Source of the DNA: Halorhodospira halophila SL1 | GTDB taxonomy: Bacteria > Pseudomonadota > Gammaproteobacteria > Nitrococcales > Halorhodospiraceae | Direction of reading: 5' to 3' | Length of the DNA stretch: 32,000 nt | NCBI RefSeq assembly: GCF_000015585.1 | Contig: NC_008789.1 | Coordinates: 1,620,001 to 1,652,000, forward strand | Shown here: positions 1 to 32,000 of the stretch, one piece after another | Layout of the letters: each line of letters begins with the position of its first letter | How positions within the stretch are numbered: the stretch's first letter is position 1 | The notes under the pieces: model-generated | What the model saw: only the letters and a program-made list of their open reading frames with translations | What the model was told of the DNA's origin: nothing | Databases searched by the model: none | Program-made: the position numbers and the translations under genes

Positions 1-1
1 C

Positions 2-1039
2 GATGTCGTACCCCCGGGCGATTACAGTTTGTGGCAGGACGAACCCTTCTCCGGGGTCACCCGTGGCGACCGTGTCTTTGGCTGCGGCGCCTCGGACATG
101 AAGGCCGGCCTGGTGGCCGCGCTGGCCGCCTTCGAGGCCTTCGCCGAGGGCAACCGCCATTTCCCCGGTCGGGTCATTTTCGCCGCCGTCCCAGCCGAAG
201 AGGACAGTGGCCTGGGCACCCTGGCCGCCATCCGCGGCAACTGGCGCGCCGATGCCTGTATCATCCCCGAGCCAACGGTGCAGCACGGCGTCCCGGAGCT
301 GGTCGTCGCCCACGCCGGCGCCATGTCTCTGCGGATCCGGGTACCCGGTCAAGCGGCGCACGCCAGCAAACGCCTTCAGGGGGAGAGCGCGCTGGATCAC
401 TTTTTCACCCTCTATCAGGCCATGCGGGCGGATGAGCAGGCCCTGAACGCCGCCGAGCAGCACCCCCTGATGACTGTGCACCCGCTGCCCTACGCCACCA
501 ACGTAGGCACGATCCGCGGCGGACTGTGGTCATCGTCAGTGATGGACTCGCTGGAGGCCCTCGTCCGCGTCGGTGTCCCCTTGGGCACAACCATCGAGGA
601 GGCCGAGGCCCGCTTTCGCCGTGCCATCGCCGAGGCGATCCGCGACGACCCTTGGCTATCCCGCAACCCGCCCGAGATCCGCCGCCTGGCTTCGGGGTTC
701 GGCTCGGCGCAGATCGACCCGAACCACACCCTGGTCCGCACCCTGGCCGAAGCCGCCGAGGAGGAGTTCCGTCAGGAGCCGCGCATCGCCGCAGCCCCCT
801 ACGGCTGTGACATGTCCGGCTGGGTCCGCCTGGCCGGGGTGCCGACGGTCATTTACGGCCCCGGCGACATCGACGAGGCCCACGCGCCCAACGAATCCGT
901 CTCCCTTGAGACGACCTGCCGGGTCGCTCGCACCCTGGTGCGCACCACCGAACGACTCCTTGAGGCCGGTGTCGAGGGCCTGGGCTCAACGGGCCACCCC
1001 GAACCGGCTGCCCCCGGACACAACCGGAGTCACGACTGA
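2..1039 (+). CDS. M20 family metallopeptidase / ArgE-DapE-type deacylase (5' end lies outside the window)
   Basis: The frame is open from nt 2 (DVVPPGDYSLWQDEPFSG...), so the gene starts upstream of the window. The 'GCGASDMKAGLVAALAAFEAF' motif and the C-terminal 'YGPGDIDEAHAPNESVSLE' are typical of ArgE/DapE/M20 enzymes. It is the longest ORF in this region and shows GC3-rich codon usage. Confidence 0.8.
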   Translation, partial: DVVPPGDYSLWQDEPFSGVTRGDRVFGCGASDMKAGLVAALAAFEAFAEGNRHFPGRVIFAAVPAEEDSGLGTLAAIRGNWRADACIIPEPTVQHGVPELVVAHAGAMSLRIRVPGQAAHASKRLQGESALDHFFTLYQAMRADEQALNAAEQHPLMTVHPLPYATNVGTIRGGLWSSSVMDSLEALVRVGVPLGTTIEEAEARFRRAIAEAIRDDPWLSRNPPEIRRLASGFGSAQIDPNHTLVRTLAEAAEEEFRQEPRIAAAPYGCDMSGWVRLAGVPTVIYGPGDIDEAHAPNESVSLETTCRVARTLVRTTERLLEAGVEGLGSTGHPEPAAPGHNRSHD

Positions 1040-1042
1040 CCC

Positions 1043-3079
1043 ATGCGCATCGTCGAGGACTTCCCAGAGGCGATCCGGGTGATCGAGAACCTATGGATCC
1101 CGATGCGCGACGGGATCCGCCTGGCGGCCCGCGTATGGCTGCCCGAAGGGGCCGAACAGACGCCGGTACCGGCGATCCTCGAGTACATGCCGTACCGCAA
1201 GCGCGATTTCACCCGACTGCGCGATGAGCCGCTGCACCACTACTTCGCTGGGCACGGCTACGCCTCGATACGGCTGGATCTGCGCGGCACCGGCGACTCC
1301 GAAGGCGTGGTGCTGGATGAGTACCTGGCGCAGGAGCAGGACGATGCGGTGGACGCCATCGCCTGGATCCGCGAGCAGCCCTGGTGCGACGGCGGCGTCG
1401 GCATGATGGGCCTCTCCTGGGGCGGTTTCAACGCCTTGCAGGTCGCCGCACGACGCCCGGCCGGGCTCCGGGCCATCCTGACCCTGTGCTCCACCGACGA
1501 CCGGTACGCCGACGACGCCCACTACAAGGGCGGCTGCCTGCTCAATGAGAACCTGACCTGGGGATCGAGCTTCTTCAGCCTGGCAGCCTGGCCCCCGGAC
1601 CCGGCCATTGCCGGCGCCGACTGGCGGGCCATATGGCAGCAAAGGCTCGATCACCTGCGCCTGTTCCCGGCGGTGTGGATGCGACACCCGCACCGCGATG
1701 ACTACTGGCGCCACGGCTCGGTCTGTGAGGACTACGCTGCCATCGAGTGCGCCGTCTATGCGGTGGGCGGCTGGTCCGACGGCTACGTGAACGCCATCCC
1801 GCGCCTGATGGCCGGTTTGACCTGCCCGCGCAAGGGGCTGATCGGCCCCTGGCCCCACGCTTTCCCCCACGCCGCGGTGCCCGGGCCGCGCATCGGCATG
1901 TTCCAGGAGGCCGTGCGCTGGTGGGACCACTGGCTCAAGGACGCAGAGACCGGGATCATGGATGAACCCATGCTCCGAGTCTGGTTGGAGGAGTGGGTTC
2001 GCCCTTCGCCGCACCTCGCCTACCGGCCCGGGCGCTGGGTCGCCGAGGCGCAGTGGCCCTCCCGGCGCATCCGACCGCGGCGTTGGCACCTGAACGTCGG
2101 CGCCCTGGGAGAGGCCCCCGATACCCCCGAGGACGCGGTGCGCGTGCGCTCGCCGCAGACCACCGGACTCAAGGGCGGCGAGTTCTACGGCTACGGCGCC
2201 GAGGGCGAAGGGCCGCTGGATCAGCGCGAGGACGACGGCAAATCCCTGGTCTTCGACTCCGATCCGCTATCCCAGCGGCTAGAGATCCTCGGCAGCCCCG
2301 AGGTCAACCTGGCGTTCACCGTGGACCGCCCGGTGGCGATGGCCGTCGTGCGTCTCAACGACGTGGCGCCGGACGGCACGTCCGCCCGGGTGACCTACGG
2401 TGCGCTCAATCTCTGCCACCGGGAAGGCCACGCCAACCCCCGCCCCCTCCAGCCGGGCACACGGTACCGGGTACGCATCCCGCTGAACGACATCGCCTAC
2501 GCCTTCCCCGCTGGCCACACGGTCCGGATCAGCATCTCAACCGCTTACTGGCCGCTGATCTGGCCGTCGCCCGAGTCCGTCGCCCTGACCGTCCATACCG
2601 GCGCCAGCACCCTGACACTCCCAGAACGGCCGCCCGACCCGGCAGACGAGGCACTGCCCCCGTTCGCACCGCCCGAACGCGGGCCGGGGGCAGAACCCAC
2701 GGCCCTGGAGTGGGTCGATCCCCACCGTACGGTGGCCCAAGACCTGACCACCAACGAGACGATCTACACCACCTTTGGCGACGCCGCCGACCTGGAGGGG
2801 GCCGCCCTCGCCCGGCTCGAGGAGATCGACCTGGCCGTGGGCCACACCATCCGCAGGTCCTTCCGCATCAACGAGTCCGACCCCCTTTCGGCTCAGGCCC
2901 TGATCGAGCTGGACGCCCGCCTGCACCGCACGGGCTGGGACGTGCGCATCGAATGCCAGACCCGTATGAGCGCAACTGTCGAGCACTTTCGGGTCAGCGC
3001 TGAGCTGGAGGTGTTCGAGAATGGGGAACGCATCTTCCACCGCCACTACGATGAATGGATCCCGCGGCAGCTGCTTTAG
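1043..3079 (+). CDS. CocE/NonD family hydrolase (S15 X-Pro dipeptidyl-peptidase-like alpha/beta hydrolase)
   Basis: 678-aa ORF starting 3 nt after the M20 stop. The N-terminus 'IPMRDGIRLAARVWLPEG...PAILEYMPYRKRD...DLRGTGDSEG' and the nucleophile-elbow region 'GMMGLSWGG' are hallmarks of CocE/NonD enzymes. Confidence 0.8.
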   Translation: MRIVEDFPEAIRVIENLWIPMRDGIRLAARVWLPEGAEQTPVPAILEYMPYRKRDFTRLRDEPLHHYFAGHGYASIRLDLRGTGDSEGVVLDEYLAQEQDDAVDAIAWIREQPWCDGGVGMMGLSWGGFNALQVAARRPAGLRAILTLCSTDDRYADDAHYKGGCLLNENLTWGSSFFSLAAWPPDPAIAGADWRAIWQQRLDHLRLFPAVWMRHPHRDDYWRHGSVCEDYAAIECAVYAVGGWSDGYVNAIPRLMAGLTCPRKGLIGPWPHAFPHAAVPGPRIGMFQEAVRWWDHWLKDAETGIMDEPMLRVWLEEWVRPSPHLAYRPGRWVAEAQWPSRRIRPRRWHLNVGALGEAPDTPEDAVRVRSPQTTGLKGGEFYGYGAEGEGPLDQREDDGKSLVFDSDPLSQRLEILGSPEVNLAFTVDRPVAMAVVRLNDVAPDGTSARVTYGALNLCHREGHANPRPLQPGTRYRVRIPLNDIAYAFPAGHTVRISISTAYWPLIWPSPESVALTVHTGASTLTLPERPPDPADEALPPFAPPERGPGAEPTALEWVDPHRTVAQDLTTNETIYTTFGDAADLEGAALARLEEIDLAVGHTIRRSFRINESDPLSAQALIELDARLHRTGWDVRIECQTRMSATVEHFRVSAELEVFENGERIFHRHYDEWIPRQLL

Positions 3080-4131
3080 TCGCGACGGCCGATTACCCGG
3101 CCACTGGCCGCATAGCGGTCCAGGGCAGCCCGGACAATCCGTTCCAGCAAGTCGGCGTAGGAGTAGCCTGCATACCCAGCCATCATCGCCAACTTGCCGT
3201 CCGGTCCCCAGGAGGGGTGGTTGTTGAAATCGAGCAGGCGGGGCACGCCCCGCAGGTCCTCGCGGAAGTCCACCCGGGCGTAGTCCCGGGCTCCAACCCG
3301 GGCAAACAGGCGCCGGGCCGCGACCTCCATAGCGGAGCGTTTCTCTTCGCTCAGTTGCGCCGGGGCAAAGCGCAAGGCCTGGTAATACGGGGAGGCGGGA
3401 TCGACCTTGGAGCCGTAGGAGAGGATCGGCGGCAGCTCCGGCGGCAGCGCTGTGTAGTCGACCACCAGGGCCGGTAACACCAGCAACCCGGTAGCCGGAT
3501 TGCCGACCAACCCCACCGTGTACTCGGCGCCAGGCAAGTACTCTTGAGCAAGCACCCAGGCGGCCCCCGAGCCTGCCAGCCGACGCAGGTAGGCCTGCGC
3601 CTGGTGGGCGTCCTCGACCACGCAATCCGGCTCCATGCCGATGCTGCCGCAGCCGTCGTTCGGCTTGATCACCGCCGGATAACGCTCGGGTAGAGCCGGG
3701 GTTGGGTCGCTGAGGTCGATGGTGCGCTCCTCCGGCACCGCTACCCCCAGCGAGGCGGCCAGGGCACGGACCGCCGCCTTGTCCCGGCTCAGGCCCATAG
3801 CAGCCCCCCCGGTACCGGTGTAGGGGATCTCGAACAGCTCCAGCAACGCCGGGATATTCGCCTCGAGTTCCAGTCGATTGCAGTAGCCGTTATCGCACAG
3901 ATTTACGGCCAGCTCTGGGGGGTCGGCGCGCAGATCGTCGATCAGCCGCTCGTGGTCGTCGAATACGCGCAGGGTCACCCCGGGCAGCGCCGCCAGCACC
4001 CGCCGGGCCTCCGCGGCTGCCTCCAGCTCCTGGGGGCCGATCCGCCCGTAGGGACCGTAGGCGTAGGGCAGACGCGGGTCGCCAAAGAGAACACCGAGGC
4101 GCAGGGGGGCGGGTACATTCACAGTGGGCAC
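3076..4131 (-). CDS. D-alanine--D-alanine ligase-like ATP-grasp enzyme
   Basis: 351-aa ORF. The N-terminal 'LRLGVLFGD' pre-ATP-grasp region, 'IPYTGTGGAAMGLSRDKAAVRALAASLGVAVPE', 'PAVIKPNDGCGSIGM' and 'ARVDFRED...LLDFNNHPSWG' fit Ddl-family ATP-grasp architecture. Its stop overlaps the convergent CocE/NonD stop. Confidence 0.7.
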   Translation of the reverse strand: MPTVNVPAPLRLGVLFGDPRLPYAYGPYGRIGPQELEAAAEARRVLAALPGVTLRVFDDHERLIDDLRADPPELAVNLCDNGYCNRLELEANIPALLELFEIPYTGTGGAAMGLSRDKAAVRALAASLGVAVPEERTIDLSDPTPALPERYPAVIKPNDGCGSIGMEPDCVVEDAHQAQAYLRRLAGSGAAWVLAQEYLPGAEYTVGLVGNPATGLLVLPALVVDYTALPPELPPILSYGSKVDPASPYYQALRFAPAQLSEEKRSAMEVAARRLFARVGARDYARVDFREDLRGVPRLLDFNNHPSWGPDGKLAMMAGYAGYSYADLLERIVRAALDRYAASGRVIGRRD

Positions 4132-4284
4132 GCTCCAAACAGCCAGAAAGGCGCGCGGCGCGCCCTTTGCTAAACCTAGCAGGCGCTCGCACGGTCCACA
4201 GCAAGTGTTATGCTCTTAACGGTTATGGTCGAATGGTCATCAGATCCATCACCACCTAGTCGCACTCACCTGGAGCCGGCACGG

Positions 4285-5094
4285 ATGACCCGACATCCCC
4301 GTTCTCTCACATGTTGGCTACTGGGGCTCGGCGCTCTACTCCTGATCGCGAAATCTACAGCGACCTCGGCGTTTGCCAAGGATGACCTAGCTGACACGAT
4401 CGAATCGATCACACCTTCCGTAGTGGGGGTTGGCACCCATGCCCCGACGCGCAATCCCCGCGTTGATTTCCGGGGGACCGGCTTTGTCATCGCAGACGGC
4501 AATGCAGTGCTGACCAACCAACACGTCCTCCCCGAGACCCTGGATGAAGAGCGCCGGGAAAGCCTGATCGTTCTGGTCGGTGAGCCGGGGTCGCCCGATA
4601 TACGCACCGCAGAGCCCGTGGCCCGTTCCAGGGCCCACGATCTGGCCATCCTGCGCATCGAAGGCGATCCACTCCCGGCTCTGAACATCGGCGACCCGAA
4701 CGACTTGCGCCCCGGCAACCAGGTGGCCTACACCGGCTTCCCGATTGGCATGGTGATCGGTTTCTATCCGGTGACGCACACCGCGATCATCTCTGCGCGC
4801 ACCCCCTTGGCATTGCCGGCACAACGAGACGATCAACTGGACCCCGGACAGGTGGCGCGGCTTCGCCGGGAAGAGCCGCCGATGGTGTTCCAGCTCGACG
4901 GCACCGCCTATCCGGGCAACAGCGGCAGCCCGGTTTACGACATCAGCACCGGACAGGTCTATGCCGTGCTAAACAAGGTATTTGTTCAGGGTGGGCGTGA
5001 AGCGGCCGTGCGCGAACCGAGTGGTATCAGCTACGCGATTCCACTCGATCTAGCCGAGTCGCTGGTCGAAGAGTACGAGCACGAATTCCGTTAA
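4285..5094 (+). CDS. secreted trypsin-like (S1/DegP-type, no PDZ) serine protease
   Basis: The ATG at 4285 is preceded by GGAG and followed by a signal-peptide-like 'MTRHPRSLTCWLLGLGALLLIAKSTATSAFA'. Catalytic-triad context is present: 'LTNQHVL' (His), 'AHDLAILRI' (Asp) and 'GNSGSPVYD' (Ser). The track's longer start (4210) adds a non-signal-like extension. Confidence 0.75.
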   Translation: MTRHPRSLTCWLLGLGALLLIAKSTATSAFAKDDLADTIESITPSVVGVGTHAPTRNPRVDFRGTGFVIADGNAVLTNQHVLPETLDEERRESLIVLVGEPGSPDIRTAEPVARSRAHDLAILRIEGDPLPALNIGDPNDLRPGNQVAYTGFPIGMVIGFYPVTHTAIISARTPLALPAQRDDQLDPGQVARLRREEPPMVFQLDGTAYPGNSGSPVYDISTGQVYAVLNKVFVQGGREAAVREPSGISYAIPLDLAESLVEEYEHEFR

Positions 5095-5103
5095 CCGGTC
5101 CCG

Positions 5104-7032
5104 GTGCGCTTCCTAAGCTGGAAAAGGCAATCGCCCGCCCCCGCTGCGGACGAGCCCAGTTCACAGGGCGTATCGCTGGACCGCGAAGCCAACGAGCGCC
5201 TAGAGCAGTGGTCCCGGGCGGTACGTCGGGTACGCGTCTCCCGCTCACTGCTGAGCCTGGCCTGGACCGCCGGCCCGGTGACGGGGCTCGGCTTGACCGG
5301 CGGCTACTGGGTTGCCTATGGCCAGCCACCCCACACCCAGCTGCTGATCTATTTCACCACCTTCACGGTGCTCTCCGGGCTGATCGGTCTGCTCGCCAAG
5401 ATCGTCTACGACAGCACCTGGGGGCCCGCCCAGGAACGCGCCGAGGCCGAGGTATCCAGCGCCATCGACCACCTCGGCGACCTGATCCTGGCCAGCCGCG
5501 ATCTTCACGTCGCCGGCCTGAGCGGCCACGCGCGACGCAGCGAGGCGGCGCGCCAGCTTCTGCGCCGCGTCGACCTCTCCCCGGCCGGGATCGGCCTGGC
5601 CTGCCAGGATCTCACCGGGGACCGCCAGCTCGGCGAGATCCTGGCACGCATCGAGAGCTACCGCCGCTCGGGCCTTTTCACCCGCATCCGGGATCTCAAC
5701 GCCCAGCACGAGGAGCTCTTCGATGCCGCCTACCAGCAGATCCGTGGCGAGGCGCCGCTGGCAGCGAACGCGCTGCGCGAACGGTTCCTCGGCGAAGTCC
5801 CCCAGCTGCGCGCGGGCATCCAGCGCAATGAGGCGTTCATCGAGCGCGTGCTGGCCGGCTTCGAGGAAGACAATCCGCTGCTGATCACCATGGGCGACGT
5901 CGAGGATATGCTCGGTCTCGCCTTCGAACTGATCAATGGGCGCGAGATTCCCATCCTCACCTTTACCTACCGTGGCCGCTGGCAGCTCGCCCGCGCGCTG
6001 GAAGCCCTGGAGACCACCCGCAGTCGCTATCGTCTAGCCCAGGCGGCCAGCGACAACCGAATCCGCGCCCTGGCGGCCTGGCTGATCGAGGCCAACGCCC
6101 TGCCCTACGAGCTGGTCCCCGAGGAGCTTCCCCCGAACAAGCTGCTGGAACGCGTCATAGCGGCCATGGATGACCTGCAGATGCGCATCGACCGGCTCCA
6201 GGCCCTGGAGCAGCGCCGCGCCCTGGACCGCGCCAGCCGCGAACGGCTGGCGCGCACGGCCGACACCCTAAGCACCGCCTTATCTCTGTATCGCTCGGCC
6301 CGCGAGGCCCTGGTGACCCTGGGCAACGCCCACGCCGAACTGCTCAAGGCCACCGAACGCTGGAACGACCTCGCCAGCGCCCTGCCCGGCGATCCACAAC
6401 GGCTGCGCACCGACCGAGGCGGCCGTGGATTGCGCATTGTCGAGCGGACCATCTCCCTGGAAGAGGACGCCAAACAGACCGTCTGCCAACAACTTATGCG
6501 CCACCTCAGGGACGAGGGGCTGGAGTGGCTGCGCTCAGATCCGCAGGGTCGCCACAACAGGGAACACCTGCGCAACCTGACCCCCCAGCGCGCCCGCCAC
6601 CTGGCCGTTGAGACCGCACTGGCCCTGGAGCCCCATATCCAGCTTTCGCGCCCGGAGGTGCAGCGCGGCCTGGGGGCCACCAACGCCAGCTACCTTGGTG
6701 GGCTTGAACCGGGCATGAGCGCCCGGGAGAAACGCGACCTCGGCGAGGCCATGGCGGCCAGCGTCGAGGAGGACCTGAGTCGCTCCGCTGAACAGCTGGC
6801 CCTGGCGCTGGTGCGCCACTACCACGTGGAACTCACCGAAGACGGCCGGCAGTTCCTGACCGAGACCTACGGCGCCCGTGAACGGGTCCTGGCGACCATC
6901 TCCCGCGGCCAGCAACTCAGTGAGCAGGCCAGCCAGGTGAGCCTACTGAGCCGACGCCCGACACCGGTCCCCCTGCCCCGCCGCGACTGGTACCGCAGCC
7001 TGGTCCGCGCCCGGCGCTCACTTCGGCGCTAA
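5104..7032 (+). CDS. hypothetical membrane-anchored, largely alpha-helical/coiled-coil protein (no family recognised)
   Basis: 642-aa ORF with a GTG start 9 nt after the protease stop. Two predicted TM helices lie near the N-terminus (LLSLAWTAGPVTGLGLTGGYWVAY; LLIYFTTFTVLSGLIGLLAKIVY). They are followed by about 530 aa rich in R/E/L/A heptad-like segments. Codon usage is GC3-rich, and the antisense ORFs in this region are much shorter. Confidence 0.6.
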   Translation: MRFLSWKRQSPAPAADEPSSQGVSLDREANERLEQWSRAVRRVRVSRSLLSLAWTAGPVTGLGLTGGYWVAYGQPPHTQLLIYFTTFTVLSGLIGLLAKIVYDSTWGPAQERAEAEVSSAIDHLGDLILASRDLHVAGLSGHARRSEAARQLLRRVDLSPAGIGLACQDLTGDRQLGEILARIESYRRSGLFTRIRDLNAQHEELFDAAYQQIRGEAPLAANALRERFLGEVPQLRAGIQRNEAFIERVLAGFEEDNPLLITMGDVEDMLGLAFELINGREIPILTFTYRGRWQLARALEALETTRSRYRLAQAASDNRIRALAAWLIEANALPYELVPEELPPNKLLERVIAAMDDLQMRIDRLQALEQRRALDRASRERLARTADTLSTALSLYRSAREALVTLGNAHAELLKATERWNDLASALPGDPQRLRTDRGGRGLRIVERTISLEEDAKQTVCQQLMRHLRDEGLEWLRSDPQGRHNREHLRNLTPQRARHLAVETALALEPHIQLSRPEVQRGLGATNASYLGGLEPGMSAREKRDLGEAMAASVEEDLSRSAEQLALALVRHYHVELTEDGRQFLTETYGARERVLATISRGQQLSEQASQVSLLSRRPTPVPLPRRDWYRSLVRARRSLRR

Positions 7033-7179
7033 CCGCGGCGATAAAGCGCACGGGGTGCGCGCCTGAGTCCCGCCCACCCCCCTCCAACACCGCCGGTTTC
7101 TTGAGCCACACTGATGGAAGTGTCTTTTTGTCCGGCCCCCGGGCCGGGCCCACCAGGCAGGCATGATGGAGTCGTCTCT

Positions 7180-8409
7180 ATGGAATGGGTGGAGCAACGA
7201 CTTGGCCAACGCATCCGCCGCGGAACCCTGGAGCTGCATTACGATGACGGCGAGCAGCGGGTCTACGGCGACGGTGGCCCACCGCACGGCGTCATGCGTC
7301 TCCACCGCCGTCGCACCCTGCGGCGGATCGCACTCGATCCGGAGTTCATGCTCGGTCAGACCTACATGGACGGCGACTGGAGCCCTGGTGAAGGCGGGCT
7401 CCTGTCTGTACTGGAGGTCCTCCTGCACAACTTTCCGCCGCCGCGGAACGGGGGCCTCAAGGGCTGGCTGATCTGGGCCTCGCGCCCGCTGCAGCAGTGG
7501 AACCGCGCAGCAGCCGCGCGGCGCAACGTCGCCTCCCATTACGACCTGGACGACTGGCTGTTCCAGAACTTCCTGGACACCGACATGCACTACTCCTGCG
7601 CCTATTTCCGGGATCCCGAGATGGATCTGGAATCGGCCCAGCGGGCCAAGGCCGCCCACATTCGTCACAAGCTCTGCCTGCGCCCGGGGGACCGAGTTCT
7701 GGACATCGGCTGCGGCTGGGGGTCGATGGCCATCCATCTGGCCCGGCACGAACAGGTGCAGGTGGTGGGCCTGACCCTCTCCCGCGAGCAGCAGCGTCTG
7801 GCCCAGGAGCGGGTCCGGCAGGCTGGCGTGGCCGATCGCGTCGAGATCCGGCTGCAAGACTACCGGGACGTCACCGGACCGTTCGAGCGCATCGTTAGCG
7901 TCGGCATGTTCGAGCACGTGGGCGTTCCCTTCTACGACACCTACTTCGACACCATCCGCCGACTGCTGACCGAGGACGGCGTGGCCCTGGTCCACAGCAT
8001 CGGACGTTTCAATCCGCCGGGGGTCACCAACCCATGGATCCGGCGCTATATCTTCCCGGGCGGCTACATCCCCGCCACCTCCGAGGTCATGGAGTCGGTA
8101 GAGCGGGTGGGAATCCGCACCACCGACATCGAGGTGCTGCGGTTGCACTACGCCTACACCCTGGCCCACTGGCAGAAGCGCTTTCAGCGCATCCGCGGGC
8201 GAGTGGCCGAGGCCAAGAGCGAGTCCTTTTGCCGCATGTGGGAGTTCTACCTCGCGGTCAGCGAGGCCGCCTTCCGCTGGCGCGGGATGATGGTCCTGCA
8301 GCTGCAGCTGGCGCGGCAGCAAGACGCAGTGCCTTTGACACGCGATTACCTTTACAGTGGGGAGCGCGAAGAGCGTCGATGGCCGGAGCCGTCACGCATT
8401 GCAAGTTAA
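7180..8409 (+). CDS. cfa: cyclopropane-fatty-acyl-phospholipid synthase family SAM-dependent methyltransferase
   Basis: The SAM-binding motif 'VLDIGCGWGSMAIHLA', plus 'HYDLDDWLFQNFLDTDMHYSCAYF', 'VSVGMFEHVG' and 'FCRMWEFYLAVSEAAF', are classic CFA/mycolic-acid-synthase family signatures. The start is placed at the in-frame ATG at 7180 (MEWVEQRL...). The track start at 7114 lies inside a small hairpin/T-run, so it remains only an alternative. Confidence 0.8.
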   Translation: MEWVEQRLGQRIRRGTLELHYDDGEQRVYGDGGPPHGVMRLHRRRTLRRIALDPEFMLGQTYMDGDWSPGEGGLLSVLEVLLHNFPPPRNGGLKGWLIWASRPLQQWNRAAAARRNVASHYDLDDWLFQNFLDTDMHYSCAYFRDPEMDLESAQRAKAAHIRHKLCLRPGDRVLDIGCGWGSMAIHLARHEQVQVVGLTLSREQQRLAQERVRQAGVADRVEIRLQDYRDVTGPFERIVSVGMFEHVGVPFYDTYFDTIRRLLTEDGVALVHSIGRFNPPGVTNPWIRRYIFPGGYIPATSEVMESVERVGIRTTDIEVLRLHYAYTLAHWQKRFQRIRGRVAEAKSESFCRMWEFYLAVSEAAFRWRGMMVLQLQLARQQDAVPLTRDYLYSGEREERRWPEPSRIAS

Positions 8410-8478
8410 GCCGTACCCGTCGAGCGGCCGGGCACGGAGCCGGCGGCGGCGGATCATCCGCCCCAGGAGACACGCACC

Positions 8479-8949
8479 ATGCCCGCATCCATCGCCAACA
8501 TCCTGTCCGATCAGGAGTTCTTCTCAGGGTTGGAGCGTGCCCACGTCGAGTTCCTGGCCGAATGCGCGGCTGCGCGCTCCTTGGAGCAGGACGAGGTCCT
8601 GTTCCGCAACGGCGACGCCGCGGACGCCTTCTACCTGATCCGCTCCGGCGGCGTCGTCCTCGAGGTCCCCGCCATCAGCGGGCCCACGCTGGAGGTTCAG
8701 CGCCTGGGGGCGGATCAGATCATCGGTTGGTCCTGGTTGATTCCTCCGTACCGCTGGAACTTCAACGCCCGCGCCGAGGACACCACCGAATTGCTGGTGT
8801 TTGACGGCGCGGCGGTTATCGCCCGCTGTGAGGCGGATCCGGCTTTTGGATACCAGATCCTGAAACGCTTTTCGGCGCTGATGTCGGAACGATTAGATGT
8901 GGCAAGACAGCGCATGATGGACCAGTGGAACCCTCCGGGGTTCGCTTGA
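8479..8949 (+). CDS. stand-alone cyclic-nucleotide-binding (cNMP/CAP-effector) domain protein, no HTH
   Basis: 156 aa, with AGGAG located 9 nt upstream of the ATG. 'FFSGLERAHVEFLAECAAARSLEQDEVLFRNGDAADAFYLIRSGGVVLEV' and 'GADQIIGWSWL' match the cNMP-binding beta-barrel. The protein ends soon after the C-helix, without a DNA-binding domain. Confidence 0.7.
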   Translation: MPASIANILSDQEFFSGLERAHVEFLAECAAARSLEQDEVLFRNGDAADAFYLIRSGGVVLEVPAISGPTLEVQRLGADQIIGWSWLIPPYRWNFNARAEDTTELLVFDGAAVIARCEADPAFGYQILKRFSALMSERLDVARQRMMDQWNPPGFA

Positions 8950-9120
8950 CACATTGTTTTCGGAGCAACCCATGGGCCGCGCGAATTCATGGTTACCCAC
9001 GGGGAACAACTGAGGGCGGCCCAGACTAGCGGTTTGCGGAGGTTATCGCTCCTCGGTACTGTGACGACGGGCCGGGGGTATGATTCGCCCTGATGGGGCT
9101 TTTCCATGGAGGTGTCCAGA

Positions 9121-9765
9121 ATGAGCGAGGACATGAACGACAAGTCGACCAAGAAAACCTCGGAAACGAGCACCAAGAGCAGCACCACCAAATCCACGGG
9201 AAGCACGGCCAAGGCCGGCGCCACCAAGTCCGAGAGCGCCAAGTCCGAGGCTGCCAAGTCGGGCACGGTGGAGACCGCCGCTGAGCAGGGCAGTGCCAGC
9301 AAGGGCACCAGCAGCACGACCGGCAAGGCGAGCAGCTCCGCCTCGACCAGCAGCTCCACGGCCTCGGGCTCTGCGGCTTCCGGCTCCAGCAAGAGCAGCA
9401 GCGACAGCGGCGAGGCCTTCCTCGGCAATTCCGGGCTACCGCGTCACTTCGCCGCCGGTCTGTCCTATGTCGGCGGGCCCATTACGGGTGCCATCTTCCT
9501 GCTGCTCGATCGCGCCGACCCGTTCGTGCGTTTCCACGCCGCACAGTCGCTGGCGATTTCCGCCGTCATTGCCGTGATCTGGATCTGCGTGGCAATCCTC
9601 AACGCCGCCTTCGCCGGGATGCCCCTGGTGTTCTGGGTGGGTCTGATCGGCCTGCTGTTCATGGCCTTCAACGCGTTCCAGAGCAAGGACTGGGAGGTTC
9701 CGGTCCTCGGCGAGTACTCGCAGAAGCTCTCCGACAAGGTGTCGCCTGAGGACAAGACCGACTAA
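9121..9765 (+). CDS. membrane protein with Ser/Thr/Lys-rich disordered N-terminal region and DUF4870/Tic20-like C-terminal membrane domain
   Basis: The ATG at 9121 has GGAGG 8 nt upstream. The track's ATG at 9106 has no RBS. About 100 aa are low complexity (KSTKKTSETSTKSSTTKSTGSTAKAGATKSESAKSEAAKS...SSSASTSSSTASGSAASGSSKSSSDSG). They are followed by 'YVGGPITGAIFLLLDRADPFVRFHAAQSLAISAVIAVIW' and further TM helices. Confidence 0.65.
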   Translation: MSEDMNDKSTKKTSETSTKSSTTKSTGSTAKAGATKSESAKSEAAKSGTVETAAEQGSASKGTSSTTGKASSSASTSSSTASGSAASGSSKSSSDSGEAFLGNSGLPRHFAAGLSYVGGPITGAIFLLLDRADPFVRFHAAQSLAISAVIAVIWICVAILNAAFAGMPLVFWVGLIGLLFMAFNAFQSKDWEVPVLGEYSQKLSDKVSPEDKTD

Positions 9766-9800
9766 CGGTCTTCCCGCGACCCACAAGCTAAGCCAACGAC

Positions 9801-9848
9801 CCCGACTTGCCGGCCCCACCCCGAGCGGCTGGCAAGTCGGGTTTTTTG
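9801..9848 (+). terminator. rho-independent terminator downstream of the 9121-9765 gene
   Basis: A 15-bp GC-rich inverted repeat, cccgacttgccggcc (9801-9815) and ggctggcaagtcggg (9827-9841), with one mismatch. A TTTTTT run at 9842-9847 follows it directly. Confidence 0.8.
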
Positions 9849-9988
9849 TCCCCTGCCACTTCCCCCGCTCGAACCTCCACTACACTTGACTGGTGACGGT
9901 CCAGTATCGCAGCCACTGGCCAGCGTTTAGGTCGATATTCAGATCCGGTGGGATTTTTTCGAAAGGCGCGAGCCGCGGAGGTTGGCAA

Positions 9989-11521
9989 GTGGGTTTAGAG
10001 CAACTCTATCAGCACATTATCCAGCAGCTGCGCGCCTCCTGGCGGCGCCGGTGGTGGCTGATCCCGGTCGCGTGGGCGGTCTGCCTGGTCGGCTGGGCTT
10101 ACATCAACACCTTACCCGATGTCTATCAGTCTTCAAGCCGCGTCTACGTAAACTCTCAGACCGTGCTCGAACCCCTGTTACGCGGTATGACCGTCCGTCC
10201 GGACACAGAGCAGCGCGTCCGCATGATGACTGTAACCCTTCTCAGCAACGACAACCTCAGGGAGATCGCTCGCCAAGCGGATCTCGATGTCCTGCTCAAC
10301 CAGGATAATGAACAAGCGTTGATCGGCACCTTGCGCGGCGGCATTCAATTGGACGGTGGCCGGCGCGATAACATCTACACCATCGCCTTTTCCCACCGGG
10401 ATCCCGAGGTCGCCTATCGGGTCGTCCGCGAGACCTCCAATCTGTTCATGGAGCGCGGCCTTGGCGACTCGCGGGTTGATCTCGCCTCCTCGCAGACGTT
10501 CATCGAGCGACAGCTCCAACGTTACGCCAGTCAGCTGCAGAACAAGGAGGCTGAGCTTGAATCCTTCAAGCGTGAGAACCATTCGCTGCTCAGCGCTGGC
10601 GGCAACTATTACACCCGGCTGGAGCGCGCTCGCGACGCCCTTGAGCAGGCACAGCTCGAGCGGGACGAACACGCCCAACGTTTAGAAACTCTGCAGGCCA
10701 GGCTCGAAAAAGACAGACAATCCCCCATTGCCGAGGACGCGCATTTGAGTAACCCCCGGCTGGACCAACGGATCAGCCGGCTGGAATCCCAGCTCGATGA
10801 GATGCGGCGCCACTTCACGGATGCCCACCCGGACGTCGCCCAAACTCGACGCATCCTCAAGGAGCTTGAGGAGCGGCGCCGTGAAGAAACCCGCATGGCT
10901 CTCGCAGATCCCGCTCGGTCCGTCGAGGGCGTTGTCGGCAGCCCGCTCCGGTTGGCATTGGTTGACGCAGAAAGCCATGCTGCTTCGCTGGAAACCCGCG
11001 TTCAAGAGCATAAGCGGCGCGTGGAGAACATCGCCGCGCTTGTCGATCAGGTTCCTGCCATCGAATCCCGATTCAATGCCTTAAAGCGCGACCACGAGGT
11101 GCTGCAGCAAAGCTATCGCCAACTGCTGACCACCCGCGAGCGGGCCGCCATGACCGGGTCCGTCGAGACCGAGACGGCTGCCGTCGATTTCCGGGTCCTG
11201 GAGCCGCCGACACGGCCGAGTTCGCCGTCCGCACCCGATCGCCCCCTGCTTGCGAGCGGTGTCCTCCTGCTAGGCCTCGGCGCCGGCTCCGGACTGGCCT
11301 ACCTGCTCGCTCAGTTGCGCGGCACCGTCACCTCCACCGCACGCCTGGCGGAGATCACCCGTCGCCCCGTACTGGGCTCGGTCACCCGGGTCCCGACCCC
11401 GAACCGGCGGCGGCGTCAACGGCTCGAGCTCATGATCTTTGCAGGGATCCTCGGAACCCTCTTTGTGGCCTATCTGATGGTGTTGGCGTACTACGGCGGC
11501 GGGGGGTTGTGGCCGTTCTAG
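9989..11521 (+). CDS. PEP-CTERM-locus-type polysaccharide chain-length determinant (EpsF/Wzz-like PCP), orphan paralog without adjacent kinase
   Basis: Collinear over its full length with the EpsF at 28674-30218: shared 'LRA(S/T)WRRRWW..P.AW.VC..GWAYI..LPD.Y..SS.VYV', 'GMTVRPD.EQR', 'NLREIARQADLD', 'DPEVAYRVVR', 'LFMERGLGD', 'HPDVA.T.R.L', 'VDFRVL.PP', plus a C-terminal RRRR+TM. The start is placed at the GTG at 9989, which has GGAGG 7 nt upstream and aligns with the paralog's N-terminus. The track start at 9893 adds 32 unaligned residues. Confidence 0.8.
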   Translation: MGLEQLYQHIIQQLRASWRRRWWLIPVAWAVCLVGWAYINTLPDVYQSSSRVYVNSQTVLEPLLRGMTVRPDTEQRVRMMTVTLLSNDNLREIARQADLDVLLNQDNEQALIGTLRGGIQLDGGRRDNIYTIAFSHRDPEVAYRVVRETSNLFMERGLGDSRVDLASSQTFIERQLQRYASQLQNKEAELESFKRENHSLLSAGGNYYTRLERARDALEQAQLERDEHAQRLETLQARLEKDRQSPIAEDAHLSNPRLDQRISRLESQLDEMRRHFTDAHPDVAQTRRILKELEERRREETRMALADPARSVEGVVGSPLRLALVDAESHAASLETRVQEHKRRVENIAALVDQVPAIESRFNALKRDHEVLQQSYRQLLTTRERAAMTGSVETETAAVDFRVLEPPTRPSSPSAPDRPLLASGVLLLGLGAGSGLAYLLAQLRGTVTSTARLAEITRRPVLGSVTRVPTPNRRRRQRLELMIFAGILGTLFVAYLMVLAYYGGGGLWPF

Positions 11522-13263
11522 GCCAGGGTGCGGACGATCTGCCAGCTGTAATCGCGGGCCGGCCAGCGCAGGGGCTCAGGATCGCAGCCGGCCACGGCGC
11601 GACCCAGACTGCAATGGGCCTCGCCCCCCGCCGCCTCTCCGTCTAACGGAGCAGACGCCGAGGGGCACGGCGTCAAGGACCAGCCCCCCGGGTTCAACAC
11701 CCGTGCACCTGAGTCCGGCTGGCCCAACAAGGTCCAACGCGCAATCAGGTGACGGTTGTCCCCATCCCAGACCATCTCCACGCGCCAGCTGTGACCCGCC
11801 AGACGAGGCGGTGAGGCGCCCTGGCGCCGCTGCCAGGCACCACCGAGGAGCCGCCAATCGATGGCGTCCCGGATCCGTTCCCTCCAGGAGCCGGCGCGCG
11901 GCCGGCACAGCGCTACGGGGGCACCCTCGCCCCACCAACGCAGCCCCACAGCCGTCGATGCCCACCCGGTGCGTTCAAAAAGCAGGGGACCGTACAGCTC
12001 GCCCCCATCGAGCACCAGCGGCACCCACCCGGCCTGCCGCGGCTCGGCCAGCCAGTCGGATCGAGGGCGCCGCGTCGCGCTTGGAAGGACCGGCTGCCCC
12101 GCTACCTCCAGGTGAAAGGCCTGCCCCGCCGCCGATCGCAGATCCCCTTCGCCCCGGCTATAGCCCTGCACCGCCTGACCCTTGAGGTTCACACAGACGG
12201 TCCAGTCATCGCCATCGGCCCGCAGAAGCCCCGCCGCCCGGTCTTCCCGGGGCGCTCGCTCTGCCGAACCACCGAGATTGAACTCGCACACCGGTGCGCG
12301 ACCGGCGACCAGCGCCTCATCGCCGTCGGCCACCAGGCTGAGTAAGCCGGCCGTCCAAGCGTTGTAGACGCTCAAGTGCATATACCGGTCCCACCCCCCT
12401 TCAGCGCCGCTGCGACACGCCGGCGTCAGCCACAGAAGTCCATCCTCCCGCCTTTGGCGCTCCAGACGCTGGCGCAGGGCTTCGAGCAGCACCACCCCGG
12501 AGTGGCCCCTCTCCAGGCCATCGCCGCCGGACGACAAAACGCCGCCGAGCACCGCCATCAGGCAGGCGTCCCCGAAGAGGGCGTGATTGCTCCGTCCGAG
12601 GCCACCGCAATACCCCCCTCGCGTCGCTACCAGATCCAGCCAGGACCATCCGCGCTCGAGCAGGGCGCGGAGCCGCGGGTGATCGACCCGGCACACCGCC
12701 AGCCAGAGGCAGAGCAGCGCTTTCACATGGTAGGCCACCGGGGTCGCAACCCGACCACCGCTCCCAGCCGGAAAATCCACGAAGCCCCCGGCCGAGGTCA
12801 TCCAGCGCTCGGTCAGGGCAGCCAACCGTTCCGCGCGGCGTTGACGAAGAAACGGCGTCTCCGCCTCAAGGAGGCGAACCGTAGCGGCGAGCAGGGTCCA
12901 GTTGTTCGACGGATAGCGCCTGCGCAAGCGGCATCCGCGAAGCGCGCGGCGTACGCGATCCCGATCGGCCTGCTGCGCGCCTTCGCGCTCAAGCCGACTC
13001 TCCAGCAGCCGAAGCCCAAGGCGATTGAAGGGCTCGTGGCCGCGCTGCGCAACCGGTAGCGCCGTCCAGGCATCCAGCGGCCGCCGCCAATCCCCGAACT
13101 GCGGGTGCACGTGTAGTGCGAGTGCGGCGAAGATCGGCGCATAATGATCGGTCGGTGTCCAGCCGTCCAGGGTGTCCGGCTCGCGCAACCGGCCGTCCGG
13201 CTCCAGATAGGCAGCCAGACCGCCAACCCAAGGCTCCAGCCAAGCCCGCTCGATCACCGGCAC
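11518..13263 (-). CDS. hypothetical soluble protein, last gene of the eps operon (possibly alpha/alpha-toroid plus beta-sandwich, heparinase II/III-like; function uncertain)
   Basis: 581-aa ORF whose GTG start overlaps the upstream GT4 gene by 10 nt. No TM helices and no signal peptide are evident. The N-terminal half is helical and Trp/Leu-rich (e.g. 'SNHALFGDACLMAVLGG', 'YMHLSVYNAWTAGLLSL'). The C-terminal half is beta-like ('TVCVNLKGQAVQGYS', 'FHLEVAGQPVLPS'). The coding call is solid; the functional call is weak. Confidence 0.55.
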   Translation of the reverse strand: MPVIERAWLEPWVGGLAAYLEPDGRLREPDTLDGWTPTDHYAPIFAALALHVHPQFGDWRRPLDAWTALPVAQRGHEPFNRLGLRLLESRLEREGAQQADRDRVRRALRGCRLRRRYPSNNWTLLAATVRLLEAETPFLRQRRAERLAALTERWMTSAGGFVDFPAGSGGRVATPVAYHVKALLCLWLAVCRVDHPRLRALLERGWSWLDLVATRGGYCGGLGRSNHALFGDACLMAVLGGVLSSGGDGLERGHSGVVLLEALRQRLERQRREDGLLWLTPACRSGAEGGWDRYMHLSVYNAWTAGLLSLVADGDEALVAGRAPVCEFNLGGSAERAPREDRAAGLLRADGDDWTVCVNLKGQAVQGYSRGEGDLRSAAGQAFHLEVAGQPVLPSATRRPRSDWLAEPRQAGWVPLVLDGGELYGPLLFERTGWASTAVGLRWWGEGAPVALCRPRAGSWRERIRDAIDWRLLGGAWQRRQGASPPRLAGHSWRVEMVWDGDNRHLIARWTLLGQPDSGARVLNPGGWSLTPCPSASAPLDGEAAGGEAHCSLGRAVAGCDPEPLRWPARDYSWQIVRTLA

Positions 13264-14531
13264 GGACCCTCCCCGCCCCCGCCGGCAGGCCGACGCGCAC
13301 CCTGCCCGGCGCCGTCAGCGGCGGCCTCGAGCTTGTCCACCAAGGAGGGGATCCGGGTCTGCCAGGCGTTCGCCTGCGCGTAGTCCAGGATCACCTGCCG
13401 ATCCCAGTCATACGCCAGGGCCTCAACAATGGCCCGGCGCAGCGCCTCCGTATCCCCGAACGGCACCAGCGTCCCGAGCTGGTCGTGAGCGATCACCTCG
13501 GCGTTACCCCCGACATCGGTGGTCACCGTAGGCAGCCCGCAGGCGGCCGCCTCGAGGAAGACATTCGCCCACCCTTCGAAACGGGTGGGGAGCACGAAAA
13601 GGTCCGCCGCCGCGTAGTAAAAGCGAAGGCGCTCCGAGGCCACCGCACCGGCAAAGTGCACACGCTCCGCCACCCCCAGATCTTTTGCCAGATCCCGCAG
13701 GCGCTGTTCGTCATTGCCGTCGGGGCTCCCCCCTCCCACAGCCAGGTAGTGGAGGTCGCCGATCTGCTCGTCCAGGGACGGCATCAGCTCGATCACCCGA
13801 TGAAACCCCTTGCGCTCGTTCAGCGTCCCGACCGTAATCAACACTTGGGCACGCTCCGGGATCCCGAGCGCTCGCCGGCAGGCCATCCGATCCTCAGGCC
13901 CGAATAGCGCCAGGTTGATCCCGTTCGGAACGACCTCCACGGACCGCTGCGGCTCCATCCCCAGCGCCACACTGCGCAGCGACTCCGAAACCGAGAAGAC
14001 CCGCGCGGCATGGCGTAGCGCTCGCCGCGCCAGGAAACGGCGCACCCGGGTGCGCGAGATCCGCACGATGGTCCCCCGCAGGGTCACCGTGTAAGGGCAG
14101 CCCAGCCACCAAGCGGCGAGCCAGGCGGCCACCCCGTCCGGGTAGATGAAATGCGCGTCGAGCAAATCGAGCTGACCCCTTCGGCGCAGCCGCCGCAGGG
14201 TGGGCAACGCCCCGAGGGCCTGGAACAGACCGTCGAGGCTTTTCAGCACACCCGGCAGGCAGAGGAAACGCGGGTGGTAGACGGTCGTCCCGGCTTGTTC
14301 CTCGCAATACGCCACAGAGGGCCGATACCACGGCCTCCAGCGCCGGACGATACCCTCCCCCGGAAACCAAGGTACCGGTGCCACCACAACCACCGGCAGG
14401 GAATCGGCCACCCGGGTCATACGCTCGCGCACGAAGACCCCGAAGGTGGGCTGCGCCTCGTTGGGGTAAACGCGGGTGAAGACCACCACGCGCGGCCCTT
14501 GCCGGCGATCCGATACTTGGCCGCCCGTCAC
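13254..14531 (-). CDS. GT4-family (GT-B, retaining) glycosyltransferase
   Basis: 425 aa, with a GTG start 2 nt after the upstream gene's stop. The C-terminal 'LFVLPTRFEGWANVFLEAAACGLPTVTTDVGGNAEVI' is the EX7E glycosyltransferase group-1 signature. Confidence 0.8.
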   Translation of the reverse strand: MTGGQVSDRRQGPRVVVFTRVYPNEAQPTFGVFVRERMTRVADSLPVVVVAPVPWFPGEGIVRRWRPWYRPSVAYCEEQAGTTVYHPRFLCLPGVLKSLDGLFQALGALPTLRRLRRRGQLDLLDAHFIYPDGVAAWLAAWWLGCPYTVTLRGTIVRISRTRVRRFLARRALRHAARVFSVSESLRSVALGMEPQRSVEVVPNGINLALFGPEDRMACRRALGIPERAQVLITVGTLNERKGFHRVIELMPSLDEQIGDLHYLAVGGGSPDGNDEQRLRDLAKDLGVAERVHFAGAVASERLRFYYAAADLFVLPTRFEGWANVFLEAAACGLPTVTTDVGGNAEVIAHDQLGTLVPFGDTEALRRAIVEALAYDWDRQVILDYAQANAWQTRIPSLVDKLEAAADGAGQGARRPAGGGGEGPCR

Positions 14532-14533
14532 GG

Positions 14534-15781
14534 CTACGACACCCCCTCGGGAACGCGCCGACCGTTAGCAGCCTCGGCCGCCGTGATCACGCGTCGTGCA
14601 TTCTCGAGCCAGGTGTAGCCGTGCTGGTGGATCCGGTGGGCGCCGTTCCCGGCCAGGGTCTCTCGGGCCGCAGGGTCTTCGAGCAGTTCGACCAGGCGGT
14701 CCGCAAGGGCCTGCCAGTTGTTGGGCGGGAAGAGGCGTGCGGTCACCCCGTCCTCGACGACTTCGCGGATATTGGGCCGATCCGGGGCAACCACCGCTCG
14801 GCCGACACCCAGATACTCGAAGAGCTTGATCGGTGAGGCGTAGGCGGTCACGTCGGGCTGCACGGCAACATCCAAGGCAGCGATGTGTGCCGGGATCTCC
14901 GAGCGCTCGACCGGCCCAGTGAAGACCACCCGCTTGGTAATCCCCAGCGCTTCGGCCTGTCGCTGCAGCGCCGGTACCGCGGGGCCGTCGCCAACAATCA
15001 ACAACCGCGCCGCACTCCCGCCGTGCAGCCGCGGCGCCATCGCCTCCAGCAACCCATCCACGCCGTGCCATGGGCGGATCCAGCCGACGAAGCCCACCAC
15101 CTGGCAGCCCGTCAGCCCGTAGCGTGCCCGGATGGCATCGCCATCGACCCCGGGATGGAAGACCGAGCCGTCCACCCCGTTGGGCAACACCAGCAGCCGC
15201 CCTTCCGGCACGCCACGCTCGATAAAGATCCGCGCCATGGCGTGACTAACCACCACCGTGCGGGTTGCCGATCGACAGAGCCAGTCTTCGATCCACTGCG
15301 CCGCCCGGCGCCAGACCAGCCCCCCGTGGGCCTCAAGCTCGAGGCTGAGCGGCGCATTGACCTCGAGGATGAAGGGGCGACGGATCAGCCGGGCCACCAA
15401 CAGTCCCGCGAAGGAGAACAGCGAATACCGTTCGTAGATCAGATCGGGGCGCCGTGCCAGCACACGCGCGAGGAGCAGGGCGAACGCCGGGCCGTTGTAG
15501 GCCAGTGCCAGCAGCTCATAGAGCCAGTGCGGGATCGCCCGACCGGCCAGGGTCGGACCGGCTTCGGCGGCCGCTTCCCGTTGCCCGGCCCCCTCCCCCT
15601 GCCCATCCTTTTCGATGCGCTCAGAGCGCGACCCTCGTGCTCTTCCCGGTGTTCGCCGCAACGATCGCGGCTCGACGATATCCACGGTATGGCCAAGCGC
15701 GCGAAACGCATCGACCAGCGCGCGGATGTGCACGCCCTGCGCGTCCTCGGCCCGGGTGCGATGGTGGTAGAGAATCCTCAC
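14534..15781 (-). CDS. GT4-family glycosyltransferase
   Basis: 415 aa. The GTG start forms a GTGA overlap with the stop of the upstream PaaK-like gene. Signatures: 'MRILYHHRTRAEDAQGVHIRALVDAFRALGH', the nucleotide-sugar-binding half 'VGFVGWIRPWHGVDGLLEA', and 'IKLFEYLGVGRAVVAPD'. Confidence 0.75.
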   Translation of the reverse strand: MRILYHHRTRAEDAQGVHIRALVDAFRALGHTVDIVEPRSLRRTPGRARGSRSERIEKDGQGEGAGQREAAAEAGPTLAGRAIPHWLYELLALAYNGPAFALLLARVLARRPDLIYERYSLFSFAGLLVARLIRRPFILEVNAPLSLELEAHGGLVWRRAAQWIEDWLCRSATRTVVVSHAMARIFIERGVPEGRLLVLPNGVDGSVFHPGVDGDAIRARYGLTGCQVVGFVGWIRPWHGVDGLLEAMAPRLHGGSAARLLIVGDGPAVPALQRQAEALGITKRVVFTGPVERSEIPAHIAALDVAVQPDVTAYASPIKLFEYLGVGRAVVAPDRPNIREVVEDGVTARLFPPNNWQALADRLVELLEDPAARETLAGNGAHRIHQHGYTWLENARRVITAAEAANGRRVPEGVS

Positions 15782-17091
15782 GGCTCAAGCGCCTCGCTTT
15801 CCACCCAGCGATACTTCCCGGACGCACTCGGCGGTATCACGGAAACCCGCTCGAAACGCACCGGCACCTCCATCCCGAGGGTCCGACGCAGGCCCTCTGC
15901 CACCTGACGCGCCTCGGCCTCCCCCCAATCGGCATCGGCAACCACCTGGATATCCAGGCTCCGGTCCGTTCGCTGCACAAGCCGGTATTGCACCACCTGC
16001 GGCACTTCCCGGAGCACATAGTTCGCCGCTGAGCCGTGGATCCGACGTCCCTCCGCCCCCACGAGGAAATCATTGCGACGCCCCTCTAACCGGTCGAGCA
16101 CCGGCAGCGGCGAGCCGCAGGGACAGGCTCCAGCGCTGACCCGGCCTCGATCCCCGACGCGGTAGCGGATCAGGGGCATGCCGAAACCGTCCAGGTTGGT
16201 GATCAGCAGATCGCCCACCCCGGAGGCGTCCGGCGCGTCCACCTCCACCCATACGTGCTCGGCGGCGATGTGCAGTCGCCCCTCACGACACTCATGGGCG
16301 GTCAGCCCGGCATCCCTAGACCCGTACTCATTGGCCACCGGCGGCGCTCCCAAGCCCGCTGTAATCGCCTCGCGCAGCTGCGGATAGAGCATCTCGGAGG
16401 TGCAGACGACCAAATCGGGTCGCCACCCCCCTAGCAGTCGCGGGTGATCCGCCGCATGGCGTGCCACCCGGGCGATGACCGTCGGGTAGCCGTAAACAAG
16501 GTGGGGGCGGAACCGGCCGAGGAAGCGCAAATAAGCCTCCAACCGATCCGGGCTCAGATCGTGCGCCGAACACAGCGCCTGGTTGAGCAGATACTGATCC
16601 TTGAACCGGCGAAACCGCGACGACTTGTTCAACTCGACGGGGGATCCCCAGAAATCCACTTGCCGATCCCCTGGGCGCACCCCGAACCAAGTGCGAAAAC
16701 GCAGCTTATGGGCGTTATGCCGGGTCTCCTTGACCGGATCGGTCCAGAACGTGAGCGGACGCCCCGAAGATCCGCCGGTGGACGAGGGCAGGAGCCTGCC
16801 CGGGTAGTGATCGCTACACAGCGCATCGCCGTGCTCGCGCACGGTATCCCGCTCGAGCACTGGGAAATCGGTGACCTCCAGGGCCCCGTTAGCGGGCAGC
16901 CGCGCCCGATAGAACGGCACCCGATCCCGACAGTGCTCCAGGAGGGCCGCCAGCTTCTCGCGACGCAGCCGGTACACCGCGTCGGGGTGCTGCTCGCCCC
17001 GACGCAGGGCCGCCAGTTCGGCGAGGGTTGCCCGGCCACGCAGCCGCTCATGGGCGGGCAACAGGAGCCCACGGACCAGCCAGGGGGTCAC
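15778..17091 (-). CDS. phenylacetate-CoA-ligase/CapK-like adenylate-forming enzyme
   Basis: The P-loop-like motif 'SSTGGSSGRPLTFW', plus 'EMLYPQLREAI', 'ANEYGSRDAG', 'GMPLIRYRVGDRG' and the C-terminal 'SASGKYRWV' fit the PaaK/F390-synthetase/CapK family. The start is placed at the GTG at 17091, which forms a GTGA overlap with the AsnB stop. The track start at 17145 would overlap asnB by 58 nt. Confidence 0.7.
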   Translation of the reverse strand: MTPWLVRGLLLPAHERLRGRATLAELAALRRGEQHPDAVYRLRREKLAALLEHCRDRVPFYRARLPANGALEVTDFPVLERDTVREHGDALCSDHYPGRLLPSSTGGSSGRPLTFWTDPVKETRHNAHKLRFRTWFGVRPGDRQVDFWGSPVELNKSSRFRRFKDQYLLNQALCSAHDLSPDRLEAYLRFLGRFRPHLVYGYPTVIARVARHAADHPRLLGGWRPDLVVCTSEMLYPQLREAITAGLGAPPVANEYGSRDAGLTAHECREGRLHIAAEHVWVEVDAPDASGVGDLLITNLDGFGMPLIRYRVGDRGRVSAGACPCGSPLPVLDRLEGRRNDFLVGAEGRRIHGSAANYVLREVPQVVQYRLVQRTDRSLDIQVVADADWGEAEARQVAEGLRRTLGMEVPVRFERVSVIPPSASGKYRWVESEALEP

Positions 17092-19001
17092 CGCGCCCCC
17101 TCCACACAGCGGCGCAGGAAGGACTCCAGCATCAGCAGGGCCCACAGCGGACGGGCGTGATTGCTTCGCCCGGACTGGTGTTCATCGACCAGGGTGCGCA
17201 ACCGGCTCGCATCGAAGTAACCGCTGTCCATCAGCCGTTTGCCGAGCACGGCTTCGCGGAGCCGCTGGCGCAGCGGTCCGCGAAACCACTCCGCGATGGG
17301 CATATTGAACCCCTGCTTGGTGCGGTAGAGGACATCGTGGGGCAGGCGATCCTCGAAGGCCCGCTTGAGGAGCCACTTGCCCTGCTGATTGCGGACCTTG
17401 AGATCCGTAGGCAACCGCCCCGCCCACTCCATGAACCGGTGATCGAGCAGCGGCACCCGCACCTCCAGCCCGTGGGCCATGCTTGCCCGATCCACCTTGG
17501 TCAGGATGTCGCCCGGCAACCAGGTTTTGAGATCCAGGTACTGCACAAAGGCGAGCGGGTCGTGGGTCGGTGCCTCGGCGGCGTGGCCACGCAGCACCTC
17601 GGCGGCGTGGTACCCCTGCAGTTCGCGCTGAAACCGCTGCGAGAACAGCCGGGCGCGCTGATCGTCATCGACCACCGCGACGCTGCGCAGATACCCGGCC
17701 ACCGGATCCGCCGCCAGCGCCTGGAAAGTCGCCTTGCCACGCAGGTACTTAGGTGCCCAGTCGGCCTTCGGGTACCAGCGGGCCAGCGACCCGAACAGAC
17801 CTCGTCGAAGGCCATCCGGTAGCCGCCCCCGCAGCCGGGCCTCCCGCTGATAACCGCGGTAGCGTCGGTACCCCGCCAGCACCTCATCGCCCCCGTCCCC
17901 GGATAGCGCCACCGTAACGTGCTGCCGCGCGATCCGGCTGACCTCGTAGGTAGGAAGAGCCGACGGGTCGGCGAAGGGCTCGTCGAAGAGCAGCGCCAAC
18001 TCGTCGATCAGGTCGAAACGCTCCGAATCCACCTTGTGGATGTGGTGGTTGAGGCCCAGGTGCCCGGCCACCTTCCCGGCGTGCTCCGCCTCGTCGTAAT
18101 GCGGATCGCGGAAGGCAATGGAGCACGCATCCACCGGACGGTCACTGAGTTCGCTCATCAACGCCACCACGACACTGGAGTCGACCCCGCCGGAGAGGAA
18201 AGCGCCCAGAGGGACCTCGGCCTCAAGACGGATGTCCACCGCCTCGCGTAGCTGCGCGACCAACGCCTCGCCGGCCTGCTCCGCCGACAACGAGCGATCT
18301 GAGCTGCTATCGAACGTAGCGTCCCAATACTGTCGCGGGGGCCCCATCGGTTCACCGCGGCGTAGCAATAACGTATGCCCCGGCGGCAGCTTGCGTACGG
18401 CCGCAAAGATGCTCCGCGGATCCGGCACATAACCGTAGGCGAAGTAATCCTCGATCGCCCTCGGATCGAGGTCTCTCGGCACCTCGGCGCAGGCCAGCAG
18501 GGCCTTGATCTCGGACGCGAACAGCACCCGTCCGTCGGGGAGTTCGGCGTAGCACAGGGGCTTGATCCCGAGCCGATCGCGGGCCAGGAATAACGCCTGC
18601 TCATTGCGATCCCAGACCGCCAGGCTGAACATCCCGCGGAAGTGCTCGACGCAACGCTCGCCCCACTCCTCCCAGGCGTGCACAATGACCTCGGTATCAC
18701 AGCGCGTGGCGAAGTCGTGCCCGCGCTGCTCCAGTGTCGACCGCAGCTCGGCATGGTTGTAGATCTCGCCGTTGAAGACGGTGATCACCCGGCCATCTTC
18801 ATTGGCAAGCGGCTGCTGCCCCCCCGCGCGATCGATGATTGACAAGCGACGGTGGCCGAGCCCGACCCCGGCCTCCTGATGGATACTCGAATCGTCCGGT
18901 CCCCGGTGGGCCAGGCTCTCGGTCATGCGCCGCAAAAGCGCCTCGTCGCCGGCGCGCCCGCCTTCCAGGGCGTGATCCAGGATTCCGACTAACCCGCACA
19001 C
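17088..19001 (-). CDS. glutamine-hydrolysing asparagine synthase family amidotransferase (XrtA/PEP-CTERM-system-associated type)
   Basis: 637 aa. It begins (f)Met-Cys 'MCGLVGILD', the class-II glutaminase nucleophile. Further signatures are 'HRGPDD', 'RLSIID', and the PP-loop 'GAFLSGGVDSSVVVALM'. Its position right after the stp2 glycosyltransferase and XrtA matches the conserved locus order. Confidence 0.85.
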   Translation of the reverse strand: MCGLVGILDHALEGGRAGDEALLRRMTESLAHRGPDDSSIHQEAGVGLGHRRLSIIDRAGGQQPLANEDGRVITVFNGEIYNHAELRSTLEQRGHDFATRCDTEVIVHAWEEWGERCVEHFRGMFSLAVWDRNEQALFLARDRLGIKPLCYAELPDGRVLFASEIKALLACAEVPRDLDPRAIEDYFAYGYVPDPRSIFAAVRKLPPGHTLLLRRGEPMGPPRQYWDATFDSSSDRSLSAEQAGEALVAQLREAVDIRLEAEVPLGAFLSGGVDSSVVVALMSELSDRPVDACSIAFRDPHYDEAEHAGKVAGHLGLNHHIHKVDSERFDLIDELALLFDEPFADPSALPTYEVSRIARQHVTVALSGDGGDEVLAGYRRYRGYQREARLRGRLPDGLRRGLFGSLARWYPKADWAPKYLRGKATFQALAADPVAGYLRSVAVVDDDQRARLFSQRFQRELQGYHAAEVLRGHAAEAPTHDPLAFVQYLDLKTWLPGDILTKVDRASMAHGLEVRVPLLDHRFMEWAGRLPTDLKVRNQQGKWLLKRAFEDRLPHDVLYRTKQGFNMPIAEWFRGPLRQRLREAVLGKRLMDSGYFDASRLRTLVDEHQSGRSNHARPLWALLMLESFLRRCVEGAR

Positions 19002-19007
19002 TGGCAG

Positions 19008-20207
19008 TTATCCCTTCCTTGCCACGGAGCCGCTCCGCGCCGGTGGCGCCAATAGCTCGCGATAAAGACTTTCGTAAGCCCCGACCATGGCCTCGACCGA
19101 GAAATGCTCCACCGCTCGCCGGCGCCCTGCAGCCCCTTCCAACGACCGACGGTGCGGCTCCTGAAGGTAGCCGGCCAGCCCATCACACAGCTGCTCGGGA
19201 TCACCCGCAGGCACCAGCGTCCCGGTCACCCCCTCCTCAACCAGCTCCGGCAACCCGCCGACCCGCGATGCCACCACCGGAAGGCCACTGGCCATGGCCT
19301 CAAGGACCGTCACCGGGATCCCTTCGGCGAGGGAGGGCAACGCAAAGACATCGAACGCCGCCAACCGGGTCGCGACATCGGTGCAGTTGCCCGTGAGTTC
19401 CACGGCATCGGCCACATCCAACTCCGCCGCCAACGCCCGAAGCGACTGCTCTTCAGGACCACTGCCAATCACTACCAATCGCAGATCCCCGCGCTTGGCC
19501 GAGAACCGCTCGCGAAGACGGGCGAAAGCCCGGATAAGCGTCGCCTGGTCCTTCACCGCCGTCAGCCGCCCGACGGTGCCAATCACCAGGACGCCCCCTT
19601 GCCCCGAATCCTCCTCCGATGATCGCCTCGCGGCCCGATAACGCTTTGTATCGACGCCGTTGTAGATGTGGCGCACCCGGCGCTTGGGGATCCGCACCCG
19701 CTCGGTGAGATACTCGGCCAAGTGGCGGGAGACCGTCACGTGCCGTTGCACCCAGGGACTGAGGGCCCGCCGCAGCCAGCGGTACCGCCAGCGGGTCCCG
19801 TCGAGATCGGCCATGTCCCAACCGTGCTCCGCGTGGACGCGGCCCGGCACGCCGCTCAGCGCGGCCACCGGCTGGCACTCCAAAGCGGCCAGGTTCGACG
19901 TATGCACCACATCCGGCCGCAGCTGACACAACAACCGATAAAGACGCCACTGGGTACCCAACCCCCACCCGGGGGGCTTGTGGAGGGCATGGACGGGCAC
20001 TCCATCCGGTAGCCGGCGACGGAACGCTTCATCGTAATCCGCCAGACAGACGACGACATGCCGGAAACCATGGTGGACGCTGCCGCGGACCAGCTCGACG
20101 AGGATGTTCTCCAGCCCCCCGACATCCAGACGATAGAGGATATGGGCAATCAGCGGGCGCGAGCCCTGCCCATCCCGGGGGCGCCGGCGATCATGGTCGA
20201 TCGTCAA
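19008..20207 (-). CDS. glycosyltransferase, PEP-CTERM/EpsH1-system-associated 'stp2' type (GT4)
   Basis: 399 aa. 'RPLIAHILYRLDVGGLENILVELV' at the N-terminus and 'VFALPSLAEGIPVTVLEAMASGLPVVASRVGGLPELV' (EX7E) are present. The TTG start makes a TTGA overlap with the XrtA stop. It lies immediately downstream of xrtA, as in other XrtA loci. Confidence 0.8.
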   Translation of the reverse strand: MTIDHDRRRPRDGQGSRPLIAHILYRLDVGGLENILVELVRGSVHHGFRHVVVCLADYDEAFRRRLPDGVPVHALHKPPGWGLGTQWRLYRLLCQLRPDVVHTSNLAALECQPVAALSGVPGRVHAEHGWDMADLDGTRWRYRWLRRALSPWVQRHVTVSRHLAEYLTERVRIPKRRVRHIYNGVDTKRYRAARRSSEEDSGQGGVLVIGTVGRLTAVKDQATLIRAFARLRERFSAKRGDLRLVVIGSGPEEQSLRALAAELDVADAVELTGNCTDVATRLAAFDVFALPSLAEGIPVTVLEAMASGLPVVASRVGGLPELVEEGVTGTLVPAGDPEQLCDGLAGYLQEPHRRSLEGAAGRRRAVEHFSVEAMVGAYESLYRELLAPPARSGSVARKG

Positions 20208-21784
20208 CGTCCCCGAACCTCCTCCAGGGTCCCCAACAACTCGGGCAGCGCAGCCTCCGCAAAACGACGCAGGGCCGGCTCAACCTCCTCTGGATCATCG
20301 GGATAAAGCGCATAGAGCACCACCAGCGCTGCATCGTCGCGCCCCCCGAGCAAGCGGGACAGCGACTCCCGCGCCTTCACTTCGTGGGGGCTGGTGGTCA
20401 GCCGGTCCGTCACCCAGTACCAACGCCAGGCCAGGATCTGTCGATTCGGCCCGGTGAGCTCGAATCGTGCCGGGCGGGTCCAATCATCGATCTCCGCCCG
20501 CCCGGCCGAGCGTTGCCGCCAGGCGTCCCGATCCCGGCCGGCCATGGTATTATCCCAAGTGATCATATTCCCGTGCCGGAATTGCTCCCGGTAGTAGCCC
20601 ACGTAGACCCCCACCGGAACCCCTTGCCCATCGACATAGTGCCGGTGGAAGGCCGCGCGCGCGTTGCGATACCCCGGCTCCCAGGGATCGGCCTCGATCG
20701 CCTCCCAGTCATTGAGGGGCAGCTCCGCCTCCTCCAACCCGGCAACAGGGCCGAGATCCCGCTGATTCATCCATCCGGCGTAGAGCGGCCCGGAAGCGAC
20801 CAGTACTCCCCCCGTCAACGCCACCCCGGCAACCGCAGCAACCGAACGCGATCCAAGCCCTGTACTGTCGCTAAGCCGCTCCGCCATGCCACCGCCGCCT
20901 GGACCGGGCGCTGCCCCCTCGGAGATCGGCCGATCCTCGCGCCAGTAGGTCCCGATCCAGAACATCAGCGCGATCACCGCACCGAAGAACACCCAGCCAT
21001 AGATCAGATGATCGACCCCCGCGGCCAACTCCATGCCACTGAGATGTCCGATCATCACGATCGCATAGGCGCGCAGACCGTTGGCGAGGATCGGCACCAG
21101 GAACGAGAAGGCCACGAAAACCAGCCGGCGCATCCAGCTTCGGTAAACCAGGTAGGCGTACAGCGTGCCCAGGGCGACGGTAGCGATGAGGTAACGCACG
21201 CCACTGCACGCCTCGACCACGGACCAGCGGCCGGTCGGCAACTCGAAGTTCAGTCCTTCGCGATAGACCGGCACGCCGGTTTGCTGCACTGCCCATACCG
21301 TGAAGTCGGCAGTCCAGTCCATCAGCGGCGGGACCAGGAACTCACCGAATGGGACGGCAGAGATCAGGTAGGCCAGCGGGAAGAGCAGCGTCCAGGCGAC
21401 GGCGTTGCCCAGGCTCAGCCAGACGACAGCCGGGATCAGGAGCACCGCCGCGAAGTGGCGCACGGAGTCGACGTCCACCAACGCGCCGAGCACCCAGAGC
21501 AGGACCAGTCCGGCGACCGGCACCAGGGCCAGTGGTTGCACTCTGGGCTGTTGATCCGCCAGGGGGTGACGCAGCCGATAAACCAGGAAGAGGACGATGG
21601 GCACGATCAGGAAACCGTGGGCGAAGGTCTCTGAGCGTGACCAAATACCCACAATAGCCTGATAGGTTGGCAGGAAGGCGATCGCCAGCACCACGCCGAG
21701 CAGTGCCAATGCCGCCCCGTGCAGGTACCACGGCGCTCGATCCCCGAGCCCACCGCCGACAATCGCATCCGGGTTACTGGCCAT
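20204..21784 (-). CDS. xrtA: exosortase A (XrtA) fused to a C-terminal EpsI-family domain
   Basis: The N-terminal polytopic membrane domain carries 'WSRSETFAHGFLIVP' and the catalytic-Cys motif 'EACSGVRYLIATVALG', followed by 'ANGLRAYAIVMIGH'. After one further TM helix, about 200 aa ('YVGYYREQFRHGNMITWDN', 'WRWYWVTDRLTTSPHEVKA') look like EpsI. The ATG at 21784 has GAGG 6 nt upstream; the GTG at 21796 is an alternative start. Confidence 0.85.
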   Translation of the reverse strand: MASNPDAIVGGGLGDRAPWYLHGAALALLGVVLAIAFLPTYQAIVGIWSRSETFAHGFLIVPIVLFLVYRLRHPLADQQPRVQPLALVPVAGLVLLWVLGALVDVDSVRHFAAVLLIPAVVWLSLGNAVAWTLLFPLAYLISAVPFGEFLVPPLMDWTADFTVWAVQQTGVPVYREGLNFELPTGRWSVVEACSGVRYLIATVALGTLYAYLVYRSWMRRLVFVAFSFLVPILANGLRAYAIVMIGHLSGMELAAGVDHLIYGWVFFGAVIALMFWIGTYWREDRPISEGAAPGPGGGGMAERLSDSTGLGSRSVAAVAGVALTGGVLVASGPLYAGWMNQRDLGPVAGLEEAELPLNDWEAIEADPWEPGYRNARAAFHRHYVDGQGVPVGVYVGYYREQFRHGNMITWDNTMAGRDRDAWRQRSAGRAEIDDWTRPARFELTGPNRQILAWRWYWVTDRLTTSPHEVKARESLSRLLGGRDDAALVVLYALYPDDPEEVEPALRRFAEAALPELLGTLEEVRGR

Positions 21785-23027
21785 CAGCTGCCTCACTCAA
21801 CGCGTGTCCCTCATCGTCATCAATCCGTTCGGTCGTGCCAGCGAGCAGCCGGTCGAGCCGGCCAAGATGCCGGGCCCAACTGTAGTCCTGCACGACGCGC
21901 CTTCGCGCAGCTGCCCCCATACCATCGCCCCCGTCCAGGCACCGGCAGACCGCTTCGACCATTGCTTCCGGCTGCGCCTCGGCGCTTTCCACTTCCACCC
22001 CTAGGGCGACCTGCAGTCCTTCCAGGGCCTCCGGCGAAGCGACGATCGGCCGGCCGAGGGCCATCGCCTCGAGTACCTTGTTCTGGATCCCTCGGGCCAC
22101 ACGCAGCGGCGCCACGGCCACGGCTGCGTGACCAACCCAGGGGCGGACGTCGTCCACAAAGCCGGTGACGGTCACCCCGGGGCGGTTTGCCAGCGCAGCC
22201 ACTGCCGGCGTCGGCCGATTACCGACCACGTAGAACCGAGCCGCTGGCTCCCGGGCCCGGACCTGGGGAAAGGCCTCCTCAGCGAACCAGCAGGCCGCAT
22301 CGGCGTTCGGCCAATAATCCATGGCGCCCGTCAGGACCACCGGCCGCTCGTCGGCGGCGTAAGGGCTCGGCCCAAGAAGCCTCGGGTCGAAGTAGTCCGT
22401 ATCCACGCCGTTACTCATTGCCGAGACGCTTTGCGCCGACTCCGGCGCGAGACTCCGGAACGCCGCCGCCTCGTCCGTAGAAACAAACAAGCTGGCGTCG
22501 CTCGACGCCGCCAGGTGTCGTTCGTAGGCCAATAGCCGGCGTGCCTCGCGGGCAAAGACCGCCCGCAGGGGCCAGGGACGATGGCGCGCGTACTGACCCC
22601 ACTTATCGGAGTCGATGTCGACGAAATCCACCACCCGCAGTAGCGAAGGTGGCCGATCCGGCACGTACGGCCCCATCGACGAGGAGAAGCACATCGCGAC
22701 ATCGATTGGCTGCGCTTGGCACACCTGGCGAACCCACTGCGCCAGGTGCCGGTCCCGGTACCAGGGCAGGGTCAGCGGCTCTCCAGTGAGAAAACCGCCA
22801 AGCGCGCGCAGCTGCGCCCGCCGCCGCGGCAGTGGACGCGCGCACACGCTCGCGCAAACCGCTTCCAGGTCGGGGAGGAAACGCCAATCGTCCGGGTCAT
22901 CGACAAAGGTCCCGAGGTGGACCCGGTGGCGCTCCGTCAAGTGACGGAGGATATGGTAAGAGCGGATCTTATCGCCCTTGTTCGGCGGCCACGGCACGCG
23001 ATGCACCAGGAACAGGATCTCGGCCAC
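21774..23027 (-). CDS. glycosyltransferase, PEP-CTERM/EpsH1-system-associated 'stp1' type
   Basis: 417 aa. The N-terminus 'MAEILFLVHRVPWPPNKGDKIRSYHILRHL' is the highly characteristic start of this family. It sits directly upstream of xrtA and overlaps it by 11 nt. Confidence 0.85.
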   Translation of the reverse strand: MAEILFLVHRVPWPPNKGDKIRSYHILRHLTERHRVHLGTFVDDPDDWRFLPDLEAVCASVCARPLPRRRAQLRALGGFLTGEPLTLPWYRDRHLAQWVRQVCQAQPIDVAMCFSSSMGPYVPDRPPSLLRVVDFVDIDSDKWGQYARHRPWPLRAVFAREARRLLAYERHLAASSDASLFVSTDEAAAFRSLAPESAQSVSAMSNGVDTDYFDPRLLGPSPYAADERPVVLTGAMDYWPNADAACWFAEEAFPQVRAREPAARFYVVGNRPTPAVAALANRPGVTVTGFVDDVRPWVGHAAVAVAPLRVARGIQNKVLEAMALGRPIVASPEALEGLQVALGVEVESAEAQPEAMVEAVCRCLDGGDGMGAAARRRVVQDYSWARHLGRLDRLLAGTTERIDDDEGHALSEAADGQ

Positions 23028-23035
23028 GCTCCCTC

Positions 23036-24067
23036 CTACCCCAGACCCCGGACCACGATGGGTCCCAATCGATTCACCACCGAAAGCGGCAACCGCTGCC
23101 AGATGCGGATTGCTTGCCGGTACCGCGGATTGAGCGGATTGTGCTCGGGGATCGTGCTGCGCTTGTAGAGCTGGTATTCGTAGGCCAGCGGCTGCGGCTC
23201 GAACCCCCAGTTGCGCTTGAAGTGGTAGGCACCGGTCCCCTTCTTGCTCCGCCCGAAATCAAACAGCCGGTACCCCTCCTCACACCCCCGGCGCATCAAC
23301 TCCCAGTAGAGGAAATCGTAGCCCGCCACCTCGCGCGCCGCAGGCAATCCGCCGCCGTAATAGGGCAGAATCTCATCCCGGAAATAGAACGTCAGGACAC
23401 TCGTAACCGGCTTCCCGTCGTGGGACACCATCAGTACGCGGCAGTCGTCACCGAAGGTCTCCGCCAGTAGGTGGAAGTAACAGCGTGGAAAGACCGGCGT
23501 ACCCAGACGGTGGACACTTCGCGCATAGAGGTCGTGAAAGCGGTCGAGATCGGCCTCCCAGGTCGCTTCCAAACCGGCCTTGATCCCCTGGCGCACCATT
23601 CGCCGCTGCTTGCGCGGGATGGCTTGGAAGTTCGCGTCCTCGTCAGCCGCCAGGGATTTCCGGAAGGTGGCGTACAACGCATCCTGGCGCGGCCACTCCG
23701 TATGCACCGGCGCGCGGTGGCGATACTCCAGAAACTCTACACCCAGCGCCCGGGCACGCTCCTGAGCCGCATGGTCGAGCGCCTTCCGCGCCGATTCATC
23801 GGCAGCGACCACCCCGCCATAGACGCAGAAGGGGGTGGAAATCAGGGCATCGCTGAACAACCAGCTCTTGCTGCGTGCCAGCGGAAGCACCCCCACGATC
23901 ACCCCGTCACGCTCGGCGTAGAGATACTCCGTTACGTGACCGAACGCCTCGCGCAGGACCCGCGCCCAGCCGCTGCGGTGGAAAAAGGTGGCCTCCGGCG
24001 ACTGCTGAACGAAAGCGTCCCAGCGGGCCTCGTCCGCCGCTTCCAGTCTCGCTACGCGTAGATCCAT
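23036..24067 (-). CDS. FemAB-family (GNAT-fold peptidyl/aminoacyl-transferase-like) protein, PEP-CTERM-system-associated
   Basis: 'WDAFVQQSPEATFFHRSGWARVL', a duplicated acyltransferase-like fold, and the C-terminal 'FDFGRSKKGTGAYHFKRNWGFEPQPLAYEY' match this family. The ATG at 24067 is preferred; the track's TTG at 24103 is an alternative. Confidence 0.8.
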   Translation of the reverse strand: MDLRVARLEAADEARWDAFVQQSPEATFFHRSGWARVLREAFGHVTEYLYAERDGVIVGVLPLARSKSWLFSDALISTPFCVYGGVVAADESARKALDHAAQERARALGVEFLEYRHRAPVHTEWPRQDALYATFRKSLAADEDANFQAIPRKQRRMVRQGIKAGLEATWEADLDRFHDLYARSVHRLGTPVFPRCYFHLLAETFGDDCRVLMVSHDGKPVTSVLTFYFRDEILPYYGGGLPAAREVAGYDFLYWELMRRGCEEGYRLFDFGRSKKGTGAYHFKRNWGFEPQPLAYEYQLYKRSTIPEHNPLNPRYRQAIRIWQRLPLSVVNRLGPIVVRGLG

Positions 24068-24115
24068 TCCTGTACCGCTTCTCCCTGTCTGCTGGCGCTC
24101 CAAAGCGGCTAACTT

Positions 24116-25021
24116 TCAGAATGCCTGGGCTGAAACCGCCTGCCCGGCCTGCCAGTCGCTGACACCGGCCAACTCCGGCGCAAAGACGCGATCGATCCGA
24201 TCCCAGTCCAGATCCTGGAGCAACCGACTGAGCCGCTGCTCCGTGCGATGCAGGTTCACGTAGTGACGAACGCGGGTGCGGAGATCGATGCCCGGGACCC
24301 GCGGCTGCTCGGGATCGAGCTCCCAGGGGTGAATATAGAACACCGCCGGCTGCCCCTCCGCTTGGGCGATCCAGCGCAGAGCTGCCCACGAGACCCGGTA
24401 GGGCAGAAGTCGAAAATAGCCGCCGCCACCCGCCGGAAGATTCCGACCAAGGAGCCGAAGCGTCGCCGGGGGCAACTCTAGGAGGCCGCCTTGCCCATCC
24501 GGACGATGGGCGTGTCGTGGTGCCTCAGGGGTGCCGTAGTGGTCATGCCGGACCGGGTAGACGCTTGAGCTGTAGCGGTGACCGGTCTCCTGCAGGATCT
24601 CTCGCGCCCAGGGCGTTCGCGGCCCGATGGAAAAGGCCGGCGCCCGATAACCGACCACCGGCACCCCGCCGGTGTCTTCCAACAGCCCCTTAGCCCGGAT
24701 CAAATCCTCGCGGAATGCGCGCGGCCCGATCTCCCAGACGCGCTCATGCCCGTATCCGTGGCTCGCCAACTCGTGACCGGCAGCCACGATGCGGCGGACA
24801 ACCTGCGGATAGCGCTTCGCCACCCAGCCGAGGGTAAAGAACGTGCCGCAAACACAGCGGTCGGCACAGATCTGCAGAAGCCGATCCATGCTTGCCTCGA
24901 TGCGACAAGGCCAGCGCTCCCATGCGTCCCGCCCCACATACGGCGCCATGGCCAGGACTTGAAAGTAATCCTCGACATCCACTGTCAGCGCATTGCACCG
25001 CGCCCAGCTGCGCTCCTCCAT
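24116..25021 (-). CDS. polysaccharide deacetylase (CE4), PEP-CTERM-locus subfamily
   Basis: 301 aa. 'NALTVDVEDYFQV' is the NodB-type Asp motif. 'GHELASHGYGHE' is the His-His metal motif. 'GGGYFRLLPY' is also present. Confidence 0.85.
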   Translation of the reverse strand: MEERSWARCNALTVDVEDYFQVLAMAPYVGRDAWERWPCRIEASMDRLLQICADRCVCGTFFTLGWVAKRYPQVVRRIVAAGHELASHGYGHERVWEIGPRAFREDLIRAKGLLEDTGGVPVVGYRAPAFSIGPRTPWAREILQETGHRYSSSVYPVRHDHYGTPEAPRHAHRPDGQGGLLELPPATLRLLGRNLPAGGGGYFRLLPYRVSWAALRWIAQAEGQPAVFYIHPWELDPEQPRVPGIDLRTRVRHYVNLHRTEQRLSRLLQDLDWDRIDRVFAPELAGVSDWQAGQAVSAQAF

Positions 25022-25071
25022 GGCCCATCCCCCTTTGGGGCCTTTCCGCCCCCGTCATCCCCACGCGGCAG

Positions 25072-26187
25072 TCACGGTTCCCCGCGGTTTACCTCCAGTG
25101 CCCGCTTGAGCGAGCCACTCACCTGACGCGTCAGGCGGTAGCCGGAAATCAGATAACGCTCAACCCGCTCCAAGCGCTGATTCAGCCGTTCCTGGTCTTC
25201 ACGCTGAACATTGACCAGCTGCTGTACCCGCTTATAGGTGAAACCGAGGTAACGCTCGATCCGCTGCAGCCGCTGCTCTAGAGTTTGTCGGTCGGTACCG
25301 AGCCCCTCCCGGGCGTTTTCCGGATCCTGCTCCGAAGGAGAACTCGGGGCTGCATCCCCGTTATCCGCCTCGCCCAGATCGGCCTCCACCTCGTCGATAA
25401 CCGACTGCACCTCACGGACAGTAAACTCGTGGCACTCCTCCAAGTACCCCATCAGAAGCAACCGGTCGCAGAGCGTATTGATCCGCCTCGGGGTTCCCTG
25501 AGTGTAGTCGTAGATCCGCTGCCACGCCCCCTCTGAGAAGCTCGGATCCGCCTCCCAACCCACCTGGGCGAGCCGGTGCTCGATGTAGGCCCGGGTATCT
25601 TCAGCATCCATCGGGCCGAGGTGATAGGTGGCGATCACCCGCTGACGCAACTGCTGCATATGCTCACTGCGCAGGAGTCGCCGAAACTCCGGCTGACCCA
25701 ACAGAAAGCTCTGCAGCAGTGGGCCACCCTCGTCGCCCTGAAAGTTCGAGAGCATGCGCAACTCCTCGACGGCTTCATCGTTGAGGTTCTGCGCCTCGTC
25801 CACTACGAGCAGCGCACGCTGGCCACGGGATCGAATCCGAACAAGAAATCGCTCCAACTCCCGCAACTGATCGGCCTTGTTCTGCGGTGGGTTCTCGATC
25901 CCGAAGGCGAGACAGACCAGCCGCAGCAGGTTATCCGCGCTCAGTCGGGTGCTGACCAGGTGGGCCGCGAGCAGCGGGCGATCAACGATGCCGCTGAGTA
26001 GACTCCGCGCCATGGTCGTCTTACCGGCACCGACCTCTCCGGTGATGACGATAAAGCCCTCGCCCTGCTGCACCCCATACTCCAGGTAGGCCATCGCCCG
26101 GCGGTGGCCTTTGCTGGCGTAGAAGAAACGTGGATCGGGGCTCAGCGCGAATGGCTTGTCGCGCAGGCCGTAGAAGTCTTCATACAT
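25072..26187 (-). CDS. ExeA/GspA-like AAA ATPase, XrtA/PEP-CTERM-locus subfamily, with repeat-containing C-terminal extension
   Basis: 'MYEDFYGLRDKPFALSPDPRFFY', Walker A 'GEVGAGKTT' and Walker B 'ALLVVDEAQNL' are present. The last ~100 aa form an acidic linker plus two copies of an 'L.QRL.R(I/V)ERYL...Y(K/R)' segment. Confidence 0.85.
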   Translation of the reverse strand: MYEDFYGLRDKPFALSPDPRFFYASKGHRRAMAYLEYGVQQGEGFIVITGEVGAGKTTMARSLLSGIVDRPLLAAHLVSTRLSADNLLRLVCLAFGIENPPQNKADQLRELERFLVRIRSRGQRALLVVDEAQNLNDEAVEELRMLSNFQGDEGGPLLQSFLLGQPEFRRLLRSEHMQQLRQRVIATYHLGPMDAEDTRAYIEHRLAQVGWEADPSFSEGAWQRIYDYTQGTPRRINTLCDRLLLMGYLEECHEFTVREVQSVIDEVEADLGEADNGDAAPSSPSEQDPENAREGLGTDRQTLEQRLQRIERYLGFTYKRVQQLVNVQREDQERLNQRLERVERYLISGYRLTRQVSGSLKRALEVNRGEP

Positions 26188-26194
26188 AGGCGGC

Positions 26195-27685
26195 TTAGAA
26201 TTCCATGGTCAGGCGGGCACTGATGCGGTTCTCGCGACGGCGCTCGTCCAAAGCGAGGTCCTCACGCCCCTCGACGCGCTGCCGGTGGATCAGATCCAAA
26301 TCGCCCGAGGTCCGCCGCCCCAGGCTGCGCGAAAGACCCAAGGAAAGACGGTACTCCTCGCTCTCGCGCTCCTGATCGTCGACATCTCGCCCCTCGATCC
26401 AGCGGTAGACCCCCCGCAGCGTGGCATCCGTCCGCGCTCCGAAGGACCAGCCCCACCGCCCAACGACGCGGCGCTCGCGCTCCACCGCGTCCTCGAACCG
26501 GTCGTCACCAATCCCAAACTCCTCGTCGCTGTCCCTCTGGATGAACTCCAACCGGAAGCTGTGGGGGCCGGTGGTATAGTCCCAGCTGCCACGCCAGGTC
26601 TCGGCAAAGGTGATTCGGTCCTCATCGACGAGCAAGTCATCCGCGTCGAGAAAGCCGAACTCGGCCAGAAGCCGATCAAACTCGGTTGCCTCGGGATCAA
26701 GGGCGCGTCCCAAGCCGTCCGTCCGCCCCTCGGCGTAGGAGAGCCGCCAGGTGGAGCGCGGCGCCTGGTGGACCAAGCCCAACGATCGCTGATCTCGGCG
26801 ATTCGTCTGATCCGTGTCGTCGATCTGGTCCTTGAACTGGCCGTAACTCCCAGATATCTGCGTATTCCGGGTGATGTCCCAGTCGGCGTTGACCCGCCAG
26901 CTCTGGGTGTCGCGGCGCCGATCCTCGACCCGAATCCAGCCATCCGATCCGGATAGGCTCAGGCGCAACGACCGGCCGAACCGGTACCCCAAGGTGGCCT
27001 GGTTGGAGAAACGATCAATCTCGGCGCGCTCCGGATCGTCGAAGCGATCCCAGTTGCGTTCGGAGCGGAACTGCCAGAAGGTGCGACCGAACTGCGGGCC
27101 GCTATCCAGCTGGTATTGGGCGCGATGCACCTGTTGCGGCTGGCGATCCGATCGGTGGTAACGGGCCTCGTCGAAGACGTAACGCACCTCTTGCTCCGAG
27201 AAGCGACCCTGCCGCCACACCCAGTAAGGGCTGATGCGGTAGCGGGTCGTCTCCTGCTGATCCCGCGCGGTTACCGGATCGAAGATCGATTCCGCCCGCA
27301 CACTGCGGCGGATGGAGCCCTCCACGAAGATCGACTCCCGCACCAACTCGGCGTTGCCACTTCCGCGCAGATTGTGGGTACTTCGGTCCCGGTCGCTATC
27401 GCGCCAGTAAAGCCGGTTGTCCCACGAGTAATTGAGGTCGAGTTCGGCACGCGCGCCCTCTCCACTCAGGGTCAAGCTCGGCCGCAAGAGCGTAACCAGG
27501 TCACTCTCCTCTGCACCCCGCGGGGAAAAATCGGCGTTGTCGGTCCACTCCTGACCAACGGTCATGCGCGGGGTGAAGGTCCACTGTGTCGAAGCGATAC
27601 TGGCCCCGGAAATCAGCAGAAGCCCCAAGGCGGCCGCGGCGCCCGGCAGCGCCCGCGCCCTAGCTACCCTCGGCGACACGGCCAT
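26195..27685 (-). CDS. outer-membrane beta-barrel protein of the PEP-CTERM-locus family (uncharacterised)
   Basis: The ATG at 27685 has AAGGAAG 5 nt upstream and a signal peptide 'MAVSPRVARARALPGAAAALGLLLISGASIAS'. Alternating beta-strand-like sequence rich in R/D/W/Y runs throughout, and the protein ends in an OMP-style terminal Phe ('RLTMEF'). The 32-codon upstream extension in the track is the BY-kinase Tyr-cluster repeat read in another frame. Confidence 0.8.
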   Translation of the reverse strand: MAVSPRVARARALPGAAAALGLLLISGASIASTQWTFTPRMTVGQEWTDNADFSPRGAEESDLVTLLRPSLTLSGEGARAELDLNYSWDNRLYWRDSDRDRSTHNLRGSGNAELVRESIFVEGSIRRSVRAESIFDPVTARDQQETTRYRISPYWVWRQGRFSEQEVRYVFDEARYHRSDRQPQQVHRAQYQLDSGPQFGRTFWQFRSERNWDRFDDPERAEIDRFSNQATLGYRFGRSLRLSLSGSDGWIRVEDRRRDTQSWRVNADWDITRNTQISGSYGQFKDQIDDTDQTNRRDQRSLGLVHQAPRSTWRLSYAEGRTDGLGRALDPEATEFDRLLAEFGFLDADDLLVDEDRITFAETWRGSWDYTTGPHSFRLEFIQRDSDEEFGIGDDRFEDAVERERRVVGRWGWSFGARTDATLRGVYRWIEGRDVDDQERESEEYRLSLGLSRSLGRRTSGDLDLIHRQRVEGREDLALDERRRENRISARLTMEF

Positions 27686-28658
27686 CCGCTTCCTTGGCGG
27701 CGCTGCTCCGGGGCTCCCCACCGTATTTACCGTAACCGTAACCGTAGCCGTAGCCGTAACCGCTGTATCCCAGCCCTCCATGACCGGTCGCTTTGTTGAG
27801 CATGGTCAGCACCACGTCGCACCCCTCCAGCAGCTCCGCGGCCCGCATCACCGCCGTTTGCGCCGTACCCTCAGCCTCGATCACGAGGAGCACCTGCCCC
27901 ATCTCCCGGGCCAGCACACTCGGTTCACTGGTCGAGAGCAGCGGGGGGGAATCGAAGAGGATCACCCGATCCGGGTAGCGCTCGTGGATCTCCTCCAGCA
28001 GATCGGTCATACCCTGACTGGCCAGTAACTCCGTCGAACGACCGTGGGGACGTCCGGCTGGCAACACACTGAGATCAGGGATATCGGTGCGCAGGAGCAC
28101 GTCCGGCAGACGAAGATCAGAGTCGGTCAACAGGTCCATGAGCCCCCTGTCGGCCGCGAATCCAAGTGTTCGCGGGACGCTCGGACGTGCCACGTCGGCA
28201 TCGACGACCAGAACCGTGCGATCCACCTCCATGGCGATGCTCAGCGCGAGGTTGATCGTGGAGAAGGTCTTACCCTCCCCGGGGACGGCACTGGTCACCA
28301 TGATCAACCGCCCTTTATCCACTACCGGCATGCCATGGCGCCCGAAGGCGTTATCGAGCAGCGGGCGCTTCATCAAGCGGAACTCCTCTTCAAGCCCGCT
28401 GCGCGCCTCTCCTGGAACCTGGATCCCCTGATGGCGCAACCACCCGTAATCAATCCGGACGTCGGCCGGTCGTTCGACGGTGCGCGGCGCGCGTCCGAAC
28501 TGCGGCGTGGAGGGCCTGGCCTGCGCATATTCCGTCTGGGTCGTCTCGCCCGCCGGATCGGCCTCCTGTTGTCCGGCCCCCTGGACCGAACCTTGCGCTT
28601 GTGCACCGGGTGCCTGGTTGCCTCGGCGCTTCTCCAGCGCCCGCTCGATAATGCTCAT
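27660..28658 (-). CDS. epsG: chain-length-determinant BY-type protein tyrosine kinase (EpsG type)
   Basis: Walker A 'SAVPGEGKTFSTINLA', Walker A' 'VLVVDADV' and Walker B 'VILFDSPP' are present. The C-terminal tyrosine cluster is 'GYSGYGYGYGYGYGKYGG'. The gene sits 15 nt downstream of epsF. Confidence 0.85.
   Translation of the reverse strand: MSIIERALEKRRGNQAPGAQAQGSVQGAGQQEADPAGETTQTEYAQARPSTPQFGRAPRTVERPADVRIDYGWLRHQGIQVPGEARSGLEEEFRLMKRPLLDNAFGRHGMPVVDKGRLIMVTSAVPGEGKTFSTINLALSIAMEVDRTVLVVDADVARPSVPRTLGFAADRGLMDLLTDSDLRLPDVLLRTDIPDLSVLPAGRPHGRSTELLASQGMTDLLEEIHERYPDRVILFDSPPLLSTSEPSVLAREMGQVLLVIEAEGTAQTAVMRAAELLEGCDVVLTMLNKATGHGGLGYSGYGYGYGYGYGKYGGEPRSSAAKEADGRVAEGS
27723..27766 (-). repeat. 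imperfect hexanucleotide (GGY-TAC)n tract encoding the BY-kinase C-terminal Tyr cluster
   Basis: The plus strand reads gtaacc gtaacc gtagcc gtagcc gtaacc (27732-27761), flanked by two more Tyr codons. That gives seven Tyr within 15 residues. Confidence 0.9.
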
Positions 28659-28673
28659 ACGCCCCTCGTCCGA

Positions 28674-30218
28674 CTAGGCAAAAAAGACCCCAACCACCAC
28701 CCCATAGGCAACCAACAAGGCTCCGGTTGCGCTGAAGAAGACGAGCATCTCCATGCGCCTGCGGCGCCGGTGGGCCGGCGTTCGCACCCGCGAGATCTGC
28801 CCCATGACGGGCCGCCCGGTGAGCTCGCCGAGCTGGCCGGGCGCGGCCACCGTGCCGCGAATCTGGGCCAGCAGGAAGGCGAATCCCGTGCCGGCCCCCA
28901 GCCCCAGGACCAGAACCGCGCTGCCCAGCAGGGGGCGGTTCGGCGCTGCCGCCTCACTTGGCTGCTCCGGTGGCTGCAGGACGCGAAAGTCCACCGAGTC
29001 CGCGCCTGACTCCACTTCGCCGGTCAGCACAGCCTGCTCAAGCCGATCCCGTAACTCAGAGTAGCTGTTCTGCAGGACTTCGTAGTCCCGTGTGAGCCGA
29101 CTGTATTCCGACTCGATCTCCGGCACGTCGTCGGAGACCGCCTCAAGTTCCTGGACCCGCAGGCGCTGCTCCTCAACCCGAGTCTCCAGCGAGGCCACAC
29201 GGCTTTCCGATTCGGCCAACTCCAGCTGCAGCGGATGATCGGGCTGACCTAGACCAACGCGATCTACCGGGGAGGCCATCAGGCTCTCGCTGAACTCCAC
29301 CGCCTGCTCCTCCCGCTCCTCGCGCAGATCCTCAAGGACGCGCTGCGTATGCGCCACGTCCGGATGCTGATCGGTATACTGGCGGCGCAGCTCATCAAGC
29401 TCGGATTCCAGGTTACTGATGCGAGCGTCTAGCTCCGGATTCTCGAACTCCGGAGGCTGCACTAATCCGGGGTGATCGCCATCGCCCTCAAGCTGTGCGA
29501 TGAGGCTCTCATAATGGCTTTGAGCCTGCTCAAACTCCAACTCCGCCTCAGCTAACCGCTCACGCTCGGCCCGCAAGCGGCTATAAAAATCGCCGCCGGC
29601 CAACAGAACCTCCGAGTGCTCACGGCGAAAATCCTCAAGCTGCTCTTCCTTCGCCCGCAGCCGAGTGCCGTAACGGTCGAGCTGATTCTCGATAAAATCG
29701 CGCGAGGCCGTCAGATCCGTCCGCGGGTCACCGAGGCCCCGCTCCATGAAGAGGTCACCGGTCTGACGCACCACGCGATAGGCCACCTCCGGGTCCTCAT
29801 CGGAAAAACTGATCGTATAGATATTGTCCCCAGCCCCACTTTCGTCACCCCCGCGCAGATCGATGTCCTGCAGGCTATCGACGGCGCGGTCGATGTCGTC
29901 GTAGCCGAGGAGAATGTCGAGGTCCGCCTGCCGCGCGATCTCACGCAGGTTATCCCGGCTCAGCAGCGTGCTGGTAATCATGTTCATCCGCTGCTCAGCG
30001 TCCGGTCGCACCGTCATGCCGCCGAGCAGTGGACCGAGCACCGAATCCGTATCGACGTAGACCTCGCTCGACGCCTCGTAGGTGTCGGGGAGGGCGTGGA
30101 TGTACGCCCACCCGGGTATACAGACCAGCCAAGCGATGGGAAGGATCCACCACCGTCGACGCCAGGTCGCTCGCAGTTGGTGCAGCACTTCCTGGACGAC
30201 CTGCTCCATCTGCCCCAT
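28674..30218 (-). CDS. epsF: PEP-CTERM-locus polysaccharide chain-length determinant (EpsF type, PCP partner of EpsG)
   Basis: 514 aa, with the ATG preceded by GGGGAG at 9 nt. It has an N-terminal TM helix after 'LRATWRRRWW', a long periplasmic coiled-coil region, a second TM helix 'LLGSAVLVLGLGAGTGFAFLLA', a short cytoplasmic basic segment 'RVRTPAHRRRRR' and a terminal TM helix. The kinase gene follows immediately. Confidence 0.85.
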   Translation of the reverse strand: MGQMEQVVQEVLHQLRATWRRRWWILPIAWLVCIPGWAYIHALPDTYEASSEVYVDTDSVLGPLLGGMTVRPDAEQRMNMITSTLLSRDNLREIARQADLDILLGYDDIDRAVDSLQDIDLRGGDESGAGDNIYTISFSDEDPEVAYRVVRQTGDLFMERGLGDPRTDLTASRDFIENQLDRYGTRLRAKEEQLEDFRREHSEVLLAGGDFYSRLRAERERLAEAELEFEQAQSHYESLIAQLEGDGDHPGLVQPPEFENPELDARISNLESELDELRRQYTDQHPDVAHTQRVLEDLREEREEQAVEFSESLMASPVDRVGLGQPDHPLQLELAESESRVASLETRVEEQRLRVQELEAVSDDVPEIESEYSRLTRDYEVLQNSYSELRDRLEQAVLTGEVESGADSVDFRVLQPPEQPSEAAAPNRPLLGSAVLVLGLGAGTGFAFLLAQIRGTVAAPGQLGELTGRPVMGQISRVRTPAHRRRRRMEMLVFFSATGALLVAYGVVVGVFFA

Positions 30219-30426
30219 GGGTATCTGACTCCCCCAGCTTTCGTGCCGGAACCACTCTGGGGCAAGGCTAGCAGTGTCCTACGAGTCCGCAAGTTCGGTT
30301 CGTAACCCTTTACAAAACCAGGACAACACCCGGTGTCAGCGTTATTGACGCAAGCTTTGCACGGAAAACGCGAGGCTTTGCCGGGACACTTGCACACAGG
30401 GGCTGAAGGGGATGACGACGACCGCT

Positions 30427-30442
30427 TGGCACGGCACATGCA
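30427..30442 (+). promoter_or_regulatory. candidate sigma-54 (RpoN) -24/-12 promoter upstream of the PilZ gene
   Basis: TGGCACGgcacATGCA compared with the consensus TGGCACG-N4-TTGCW. The -24 element matches 7/7 and the -12 element 4/5. The invariant GG (30428-29) and GC (30440-41) have exactly the canonical 12-nt offset. The site is intergenic, about 110 nt upstream of the GTG at 30550. Confidence 0.5.
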
Positions 30443-30500
30443 GACCGGCCCCCGGCAATAGGCATTCGTAAGATCGCCGTTGCCCTGGACGCATAACCAC

Positions 30501-30544
30501 GAACATCCATGAACCTCGGAGAACATCCACGACCCTCGGAGAAC
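30501..30544 (+). repeat. 20-nt tandem direct repeat (2.2 copies) in the PilZ gene leader
   Basis: gaacatccatgaacctcgga (30501-30520) and gaacatccacgaccctcgga (30521-30540) are 18/20 identical and are followed by gaac. Each copy ends in an SD-like GGAG. The second GGAG lies 9 nt upstream of the GTG start. Confidence 0.85.
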
Positions 30545-30549
30545 TTAAC

Positions 30550-31119
30550 GTGAACGCCCTCGACCTGGCAGAGGAGTTGGCCGATTTCTGGCTCCCGGTA
30601 CTGGCGAAGCGCTCCTGGGAGGTGCGTGCCGACATGCTGGAGCAGATCCTTGGGCAGTTGGCGGACGACACCCCCGACCCCATGCTCTACCGCCGCCTGG
30701 TCGCGTTTTTCCTGGCGACCGCGATCGATCGCCTTGCGGCCGATGAGCCGGTCGCCAGCCAGGCGCAGGCACGGATCTACATCCAGTCGGCCGATCCGAA
30801 GCACCGCGCAATGGCCCTGGAACGCTTCCCCGAGGTCCACTCACGCCCTGCGTGGCGCGGCCACCCCCGTAACAACCCCCTGGACCGACGGGCCGCCCCG
30901 CGACACCGCCTAACCGCCGAAGCAGGCATCGAAGCCGCCCGTACCAAGATCACGTGTCGGATCCACAATATCTCAAAGTCCGGAGCCCTAATTACCCTAC
31001 ATTTAATGCTTCAACCAAGCGATGAGGTTCACCTGACGCTGCGATCTCGCGACCAGCCGATAAACGGTCAGGTGGCGCGGGTTTCCGATCATGGCTGTGG
31101 CATCCTGTTCTGCGCATAA
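30550..31119 (+). CDS. PilZ-domain (c-di-GMP-binding) protein with unrecognised helical N-terminal domain
   Basis: 189 aa, starting at the first canonical start codon (GTG) after an in-frame stop at 30469-30471. The C-terminal ~90 aa carry both PilZ signature motifs with typical spacing: RxxxR ('RAAPR') and (D/N)xSxxG ('NISKSG'). A beta-barrel-like 'VHLTLR...INGQVARV...GCGILF' follows. Confidence 0.65.
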   Translation: MNALDLAEELADFWLPVLAKRSWEVRADMLEQILGQLADDTPDPMLYRRLVAFFLATAIDRLAADEPVASQAQARIYIQSADPKHRAMALERFPEVHSRPAWRGHPRNNPLDRRAAPRHRLTAEAGIEAARTKITCRIHNISKSGALITLHLMLQPSDEVHLTLRSRDQPINGQVARVSDHGCGILFCA

Positions 31120-31308
31120 AGGAGACCTCGCGAGAACACCGGCCATCGCTCCGAGACTCGTCGCGAGCGCGAGTCCTTTACCCCACCGATAATATCGTTT
31201 TTACCTTAAATGACCCACCACGCTGCCGTGACGATGCTGTAGCATATTCATCGGTCCGATTCACGTTCAACCCCAAACGTCATGAGGATGAGGACAATTG
31301 GAGTTCGC

Positions 31309-32000
31309 GATGTCATCCCCCTACTCCCGCTACAAGGTCATCCTGGCGACCGAAGATCAGGCGCGGTGCGCCCATTTCCAGTTACGATACATGGTTTATT
31401 GCGAAAAGAAGCAATATGAATCTTCAAGCCTTTTCCCGGATGGATATGAACGTGACGACCACGACAGTCACGCGCTCCACCTGCTTCTAAAATACACACC
31501 ACCGGGATCCCAGACGAATCGAAACGTGGGCACGATTCGTCTAATAAAAGGCGGAAACAAACCTCTTCCGATCGAGAACATCTCCGACCTGAACAGCAAT
31601 GAATTCACGAATGAATATAGTGGCGAGCTCTCGCGACTCGCTATCCATGAAGTGCCTTCAGGCCACGACACCCTCCCGCTGTTTATCCTCTGCCGTGCTG
31701 CACAGCACCACGCCAGGGGGTGTGGGATATCACGGCTATACTTCCTCGCTCGACCGGCGCTGGCCCGACATCTAACCCGTAACCATTTACCCTTCGAGCA
31801 GGCTGGTTCGCCTTGCTATCACCGCGGCCGCCGCATACCGTACGCGATGGACGTAAATGGCTTTGCTCGGGGGTTAGCGCGGTGGGAAAAGAAACTCATA
31901 AAACAGAAATTAGCCCCATCAAGTAAAACTGAAACCCTCCACGCCTACCAACATCCTAATAGACTTTCTGACATGGTTCCGAACGGCTGCCTGCAGACGA
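31309..32000 (+). CDS. PEP-CTERM/exosortase-system-associated acyltransferase (GNAT-like, related to LuxI / N-acyl amino acid synthases); 3' end outside the window
   Basis: This ORF is not in the supplied track because it has no stop in the window. I translated it by hand: the ATG at 31309 has GGAG 6 nt upstream, and the frame stays open for 230 codons to nt 32000. 'YKVILATEDQARCAHFQLRYMVYCEKKQYES...DGYERDDHDSHALHLLLKY...NVGTIRLI...PLPIE' and 'GELSRLAIHE' match my recollection of the conserved N-terminal pattern of this family. Confidence 0.65.

Follow-up and report, generated by a model that had tools for sequence, protein, structure and literature searches.

How does an XrtA-type polysaccharide locus use two chain-length proteins when only one of them has a kinase gene beside it? 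The question is raised by a 32,000-nucleotide stretch of the Halorhodospira halophila SL1 genome (hereafter the window; contig NC_008789.1, positions 1,620,001 to 1,652,000), where two such genes, copy A and copy B, lie at opposite ends of the same operon. In many environmental bacteria the formation of flocs and of the biofilm matrix is driven by XrtA/PEP-CTERM loci, and we know of no studies of how polymer length is set in them; literature searches on XrtA/PEP-CTERM chain-length proteins and on H. halophila 'exosortase' and EPS returned no relevant paper. We suggest, with a probability of roughly 0.5, that copy A is a functional accessory PCP-2-like co-polymerase (TIGR03007) of the XrtA exopolysaccharide (EPS) cassette of the H. 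halophila group. The genes concerned are:

9989 to 11521, plus strand: copy A, an XrtA-system polysaccharide co-polymerase without a kinase (TIGR03007, 510 aa)
11518 to 13263, minus strand: final operon gene, a conserved 581-aa hypothetical protein, convergent with copy A
13254 to 27781, minus strand: XrtA operon core (NCBIfam matches above cut-off), in the order TIGR03016 outer-membrane protein, TIGR03015 ATPase, TIGR03006 deacetylase, TIGR03019 FemAB-like protein, stp1 glycosyltransferase, XrtA-EpsI exosortase (20204-21796), stp2 glycosyltransferase, TIGR03108 amidotransferase, CapK-like AMP ligase (CapK_C domain) and two GT4 glycosyltransferases
27660 to 28658, minus strand: XrtA-associated BY-type tyrosine autokinase (TIGR03018, 257 bits against a cut-off of 231)
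28674 to 30218, minus strand: copy B, the canonical XrtA-system co-polymerase and first operon gene (TIGR03007, 431.6 bits, 514 aa)

According to the first-pass annotation, a pair of collinear, full-length paralogs in inverted orientation flank the 14-gene XrtA operon, and a kinase gene follows the 28674 copy only; this layout was borne out. The two proteins align end to end (53% identity, 71% positives, 14 gap positions) and both score above the TIGR03007 cut-off; the operon begins with copy B and runs to 11518, and the kinase immediately downstream of copy B is the single one in the window (one tblastn match). Copy B has an alternative start at 30209, three codons later, in the NCBI model, and the protein P0026 matches it from residue 4. 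The kinase carries the Walker A motif GEGKT and a C-terminal Y-cluster, GYSGYGYGYGYGYGKY; its PDB homologues are VpsO, BceF, Etk and CapB, with alignments that start only at kinase residue 113-117. At the other end, the copy A stop codon (TAG, 11519-11521) overlaps the reverse-strand stop of the 581-aa gene (11518-11520). The 581-aa protein has no Pfam or NCBIfam match and more than 120 homologues, and in all five loci inspected (L003 and L008-L011) its gene closes an XrtA operon at the 3' end.

Both proteins had been called EpsF-type and the kinase EpsG, and these labels have to be replaced. On the curated TIGR03007 model (XrtA-system polysaccharide chain length determinant; cut-off 278.85 bits) copy A obtains 468 bits, the match spanning residues 9-501 and profile positions 2-496 of 498, while on the EpsF model TIGR03017 (cut-off 422.75) copies A and B reach 47.8 and 55.5 bits, and on the EpsG model TIGR03029 (cut-off 314) the kinase reaches 59 bits. 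TIGR03017 and TIGR03029 are sister families and not the same family, so the EpsF and EpsG names do not apply; the Methylobacillus-type system that they describe likewise has an EPS cluster in which co-polymerase and tyrosine kinase are separate proteins. Copy A, to which the H. halophila protein P0001 is 100% identical, thus falls inside TIGR03007 and does not cluster with a non-PEP-CTERM Wzz family. Its locus contains the XrtA-EpsI exosortase (TIGR03109, 345 bits; cut-off 208), and copy A is co-inherited with the operon across Halorhodospira. With Pfam, copy A scores 28.0 bits for Wzz (PF02706; gathering score 25.5) and 24.1 bits for GNVR (PF13807), slightly under the threshold of 27.7, and copy B shows the same pattern. 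The TIGR03018 autokinase that usually lies immediately 3' of a TIGR03007 gene, a typical arrangement that is outside the model definition, is absent for copy A, where the next gene is the convergent 581-aa hypothetical.

This arrangement is rare. The kinase gene directly follows the co-polymerase gene in 66 of the 69 metagenomic TIGR03007 loci that were informative, and a kinase also comes after the copy B orthologues in L005, L013, L014 and L095; of the three loci that deviate (L015, L016 and L090), two are copy A orthologues and L090 belongs to another lineage. No tandem or nearby second TIGR03007 copy was present within +/-6 kb across 80 metagenomic loci.

Is copy A then a recent duplicate of copy B? 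Regional identities between them are 64-69% in the first membrane helix (TM1) and the periplasmic base, 73% in TM2, 44-49% in the coils, 52% in the cytoplasmic loop and 31% in TM3. The earlier view that the coiled coil has diverged more than the termini therefore holds relative to TM1 and the periplasmic base, but not at the C-terminal end, since TM3 is the most diverged part of all. In neighbour-joining (NJ) trees clades A and B were each monophyletic in 100% of 200 bootstraps, copy A grouped with P0005 in 86.5%, and no bootstrap made A the sister of B. This result, a pS of 0.66 and the lack of any DNA-level inverted repeat joining A and B at a 12-nt seed led us to reject a recent inverted duplication or gene conversion. 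The P0005 gene is followed by a kinase gene and comes from another organism: its locus, L004, was considered as a close Halorhodospira and discarded, its flank genes being only 38-56% identical to those of L095. Copy A is thus, judging from the trees, an old paralog or xenolog whose nearest relative is a kinase-linked copy elsewhere and not the resident copy B.

Four distinct lineages have copy A in the same position, namely those of the window, L001 (the one true relative returned when genome contigs were scanned with copy A), L003 (identical to L016) and L015; in a second species both copies are on one contig. The reading frame is intact in all four lineages even though the proteins have diverged to 68-77% identity, and dN/dS between the orthologues is 0.12-0.18. 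Of the positions that 85% or more of the 35 remaining family members analysed have in common, only three (L3, H228 and F276) have changed throughout clade A, one of them reflecting a different start codon position; for clade B the number is two. With this dN/dS and with almost all family-conserved residues kept, a pseudogene can be discarded, and copy A is, to judge from its substitution pattern, a real and selectively maintained second gene for an XrtA-type chain-length protein.

The region in front of copy A contains:

9106 to 9765, plus strand: gene for a DUF4870/MamF_MmsF-like membrane protein (Pfam), the 3' end of which is the left cassette boundary
9804 to 9848, plus strand: Rho-independent terminator of the DUF4870 gene (hairpin of -31.6 kcal/mol, then a T-run)
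9880 to 9886, plus strand: candidate -10 box, CTACACT, of a putative copy A promoter (weak)
9977 to 9991, plus strand: Shine-Dalgarno sequence GGAGG (9977-9981) and GTG start of copy A, as read from the sequence

An equivalent hairpin and T-run occur in L001 and L003, and the predicted terminator separates copy A transcriptionally from the left flank. A sigma-70 consensus scan upstream of copy A gave no full match and only a weak -10-like match; counterparts of this candidate box (CTATACT in L001 and CTATAAT in L003) lie at roughly the same distance past the terminator in the raw sequences, with the MAFFT alignment shifting the L003 box by a few columns. No sigma-54 promoter was detected upstream of A or B, where pattern matches were no commoner than in shuffled sequence, and the sole match with one mismatch, at 30427-30441 on the plus strand, faces a PilZ gene. 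Three orthologues share the GTG start, and in L001 an in-frame TAG immediately precedes it. Copy A would have a promoter of its own, downstream of a strong terminator, and be transcribed convergently with the operon, an arrangement that would allow its level to be set independently of the 14 operon genes.

These data also bear on whether copy A might be a redundant remnant of locus exchange that has no distinct role and is heading for loss. Close relatives do differ in whether they have it (L008 is without), and in the same genome pair dN is about 1.7 times higher for A than for B (0.243 vs 0.143). Persistence of an intact gene in four lineages at the above dN/dS, with conserved residues, start codon and terminator architecture all retained, makes such a remnant highly improbable.

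The next issue is to which locus copy A belongs. The products encoded to its left are an M20 deacylase, a CocE hydrolase, an ATP-grasp protein, a protease, a CFA synthase, a cNMP-binding protein and the DUF4870 membrane protein. These genes are unrelated to polysaccharide synthesis and their evolutionary history is discordant with that of A, which excludes a separate polysaccharide locus extending leftward as its owner, a finding that the first-pass annotation had named as one that would refute its reading. Comparison of L015, which has copy A, with L008, which lacks it, is informative in this respect: the flanks are 99-100% identical, the XrtA loci are unrelated, and the breakpoint falls in the last codons of the DUF4870 gene. 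Since two near-identical Halorhodospira backgrounds differ wholesale from this point onwards, and since copy A follows the divergence pattern of the operon and not that of the flank, copy A is, as far as these comparisons go, inherited with the exopolysaccharide cluster as one swappable unit. It is also dispensable for the XrtA system as such, given that a close relative (L008) does without it.

It could still be argued that copy A serves another polysaccharide pathway encoded elsewhere and neighbours the XrtA operon by chance. Its separate, convergent transcription unit would fit, and genes for a polymerase, a flippase, a Wza-type exporter and a priming transferase are absent from the window, so that other loci providing an exporter, a polymerase and a priming transferase must exist. 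Yet A tracks the divergence of the XrtA cassette, its presence or absence switches with the cassette in near-identical backgrounds, and it outscores B on the XrtA-specific model; we therefore consider such a role quite improbable.

Hydropathy analysis of copy A predicts TM1 at residues 24-42, TM2 at 419-443, a cytoplasmic loop at 444-477 and TM3 at 478-505. The third hydrophobic helix after the loop is present in A, B and the whole family, and in the AF2 model of copy A (pLDDT 76.7) it spans 471-503; this model shows TM1, an alpha/beta base domain, long antiparallel helices and TM2, i.e. a PCP fold. Foldseek matched the model to Wzc, WzzE, FepE and KpsE with a probability of 1.00 and TM-scores of about 0.3, the low scores being attributable to differing conformations of the extended monomers. 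By sequence, the closest solved relatives are PslE (E=1e-27) and Wzc (1e-15), and among solved structures no Wzz or FepE chain matched copy A at E<=1. The alignment to PslE (Pseudomonas aeruginosa, PDB 9v6l) and Wzc (E. coli, 7nhr and 9r62) takes in the periplasmic helices and runs on through TM2 into the juxtamembrane linker ('lrgtvastkqLaeltgrpvlgsvsrv'); these proteins form octameric PCP-2 assemblies with a fused C-terminal kinase or kinase-like domain, whereas copy A ends in a membrane helix. It has neither the PCP-1 profile (about 330-380 aa, two TM helices, no kinase linker, Wzz relatives) nor exactly two TM helices and a free cytoplasmic C-terminus, as in CapA-like PCP-2b proteins.

The short basic segment quoted earlier for both copies is present between the second and third hydrophobic segments ('RVPTPNRRRRQR' and 'RVRTPAHRRRRR'). 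Its proposed equivalence to the kinase-activating region of CapA/CapB-type systems was right in that the loop is kept and is homologous to the PslE/Wzc linker, but the poly-Arg stretch that had been quoted is not the CapA-like element, which is the upstream 'LAEITRRPVLGSVTRV'. The poly-Arg stretch is found family-wide and adjoins TM3, and a positive-inside topology signal is the simpler explanation for it. The RPVLG core of the loop is invariant in all copy A orthologues, and since this loop makes the kinase-domain contact in Wzc, PslE and CapA, copy A can probably still dock the single autokinase.

Compared with a canonical TIGR03007 protein such as copy B, copy A shares the three hydrophobic segments, the Wzz N-terminal domain, the long helical periplasmic region, the RPVLG loop, the poly-Arg stretch before TM3 and the XrtA locus. 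It differs in its position at the opposite operon end as a convergent transcription unit of its own with no downstream kinase, in its GTG start with a two-residue N-terminal extension, in a Gly-rich C-terminal tail of about six residues, and in membrane and cytoplasmic parts that evolve faster. For SL1 vs GCA_003552625.1, identity over the cytoplasmic parts, TM1 and TM3 is 62% for A and 87% for B (p=8e-5), while periplasmic identity is similar (69% and 75%); in a second pair, P0002 (A) and P0022 (B), where the metagenome-assembled genomes may differ, the trend was non-significant. Among orthologues the loop is 64-70% identical in A and 76-82% in B, and the periplasmic base, which is the best-conserved part of A, 82-87% and 79-81%, respectively. 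Contacts with partners in the membrane and cytoplasm may thus be relaxed or different in A, which argues against a kinase partnership as tight as that of B; coupling of A to the kinase is likely looser.

Precedents for two modulators are known. In Staphylococcus aureus (CapA1/CapB1 and CapA2/CapB2), as here, a membrane modulator is encoded apart from a cytoplasmic BY-kinase; the juxtamembrane segment that follows the last periplasm-spanning TM helix of CapA is the activator, and a non-cognate modulator can activate the kinase, the non-adjacent CapA1 activating CapB2 better than the cognate CapA2 does (PMC3795738). A and B might likewise compete for the one autokinase, as the first-pass annotation had suggested, and do so through their cytoplasmic loops, such that the A:B ratio sets the state of the kinase and yields a bimodal or switchable polymer length. 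This would agree with the CapA1/CapA2 cross-activation, with the invariant RPVLG loop that aligns to the PslE/Wzc linker, and with the one kinase in the window, no second TIGR03018-type kinase being present on the 2,678,452-bp contig among the best 120 kinase homologues, beyond which a distant BY-kinase could fall. The lower conservation of the loop and of the other cytoplasmic and membrane parts of A speaks against it, as does the topology signal suggested for the family-wide poly-Arg stretch by TM3. Moreover, the loop of copy A is closed and tethered by TM3, whereas CapA activates by a free C-terminus, the terminal or penultimate Phe of which contacts the nucleotide; S. aureus also has two kinases for its two modulators where one is seen here, and the extracellular domain of CapA is much shorter than that of copy A. 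We regard competition for the kinase as possible, if doubtful.

Alternatively, copy A could be kinase-independent and Wzz-like (PCP-1), a periplasmic cage or ruler that works passively on the polymerase and no longer needs control by phosphorylation. The missing neighbour kinase, the relaxed cytoplasmic constraint next to a well-conserved periplasmic base, and L090 as an instance elsewhere of a TIGR03007 gene without an adjoining kinase are consistent with this; the loop and TM3 are nevertheless kept and still under purifying selection, and the closest relatives are PCP-2 proteins (PslE and Wzc) and not Wzz, which makes full independence unlikely.

Our preferred reading, that of an accessory PCP-2-like co-polymerase, leads to the following picture. 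Copy A would insert by its three membrane helices and build an oligomeric periplasmic cage resembling those of Wzc and PslE, and it would engage the polymerisation and export machinery of B either as homo-oligomers that replace B or in mixed A/B rings. Polymer of a second length, or a second mode of export, may result, much as O-antigen takes two lengths where two Wzz paralogs are present. In Shigella, Salmonella and E. coli, WzzB and a paralog (Wzz-pHS2 or FepE) act on one polymerase, and competition between them results in two modal lengths, i.e. a bimodal O-antigen (PMC12004945). In these dual Wzz systems one of the two co-polymerase paralogs is encoded away from the main cluster, and their overall PCP fold is shared by copy A. 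The dual Wzz proteins belong to PCP-1, measure about 330-380 aa, have two TM helices, lack a kinase partner and act on O-antigen, whereas copy A is PCP-2-like, has about 510 aa, a kinase-linker homologue and TM3, and belongs to an exosortase-linked EPS locus, where its effect on length would follow by analogy. Copy A probably gives a second way of setting polymer length, which represents a modest variation on a known theme.

A wider scheme can be sketched, which we offer as speculative and rather doubtful: the Halorhodospira XrtA locus might be a serotype-like cassette swapped between strains through recombination at fixed flanks, some types of which carry an independently promoted second co-polymerase, with two modulators sharing the kinase and the polymerase, an A:B ratio that switches EPS between two length or export states, and an antisense collision between the convergent, overlapping transcripts of A and the operon possibly adding control. 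If true, it would mark the first description of a two-PCP/one-BY-kinase switch in the synthesis of an exosortase-linked polysaccharide.

Practical consequences are limited as long as no phenotype is demonstrated. The locus provides a natural comparison, with two co-polymerases, one kinase and sister strains without the second copy, and thereby a simple genetic handle. It bears on whether PCP-2-type proteins act in pairs like Wzz, on whether the kinase-contact loop is needed when a modulator is encoded away from the kinase, and on how EPS loci diversify through cassette exchange in haloalkaliphilic phototrophs.

We report that the two co-polymerase genes of the window, copy A and copy B, encode proteins that are 53% identical in an alignment running end to end. 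Both score above the curated cut-off of 278.85 bits for NCBIfam TIGR03007, "XrtA system polysaccharide chain length determinant" (copy A 468 bits, copy B 431.6 bits), and both fall far under the cut-off for TIGR03017 (EpsF). The "EpsF/EpsG" labels of the first-pass annotation thus captured the general idea and missed the exact family. Copy A is a 100% match to an NCBI H. halophila protein, whose contig also carries copy B and the kinase gene, and it belongs, as an ordinary member, to a known and already annotated family.

Genes in the window; operon genes are numbered from copy B
Left flank: M20 deacylase, CocE-type hydrolase, ATP-grasp ligase, trypsin-like protease, 642-aa unknown, cyclopropane-fatty-acid synthase, cNMP-binding protein, DUF4870 membrane protein
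9106-9765, plus strand: this DUF4870/MamF_MmsF-like protein, with a low-complexity, Ser/Thr/Ala/Lys-rich N-terminal region of ~110 residues
9989-11521, plus strand: copy A, 510 aa
11518-13263, minus strand: operon gene 14, conserved 581-aa hypothetical
Minus strand: genes 12-13, two GT4 glycosyltransferases
Minus strand: gene 11, CapK-like ligase
Minus strand: gene 10, amidotransferase
Minus strand: gene 9, stp2 glycosyltransferase
Minus strand: gene 8, XrtA-EpsI
Minus strand: gene 7, stp1 glycosyltransferase
Minus strand: gene 6, FemAB-like protein
Minus strand: gene 5, deacetylase
Minus strand: gene 4, TIGR03015 ATPase
Minus strand: gene 3, TIGR03016 outer-membrane protein
27660-28658, minus strand: gene 2, TIGR03018 tyrosine autokinase with Walker motifs and a GYSGYGYGYGYGYGKY tail
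28674-30218, minus strand: gene 1, copy B, 514 aa
30550-31119, plus strand: PilZ-domain protein, divergent from copy B
~31310-32000 (runs off the window), plus strand: PEP-CTERM/exosortase-system-associated acyltransferase (TIGR03694, 119 bits against a cut-off of 112)

The 14-gene minus-strand operon contains the only kinase gene in the window. The start of copy B is uncertain; an ATG at 30209 is possible instead of 30218 and gives MEQ..., as in the NCBI model and all canonical family members. The ORF called mechanically for the outer-membrane protein runs ~120 nt into the end of the kinase gene (27660-27781), so its true start is probably later. The 581-aa hypothetical had no match in Pfam or NCBIfam; its homologues number over 120, with Thioalkalivibrio, Ectothiorhodospira, Thauera and Aromatoleum among the genera represented. 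It is labelled heparinase II/III-like in some UniRef entries and forms the 3' end of the XrtA operon in 5/5 loci inspected. No Wza-type exporter (TIGR03027), priming sugar transferase, Wzy-like polymerase or flippase was found within the window; in other XrtA loci, e.g. the distant locus L090, the exporter gene lies directly 5' of the co-polymerase gene.

At the other side of copy B, the position of the PilZ gene is conserved in loci L014 and L095, and a sigma-54-like -24/-12 match, TGGCACGGCACATGC, with one mismatch (30427-30441) lies ~110 bp upstream of it; together these hint that the XrtA locus is under control by c-di-GMP or linked to RpoN. G+C is 0.54 at ~31310-32000 compared to ~0.66 elsewhere in the window. 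In L095 (MAG C1M08_22) an ISL3-family transposase gene (4121-5377), located between the PilZ and acyltransferase genes, adjoins the start of the XrtA operon.

A co-polymerase gene lacking a neighbouring kinase gene is rare. Among 80 metagenomic loci retrieved by means of a family alignment, 69 extended 700 bp or more past the co-polymerase gene, and in 66 of these the kinase follows directly 3'. Three loci depart from this pattern: L015 and L016, both with copy A orthologues, and L090 (989-6154), an XrtA-like locus with the order exosortase, TIGR03027 exporter, TIGR03007 co-polymerase, outer-membrane protein and no kinase gene between the last two. A second co-polymerase within 6 kb was found in 0/80 loci, and in the set of close homologues from long contigs H. 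halophila alone had two proteins on one contig, which is limited evidence since this search was word-based and clustered.

Copy A is predicted to be a separate transcription unit. The DUF4870 gene to its left closes with a strong hairpin (-31.6 kcal/mol) and a T-run after it (9804-9848), downstream of which a candidate -10-like box is similarly positioned in three orthologous loci; the GTG start is kept in all three, and in locus L001 an in-frame stop directly precedes it. A search for consensus sigma-70 and sigma-54 sites of copy A was negative, and the promoter evidence is weak. The first-pass annotation had named membership of copy A in a separate polysaccharide locus extending leftward as a refutation of its proposal; this alternative is rejected, since the listed left-flank genes include no polysaccharide genes. 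On its other side copy A converges with the operon, its stop codon overlapping that of the 581-aa gene (11518-11521), and the gap is ~8 nt in L001 and ~50 nt in L003 and L015. No terminator lies between the overlapping stops, and the two transcripts should overlap as antisense RNA.

With respect to origin, the first-pass annotation had raised both an ancient paralog and a recent duplication. In neighbour-joining trees of 38 close family members (200 bootstraps), clades A and B are each monophyletic (100%), copy A is sister to copy B in 0% of the bootstraps and groups with P0005 in 86.5%. P0005, from another organism, occupies the canonical slot with a kinase directly downstream, and its flanking genes share just 38-56% identity with those of Halorhodospira. 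Given this grouping, and since no DNA-level repeat joins copies A and B, a recent inverted duplication is rejected and copy A is an old paralog or xenolog, acquired by transfer or by duplication followed by loss.

Copy A lies between the DUF4870 and 581-aa genes in each of four distinct lineages, represented by the window, L001, L003 (the same as L016) and L015. In the Halorhodospira assembly L008 the gene order is as in the window, but this interval holds no gene. The L008 left-flank proteins are 81-92% identical to those of the window (except the protease, 62%, and the ATP-grasp ligase, 78%), closer than those of L001 (70-86%), whereas its operon proteins are only 50-69% identical, about as distant as those of Thioalkalivibrio. 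Likewise, L015 (with copy A) and L008 have DUF4870 and cNMP-binding proteins that are 99-100% identical but operon proteins at only 49-69%, and at the DNA level they match no further than the last codons of the DUF4870 gene; the operons are unrelated. Copy A identity to the window (L001 77%, L015 72%, L003 68%) follows the operon pattern and not that of the flank, and at least three deeply divergent operon types occur in Halorhodospira. Thus, among Halorhodospira, the whole XrtA locus, with copy A at its edge, behaves like a cassette replaced through flanking recombination, similar to capsule and O-antigen loci; this linkage rules out copy A as a stray neighbour. What is new here is two co-polymerases with one kinase, and the polymorphism of that arrangement among close strains.

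Copy A is under purifying selection, with pairwise dN/dS of 0.12-0.18 (copy B 0.09-0.14), ratios that are rough because dS is near saturation. Almost all family-conserved residues are kept in clade A, including the juxtamembrane "RPVLG" core. Copies A and B bracket the operon on one 52-kb contig in MAG C1M08_22 and are both present in GCA_003552625.1, which with SL1 forms the sole genome pair where both copies are certain. Across this pair copy A is 68% identical overall and copy B 78%; for the N-terminus, TM1, cytoplasmic loop and TM3 together the values are 62% and 87% (p=8e-5), and for the periplasmic parts 69% and 75% (p=0.06). A second comparison, with MAGs not shown to be identical, gave a non-significant trend.

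Hydropathy and the AlphaFold model (pLDDT 76.7) give copy A a TM1, an alpha/beta base, long helices and TM2, followed by a short cytoplasmic helix and loop and a third TM helix. Foldseek matched the model to Wzc, WzzE, FepE and KpsE; the best solved relatives by sequence are PslE (1e-27) and Wzc, with an alignment that extends across TM2 and reaches the juxtamembrane linker. For CapA/CapB, kinase activation comes from the final 30-50 residues of the modulator, and CapB2 is activated better by the non-cognate CapA1 than by CapA2 (PMC3795738). Since copy A retains the homologous segment, kinase docking is plausible. However, strict competition of the two copies for the single kinase, with bimodal polymer length, as the first-pass annotation proposed, is weakened: unlike in CapA, the segment does not end freely but is closed into a loop by TM3, and the cytoplasmic parts of copy A are less constrained than those of copy B. 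The poly-Arg stretch cited in that proposal is common to the whole family, and a topology signal is the simpler explanation for it.

The evidence best supports copy A as a functional accessory co-polymerase that belongs to the XrtA cassette and whose expression does not depend on the operon. Its identity, paralogy, selection and linkage to the cassette are established by the present data; mechanistically, we infer that it would work on the machinery for polymerisation and export that copy B also uses, alone or in mixed rings with it, possibly using the single kinase, though probably more loosely. As in dual Wzz systems, where two co-polymerases provide an analogue (PMC12004945), the outcome may be a second polymer state.

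What the first reader, a model, noticed from the sequence alone, without database searches (positions are those of the whole stretch)
11518..13263. Unassigned 581-aa soluble protein translationally coupled to the last glycosyltransferase of the XrtA operon
The operon ends with a large ORF whose GTG start overlaps the preceding GT4 gene by 10 nt. I see no TM segments, no signal peptide and no diagnostic motif. The composition suggests a helical (alpha/alpha-toroid-like) N-terminal half and a beta-rich C-terminal half, an arrangement seen in heparinase II/III-type lyases and epimerases. I cannot confirm that from sequence alone. It is not one of the conserved XrtA-locus families that I know of.
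Basis: inference. Interest (0 to 1): 0.6.

Follow-up and report, generated by a model that had tools for sequence, protein, structure and literature searches.

The report
Uncharacterised lyase-fold enzyme in XrtA operon
The last gene of this exopolysaccharide (XrtA/PEP-CTERM) operon encodes a real, conserved, cytoplasmic two-domain protein from a small unnamed family that is distantly related to enzymes acting on uronic-acid sugars, so it is probably a sugar-tailoring enzyme whose exact reaction is unknown.

Summary
The ORF is real. It lies at 11518-13263 on the minus strand and gives 581 aa from GTG 13263, or 579 aa from GTG 13257 with a GTGA overlap. It is the last gene of a 14-gene XrtA operon. 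It is under purifying selection and has no signal peptide or TM segment. No Pfam or NCBIfam model matches it. The family is small: 265 cluster representatives among 1.84 billion proteins. The best whole-protein structural match is a PL35 glycosaminoglycan lyase. The only sequence-level link is to DUF2264/GH154, recently shown to be beta-glucuronate 4,5-dehydratases. The shared motifs are NNW, D-x-P, H and GRS. The family's invariant R224 aligns with the dehydratase's essential R285, but its acid Tyr289 is not conserved. Homologs sit almost always in EPS loci: 43 of 46 have EPS-type neighbours and 30 of 46 carry an XrtA-system marker. In 20 of 56 loci the gene directly follows the exosortase-A-associated Wzy-like gene, and one homolog is fused to a GT2. 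My best reading is a cytoplasmic lyase-fold enzyme that removes the C5 proton of a uronate in the EPS precursor; I favour an epimerase over an eliminase. This is a new variant of a known kind, of moderate interest.

The parts
11518..13263 (-). Target gene: 581 aa from GTG 13263, or 579 aa from GTG 13257. Stop TAG at 11520-11518.
13254..13272 (-). Coupling region. Holds GGAGG (13272-13268), GTG (13263-13261), GTG (13257-13255) and the TGA stop of the upstream GT4 (13256-13254). The overlap is 10 nt or 4 nt (GTGA).
12304..13263 (-). N-terminal alpha-helical, (alpha/alpha)6-toroid-like domain, residues 1-~320.
   Evidence: AF2 model. Foldseek hits to GH88/GH105/GH76/AGE/GH154 toroids and the PL35 N-domain.
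11521..12249 (-). C-terminal beta-sandwich domain, residues ~339-581.
   Evidence: Only weak fold matches (PL26, GH38, mutarotase-like, PL15).
12898..12906 (-). NNW motif (N120 N121 W122). N121 is invariant in the family and in its distant tier-2 relatives. It aligns with NNW of the DUF2264 glucuronate dehydratase.
12775..12777 (-). D163 (F-V-D-F-P). Invariant in both tiers; aligns with D of 'YSDGP' in BcGDH.
12721..12732 (-). Y178-H179-V-K181. Y178 is invariant in both tiers and H179 nearly so. H179 aligns with H235 of BcGDH. Y178 lies 57 residues after N121, the Asn-to-Tyr spacing seen in PL35/PL17/PL12 lyases.
12583..12597 (-). G223-R224-S-N-H227 (GRS motif). R224 is invariant in both tiers and aligns with the essential R285 of BcGDH. 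H227 is invariant in the XrtA-type tier only.
12364..12390 (-). D292-R-Y294-M-H-L-S-V-Y300. Y294 and Y300 are invariant in both tiers.
12112..12138 (-). Beta-domain conserved residues. R376 is conserved in both tiers. H384 is >=90% conserved in the XrtA-type tier only.
13254..14531 (-). Upstream GT4 glycosyltransferase, translationally coupled to the target.
14534..15781 (-). Second GT4 glycosyltransferase.
15778..17145 (-). CapK/PaaK-like AMP-dependent ligase. The public gene call starts later (437 aa) and overlaps the AsnB gene by 4 nt.
17088..19001 (-). XrtA/PEP-CTERM system amidotransferase (AsnB-like, TIGR03108, above the curated cut-off).
20204..21796 (-). Exosortase A fused to an EpsI domain (TIGR03109 and TIGR02914). 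It marks the operon as an XrtA locus.
9893..11521 (+). Convergent XrtA-system chain-length determinant paralog (TIGR03007). Its stop codon overlaps the target's stop codon.

Best explanation
The gene encodes a cytoplasmic, two-domain carbohydrate-tailoring enzyme: an (alpha/alpha)6 toroid plus a beta-sandwich. It belongs to a small, unnamed family specific to exopolysaccharide loci. It is made in step with the last glycosyltransferases of the XrtA operon.

I propose that it acts on the lipid-linked repeat unit or nascent chain at the cytoplasmic face, before the Wzy-like exosortase-A-associated 'O-glycosylation ligase' handles the unit. The proposed chemistry is that of the lyase-fold superfamily (PL35/PL15/PL17, GH154 dehydratase, DS-epimerase):
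- an Asn/Arg pair (N121, R224) neutralises the carboxylate of a uronic-acid residue;
- a Tyr/His (Y178/H179, perhaps with H227 or H384) removes the C5 proton.

The resulting enolate is then either re-protonated from the other face (C5 epimerisation, which I favour) or collapses by 4,5-elimination (dehydratase- or lyase-type).

Shown here: real gene, operon position, fold, no export signal, conserved polar motifs, EPS/XrtA-locus association, and remote similarity to DUF2264 including the essential Arg.

Inferred: a uronate substrate, cytoplasmic action on the lipid-linked intermediate, residue roles, and the reaction outcome.
For: Fold and structural neighbours:
- AF2 model has pLDDT 93 and pTM 0.94, helical over 1-320 and beta-rich over 339-581.
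- Foldseek best full-length hit is PL35 GAGase VII (8khw), E 5.9e-6, with both domains aligned.
- The GH154 glucuronate dehydratase 9nwf scores E 6.7e-5, and PL15 exoHep 5.3e-4.

Sequence link to DUF2264/GH154:
- A profile of the central toroid region hits BcGDH (9o4u/9nwf) at E 0.0011. NNW, DG..D.P, H and GRS are aligned.
- R224 aligns with R285, whose Ala mutant is inactive.
- That PDB fragment is PF10022.
- 4 of 62 family members and 5 of 10 tier-2 relatives give sub-threshold DUF2264 hits over the same profile region.
- hhalign against DUF2264 fragments gives probability 58%, E 1e-4.

Conserved residues:
- Invariant in both the family and its distant tier are N121, D163, Y178, R224, Y294 and Y300. 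H179, D292 and R376 are nearly invariant.
- The N121-to-Y178 spacing (57) matches the Asn-to-Tyr spacing of PL35, PL17, PL12 and PL39 (53-57; PMC12088678).
- The dehydratase's acid Tyr289 is not conserved (it aligns with A228), which fits a different fate for the enolate.

Localisation:
- No signal peptide or TM segment in 62 members.
- One homolog is fused to a cytoplasmic GT2 domain.

Context:
- The gene is last in the XrtA operon, coupled to a GT4.
- 8 close orthologous loci share this synteny in whole or in part.
- In 20 of 56 loci the gene directly follows the TIGR03097 PEP_O_lig_1 gene on the same strand. GT2 and AsnB-like genes often lie just downstream.
- 43 of 46 loci have EPS-type neighbours, and 30 of 46 carry a strict XrtA-system marker.

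Precedent:
- A heparinase-fold protein (GnlB) in Acinetobacter capsule biosynthesis loci had been predicted to make an L-configured sugar (bioRxiv 10.64898/2026.07.20.739706).
Against: - No curated family is matched. All DUF2264 scores (12-17 bits) are below Pfam's 25-bit cut-off, and the profile-profile probability is only 58%.
- (alpha/alpha)6 toroids host many chemistries. GH76, GH8, GH88/105 and AGE 2-epimerases score nearly as well in Foldseek.
- The C-terminal domain alone matches nothing significantly.
- I could not superpose coordinates, so no catalytic-residue equivalence is structurally verified.
- The HMM alignment puts BcGDH's proposed base Y229 opposite A173, not Y178.
- H384 is not conserved in the tier-2 relatives.
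- A uronate in this EPS is not shown. A motif search (regex for the catalytic-Cys motif) found a UDP-sugar 6-dehydrogenase-like ORF within 10 kb in only 3 loci, and none in the window.
- In a Wzy-type pathway the polymer is periplasmic, so a cytoplasmic enzyme would have to act on the lipid-linked unit. That is unusual for known polymer-level C5 epimerases.
Confidence: 0.45

Rival explanations
1. It is a degradative or processing enzyme for the operon's own polymer: a polysaccharide lyase or glycoside hydrolase that trims, releases or clears EPS. This would parallel AlgL, PslG, BcsZ or PelA in other EPS operons.
For: The best full-length fold match is an endo-acting PL35 lyase, and PL15 also matches. 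Many EPS operons are known to carry a cognate depolymerase (established knowledge). The position at the operon end is compatible with this role.
Against: The known operon-encoded depolymerases are exported. This family has no signal peptide in any of 62 members, and one member is fused to a cytoplasmic GT2. No lyase or GH Pfam model is hit. The beta-domain His (H384) is not conserved across the wider family.
Confidence: 0.15
2. It is a toroid enzyme with non-uronate chemistry, acting on a neutral or amino sugar of the repeat unit. Examples would be an AGE-type 2-epimerase/isomerase or a GH76/GH8/GH88-like hydrolase or transglycosylase.
For: Foldseek N-domain matches to cellobiose, glucose and GlcNAc 2-epimerases, GH76, GH8 and GH88/105 lie at E 1e-4 to 3e-3, close to the uronate enzymes. 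The tier-2 profile also touches GH76 and an N-acylglucosamine 2-epimerase weakly. Local evidence for uronate synthesis is thin.
Against: The GH76 sequence hits cover only a generic helical hairpin (profile positions 7-75). The motif-bearing core (NNW, D-x-P, H, GRS) aligns specifically with the DUF2264 dehydratase, including its essential Arg. The whole-protein two-domain match is to lyases.
Confidence: 0.2
3. It is a non-catalytic partner: a carbohydrate-binding scaffold or chaperone for the Wzy-like exosortase-A-associated ligase/polymerase or for the glycosyltransferases.
For: It is adjacent to the TIGR03097 gene in 20 of 56 loci and fused to a GT2 in one. No activity has been shown.
Against: About 40 invariant positions in the family include many polar His, Tyr, Asn, Arg and Asp residues. 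Six of these are also invariant in relatives of ~20-25% identity that lie in other genomic contexts. This pattern is typical of an active site rather than a scaffold.
Confidence: 0.1
4. The ORF is a non-coding artefact of a GC-rich sequence.
For: The window is 66% GC, and long spurious ORFs occur in all frames.
Against: Third-position excess of substitutions (105/86/238), 126 homologs at E<=1e-3, 265 cluster representatives, AF2 pLDDT 93, and conserved synteny.
Confidence: 0.01

Closest known systems
DUF2264 / 'GH154' beta-D-glucuronate 4,5-dehydratases (BcGDH, PDB 9O4U/9NWF; BT_3677), Pfam PF10022
   Same: The catalytic domain is an (alpha/alpha)6 toroid, and BT_3677 is reported to have a second domain next to the active site (PMC12269599). 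This is the only family reachable by sequence: PDB profile hit E 0.0011, and sub-threshold Pfam hits in 9 members. The shared motifs are NNW, DG..D.P, H and GRS. The family's invariant R224 aligns with the essential R285.
   Different: Scores are below Pfam's cut-off, and hhalign probability is only 58%. The proposed acid Tyr289 and base Tyr229 are not matched by the alignment (they fall opposite A228 and A173). GH154 enzymes are catabolic, sit in polysaccharide-utilisation loci and pair with GH88/GH105. This family sits in biosynthetic EPS operons with glycosyltransferases.
PL35 glycosaminoglycan lyases (GAGase VII, PDB 8KHW) and related toroid + beta-sheet lyases (PL15, PL17, PL12, PL21, PL39; 'Hepar_II_III superfamily')
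   Same: The two-domain architecture is the same, and this is the best whole-protein Foldseek match (E 5.9e-6, 674 aligned columns). An Asn...Tyr pair has the same ~55-residue spacing, and there is a conserved His in the beta domain (N121, Y178, H384, compared with N187, Y241, H397).
   Different: TM-score is only 0.46 with rmsd 11 A. No lyase Pfam model is hit. The C-terminal domain alone is not significantly similar. H384 is not conserved in the wider family. These lyases are secreted or periplasmic catabolic enzymes, whereas this protein has no export signal.
Lyase-fold C5 epimerases (human dermatan-sulfate epimerase DS-epi1) and heparinase-fold proteins in capsule biosynthesis loci (Acinetobacter GnlB)
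   Same: They give a biosynthetic rather than catabolic use of the toroid + beta-sandwich fold. GnlB is reported as heparinase-like within a capsule biosynthesis locus. DS-epi1's relation to heparinase II is from my own knowledge and was not tested here.
   Different: No sequence or structure comparison with these proteins could be run here. DS-epi1 acts in the Golgi lumen on the polymer, whereas this protein is predicted to be cytoplasmic.
Curated XrtA/PEP-CTERM-associated families (NCBIfam TIGR03006-03019, TIGR03087/88, TIGR03097-03101, TIGR03108)
   Same: It has the same genomic neighbourhoods. It follows TIGR03097 directly in 20 of 56 loci, and lies near TIGR03099, TIGR03108, stp1, stp2 and XrtA.
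   Different: No NCBIfam model covers it. It is absent from the published marker set as far as these libraries show. 16 of 46 loci show no strict XrtA marker within 10 kb.

Membership tests
Heparinase II/III-like (Pfam Hepar_II_III PF07940, its N-terminal domain model, Alginate_lyase PF05426) | A significant match to the Pfam models | tested here: not met
   hmmscan of the protein and of 61 homologs found no hit to any lyase model, even at E<=1.
Heparinase II/III-like superfamily (fold level) | [quoted passage not shown] | tested here: met
   AF2 model with pLDDT 93. The full-length Foldseek top hit is PL35 8khw at E 5.9e-6, and PL15 6lja scores 5.3e-4. The C-domain alone is inconclusive, with best E 3.7e-3.
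Heparinase II/III-like superfamily (mechanism) | An Asn (or Arg/Glu) neutraliser, a Tyr in the toroid and a His in the beta domain, all lining the inter-domain cleft | tested here: inconclusive
   Candidates N121, Y178 and H384 exist with lyase-like spacing. No coordinate superposition was possible, and H384 is lost in tier-2 relatives.
DUF2264 / GH154 uronate dehydratase (PF10022) | A score above Pfam's gathering threshold (25 bits) | tested here: not met
   The window protein gives no hit. 4 of 62 homologs and 5 of 10 tier-2 relatives score 12-17 bits, E 0.003-0.07.
DUF2264 / GH154 uronate dehydratase | Essential Arg in the GRS motif (BcGDH R285) | tested here: met
   The profile alignment to 9o4u/9nwf places invariant R224 on R285, and the inactive mutant chain reads GAS at that site.
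DUF2264 / GH154 uronate dehydratase | Catalytic tyrosines: Y229 as base and Y289 as acid to O4 | tested here: not met
   By HMM and hhalign alignment, Y289 falls opposite A228 and Y229 opposite A173. Nearby Y178/H179 and H227 could substitute, but this is unverified.
XrtA/PEP-CTERM system-associated gene set | A curated NCBIfam/TIGRFAM model for the protein | tested here: not met
   No NCBIfam hit at E<=1.
XrtA/PEP-CTERM system-associated gene set | Recurrent location in loci that carry XrtA-system markers | tested here: met
   30 of 46 loci with >=12 kb held carry PEP_O_lig_1, dCO2ase_PEP1, the XrtA amidotransferase, stp1 or XrtA within 10 kb, and 43 of 46 have EPS-type neighbours. A genome-wide co-occurrence test was not possible.

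The most novel reading that the evidence does not exclude
The family is a previously unrecognised class of cytoplasmic, biosynthetic lyase-fold enzymes. It would work with the exosortase-A-associated Wzy-like protein and modify a uronic acid on the lipid-linked repeat unit. The modification would be either C5 epimerisation to an L-uronate or a 4,5-unsaturated cap. Either would give XrtA/PEP-CTERM floc polysaccharides a defining chemical feature, and would show that the catabolic GH154/PL toroid machinery has been recruited for polysaccharide synthesis in bacteria.
Probability: 0.3. Interest if true: 0.6.

Novelty: new variant of a known kind. Interest (0 to 1): 0.45.

Why it matters
XrtA/PEP-CTERM loci drive floc and biofilm formation in wastewater and sediment bacteria, but the chemistry of their polysaccharides is largely unknown. 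This gene defines a compact family that no database names: 265 cluster representatives in 1.84 billion proteins. The family tracks these loci and has a confidently predicted enzyme fold. If it is a uronate C5-epimerase or eliminase acting during synthesis, three things follow. It would add a bacterial, cytoplasmic, biosynthetic branch to a superfamily known almost only from catabolism. It would predict a specific sugar feature of the EPS. It would also justify a new curated family model for XrtA-locus annotation. If it proves to be an ordinary depolymerase, it is a routine accessory gene.

Tried and rejected
- Pfam and NCBIfam scans of the protein and of 61 homologs gave nothing above threshold.
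- A full-length family profile against PDB sequences gave no hit even at E<=10. Only the tier-2 profile and a trimmed core profile reached BcGDH.
- A model of the C-terminal domain alone, searched by fold, gave no significant match. I therefore could not show that it is a Hepar_II_III-type beta domain.
- Seeding a protein search with the BcGDH fragment returned only short DUF2264 fragments. The resulting DUF2264 alignment was poor, and hhalign reached only 58% probability.
- I looked for local evidence of uronate synthesis with a motif regex. A UDP-sugar 6-dehydrogenase-like ORF lies within 10 kb in only 3 loci, and none is in the window.
- Sulfotransferases next to the Halochromatium fusion gene suggested a GAG-like polymer, but they occur in that one contig only.
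- A literature search for exosortase plus heparinase found no paper. One search failed on syntax. Another call failed on wrong coordinates.
- The plasmid collection holds no homolog.
- The exact protein P0110 (Aromatoleum ebA4313) was not on record for a context look-up.
- I rejected the reading of H384 as a universal catalytic His, because it is not conserved in tier-2 relatives.
- I rejected the non-coding artefact reading.


Full report
**Observation**

It runs 13263 to 11518, starts with GTG and encodes 581 aa. The reverse strand reads GGGGAGGGTCC-GTG-CCG-GTG-A. The longest ORF therefore overlaps the TGA of the upstream GT4 gene (13254..14531) by 10 nt. A second in-frame GTG at 13257 gives the classic 4-nt GTGA overlap. 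The public gene call for the identical protein uses the second start (P0001, 579 aa; Logan assembly of SRR5961519, contig 27). The annotated 75%-identical Halorhodospira ortholog uses the first, and both GTGs are conserved there. Either way the gene is translationally coupled.

The ORF is genuinely coding:
- Substitutions against the L001 ortholog fall 105/86/238 on codon positions 1/2/3.
- 126 homologs score E<=1e-3, and the 120 listed are all at E<=6e-58.
- AlphaFold2 with a 62-sequence alignment gives pLDDT 93 and pTM 0.94.

No TM segment or signal peptide is present in it or in 61 homologs.

**Operon**

NCBIfam places the upstream genes, all on the minus strand and tightly packed, in the XrtA/PEP-CTERM system. 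In order they are:
- chain-length determinant
- tyrosine autokinase
- TIGR03016 outer-membrane protein
- ATPase
- polysaccharide deacetylase
- FemAB-like protein
- stp1
- exosortase A fused to EpsI
- stp2
- the AsnB-like amidotransferase
- a CapK/PaaK-like AMP ligase
- two GT4 glycosyltransferases
- the target

The target is the last gene. Its TAG stop overlaps the TAG stop of a convergent second chain-length-determinant paralog (9893..11521) in a CTAG palindrome.

**What the protein is**

Neither Pfam nor NCBIfam matches it at E<=1. None of 62 family members hits a lyase model. An exhaustive HMMER search of 1.84 billion cluster representatives finds only 265 relatives at E<=1e-3, so the family is small.

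Foldseek against the PDB gives these matches:
- The best hit, and the one that covers both domains, is the PL35 glycosaminoglycan lyase GAGase VII (8khw, E 5.9e-6, TM 0.46).
- The PL15 exo-heparinase also aligns over both domains (E 5.3e-4).
- All other hits are (alpha/alpha)6 toroids aligned to the N-domain only. They include the GH154 glucuronate dehydratase 9nwf (E 6.7e-5), GH88/GH105 unsaturated glucuronyl hydrolases, PL27, GH76 and AGE-type 2-epimerases.

The C-terminal domain, modelled alone (pLDDT 92.6), has no match better than E 3.7e-3. Its weak matches are PL26, GH38, mutarotase-like sandwiches and PL15 at 0.06. Its kinship with the heparinase-type beta domain is therefore not established.

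**Sequence bridge**

The exhaustive search also revealed a second tier of 600-690-aa relatives at ~20-25% identity. They are unambiguously homologous over residues 4-456 (hhalign probability 100, E 1e-58).

Residues invariant in both tiers are N121 (of an NNW motif), D163, Y178, G223-R224 (a GRS motif), Y294 and Y300. H179, D292 and R376 are nearly invariant.

Nine members of the two tiers give sub-threshold hits to Pfam DUF2264, over the same part of the model. A profile of the motif-bearing core hits just one PDB family, the Bacteroides caccae beta-D-glucuronate dehydratase BcGDH (9o4u E 0.0011; 9nwf). The alignment pairs NNW with NNW, F-x-D-x-P with Y-S-D-G-P, H179 with H235, and G-R-S with G-R-S. 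The 9nwf chain is the inactive R285A mutant and reads G-A-S at that position. The family's invariant R224 therefore corresponds to the dehydratase's essential arginine. That PDB fragment is DUF2264 by Pfam (E 1.5e-36).

DUF2264 is the former GH154. It has been re-assigned as a family of uronate 4,5-dehydratases that use a lyase-like Tyr/Tyr/Arg mechanism (PMC12269599).

The link is weak but coherent. hhalign against a poor alignment of DUF2264 fragments gives 58% probability, E 1e-4. It does not amount to membership:
- The Pfam cut-off is not reached.
- The dehydratase's acid Tyr289 aligns with A228.
- Its proposed base Tyr229 aligns with A173.
- Y178/H179 and, in the XrtA-type tier, H227 lie close by in sequence.

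The 57-residue spacing from N121 to Y178 equals the neutraliser-to-Tyr spacing tabulated for PL35, PL17, PL12 and PL39 lyases. H384 in the beta domain is >=90% conserved in the XrtA-type tier but not in tier 2.

**Genomic context elsewhere**

A scan of one genome per species returned 61 loci. They come from Ectothiorhodospiraceae (Halorhodospira, Ectothiorhodospira, Thioalkalivibrio), Chromatiaceae, Rhodocyclaceae (Thauera, Azoarcus), Competibacteraceae and a few Planctomycetota MAGs.
- Eight close orthologs share, in whole or in part, the window's synteny (stp1, XrtA, stp2, AsnB, ligase, GT4, GT4, target).
- In 20 of the 56 loci where the target ORF was called, the gene directly follows, on the same strand, the TIGR03097 'putative O-glycosylation ligase, exosortase A system-associated' Wzy-like gene. 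A GT2 and an AsnB-like gene often lie just downstream. TIGR03099 decarboxylase, adenylating ligases, FemAB-like acyltransferases, deacetylases and a PglK-like ABC transporter lie nearby.
- In Halochromatium glycolicum the protein is fused to a C-terminal GT2 domain (residues 608-741).
- Of 46 loci with at least 12 kb held, 30 carry a strict XrtA-system marker within 10 kb and 43 have EPS-type neighbours.
- The one tier-2 relative examined lies in an unrelated context.
- No plasmid homolog exists in PLSDB.

**Interpretation**

The family is a conserved, cytoplasmic, EPS-locus-specific enzyme with a lyase-type fold. Its only detectable sequence relatives abstract the C5 proton of glucuronate.

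I therefore propose that it tailors a uronic-acid residue of the lipid-linked repeat unit. N121 and R224 would hold the carboxylate, and Y178/H179 (with H227 or H384) would act as base and acid. Three points lead me to favour C5 epimerisation over 4,5-elimination:
- the setting is biosynthetic and cytoplasmic;
- the dehydratase's O4-protonating tyrosine is missing;
- lyase-fold proteins have been found or predicted in biosynthesis (GnlB; DS-epimerase, from my own knowledge).

This step is inference. The substrate is also inferred. Local evidence for uronate synthesis is thin, although AsnB-type amidotransferases are frequent neighbours.

The rivals are a self-polymer depolymerase (argued against by the lack of any export signal), a toroid enzyme with non-uronate chemistry, and a non-catalytic partner of the Wzy-like protein.

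**Verdict**

The specific heparinase II/III assignment is not met, and the nearest sequence relative is instead DUF2264/GH154. The gene represents an unnamed family that deserves an 'XrtA-locus-associated' model. It is a new variant of a known kind of enzyme, of moderate interest until an activity is shown.

Noticed in passing
window 9893-11521 (+) and 28674-30218 (-): The locus holds two paralogous XrtA-system chain-length determinants, both above the TIGR03007 cut-off. One is the first listed gene of the operon. The other is convergent to the operon's end, and its TAG stop overlaps the target's TAG stop in a CTAG palindrome, so there is no intergenic terminator. The arrangement is conserved in L001 and L002.
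   Followed up: partly
window 5104-7032 (+): A 642-aa ORF has no Pfam or NCBIfam match. It lies directly after a trypsin-like/HtrA-like serine protease gene (4210-5094). The public assembly also calls it as a gene.
   Followed up: no
window 9106-9765 (+): A 219-aa protein has a long Ser/Thr/Ala/Lys-rich low-complexity N-terminal half and a weak DUF4870 / MamF-MmsF-like membrane domain. It lies just upstream of the convergent chain-length determinant.
   Followed up: no
L064 8001-10799 (Halochromatium glycolicum, P0069): This is a natural fusion of the family's full two-domain unit (residues ~11-570) with a C-terminal GT2 domain (608-741). It is flanked by the Wzy-like TIGR03097-type gene, an Asn-synthase-like gene and two sulfotransferases (Sulfotransfer_2 and Sulfotransfer_3). 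The sulfotransferases occur in this contig only.
   Followed up: partly
L031 11814-14387 (-) and 8 other loci (ORF cluster 17): A ~750-1100-aa protein with no family match lies next to the target's homolog in 5 of 9 loci (Thioalkalivibrio, Azoarcus, Competibacteraceae). It is another unnamed component of these EPS loci.
   Followed up: no
L063 8001-9941 (tier-2 relative P0160, JGI metagenome 3300031952): The distant tier of the family (600-690 aa, same NNW, YH, GRS and YxxxxxY motifs) lies here outside any obvious EPS locus. It overlaps a nitroreductase-methyltransferase fusion gene by 4 nt and precedes a DUF6754 gene.
   Followed up: no
window 26195-27781 (-) versus 27660-28658 (-): The longest ORF of the TIGR03016 outer-membrane protein overlaps the tyrosine-kinase gene by 122 nt. 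The family match starts only at residue 66, so the true start is probably further downstream.
   Followed up: no
window 15778-17145 (-): The AMP-dependent ligase is CapK/PaaK/F390-synthetase-like (CapK_C in the public call, 437 aa). It is not the curated exosortase-A-associated ligase TIGR03098. A related ligase lies ~2.2 kb upstream of the target's homolog in many Rhodocyclaceae loci.
   Followed up: partly

What the first reader, a model, noticed from the sequence alone, without database searches (positions are those of the whole stretch)
30219..30549. Divergent control region: strong sigma-54 promoter match, candidate UAS, 20-nt tandem repeat and a coupled uORF
The 331-nt gap between epsF (-) and the PilZ gene (+) contains several features.
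1. TGGCACGgcacATGCA at 30427-30442 has canonical GG/GC spacing for a sigma-54 -24/-12 promoter, oriented toward the PilZ gene.
2. About 90 nt upstream lies a small dyad, TGTCA-N7-TGACG (30334-30350). Two further 'CTT(T)GCAC' near-copies of the -24 core sit at about 30355 and about 30388. These are plausible enhancer-binding-protein sites.
3. A 20-nt direct repeat (30501-30544) is present, each copy ending in GGAG.
4. A 14-codon uORF (ATG at 30509, MNLGEHPRPSENLT) has its TGA (30551-30553) overlapping the PilZ GTG start (30550-30552).

XrtA loci are typically controlled by PrsR, a sigma-54 activator in the PrsK/PrsR pair, so this promoter may tie the PilZ gene into that regulon. I found no convincing promoter for the eps operon itself in this gap.
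Basis: partly seen in the sequence, partly recalled or inferred. Interest (0 to 1): 0.65.

Follow-up and report, generated by a model that had tools for sequence, protein, structure and literature searches.

The report
PrsR-box sigma-54 promoter before PilZ gene
The gap holds a conserved sigma-54 promoter with the enhancer site known from PEP-CTERM genes, here placed in front of a cyclic-di-GMP receptor (PilZ) gene, while the 20-nt repeat and small upstream ORF are a recent species-specific duplication with no sign of function.

Summary
All four reported features are in the sequence at the stated coordinates. The window is Halorhodospira halophila.

TGGCACGGCACATGCA (30427-30442, +) is a real, conserved sigma-54 promoter. 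The "small dyad" TGTCAGCGTTATTGACG (30334-30350) is this species' version of the 17-nt "motif 1" of Haft et al. 2006, the predicted PrsR enhancer site that ends in TTTACA.

The module has the form box, then 73-76 nt, then GG-N10-GC. It precedes the orthologous PilZ gene in 13 loci: Halorhodospira, Alkalispirillum, Thioalkalivibrio and six metagenome contigs. The same box and promoter precede three PEP-CTERM genes of H. halophila itself, two of them with the same unusual ATGCA -12 element. prsK-prsR and prsT lie 9-15 kb away on the same contig.

The 20-nt repeat is a duplication seen only in H. halophila; the nearest relatives have one copy. The uORF's ATG is a substitution in the derived copy, it has no Shine-Dalgarno sequence, and comparable uORFs occur only sporadically. 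The 5' UTR shows no significant RNA fold and no Rfam match. No promoter for the eps strand was found.

Verdict: a new member of a known cis-regulatory class.

The parts
30334..30350 (+). PrsR-box-type upstream activating sequence (Haft 'motif 1'), TGTCAGCGTTATTGACG. It is a degenerate version: the 3' hexamer is TTGACG instead of TTTACA.
   Evidence: Positionally orthologous 17-mers YGTCRG-N5-TTTACA lie 73-76 nt upstream of the -24 element in 13 PilZ loci. It ranks 1 of 63,960 window positions with a leave-clade-out matrix. The architecture is as described in PMC1569441.
30427..30442 (+). Sigma-54 promoter, -24 TGGCAC / -12 ATGCA.
   Evidence: It is the only hit with <=1 mismatch in the window. 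GG-N10-GC is conserved at the same place in 12 other loci. Two PEP-CTERM genes of the same genome carry TGGCACGCCCGATGCA.
30452..30454 (+). Predicted transcription start (inferred, not mapped).
   Evidence: Rule of thumb: about 11-13 nt downstream of the -12 GC at 30440-41.
30453..30549 (+). Predicted 5' UTR of the PilZ mRNA (about 97 nt).
   Evidence: No significant fold (z -0.02). No Rfam match. About 30 nt longer than in other genera, plus the 20-nt duplication.
30502..30541 (+). 20-nt tandem duplication. Copy 1 (30502-30521) is derived; copy 2 (30522-30541) is ancestral-like.
   Evidence: TRF score 74. L006 and L044 have a single copy that resembles copy 2.
30538..30541 (+). Shine-Dalgarno GGAG of the PilZ gene, 8 nt before the GTG.
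   Evidence: Sequence. Purine-rich SD at the same place in the orthologues.
30509..30553 (+). 14-codon uORF, not conserved and probably fortuitous.
   Evidence: Its ATG is a C-to-T change in duplicated copy 1, and it has no SD. An ATG uORF ending at the NTGA of the start occurs in 3 of 12 loci, at different positions.
30550..31119 (+). PilZ-domain protein gene: a novel helical N-terminal domain plus a C-terminal PilZ domain with RRxxPR and NxSxxG motifs.
   Evidence: Pfam PF07238. Conserved N-terminus MNxxELAEELADFW fixes the start. [quoted passage not shown]
30219..30293 (-). Highly conserved leader upstream of the eps (XrtA) operon start. No recognisable promoter.
   Evidence: About 90% identical in L006 and L044, against much lower identity in the rest of the gap. 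Fold not significant (z -0.36). No sigma-70 or sigma-54 match on this strand.
28674..30218 (-). XrtA-system chain-length determinant, first gene of the divergent EPS operon.
   Evidence: TIGR03007, 431.6 bits.
30355..30397 (+). CTTTGCACGG (30355-64) and CTTGCACAC (30389-97): -24-like near-copies of unexplained meaning.
   Evidence: They lack GG. The first is lost in L044. GCACAC lies 28-29 nt before the -24 T in five Halorhodospira promoters, which is weak evidence.

Best explanation
The gap carries an enhancer-dependent promoter of the PEP-CTERM regulatory class.

Proposed mechanism (all steps inferred):
1. The response regulator PrsR, a sigma-54 activator phosphorylated by PrsK, binds the 17-bp box at 30334-30350.
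2. The DNA loops over the 76-bp spacer.
3. PrsR uses ATP to open the RNA polymerase-sigma-54 complex bound at 30427-30442.
4. Transcription starts near 30453 and runs into the PilZ gene. It probably continues into the two exosortase-associated N-acyl amino acid synthase genes and the ThiF-like gene downstream.

The PrsK signal would therefore decide whether the cell makes this c-di-GMP receptor. The 20-nt repeat is a recent slippage-type duplication of the Shine-Dalgarno region, and the uORF is a by-product of it.

Shown here: the sequence elements, their conservation and spacing, their sharing with PEP-CTERM genes, and the presence of prsK, prsR and prsT.

Inferred: PrsR binding, RpoN dependence, the start site, and co-transcription with the synthase genes.
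For: 1. Conservation of the module. Box, 73-76 nt, then GG-N10-GC, then 51-59 nt to the start codon (86-108 nt in the H. halophila clade). This holds in 13 loci from at least 3 genera plus 6 metagenome contigs with different neighbours. In the 12 distinct promoters G2, G3, C4 and T13, G14, C15 never vary while other positions do.

2. Match to the published description. PMC1569441 describes a 17-nt motif 1 ending in TTTACA, a spacer of mean 62.8 nt (range 32-92), a sigma-54 motif 2, and then about 71 nt to the start codon. It also reports that the motif's phylogenetic profile equals that of PrsR, PrsK and PrsT.

3. Independent rediscovery. A matrix built only from PilZ-upstream sites, combined with a sigma-54 match, finds real PEP-CTERM genes in Massilia, Pseudoduganella and Aquisalimonas. 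It also finds three in H. halophila itself, two with TGGCACGCCCGATGCA.

4. Regulators present. prsK-prsR (P0207, named 'PEP-CTERM-box response regulator' by NCBI) and prsT (TIGR02917, 232 bits on the half-length protein held) are on the same contig, 14.5 and 8.7 kb beyond the PilZ gene. In L054 the PilZ homologue lies next to prsR (TIGR02915, 731 bits).

5. Experimental precedent. A PEP-CTERM gene with this promoter type was shown to be RpoN-dependent in Aquincola, with a mapped start site (PMC9850573).

6. Possible operon. No terminator hairpin was found in the 178-nt PilZ-to-synthase gap. The box and promoter are retained in the H. neutriphila type, where the PilZ ORF has decayed.
Against: - The window's own box is degenerate where the motif is most informative: TTGACG against TTTACA. 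A matrix made only from six PEP-CTERM-gene sites ranks it 10th of 63,960, and that score is not significant against shuffles of the gap (502/2000).
- The -12 element has A where the consensus has T.
- No IHF-like site lies in the spacer, unlike several relatives.
- In the papers read, PrsR binding to motif 1 is a prediction. I found no binding experiment.
- rpoN itself was not looked for in this genome.
- Halorhodospira lineages L042 and L043 lack both the PilZ gene and the module yet keep the synthase genes. Control of those genes by this promoter is therefore not obligatory.
Confidence: 0.85

Rival explanations
1. The tandem 20-mer and the overlapping uORF form a translational control device. 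Translation of the uORF would be coupled to the PilZ GTG, or the extra GGAG would act as a standby or decoy ribosome site.
For: The uORF stop TGA overlaps the GTG, and each repeat copy ends in GGAG. ATG uORFs ending at the same NTGA also occur in L044 and L046.
Against: - The duplication is absent from the nearest relatives L006 and L044.
- The ATG arises from a substitution in the derived copy.
- There is no SD before the uORF.
- The TGA is a by-product of the conserved second codon (AAC/AAT/AG.), so any open upstream reading frame in that phase ends there.
- uORFs are absent from 7 of 12 loci. Where present they differ in position, start codon and peptide.
- There is no significant RNA structure.
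Confidence: 0.08
2. The 17-bp site is bound by a regulator other than PrsR, or it serves the divergent eps operon rather than, or in addition to, the PilZ gene.
For: The site is an imperfect T-N11-A dyad 116-132 nt from the eps start codon. The eps operon has no recognisable promoter of its own in the gap. L006 and L044 carry an eps-directed sigma-54-like TGGT(G/A)CAC(A/C)CTTTGCT.
Against: - The module travels with the PilZ gene in metagenome contigs that have no eps operon next to it.
- The spacing to the PilZ-side promoter is fixed at 73-76 nt, while the distance to the eps gene varies.
- The same box precedes single PEP-CTERM genes.
- The eps-directed site is absent from the window.
Confidence: 0.12
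3. The sigma-54 match is a chance occurrence in GC-rich DNA, and the PilZ gene is transcribed from an unrecognised sigma-70 promoter.
For: One hit with <=1 mismatch per 32 kb is expected by chance (0.93).
Against: The match is conserved in position, orientation and GG/GC spacing in 12 other loci at 32-60% protein identity. No sigma-70-like site is present.
Confidence: 0.03
4. The two GGA-containing repeat copies, one overlapping the SD, are a CsrA/RsmA-type dual binding site created by the duplication.
For: Two GGA motifs lie 20 nt apart, the second inside the SD. This arrangement is typical of CsrA targets; that statement rests on my own knowledge and was not tested here.
Against: The context CUCGGAG lacks the usual A-N-GGA. 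Neither GGA sits in a predicted hairpin loop. Relatives have only the SD copy. The presence of csrA in this genome was not checked.
Confidence: 0.05

Closest known systems
PEP-CTERM cis-regulatory region of Proteobacteria: motif 1 (predicted PrsR site) plus the sigma-54 motif 2 (Haft et al. 2006, PMC1569441)
   Same: - A 17-nt upstream motif of the TTTACA type.
- Spacer within the published 32-92 nt range.
- A -24 GG / -12 GC promoter.
- A non-coding location with about 100 nt to the start codon.
- A genome that encodes PrsK, PrsR and PrsT.
- Identical promoter flavour at PEP-CTERM genes of the same genome.
   Different: - The gene served is a cytoplasmic PilZ c-di-GMP receptor, not a PEP-CTERM protein. 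[quoted passage not shown]
- The spacer is fixed at 73-76 nt. It is 61-63 nt at PEP-CTERM genes of other genera and 96-97 nt at those of H. halophila.
- The box in H. halophila ends in TTGACG.
RpoN1-dependent pepA promoter of Aquincola tertiaricarbonis (PMC9850573)
   Same: A sigma-54 -24/-12 promoter with the predicted enhancer upstream, in a bacterium with PrsK/PrsR/PrsT and an XrtA-type EPS system.
   Different: That promoter was tested experimentally (RpoN dependence, mapped start site) and it drives a PEP-CTERM gene. Here nothing has been tested experimentally.
NAS-PilZ fusion proteins Nas343 and Nas354 (PMC4897644), and the link between N-acyl amino acid synthases and PEP-CTERM/exosortase loci (Craig et al. 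2011, cited there)
   Same: A PilZ domain is associated with exosortase-type N-acyl amino acid synthases. Here the PilZ gene sits directly upstream of two TIGR03694 genes.
   Different: Here the PilZ is a separate protein with its own helical N-terminal domain. The association is by gene order and a shared promoter (inferred), not by fusion.
Stand-alone and enzyme-linked PilZ receptors (VCA0042/PlzD, PA0012, BcsA, Alg44, MapZ)
   Same: The C-terminal beta-barrel matches them (Foldseek E 4e-5 to 1e-3), and the RRxxPR and NxSxxG motifs are present.
   Different: The N-terminal five-helix domain (residues 1-95) has no PDB match. The family is small: 56 representatives among 1.84 billion proteins.

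Membership tests
PrsR-box / sigma-54 regulatory region of PEP-CTERM systems (Haft 2006) | 17-nt motif 1 whose 3' end is TTTACA | tested here: inconclusive
   The window has TGTCAGCGTTATTGACG, matching 4 of 6 in the hexamer. Positionally orthologous sites in 9 loci outside the H. halophila clade end in TTTACA, and the H. neutriphila-type site (L034/L045) ends in CTTACA. A leave-clade-out matrix ranks the site 1 of 63,960. A matrix from PEP-CTERM genes alone is not significant. The published logo itself could not be read because figures are not held.
PrsR-box / sigma-54 regulatory region of PEP-CTERM systems (Haft 2006) | Spacer of 32-92 nt (mean 62.8) between motif 1 and motif 2 | tested here: met
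   76 nt in the window and 73-76 nt in all 13 PilZ loci.
PrsR-box / sigma-54 regulatory region of PEP-CTERM systems (Haft 2006) | Motif 2 with -24 GG / -12 GC at canonical spacing | tested here: met
   TGGCACGGCACATGCA, one mismatch to TGGCAC-N5-TTGCW.
PrsR-box / sigma-54 regulatory region of PEP-CTERM systems (Haft 2006) | Genome encodes PrsR (TIGR02915), PrsK (TIGR02916) and PrsT (TIGR02917) | tested here: met
   PrsT: TIGR02917 hit, 231.9 bits on the C-terminal half. PrsR: P0207, named by NCBI and 71% identical to a TIGR02915-positive query, on the same contig. The adjacent 688-aa GAF/HATPase kinase is taken to be PrsK; it was not scanned against TIGR02916.
PrsR-box / sigma-54 regulatory region of PEP-CTERM systems (Haft 2006) | Downstream gene encodes a PEP-CTERM protein | tested here: not met
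   The gene encodes a PilZ protein with no signal peptide or PEP-CTERM tail. The 2006 paper allows a few non-PEP-CTERM targets, so this is an atypical member rather than an exclusion.
Sigma-54-dependent promoters in general | Transcription depends on RpoN and an ATPase activator, with the start about 12 nt after the GC | not testable with these tools
   Needs 5'-RACE and rpoN or prsR mutants.
Regulatory uORF / translational coupling | A uORF conserved in relatives and able to initiate (SD plus start codon) | tested here: not met
   Absent in L006. Sporadic and non-homologous elsewhere. No SD.
Structured RNA leader or riboswitch (for example c-di-GMP-I/II) | Match to a known RNA family, or a fold better than shuffles | tested here: not met
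   No Rfam hit at gathering threshold or at E<=1. z = -0.02 and +0.67.
PilZ c-di-GMP receptors | PilZ fold with RxxxR and (D/N)xSxxG motifs | tested here: met
   PF07238, E 2.5e-9. R114, R118, S142 and G145 are invariant in 22 family members. Foldseek matches to c-di-GMP-bound PilZ structures. Ligand binding itself was not tested.

The most novel reading that the evidence does not exclude
The PrsK/PrsR two-component system does more than switch on PEP-CTERM surface proteins. In Ectothiorhodospiraceae and their soda-lake relatives it also controls synthesis of a dedicated c-di-GMP receptor: a PilZ domain joined to a previously undescribed helical domain. That receptor would gate the neighbouring exosortase-associated N-acyl amino acid synthases, or the XrtA EPS machinery, after translation. 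Output would then need both the PrsK signal and high c-di-GMP, a two-input AND gate. The separate-gene arrangement here and the NAS-PilZ fusions seen elsewhere would be two forms of the same partnership.
Probability: 0.3. Interest if true: 0.6.

Novelty: new member of a known kind. Interest (0 to 1): 0.4.

Why it matters
The PEP-CTERM/exosortase system is widespread in environmental and floc-forming bacteria, but its regulation is known mainly from a 2006 prediction and a few mutant studies.

This result shows that the predicted PrsR box and sigma-54 promoter are conserved in front of a c-di-GMP receptor gene in several genera. That adds a non-PEP-CTERM member to the regulon. It also gives a concrete, testable link between two-component signalling, c-di-GMP and the enigmatic exosortase-linked N-acyl amino acid synthases.

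It further supplies a set of aligned natural box variants, including the degenerate TTGACG form, that would help define the PrsR recognition sequence. The result is an extension of a known scheme, not a new kind of element.

Tried and rejected
- **Word-index search with the PilZ protein.** It found nothing. Relatives were reached instead through the neighbouring Wzz gene and a metagenome scan.
- **Rfam.** No hit, on the whole window at gathering threshold or on the gap at E<=1.
- **RNA folding.** Folds of the PilZ 5' UTR and of the eps leader are no better than shuffles. Three sequences give no usable covariation.
- **Sigma-70 and terminator scan.** None found in 29900-31400. A relaxed sigma-70 scan of the gap and a sigma-54 (GG-N10-GC) scan of 30219-30700, both on both strands, gave no eps-strand promoter.
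- **IHF-like site in the spacer.** Present in several relatives, absent in the H. halophila clade.
- **The 2-mismatch pseudo-site TGACGCAAGCTTTGCA (30346-61).** Rejected because it lacks GG and overlaps the box.
- **MAFFT alignment of the H. neutriphila-type gap to the H. halophila-type gap.** Unreliable. I anchored on the promoter instead.
- **Box-like hits in Duganella and Pseudoduganella (L013, L019, L029).** In L029, the one checked, the hit lies inside a PEP-CTERM coding region; rejected as false positives.
- **A box matrix from six PEP-CTERM genes only.** It did not score the window's site significantly.
- **Helical phasing of the three spacer classes (about 62, 75 and 97 nt).** Considered but not claimed. 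The steps are 12 and 22 nt, and the published spread is wide.
- **Papers.** No supplementary files of Haft 2006 are held as text, and Craig et al. 2011 is not held.

Full report
**Where we are**

The window is Halorhodospira halophila. It is 100% identical to contig NRRO01000007 of GCA_016583685.1, and its Wzz protein also occurs on a 2.68-Mb chromosome named H. halophila.

Positions 11.5-30.2 kb hold a minus-strand XrtA/PEP-CTERM exopolysaccharide operon. From the 30.2-kb end it reads: chain-length determinant TIGR03007, BY-kinase TIGR03018, outer-membrane protein TIGR03016, ATPase TIGR03015, deacetylase, FemAB, glycosyltransferases, XrtA-EpsI and amidotransferase.

The 331-nt gap 30219-30549 separates its first gene from a plus-strand PilZ gene (30550-31119; PF07238, E 2.5e-9). 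Just beyond the window come two exosortase-associated acyltransferases (TIGR03694), a ThiF-like protein, an MMPL transporter, a PEP-CTERM protein, PrsT, two more PEP-CTERM proteins and prsR-prsK.

**Observation**

The start codon GTG at 30550 is confirmed by the conserved N-terminus MNxx(E/D)LAEELADFW in all orthologues.

**The sigma-54 promoter is real**

TGGCACGGCACATGCA is the only match with <=1 mismatch to TGGCAC-N5-TTGCW in the window. One such match is expected by chance in 32 kb (0.93), so the case rests on comparison with other genomes.

I collected the orthologous region from these sources:
- two Halorhodospira MAGs (L006, L044);
- H. neutriphila and a close metagenomic relative (L034, L045);
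- Alkalispirillum mobile (L046);
- Thioalkalivibrio sp. ALJ1 (L047);
- seven soda-lake metagenome contigs carrying a PilZ homologue (L049-L055).

All but L049 have a GG-N10-GC site with a (T/A)TGCW -12 element on the PilZ strand. It lies 51-59 nt before the start codon, or 86-108 nt in the H. halophila clade. In the 12 distinct promoter sequences G2, G3, C4, T13, G14 and C15 never vary, while the other positions drift. The A at the first position of the -12 element is a local habit: two PEP-CTERM genes of H. halophila itself carry TGGCACGCCCGATGCA.

**The 'small dyad' is the PrsR box**

With the loci anchored on the promoter, a 17-mer stands out 73-76 nt upstream of the -24 T in every case:
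- window: TGTCAGCGTTATTGACG
- L006 and L044: TGTCAGTTTTATTAACG
- Alkalispirillum: TGTCAGGCGAATTTACA
- Thioalkalivibrio: TGTCGGCTTTGTTTACA
- metagenome contigs: CGTCGGATGCTTTTACA, CGTCAGATTTCTTTACA, TGTCGGAGATATTTACA, TGTCGAAATTTTTTACA, TGTCAGCGACCTTTACA and CGTCGGATTTCTTTACA
- H. neutriphila type: CGTCGCCGTGGCTTACA

Haft et al. 2006 described exactly this upstream of 99 of 167 proteobacterial PEP-CTERM genes. Their description has a 17-nt motif 1 whose 3' end is TTTACA, a spacer of mean 62.8 nt (32-92), a 17-nt sigma-54 motif 2, and about 71 nt to the start codon. The motif's phylogenetic profile pointed them to PrsR, PrsK and PrsT (PMC1569441).

Two tests connect my sites to theirs.
1. A matrix built only from PilZ-upstream sites, combined with a sigma-54 match, picks out genuine PEP-CTERM genes in unrelated loci: Massilia L009 and L025, Pseudoduganella rivuli L022, and Aquisalimonas L048, with spacers of 61-63 nt.
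2. The same search finds three PEP-CTERM genes in H. halophila itself, with spacers of 96-97 nt.

In the window the box is unique. A matrix that excludes the whole H. halophila clade still ranks it first of 63,960 positions, and only 4 of 2000 shuffles of the gap reach its score.

One caveat applies. The H. halophila box ends in TTGACG rather than TTTACA, and a small matrix built from six PEP-CTERM-gene sites alone does not score it significantly. Its identity therefore rests on positional orthology, not on motif score alone.

**The regulators are there**

- PrsT (TIGR02917) lies 8.7 kb beyond the PilZ gene.
- prsK-prsR lie 14.5 kb beyond it, on the same contig, in an operon with a polysaccharide export gene and a sugar transferase.
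- In metagenome contig L054 the PilZ homologue sits tail-to-tail with a bona fide prsR (TIGR02915, 731 bits against a cut-off of 503).
- In the other metagenome contigs the neighbours differ (sugar dehydrogenase, glycosyltransferase, methyltransferase), yet the box-promoter module stays with the PilZ gene.

The module therefore belongs to the PilZ gene, not to the eps operon.

Experimental precedent for the class comes from Aquincola. There a PEP-CTERM gene with such a promoter is RpoN1-dependent, its start site was mapped, and the predicted enhancer is noted upstream (PMC9850573). In the papers I read, PrsR binding to motif 1 remains a prediction.

**The repeat and the uORF**

The closest relatives have one copy of the 20-mer: L006 ...GGCCATCCACGACCTTGGGAGGATACAACGTG and L044 ...GGCCGTCCACGGCCTTGGGAGGATACAACGTG. 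Copy 2 in the window (AACATCCACGACCCTCGGAG) resembles that single copy. Copy 1 differs from copy 2 by two substitutions, and one of them creates the uORF's ATG.

The uORF has no Shine-Dalgarno sequence. Its 'coupled' stop is simply the TGA formed by the start codon plus the conserved second codon. ORFs ending at that TGA appear in 5 of 12 loci (3 of them with ATG), at different positions and with unrelated peptides. L006 has none of 8 or more codons.

The predicted 97-nt UTR folds no better than shuffles (z -0.02; L006 z +0.67) and matches no Rfam family. It remains possible, but is unsupported, that the extra GGAG has a local effect on translation.

**Other elements**

- The two CTT(T)GCAC near-copies lack the GG that sigma-54 needs, and the first is not kept in L044. 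The hexamer GCACAC does sit 28-29 nt before the -24 T in the window, L006, L044 and one H. halophila PEP-CTERM promoter, with GCACGC at the same place in its paralogue. That amounts to about two independent observations, so I leave it unexplained.
- No sigma-70-like or sigma-54-like promoter faces the eps operon in the window.
- The 75 nt next to the eps start are about 90% identical in L006 and L044 and must matter, but I could not assign them a function.

**What the promoter drives**

The PilZ protein has a confident model (pLDDT 90). It shows five N-terminal helices, a flexible linker carrying RRxxPR, and a PilZ barrel with NxSxxG. [quoted passage not shown] The family is small, with 56 representatives at E<=1e-3 among 1.84 billion proteins.

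The gene is followed, after 178 nt with no terminator hairpin, by two N-acyl amino acid synthase genes. Natural fusions of such a synthase to a PilZ domain have been reported, as has the link between these synthases and exosortase loci (PMC4897644 and its reference to Craig et al. 2011).

In the H. neutriphila type the PilZ ORF has decayed, but the box and a perfect TGGCACAGAACTTGCT remain ahead of the synthase genes. This suggests that the promoter also serves those genes. In L042 and L043, both the PilZ gene and the module are gone.

**Verdict**

This is a genuine, conserved PrsR-box/sigma-54 promoter of a class published in 2006, found here in front of an unusual target. The repeat and the uORF are evolutionary noise until shown otherwise.

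Novelty: a new member of a known kind. Interest is moderate: the result extends the PrsKR regulon to a c-di-GMP receptor and makes that link testable.

Noticed in passing
window 27729-27762: The hexanucleotide repeat ACCGTA x5.7 found by TRF encodes, on the minus strand, the C-terminal (YG)n tyrosine cluster of the XrtA-associated BY-kinase (...GYSGYGYGYGYGYGKYGG). It overlaps the 5' end of the long ORF call for the next gene.
   Followed up: partly
L006 4618-4633 (+) and L044 406-421 (+): In the two Halorhodospira MAGs a sigma-54-like site TGGT(G/A)CAC(A/C)CTTTGCT points toward the eps operon, back-to-back with the PilZ promoter. It lies inside a palindrome TTGGCACAC...GTGTGCACCAA. There is no counterpart in the window.
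   Followed up: partly
L006 4737-4940 and 2575-3867: An IS-remnant insertion of about 200 nt lies in the intergenic gap (its ORF has an HTH-like TTPQLREKIRKSPLSERALA). An ISL3-like transposase gene lies right after the PilZ gene. The locus is a target for mobile elements in that MAG.
   Followed up: no
window 30219-30293 (minus strand): The 75 nt upstream of the eps start codon are about 90% identical in L006 and L044, far more than the rest of the gap. A possible stem pairs GCCCCAG with the SD region CUGGGGGAG. The fold is not significant, and no promoter is recognisable.
   Followed up: partly
L058 11402-12397, 12899-13930; L056 18261-19187 (same contig, 8-13 kb beyond the PilZ gene): Three paralogous PEP-CTERM protein genes of H. 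halophila each carry a PrsR box and a sigma-54 promoter with an unusually long 96-97-nt spacer, above the published maximum of 92.
   Followed up: yes
window 30392-30397; L006, L044, L058 promoters: GCACAC (GCACGC in one case) lies 28-29 nt upstream of the -24 T in five Halorhodospira PrsR-type promoters. This could be chance or a second protein site.
   Followed up: partly
window 4156-4171 (+): Sigma-54-like CGGCGCGCCCTTTGCT (2 mismatches) lies in the 78-nt gap before a trypsin-like protease gene (4210-5094). No PrsR box is nearby.
   Followed up: no
window 9893-11521 (+): A second XrtA-type chain-length determinant paralogue (TIGR03007, 468 bits; 53% identical to the first) lies on the opposite strand. 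It is preceded by a 214-aa membrane protein gene.
   Followed up: no
L042 3362-4000, L043 1-465, L034/L045: The PilZ gene is evolutionarily labile within Halorhodospira. It is deleted, together with the module, in two genomes, and it has decayed to a 74-codon remnant, with the module kept, in the H. neutriphila type.
   Followed up: yes
L046, L052, L053, L054 spacers; L009, L022, L048: IHF-like sites (WATCAANNNNTTR, <=1 mismatch) lie at fixed positions, 7 nt or 18-19 nt before the -24 T, in many PrsR-type promoters of other genera. None is found in the H. halophila clade.
   Followed up: partly

Follow-up and report, generated by a model that had tools for sequence, protein, structure and literature searches.

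A predicted c-di-GMP receptor with a new helical domain, encoded at PEP-CTERM/XrtA loci of Halorhodospira halophila and other proteobacteria

Within the 32,000-nt stretch of Halorhodospira halophila SL1 DNA that we analysed (the window), a gene placed head-to-head with an XrtA/PEP-CTERM EPS operon encodes a 189-aa protein that joins a previously undescribed helical domain to a PilZ domain. We consider it probable that this protein is a soluble, cytoplasmic c-di-GMP receptor that is controlled by PrsR and RpoN and dedicated to the PEP-CTERM/XrtA system. The features of the locus are collected in Table 1.

Table 1. Features of the PilZ gene and its surroundings, in window positions
Feature	Position	Strand	Basis or remark
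Divergent XrtA/PEP-CTERM EPS operon	11518..30218	-	NCBIfam equivalog-level matches
PEP-CTERM-box motif 1, predicted PrsR enhancer site, TGTCAGCGTTATTGACG	30334..30350	+	Bipartite scan
Sigma-54 -24/-12 element, TGGCACGGCACATGCA	30427..30442	+	Sole match with <=1 mismatch in the window
20-bp tandem duplication, 2.2 copies	30501..30544	+	TRF score 74, 91% matches
Gene for the 189-aa two-domain protein	30550..31119	+	ORF list; stop codon included
Undescribed helical N-domain, residues 1-98	30550..30843	+	AF2 models, conservation
Flexible interdomain linker, residues 99-118, RxxxR at its end	30844..30903	+	Low pLDDT
PilZ beta-barrel, residues 119-189	30904..31116	+	Pfam PF07238, Foldseek, AF2
[quoted passage not shown]

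Domain architecture and c-di-GMP motifs

The translation matches the H. halophila SL1 records ABM62289.1 and WP_011814311.1 exactly. The 189-aa form is the one used in the original GenBank record (ABM62289.1) and by an independent gene caller (locus L038); a second RefSeq record holds a 102-aa form that starts at M88. PilZ is the sole domain found with Pfam, and the protein has no hydrophobic span, enzyme domain or TM segment; its AF2 model is globular throughout. Consequently, we treat the product as a protein predicted to be soluble and cytoplasmic.

The C-terminal part is a PilZ domain. The first-pass annotation, made from the letters of the DNA, had named it as such, and the Pfam model (PF07238) agrees, scoring 37.8 bits where the gathering cutoff is 22.5 (E=2.5e-9, residues 112-185). 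Both c-di-GMP signatures that were read there, 'RAAPR' and 'NISKSG', are present and canonical. RxxxR is R114-A-A-P-R118 (nt 30889-30903), with R113 just before it, and (D/N)xSxxG is N140-I-S142-K-S-G145 (nt 30967-30984). The distance first given between them contained a minor miscount, as 21 residues, not 24, lie between R118 and N140. All 25 full-length family members carry both motifs, with R114, R118, S142 and G145 invariant and position 140 occupied by D in 22 members and by N in 3. The motif-to-motif register is 26 residues in 24 of them and 30 in the other (P0053). AF2 places six strands at residues 119-187 with a pLDDT around 95. With this predicted structure as the query, Foldseek gave a probability of 1.0 to many solved PilZ domains, and the whole protein matched through its barrel alone. 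The best-cited match is c-di-GMP-bound PA0012 (8u0i, TM 0.80, rmsd 2.2); further matches include Alg44 (4rt0), BcsA, MapZ, VCA0042, YcgR and PlzA. From its motifs and fold, the 189-aa protein is predicted to be a c-di-GMP receptor.

The remaining N-terminal portion had been described at first reading as a helical domain of about 100 residues resembling nothing recognised (the text quoted then corresponds to residues 6-40 of the translation), and this description stands. No Pfam or NCBIfam match to the N-domain was found in the query or in 49 family members, a PDB sequence search with the protein gave no match, and a Foldseek search of the PDB with the N-domain model alone found no structural neighbour (best E=2.2). 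The N-domain is thus previously undescribed in Pfam, NCBIfam and the PDB. NCBIfam returned nothing for the query protein at E<=10 and, on the 49 members, weak CelA or TIGR02266 matches in the PilZ region and nothing specific, so that the family is unnamed; no curated TIGRFAM/NCBIfam model designates it. Modelled alone, the N-domain reaches a pLDDT of 94.4 and a pTM of 0.86, with helices at residues 3-19, 23-40, 44-63, 71-78, 83-92 and 94-98. Its conserved residues are W14, W23, R26, Q73-A74, S80, H85 and A89. The full-length model has a pLDDT of 90 and a pTM of 0.60, with low pLDDT over residues 101-120 in the linker region, and the drop in pTM suggests that the two domains are mobile relative to each other. 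We also considered whether the N-domain binds DNA and rejected this as unlikely because the domain is acidic (median pI 5.1) and has no HTH match.

Several known PilZ proteins provide a frame for this architecture. MapZ/PA4608, PA0012, VCA0042/PlzD, YcgR and PlzA are likewise soluble and built on a barrel with RxxxR and (D/N)xSxxG, and they act by c-di-GMP-dependent protein-protein contacts. RxxxR lies on a flexible stretch ahead of the barrel, as it does in the two-domain PilZ adaptors. Unlike in those adaptors, the partner domain is all-helical (about 98 residues) and not a beta-rich PilZN/YcgR-N domain. YcgR_N (PilZN) was not detected, and the Foldseek alignments to YcgR and VCA0042 cover the barrel only, over about 85-100 columns. 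The genomic setting differs as well, with exosortase/PEP-CTERM loci here and flagellar, chemotaxis or pilus genes there. A MrkH-like transcription factor does not fit either, as the match is weak and restricted to the barrel (E 0.04-0.4) and the N-domain is helical and acidic. By analogy with two-domain VCA0042, YcgR and PlzA, c-di-GMP would bind between the linker arginines and the barrel. Binding may then fix the orientation of the N-domain, which would engage or release a cytoplasmic partner.

Genomic context of the family

The divergent operon is a canonical XrtA/PEP-CTERM operon, and the head-to-head placement seen at first reading is correct. Ten of its genes, XrtA among them (TIGR03109, 345 bits), score above equivalog or hypothetical-equivalog cutoffs, and a 331-bp intergenic region separates the PilZ gene from the operon's first gene, ChnLen (TIGR03007, 28674-30218, minus strand). 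ChnLen is followed by TyrKin, an outer-membrane protein, an ATPase, a deacetylase, FemAB, stp1 and XrtA-EpsI, and then by stp2, an amidotransferase, an AMP-ligase-like protein, two glycosyltransferases and an uncharacterised 581-aa protein. The first-pass annotation had further remarked that the PilZ gene occupies the place where an OPX gene normally sits. This is true of alpha-type loci, in which OPX precedes ChnLen (L006, L007 and L028), but not of gamma-type loci, since a gammaproteobacterial relative (L022) has OPX beyond prsK/epsB2. There is no OPX gene within the 32,000-nt window. The idea that the PilZ gene 'replaces' OPX was rejected; in gamma-type loci OPX is simply elsewhere.

No homologues came from a word-indexed search that used the protein as its single query. 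An exhaustive HMMER search among 1.84 billion proteins gave a family of 56 representatives at E<=1e-3, most of them 185-215 aa long with the same two-domain layout as the query. Pfam PilZ was matched in 27 of 49 family sequences, and the remaining members consist of the N-domain only. The pattern scan of metagenomes used a tight alignment of 8 sequences, a 25-sequence alignment being too diverse. Known family members come mostly from haloalkaliphilic Gammaproteobacteria, with some from Alphaproteobacteria.

XrtA/PEP-CTERM markers adjoin the gene in 23 of 31 related loci (L037, L041 and 21 of the 29 loci that scans of genomes and metagenomes yielded), and the marker-bearing loci span Gamma- and Alphaproteobacteria. 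Neighbouring genes score above curated cutoffs as PrsR (724 bits), PrsK (709), PrsT (527), PepA (154), TIGR03013 (521), TIGR03097 (423) and TIGR03108 (936), and prsR itself adjoins the family gene in 10 loci. Gene orders vary, with at least five arrangements. The family gene may diverge from ChnLen and be followed by a NAS gene on its own strand, or diverge from ChnLen and be followed by PrsR, PrsK, EpsB2 and OPX on the opposite strand. In co-directional arrangements it follows an OPX-to-FemAB string, an ATPase gene, an amidotransferase gene, or a GGDEF-EAL gene, with an exosortase-A O-ligase next in the last case. The eight loci that lack a clear marker are mostly on contigs shorter than 5 kb; on a 5.4-kb contig (L016) the gene is flanked by a lectin/Ig lipoprotein gene and a methyltransferase gene only. 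As many of the loci come from related haloalkaliphilic Gammaproteobacteria, they are not independent; some five or six arrangements can be counted as independent. Compared with XrtA systems the family is also rare, and for this reason it is an accessory and cannot be a core or universal component.

This recurrent co-localisation is what marks an accessory gene of the XrtA/PEP-CTERM system. The first-pass annotation would have given up its proposal had homologues lacked an association with XrtA loci; the association is there, and in several gene orders. Adjacency by chance is rejected on the strength of these recurrent loci and of the promoter box described below. The same evidence bears on the plainest reading of the gene, that it encodes a generic orphan PilZ protein, or a degenerate one that does not bind c-di-GMP, and lies beside XrtA incidentally. 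Many PilZ proteins exist, often as orphans, the public annotation is a generic 'Type IV pilus assembly PilZ', and the word-indexed search came back empty. However, the two-domain family is conserved and keeps its association across gene orders, its promoter box is specific to the system, and no pilus genes were found near the PilZ gene in the window or the region downstream. Both c-di-GMP motifs are intact and invariant, unlike in the non-binding PA2960-type class of PilZ proteins. We therefore strongly disfavour this reading and regard it as very improbable.

The position beside the EPS operon could instead mean that the protein acts on the EPS machine itself. The c-di-GMP-bound form would dock on ChnLen/TyrKin, the TIGR03015 ATPase or XrtA and thereby license the assembly of polysaccharide or the sorting of PEP-CTERM proteins. 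A post-translational checkpoint that depends on c-di-GMP is present in most of the EPS systems that have been studied well. In at least nine loci the gene is head-to-head with ChnLen/TyrKin, and in others it comes directly after FemAB or the ATPase within the structural string (L006, L007, L028 and L025). The barrel resembles those of Alg44 and BcsA, with which the protein shares the PilZ fold, the motifs and the association with exopolysaccharide loci, and a functional analogy may be drawn to Alg44, BcsA and PelD. However, Alg44 and BcsA are membrane proteins whose PilZ domain is fused to a co-polymerase or synthase, whereas the protein described here is free, with a sigma-54 promoter of its own, and at 189 aa has no further domain that would make it a synthase-integrated PilZ protein. 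In most loci, too, the gene has its own enhancer-dependent promoter and is not embedded in a structural operon, and in Wzx/Wzy-type EPS systems control by c-di-GMP is more often transcriptional. Taken together, we find a post-translational EPS gate unlikely. The first-pass annotation had proposed a post-translational or regulatory switch for the locus; a regulatory or adaptor role within a PrsR/sigma-54 regulon agrees with our results, and the solubility of the protein and its lack of any membrane or synthase module speak against an integral gate in the manner of Alg44 or BcsA.

The members that consist of the N-domain alone are informative here. These standalone proteins are 108-118 aa long, and their genes adjoin PEP-CTERM substrate genes, a PrsT-like TPR gene or an OPX gene; several others sit on contigs too short to inform. 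Their proximity to PEP-CTERM substrate genes, not to genes of the machine, is a further point against the EPS gate. Under the preferred reading, in which the protein is a receptor dedicated to the PEP-CTERM/XrtA system, the N-domain would be its system-specific output module.

A PEP-CTERM box upstream of the gene

In the PEP-CTERM box described by Haft in 2006, a 17-nt motif whose last bases are TTTACA is separated by 32-92 nt from a sigma-54 -24/-12 element, which lies about 70 nt from the start codon (PMC1569441). Upstream of the PilZ gene, motif 1 (TGTCAGCGTTATTGACG) is a variant of TGTC-N7-TTTACA in which the hexamer reads TTGACG instead of TTTACA. It is followed after 76 nt by the -24/-12 element (TGGCACGGCACATGCA) and, after another 107 nt, by the GTG start codon, which has a GGAG Shine-Dalgarno sequence (30538-30541) 8 nt to its 5' side. 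A scan of the window for the strict bipartite box gave this one site (30334-30442). Shuffled windows are expected to hold 0.035 such boxes each, and 7 of 200 shuffles had at least one.

The bipartite box has 20 matches in 220 kb of sequence from related loci. Fifteen, in 15 loci other than the window, precede a full-length family gene by 51-101 nt, and another precedes a PEP-CTERM gene by 55 nt. In an intergenic alignment of nine loci no block except the -24/-12 element is invariant, and alpha-type loci have a sigma-54 match of 10/11 positions 57-86 nt upstream. The bipartite element and a leader of about 50-110 nt are the same as in genes of the PrsK/PrsR/PrsT regulon (PMC1569441). Like the PEP-CTERM genes of that regulon, the family gene is usually a single-gene unit behind a large intergenic region; unlike theirs, its product is a cytoplasmic signalling protein and not a secreted substrate. 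Consequently, membership of the PilZ gene in a PrsR/sigma-54 regulon is the interpretation we favour on the basis of the sequence. For H. halophila, the cis-element is the sole pointer to PrsR dependence, which we infer from it; prsR and prsK are absent from the window and from the 8 kb downstream (L038), and no convincing sigma-54 site was found for the divergent EPS operon. Because the gene has its own PEP-CTERM box, PrsK/PrsR and RpoN would be expected to switch it on together with the PEP-CTERM substrate proteins.

Little else was found around the gene. No sigma-70 promoter or intrinsic terminator was predicted in 30100-31500, and Rfam gave no match in 30100-31400, so that no known riboswitch is present in the 107-nt leader. 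The tandem duplication in the leader repeats the Shine-Dalgarno region, and in the alignment a Halorhodospira MAG (L001) has a single copy of the 20-bp unit.

Candidate partners and significance

Downstream of the PilZ gene lies a NAS gene that the first-pass annotation did not mention. It passes TIGR03694 (119 bits against a cutoff of 112), and its full-length product, identical to the protein P0064, has 240 aa and no PilZ domain. The two genes are separate, in different reading frames with a 190-nt gap in which no terminator or sigma-70 promoter was predicted. In H. halophila the PilZ gene probably leads an operon with two NAS genes and a ThiF-like gene. In the window, as in L001, L008, L009, L010, L017, L023 and L041-43, the PilZ gene is followed by a NAS gene that runs in the same direction. 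In addition, P0013 is a continuous 496-aa ORF of N-domain, PilZ, linker and NAS, identical on five contigs from three samples. Thies and colleagues (2016) described Nas343 and Nas354, active NAS enzymes that carry a C-terminal PilZ domain behind an unassigned segment of about 80 residues, and proposed control by c-di-GMP (PMC4897644). The existence of a natural PilZ-NAS fusion and of these published NAS-PilZ fusions makes the NAS a serious alternative target, with the PilZ protein rendering the production of long-chain N-acyl amino acids by TIGR03694 enzymes dependent on c-di-GMP, through binding or an operon-encoded complex.

However, the locus is not of the Nas343/Nas354 type, in which one polypeptide runs from NAS to PilZ; here separate genes run from PilZ to NAS, and the P0013 fusion has this same order, opposite to that of the published enzymes. 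About 95 residues at the P0013 junction resemble translated intergenic DNA, which suggests that an operon lost an internal stop codon, and not that an interface evolved. None of 32 NAS relatives found by a profile search carries PilZ. Finally, no NAS gene was found near the family gene in loci of types B, C, D and E, including L022 with 5.8 kb of downstream sequence and L006, L007 and L028, nor at standalone N-domain loci (L031, 16 kb). A role for the protein as regulator of the neighbouring NAS enzymes thus seems rather improbable, about on a par with the EPS gate.

We rank the PrsK/PrsR-sigma-54 signalling module as the likeliest partner of the receptor, a tentative choice ahead of the adjacent NAS and the EPS assembly proteins as candidates. 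Such a partner would give c-di-GMP-dependent feedback on how PEP-CTERM proteins and EPS genes are expressed. The suggestion draws on predicted regulon membership, the adjacency to prsR in 10 loci, the predicted cytoplasmic location and analogy. Input of c-di-GMP to enhancer-dependent transcription of EPS and biofilm genes is common, and regulons often encode small helical proteins that exert feedback on the regulon's activator. For example, FleQ, VpsR and Nla24/EpsI are sigma-54 activators that bind c-di-GMP themselves, and HrpV and PspA are small regulon-encoded modulators of such activators that have no nucleotide sensor. In H. halophila and its relatives a separate PilZ adaptor would supply the input. 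The likeness is functional only, as no similarity in sequence or structure to the FleQ, VpsR, Nla24, HrpV or PspA systems was found. More speculatively still, and somewhat doubtfully, the N-domain may be a new module that binds PrsK/PrsR or the sigma-54 holoenzyme. Its fusion to PilZ would then make the first known PilZ adaptor through which c-di-GMP enters an enhancer-dependent regulon, with exosortase substrates and XrtA-linked EPS jointly gated by a self-induced loop. If the N-domain does bind PrsK/PrsR, the standalone N-domain proteins would be a form of this regulator that acts independently of the signal.

The PEP-CTERM/exosortase system occurs widely among bacteria of sediment, soil and biofilms and among floc formers, those of activated sludge included; the turn to matrix production has c-di-GMP as its master signal. 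To our knowledge, the regulation and physiological logic of the system are poorly understood, and we know of no signal identified for PrsK. As the first-pass annotation had suspected, no PilZ protein or other c-di-GMP receptor is described for the PEP-CTERM/exosortase system in the literature that we searched. The family would be a non-substrate member of the PEP-CTERM-box regulon and would tie c-di-GMP to exosortase-linked N-acyl amino acid synthases. It offers a first testable link between c-di-GMP and the PEP-CTERM system, and does so in an organism that has been cultivated and sequenced (H. halophila SL1; protein ABM62289.1). The new N-domain is itself a marker of PEP-CTERM loci, and finding its partner would reveal a missing step of the system.

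A PilZ protein with a helical N-terminal domain

The product of the PilZ-family gene is identical in ABM62289.1 and WP_011814311.1 (H. halophila SL1) and carries generic public names ("Type IV pilus assembly PilZ", "PilZ domain-containing protein"). Another RefSeq entry, WP_242464096.1, begins at M88 (nt 30811) and is 102 aa long. Because the region before M88 is conserved family-wide and an independent gene caller likewise gives the 189-aa form, we take the longer form to be the real one; the shorter, without the conserved N-domain (residues 1-98), is likely a start-site mis-annotation. Directly 5' of the GTG start, a 20-bp tandem duplication (30501-30544, 2.2 copies, 91% match) doubles the CTCGGAGAAC segment containing the Shine-Dalgarno. 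Its first copy creates a 14-codon ORF (ATG at 30509 plus 13 sense codons) whose TGA (30551-30553) overlaps the GTG, and a Halorhodospira MAG (L001) has a single copy of this leader repeat. The duplication could affect translation or be a neutral slip.

The first-pass annotation had described a PilZ domain with both c-di-GMP signatures, and the profile search bears this out: residues 112-185 score 37.8 bits on Pfam PF07238, above its cutoff of 22.5 (E=2.5e-9). RAAPR occupies residues 114-118 and NISKSG residues 140-145, a separation of 21 residues rather than the 24 given earlier. A word-indexed homologue search with the 189-aa protein found no relatives; an exhaustive HMMER search of 1.84 billion representatives returned 56 at E<=1e-3, most of them 185-215 aa long with the layout of the H. 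halophila protein. Across 25 aligned full-length members, W14, W23, R114, R118, S142, G145 and V175 are invariant, and L10, R26, Q73, A74, S80, H85, A89, A146, G184 and F187 nearly so. Both motifs occur in 25/25, in a 26-residue register in all except P0053 (30). Read from the alignment, this retention is strong evidence for selection on ligand binding; the PilZ domain is canonical, with its motifs under strong selection.

The N-domain was also correctly described as lacking a recognised match: Pfam, NCBIfam and the PDB sequences gave no hit for residues 1-98, no Pfam or NCBIfam model matches any member of the N-domain family, and NCBIfam has no curated model for the family as a whole. Some 20 further matches are N-domain only (99-146 aa), share the signature QAHIYANSxxxxHRxxAGxWL and each have their own C-terminus, so the N-domain is an independent evolutionary module.

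An AlphaFold2 model of the full-length protein, run with the family alignment, was confident (mean pLDDT 90). Its Foldseek matches in the PDB were confined to the barrel and were c-di-GMP-bound PilZ domains: PA0012 (TM 0.80, rmsd 2.2 Å), Alg44, BcsA, VCA0042, MapZ, YcgR, PlzA and MrkH. Modelled alone from 49 sequences, the N-domain reached pLDDT 94.4 and pTM 0.86, and Foldseek found no neighbour for it in the PDB (best E=2.2, TM<=0.42). It is acidic (median pI 5.1) and without a hydrophobic span, which fits a cytoplasmic protein-interaction module and not a DNA-binding or membrane domain. The Alg44-like model put forward in the first-pass annotation, with EPS assembly proteins as the partner, is weakened by a protein that is soluble and not embedded in the EPS machine, and we regard it as unlikely.

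Features of the PilZ-family gene and its surroundings, and gene arrangements at related loci (L0xx, from genome and metagenome scans; ChnLen, TyrKin, OMP and OPX are XrtA-locus proteins; NAS, N-acyl amino acid synthase)
Feature	Position or loci	Strand	Description
PilZ-family gene	30550-31119	+	ORF, 189 aa, GTG start after GGAG Shine-Dalgarno
PEP-CTERM box	30334-30442	+	TGTCAGCGTTATTGACG, 76-nt spacer, sigma-54 site, 107 nt to GTG
N-domain helices (six)	residues 3-19, 23-40, 44-63, 71-77, 83-92, 94-98		predicted, AlphaFold2
Linker with RxxxR	residues 99-118		low confidence in AlphaFold2
Six-stranded barrel	residues 119-187		predicted, AlphaFold2
XrtA operon, genes 1-5	from 30218	-	TIGR03007 chain-length determinant; TIGR03018 tyrosine autokinase; TIGR03016 outer-membrane protein; TIGR03015 ATPase; TIGR03006 deacetylase
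XrtA operon, genes 6-10	within 11518-30218	-	TIGR03019 FemAB; TIGR03087 glycosyltransferase; XrtA-EpsI (TIGR03109, 345 bits); TIGR03088 glycosyltransferase; TIGR03108 amidotransferase
XrtA operon, after gene 10	within 11518-30218	-	further glycosyltransferases
Arrangement A	window, L001, L008, L009, L010, L017, L023, L041-43		<XrtA operon…<ChnLen, PilZ> NAS>
Arrangement B	L003, L022; partial in L004, L005, L011, L018-21, L024		<ChnLen, PilZ> <PrsR <PrsK <EpsB2 <OPX
Arrangement C	L006, L007, L028		OPX> ChnLen> TyrKin> OMP> ATPase> deacetylase> FemAB> PilZ>; distant members, 24-28% identity
Arrangement D	L025		ATPase> PilZ>
Arrangement E	L029		MASE10-cyclase-amidotransferase> PilZ>
Arrangement F	L037		GGDEF-EAL> PilZ> exosortase-A O-ligase>

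Association with the XrtA/PEP-CTERM system

NCBIfam matches show a textbook XrtA locus on the minus strand between 30218 and 11518, separated from the divergent PilZ gene by a 331-bp intergenic region, and PEP-CTERM-system markers flank the gene on both sides. Paralogous TIGR03007 chain-length determinants lie at each end of the locus (9893-11521, +, 468 bits; 28674-30218, -, 432 bits); the PilZ-adjacent copies of L003, L010, L017, L022, L023 and L041 resemble the distal paralogue (51-58% identity) more closely than they do the adjacent copy. The 581-aa last operon gene (11518-13263, -) and a 642-aa ORF (5104-7032, +) have no Pfam and no significant NCBIfam match, and a 455-aa ORF (15778-17145, -) has no Pfam match and only weak, below-cutoff AMP-ligase-like NCBIfam matches. 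A gene lying just beyond the EPS locus (8479-8949, +), beside a cyclopropane-fatty-acid-synthase-like gene (7114-8409), encodes a small protein with a cyclic-nucleotide-binding domain (PF00027, 44.5 bits).

We scored 31 non-window loci with a full-length or partial family gene against the window's XrtA-locus proteins plus PrsR, PrsK, EpsB2 and OPX queries. The proposed association with XrtA loci holds clearly: markers directly adjoin the family gene in 23/31, in clearly different arrangements. Neighbours passing NCBIfam cutoffs were PrsR (TIGR02915, 724 bits), PrsK (TIGR02916, 709), TIGR03013 (521), PrsT (TIGR02917, 527), exosortase-A O-ligase (TIGR03097, 423), amidotransferase (TIGR03108, 936) and PepA (154). 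The other eight loci are unclear and mostly contigs <5 kb, several nonetheless with a PEP-CTERM box. In L030, L031 and L032 the standalone N-domain genes adjoin genes for PEP-CTERM substrates (TIGR02595, cutoff exceeded); another adjoins a gene for a 913-aa TPR protein, and one (L033) lies upstream of an OPX-like gene, called from a fragment at the contig end (50% tblastn identity), a small ORF separating the two. The carrier of the association is the N-domain, not PilZ, and this helical domain is a new one marking PEP-CTERM loci.

Other genes at these loci deserve mention. In an alphaproteobacterial MAG (L029, 564-4139), the gene directly upstream of the family gene encodes a 1191-aa fusion of a MASE10 membrane sensor, a class III nucleotidyl cyclase domain and a full amidotransferase (TIGR03108, 936 bits); this ties nucleotide signalling to the system in a second, different way. 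In L037, a GGDEF-EAL gene (1137-2783) sits immediately 5' of a divergent family member and runs in the same direction, with the O-ligase (TIGR03097) coming next, suggesting that the receptor is paired with a source or sink of c-di-GMP close by. In type-B loci, genes for Trypsin_2-type serine peptidases are repeatedly found upstream of the family gene (L005 93-1247, L020 2-1126), with a similar peptidase in the window (4210-5094), and may be another accessory.

The PEP-CTERM box and synthases of N-acyl amino acids

Searching the window for the sigma-54 consensus gave a single near-perfect site, TGGCACGGCACATGCA at 30427-30442 (+), and GG-N10-GC is the sole invariant block across nine aligned, otherwise unalignable intergenic regions. 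Proteobacterial PEP-CTERM genes are preceded by four ordered elements: a 17-nt motif with 3' end TTTACA (motif 1, where PrsR is predicted to bind), a spacer averaging 63 nt (range 32-92), a sigma-54 -24/-12 motif and ~71 nt to the start codon (Haft et al. 2006, PMC1569441). Scanning for TGT[CT]-N7-NTNAC[AG], 60-90 nt and a sigma-54 site of at least 8/11 gave exactly one box in the 32-kb window (mean of 0.035 in shuffled windows) and 20 in 220,692 nt of related loci, against ~0.24 expected. Fifteen of the 20 have a full-length family gene 51-101 nt downstream, two precede standalone N-domain genes, and one stands 55 nt upstream of a PEP-CTERM gene heading a string that ends in a standalone N-domain gene (L031). 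The remaining two are one sequence in L020 and L021, pointing off the contig. This second box (L020 63-167, L021 103-207, -; TGTCAGGAAAATTGACG, 72-nt spacer, TGGCGTAAATATTGCT) faces away from the PilZ gene and shares the TTGACG motif-1 variant with H. halophila. Spacers are tightly constrained, mostly at 73-76 nt. Alpha-type loci lack the strict motif 1 but have a sigma-54 site matching at 10 of 11 positions, 57-86 nt upstream of the family gene.

The family gene thus has a PEP-CTERM-box promoter and belongs, though not a substrate gene, to the predicted PrsR/RpoN regulon. Since motif 1 is a variant in Halorhodospira (TTGACG or TTAACG) and no PrsR gene was found in the window or the next 8 kb, we only infer dependence on PrsR.

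Downstream (31310-32000, +) lies NAS1, a PEP-CTERM/exosortase-associated synthase of N-acyl amino acids (NAS, TIGR03694). Past the window edge (L038, which continues the window, 10001-17166), NAS1 runs on to a full length of 240 aa and is followed by another TIGR03694 NAS (179 bits), a ThiF-like adenylyltransferase (NF006077, 474 bits) and a convergent cluster of an HAE3/MMPL RND exporter, a 494-aa protein without assignment and a DUF1329/LolA-like protein; together these could form a synthesis-and-export module for N-acyl amino acids. Because the PilZ-NAS1 gap has neither a predicted terminator nor a predicted sigma-70 promoter, the box promoter probably drives pilZ-nas1-nas2-thiF. In L001, an ISL3-family transposase (10641-11933; DDE_Tnp_ISL3, 255 bits) separates PilZ and NAS genes that adjoin each other in SL1.

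In favour of a partnership with the NAS enzymes themselves stands P0013, a homologue in which loss of a stop codon leaves a continuous 496-aa N-domain-PilZ-linker-NAS ORF (L041 7147-8637, also L042 and L043), identical on five contigs from three independent samples and at a locus that also has PepA, PrsT and PrsR. Active N-acyltyrosine synthases with a C-terminal PilZ, and proposed c-di-GMP control, lend it further support (Thies et al. 2016, PMC4897644), although in P0013 PilZ precedes the synthase. However, the P0013 linker resembles translated spacer, no NAS lies near the family gene in arrangements B-F or near standalone N-domain genes, and PilZ occurs in 0/32 NAS relatives; as a general partner, NAS seems improbable. 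The reading frame of P0024 (228 aa), a close relative, continues for ~35 residues beyond the normal end before a stop.

A proposed c-di-GMP adaptor

We propose that PrsK/PrsR and RpoN induce the PilZ-family protein alongside PEP-CTERM substrates. c-di-GMP would then bind between the linker arginines and the barrel, fixing the relative position of the N-domain, as is known for VCA0042, YcgR and PlzA; this is consistent with the full-length model having a pTM of only 0.60, where the N-domain alone has 0.86. The N-domain would in turn engage a cytoplasmic component of the PEP-CTERM/XrtA system. Our first-ranked candidate, held tentatively, is the PrsK/PrsR-sigma-54 module, because feedback would be regulon-encoded, prsR is frequently adjacent, standalone N-domains lie beside substrate genes under box control, and c-di-GMP is used by other enhancer-binding proteins that control EPS.

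Searches of full texts that paired PilZ or c-di-GMP with exosortase, PEP-CTERM, XrtA, PrsK or PrsR turned up no described c-di-GMP receptor for this system, the first-pass annotation likewise being aware of none; they yielded only the Thies fusion paper (PMC4897644) and circumstantial reports. One of these concerns Rubrivivax, where biofilm dependent on a PEP-CTERM-type cluster requires a diguanylate cyclase (PMC3684757). PilZ adaptors are a well-known kind of protein; what is new here is PilZ joined to an undescribed domain and tied to the PEP-CTERM/XrtA system. It is a rare family of narrow taxonomic range, with a mechanism that is a proposal. The link is specific, comparative evidence supports it well, and the question of how c-di-GMP reaches this system becomes directly testable.

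Follow-up and report, generated by a model that had tools for sequence, protein, structure and literature searches.

The window analysed here is a 32,000-nucleotide stretch of the Halorhodospira halophila SL1 genome with a GC content of 66% and 130 open reading frames (ORFs) of at least 80 amino acids. It holds a complete XrtA/PEP-CTERM exopolysaccharide (EPS) operon, a divergent gene for a PilZ-domain protein and, running off the window's end, an ORF for a NAS-type acyltransferase, which is the subject of this study (Table 1). The EPS operon encodes a tyrosine autokinase, a TIGR03016 outer-membrane protein, an XrtA-associated ATPase, a polysaccharide deacetylase, a FemAB-family protein, glycosyltransferases of the TIGR03087 and TIGR03088 families and an XrtA-system amidotransferase, and within 11 kb nine XrtA-system families besides exosortase A exceed their cutoffs. 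A preliminary description of this DNA had placed the acyltransferase gene next to a PilZ gene and an EPS operon, and both neighbors are confirmed by the profile scores.

Table 1 Features of the acyltransferase locus, in window coordinates
Feature	Position	Strand	Evidence and remarks
Core XrtA/PEP-CTERM EPS operon, genes after the first	17088..28658	-	Every gene above its NCBIfam curated cutoff
Exosortase A-EpsI (within the operon)	20204-21796	-	TIGR03109, 345 bits
XrtA-system polysaccharide chain-length determinant	28674..30218	-	First gene of the operon; TIGR03007, 431.6 bits (cutoff 278.85)
PilZ-domain protein, ABM62289.1	30550..31119	+	189 aa; PF07238, 37.8 bits (cutoff 22.5)
Intergenic region, PilZ gene to NAS gene	31120..31309	+	190 bp, 54% GC; presumed promoter region
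Shine-Dalgarno-like GGAG	31300..31303	+	6 nt 5' of the ATG; read from the sequence
NAS-type acyltransferase ORF	31310..32000	+	Codons 1-230 of 240 inside the window; stop outside

The PilZ domain occupies residues 112-185 of ABM62289.1, behind a conserved N-terminal domain, and includes an RxxxR motif (RAAPR) at residue 114 and an NxSxxG motif (NISKSG) at residue 140. With the PF07238 match and both motifs, the protein has the sequence characteristics of a PilZ c-di-GMP receptor and is a predicted member of that class. Orthologues stand at the same position in locus L007 (72% identity) and in Alkalilimnicola ehrlichii (locus L019; 36% identity, N-terminal domain included), and no PilZ gene was found in the loci of Halorhodospira sp. 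9621. A promoter and terminator scan found no sigma-70-like site in the intergenic region that follows the PilZ gene, and no terminator excess. Rfam gave no family at the gathering threshold in this region, and neither Rfam nor a tRNA scan returned anything across the window as a whole.

The focal ORF is missing from the list of ORFs in the window because its frame leaves the window without a stop. The preliminary description nevertheless reported an ORF from 31309, with 230 open codons from an ATG that is preceded at 6 nt by GGAG. On translation, the ATG, the open codons (up to base 31999) and the GGAG are all present as described, with the start one base too early: a frame begun at 31309 contains many stops, and the ATG occupies 31310-31312. 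The description had also proposed recovering the 3' end, which we did on a source contig (L001, Logan contig SRR5961519_27; L001 coordinates equal window coordinates minus 21309) that matches contig NRRO01000007.1 of GCA_016583685.1 with 100% identity across 17.4 kb. The stop codon lies at window-equivalent 32030-32032, 32 nt past the window edge, and the complete protein (P0001) has 240 amino acids, with 100% identity in the homology search over the 230 residues inside the window. Given that the full-length frame is uninterrupted, the gene is not a pseudogene. It corresponds to ABM62290.1, WP_011814312.1 and UniProt A1WX78 of H. halophila SL1, named “GNAT family N-acyltransferase” in RefSeq and “PEP-CTERM/exosortase system-associated acyltransferase” in UniProt. 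RefSeq starts the protein at an in-frame TTG four codons 5' of the ATG, which gives 244 amino acids. We favor the ATG because the orthologues begin at a methionine aligned with it, and because the GGAG would otherwise sit inside the ORF. Comparison with orthologues of 62-76% identity gives dN/dS values of 0.12-0.22, which indicates purifying selection and resembles the values for the canonical paralogue described below. The gene has a GC content of 53% and a GC3 of 58%, against 63-66% and about 75% in its neighbors. The focal ORF is thus a live gene for an acyltransferase of the LuxI/NAS fold.

The identification as an exosortase-associated acyltransferase, made in the preliminary description, agrees with the UniProt name and with the TIGR03694 profile, which scores 119.3 bits on the 230-residue fragment and 119.0 bits on the complete protein (E = 2e-34) against an NCBI curated whole-protein cutoff of 111.95 bits. 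The pass is narrow and comes in two stretches, whereas canonical members reach approximately 180-230 bits. Two other models had been suggested for the check: Acetyltransf_5 (PF13444) is matched above its cutoff (33.5 versus 22.4 bits), but Autoind_synth (PF00765) gives no match, even at E ≤ 1. The Pfam FeeM model (PF21926) is not matched either. Precomputed PF00765 matches exist for many canonical TIGR03694 members and are absent for P0001-P0004.

The low TIGR03694 score arises because the focal ORF lacks two segments of the canonical proteins, namely approximately 12 residues after LPIE and a loop of approximately 25-40 residues (‘DFRRRxGE...’) after ‘SRLAIH’, in which an arginine is conserved in at least 90% of members. 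It also carries a disordered C-terminal tail of 40 residues, unlike typical TIGR03694 members. The family motifs (R..VYC, E.D..D, R.., E.SRLA and LAR.L) are retained. In an alignment of 75 family members E47, D49, R77, E106, S108 and R109 are invariant and R26 and D52 are kept in at least 90%, and the focal ORF keeps every family-invariant residue. An hhalign comparison of the family profile with LasI (sequence checked against PDB 1RO5; 96% probability) pairs R26, E47, D49, D52, R77, E106, S108 and R109 with LasI R23, E42, D44, D47, R70, E101, S103 and R104, which are the signature residues of the LuxI family.

The shortened form is not peculiar to H. halophila. In a neighbor-joining tree, which was built without bootstrap and is indicative only, the compact proteins form one clade apart from the canonical copies in the same genomes. 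Its members are those of Halorhodospira spp., L007, the first NAS of A. ehrlichii and proteins P0007, P0008, P0010, P0011 and P0013. The split suggests that the duplication predates those genera. The focal protein has 31% identity to the canonical NAS encoded beside it, and when 1.84 billion representatives were searched by profile, 1365 related clusters were returned, only eight of them at E ≤ 1e-30. Since the FRRRxGE loop is deleted in the focal ORF and throughout the compact clade, we assign it, on its sequence, to TIGR03694 as a divergent subgroup and not as a canonical member. As is typical of the family, its genome has the PEP-CTERM system, and the gene adjoins the XrtA EPS operon.

[quoted passage not shown] A single-sequence search of the PDB with the focal protein gave only insignificant BjaI matches (E 2.1), whereas a search with the family profile finds AHL synthases of the LuxI type at E of about 1e-10. 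The AlphaFold2 model (pLDDT 87.4, pTM 0.83) is confident for residues 1-200, with the C-terminal 40 residues disordered, and has the GNAT-like fold known from AHL synthases and FeeM, with three layers (alpha/beta/alpha). Its best Foldseek matches in the PDB are LasI (E 6e-9), TofI (2e-8), BjaI (3e-8) and FeeM (2e-7). The LuxI-type structures 1RO5 (LasI), 3P2H (TofI) and 5W8x (BjaI) match best, with TM scores on the target of 0.72-0.77, and the focal ORF also resembles LuxI enzymes in its compact length after the ELSR strand. FeeM-type synthases share the GNAT-like fold at TM 0.63-0.69 on the target (E 2e-7 to 1e-6) with about 16% identity. FeeM is reached by fold but not by sequence searches of the PDB, whether with the single sequence or with the profile.

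Beyond the window, the compact NAS gene is followed on the same strand by a canonical NAS gene after a gap of 56 nt and by a gene for a ThiF-like enzyme after a gap of 1 nt. The second NAS is a canonical TIGR03694 protein (282 aa, 179 bits). The ThiF-like enzyme (ABM62292, 287 aa) scores 473.8 bits against NF006077/PRK08223 and 74 bits over its ThiF domain against the Rv1355c (TrzS) family model. Convergent to these three genes lies a trio for an MMPL/HAE3 RND transporter, a protein of approximately 494 aa that is the outer-membrane member of the trio and has no family match, and a DUF1329/TP_0789-like (LolA-like) protein. Beyond the trio, 6 kb downstream, a PEP-CTERM protein is encoded (L017 16722-17648), and then a large TPR protein.

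The set of compact NAS, canonical NAS and ThiF recurs in H. halophila, Halorhodospira sp. 9621, L007, A. ehrlichii and L022, and the same NAS-NAS-ThiF set is found in the MAG LKMJ01000804. In A. ehrlichii the ThiF gene is preceded by an inserted IS element and overlaps the start of the LolA-like/outer-membrane/MMPL genes. In L023 a compact NAS gene is directly followed by this trio, and the 6.5-kb contig holds no canonical NAS. The focal ORF is therefore the first gene of a conserved compact NAS/canonical NAS/ThiF set, with the LolA-like/outer-membrane/MMPL trio adjoining.

To follow the association further afield, distant loci were gathered by alignment of the ThiF protein, so that linkage is counted from ThiF to NAS. 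Nine such loci with 44-60% ThiF identity were obtained, from Methyloprofundus, Thiohalocapsa, Oceanospirillaceae, Opacimonas, Propionivibrio and others. A NAS gene lies within about 3 kb in five of the nine, three of which have two NAS genes, and a gene of the nitroreductase family directly follows ThiF in five of the nine. One of the nine is beside an XrtA operon, and one is followed by a PEP-CTERM protein gene. By locus, a nitroreductase gene adjoins homologous ThiF genes in L009, L010, L012-L014, L020 and L022; in L022, where a compact NAS is present, it stands two genes from ThiF. ThiF homologues in Duganella and Methylomonas rapida adjoin PEP-CTERM protein genes and have no NAS within 8 kb. 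Given this occurrence of PRK08223-type ThiF beside PEP-CTERM genes without NAS, the enzyme may act on a different substrate.

An N-acyltransferase, a ThiF-like enzyme and an oxidase of the nitroreductase family together make up the established route to acyl-oxazolones and N-acyl-dehydro-amino acids (OxzAB, TyzABC and TrzAS). OxzA produces N-acyl-tyrosine, which OxzB cyclizes and oxidizes using ATP. TyzA, TyzB and TyzC carry out the same chemistry in Mycobacterium tuberculosis, where mmpL9 flanks the cluster, and TrzA and TrzS make tryptazolones, for which cyclization obligatorily precedes desaturation. [quoted passage not shown] The H. halophila locus shares with the oxz, tyz and trz operons the order of an N-acyltransferase gene and then a ThiF-like gene, and it has an MMPL transporter alongside, as tyz has mmpL9. 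The likeness of the ThiF-like enzyme to TyzB and OxzB is one of gene context. The preliminary description had envisaged an uncharacterized signaling layer; the tandem NAS and ThiF-like genes point instead to this known chemistry.

The locus also departs from the published clusters. It has two NAS paralogues where Oxz, Tyz and Trz have one, and it lies within a PEP-CTERM/XrtA locus that also has a PilZ gene. Unlike the published clusters, those of Halorhodospira and Alkalilimnicola have no FDO or nitroreductase gene in or near them: tblastn and an HMM of four FDOs found no homologue in approximately 43 kb around the H. halophila module (window, L001 and L017), nor in the loci of A. ehrlichii (L019) and Halorhodospira sp. 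9621 (L004). The published oxazolone pathway is hence incomplete at this locus. A literature search for Halorhodospira together with PEP-CTERM found no papers, and the TrzAS supplement mentions neither Halorhodospira nor A1WX80.

We consider it probable, by analogy with these systems, that the focal ORF encodes an active NAS with its own donor or acceptor preference, working beside the canonical NAS in a module linked to ThiF, MMPL and PilZ. With acyl-ACP or acyl-CoA as donor, such an enzyme would attach a fatty acyl chain to an amino acid at its alpha-amino group by means of the conserved Glu-x-Ser-Arg and Glu-x-Asp-x-x-Asp residues. [quoted passage not shown] The lipid product would probably be carried to the envelope by the trio of MMPL (HAE3), approximately 494-aa outer-membrane and LolA-like proteins, and through the PilZ protein c-di-GMP probably controls the module, alongside the divergent EPS operon of the XrtA system.

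The compact NAS could instead be an altered or regulatory partner of the canonical NAS, such as a pseudo-enzyme or specificity subunit in a substrate-shifting heterodimer. It always occurs together with a partner, and the canonical NAS as that partner in Halorhodospira, Alkalilimnicola and L022 would fit such a role, as would the loss of the FRRRxGE loop with its near-invariant arginine, the borderline family score and the atypically low GC content of the gene. However, all LuxI/NAS signature residues are kept, active LuxI-type enzymes also lack that loop (hhalign gap pattern), dN/dS is near that of the canonical paralogue, and in L023 the compact NAS accompanies the trio on a contig from which the canonical NAS is absent. 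We regard a partner role as unlikely.

It is likewise improbable that the enzyme acylates an acceptor other than a free proteinogenic amino acid, such as an amino-lipid head group (as OlsB does), an EPS amino sugar or a peptide or protein amine, and so makes a structural component of the envelope. The altered loop region sits where acceptor or donor specificity could shift, the adjoining EPS operon has deacetylase, FemAB and amidotransferase genes, and there is a weak match to the OlsB model NF052554. That match is far under the cutoff (18.6 versus 350 bits), though, and we dropped the OlsB identity on this score. In addition, the characterized relatives (FeeM, the NasY family, OxzA, TyzA and TrzA) all acylate free amino acids, and a free carboxylate, such as that of an N-acyl amino acid, is required by the ThiF-like enzyme encoded next door.

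A more speculative reading, to which we give little credence, is that the module without an oxidase builds a lipid anchor or acceptor for the PEP-CTERM/exosortase system and not a diffusible signal. ThiF would turn N-acyl amino acids into a saturated azlactone or an acyl-adenylate, the LolA-like/outer-membrane/MMPL trio would export the activated lipid to the outer membrane, PilZ would gate the process through c-di-GMP, and XrtA would attach cleaved PEP-CTERM proteins to the lipid. This would be in line with the recurrence of NAS and PRK08223-type ThiF genes beside PEP-CTERM protein genes and XrtA operons, and with a NAS knockout in a methanotroph that removes a polysaccharide band.

That the focal ORF is a LuxI-type AHL synthase making a quorum-sensing signal is hardly credible. 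Its fold and signature residues are common to LasI, TofI and BjaI, but LuxI-type enzymes match PF00765, which the focal ORF does not, and they use SAM, whereas its closest relatives acylate amino acids. NCBIfam matches to AHL synthases are absent for the focal protein and far under the cutoff for its canonical neighbor, tested members of its best family, TIGR03694, give N-acyl amides, and no LuxR-type gene was found among the scanned neighbors; the AHL-synthase identity was dropped on the HMM scores. Finally, 66% GC yields many long spurious ORFs and the GC content of the gene is atypical, but a chance ORF or decaying pseudogene is rejected as virtually inconceivable in light of the HMM E-value, the intact 240-aa frame, the confident structure model and a conserved position under purifying selection in several species.

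The focal gene and its family are already known, and the gene is annotated under exactly that family name. [quoted passage not shown] The PEP-CTERM-associated NAS family is widespread in Proteobacteria, and members make long-chain N-acyl amides in Escherichia coli. In Methylomonas sp. LW13, a strain with the family member disrupted lost a polysaccharide band and no longer grew in a gradient system, and the disruption was complemented. The preliminary description had called the product unknown, which is accurate for the focal protein itself but not for the family, whose N-acyl amino acids and knockout phenotype are published. Given the existing family name, chemistry and phenotype, that description overestimated the novelty of the gene.

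What is added here is that the focal ORF opens a conserved NAS-NAS-ThiF-(MMPL) module next to PilZ and XrtA, as its divergent member. The locus joins two loosely linked literatures, on exosortase-associated NAS and on ThiF-dependent acyl-oxazolone biosynthesis, and bears on the question of why PEP-CTERM/EPS systems carry lipid-amide synthases. With PilZ, two NAS paralogues, a ThiF without its oxidase, a lipid-type exporter and XrtA in one place, and conserved across Ectothiorhodospiraceae, it offers a compact setting in which to address that question genetically.

[quoted passage not shown] NAS plus ThiF is the combination published for acyl-oxazolones. In Alkalilimnicola ehrlichii a DDE transposase lies between the second NAS and ThiF genes (L019, 5894-7213), an IS insertion that breaks up an operon conserved elsewhere. 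The compact gene (window 31310-32000) has a GC content of 53% and a GC3 of 58%, compared with 63-66% and 73-77% in the flanking genes, and its canonical paralogue lies in between (57% and 64%). Horizontal acquisition long ago, or else relaxed codon usage, may account for the low values of the compact gene.

The NAS/ThiF genes are accompanied by a trio comprising an MMPL/HAE3 RND transporter, a protein of about 450-494 aa with no family match, which is probably an outer membrane protein, and a DUF1329/TP_0789-like (LolA-like) protein. In both A. ehrlichii and L023, another locus with a compact NAS, the trio shares its operon orientation with the genes that it accompanies. Similarly, the Mycobacterium tuberculosis tyz cluster has mmpL9 alongside.

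Coordinates of features in the window and related loci (L001, H. halophila contig extending past the window; L017, H. halophila locus; L019, A. ehrlichii)
Feature	Locus	Coordinates	Strand
Canonical NAS and ThiF-like genes	L001	10780-12493 (window-equivalent 32089-33802, just past the window)	
Transporter trio	L001	12544-17166	-
Transporter trio	L019	8900-13381	
Transporter trio	L023	1307-5830	
PEP-CTERM protein	L017	16722-17648	
PEP-CTERM protein	L016	10936-11997	
PEP-CTERM protein	L020	10796-11716	
PEP-CTERM protein	L021	9044-10105	
PEP-CTERM protein	L022	2846-3661	
cNMP-binding protein	L012	4234-4707	
cNMP-binding protein	L013	2446-2919	
Small cNMP-binding protein	Window	8479-8949	+
Chain-length determinant (TIGR03007, 468 bits)	Window	9893-11521	+
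Chain-length determinant (TIGR03007, 432 bits)	Window	28674-30218	-
642-aa ORF	Window	5104-7032	+
581-aa ORF, within EPS gene block	Window	11518-13263	-
Peptidase-rich block	Window	29-5094	
Cyclopropane fatty acid synthase, after peptidase-rich block	Window	7114-8409	

Within the window, the two XrtA-system chain-length determinants are paralogues, one at each end of the exopolysaccharide (EPS) locus, and the 642-aa and 581-aa ORFs have no match in NCBIfam or Pfam. The peptidase-rich block is unrelated to the NAS finding. It encodes an M20 peptidase, an S15 X-Pro dipeptidyl-peptidase family member and a trypsin-like peptidase, and its minus strand carries an ATP-grasp gene resembling D-Ala-D-Ala ligase.

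Among the longer proteins from the profile search of representatives, P0009 (496 aa), P0045 (460 aa), P0072 (536 aa) and P0146 (516 aa), the NAS-like domain is repeated or forms just one portion (for example, residues 269-461 of P0009), and these may be fusions.

In Methyloprofundus-type loci (L012, L013) the gene immediately upstream of the two NAS genes encodes a cNMP-binding protein and takes the position held by PilZ in Halorhodospira and Alkalilimnicola; hence, a second-messenger receptor adjoining NAS genes recurs. PRK08223-type ThiF genes repeatedly adjoin or neighbour genes for PEP-CTERM proteins, whose C terminus consists of VPEP, a hydrophobic stretch and RRR. Because this association includes loci without a NAS within 8 kb, it suggests that the ThiF family itself is linked to the PEP-CTERM system.
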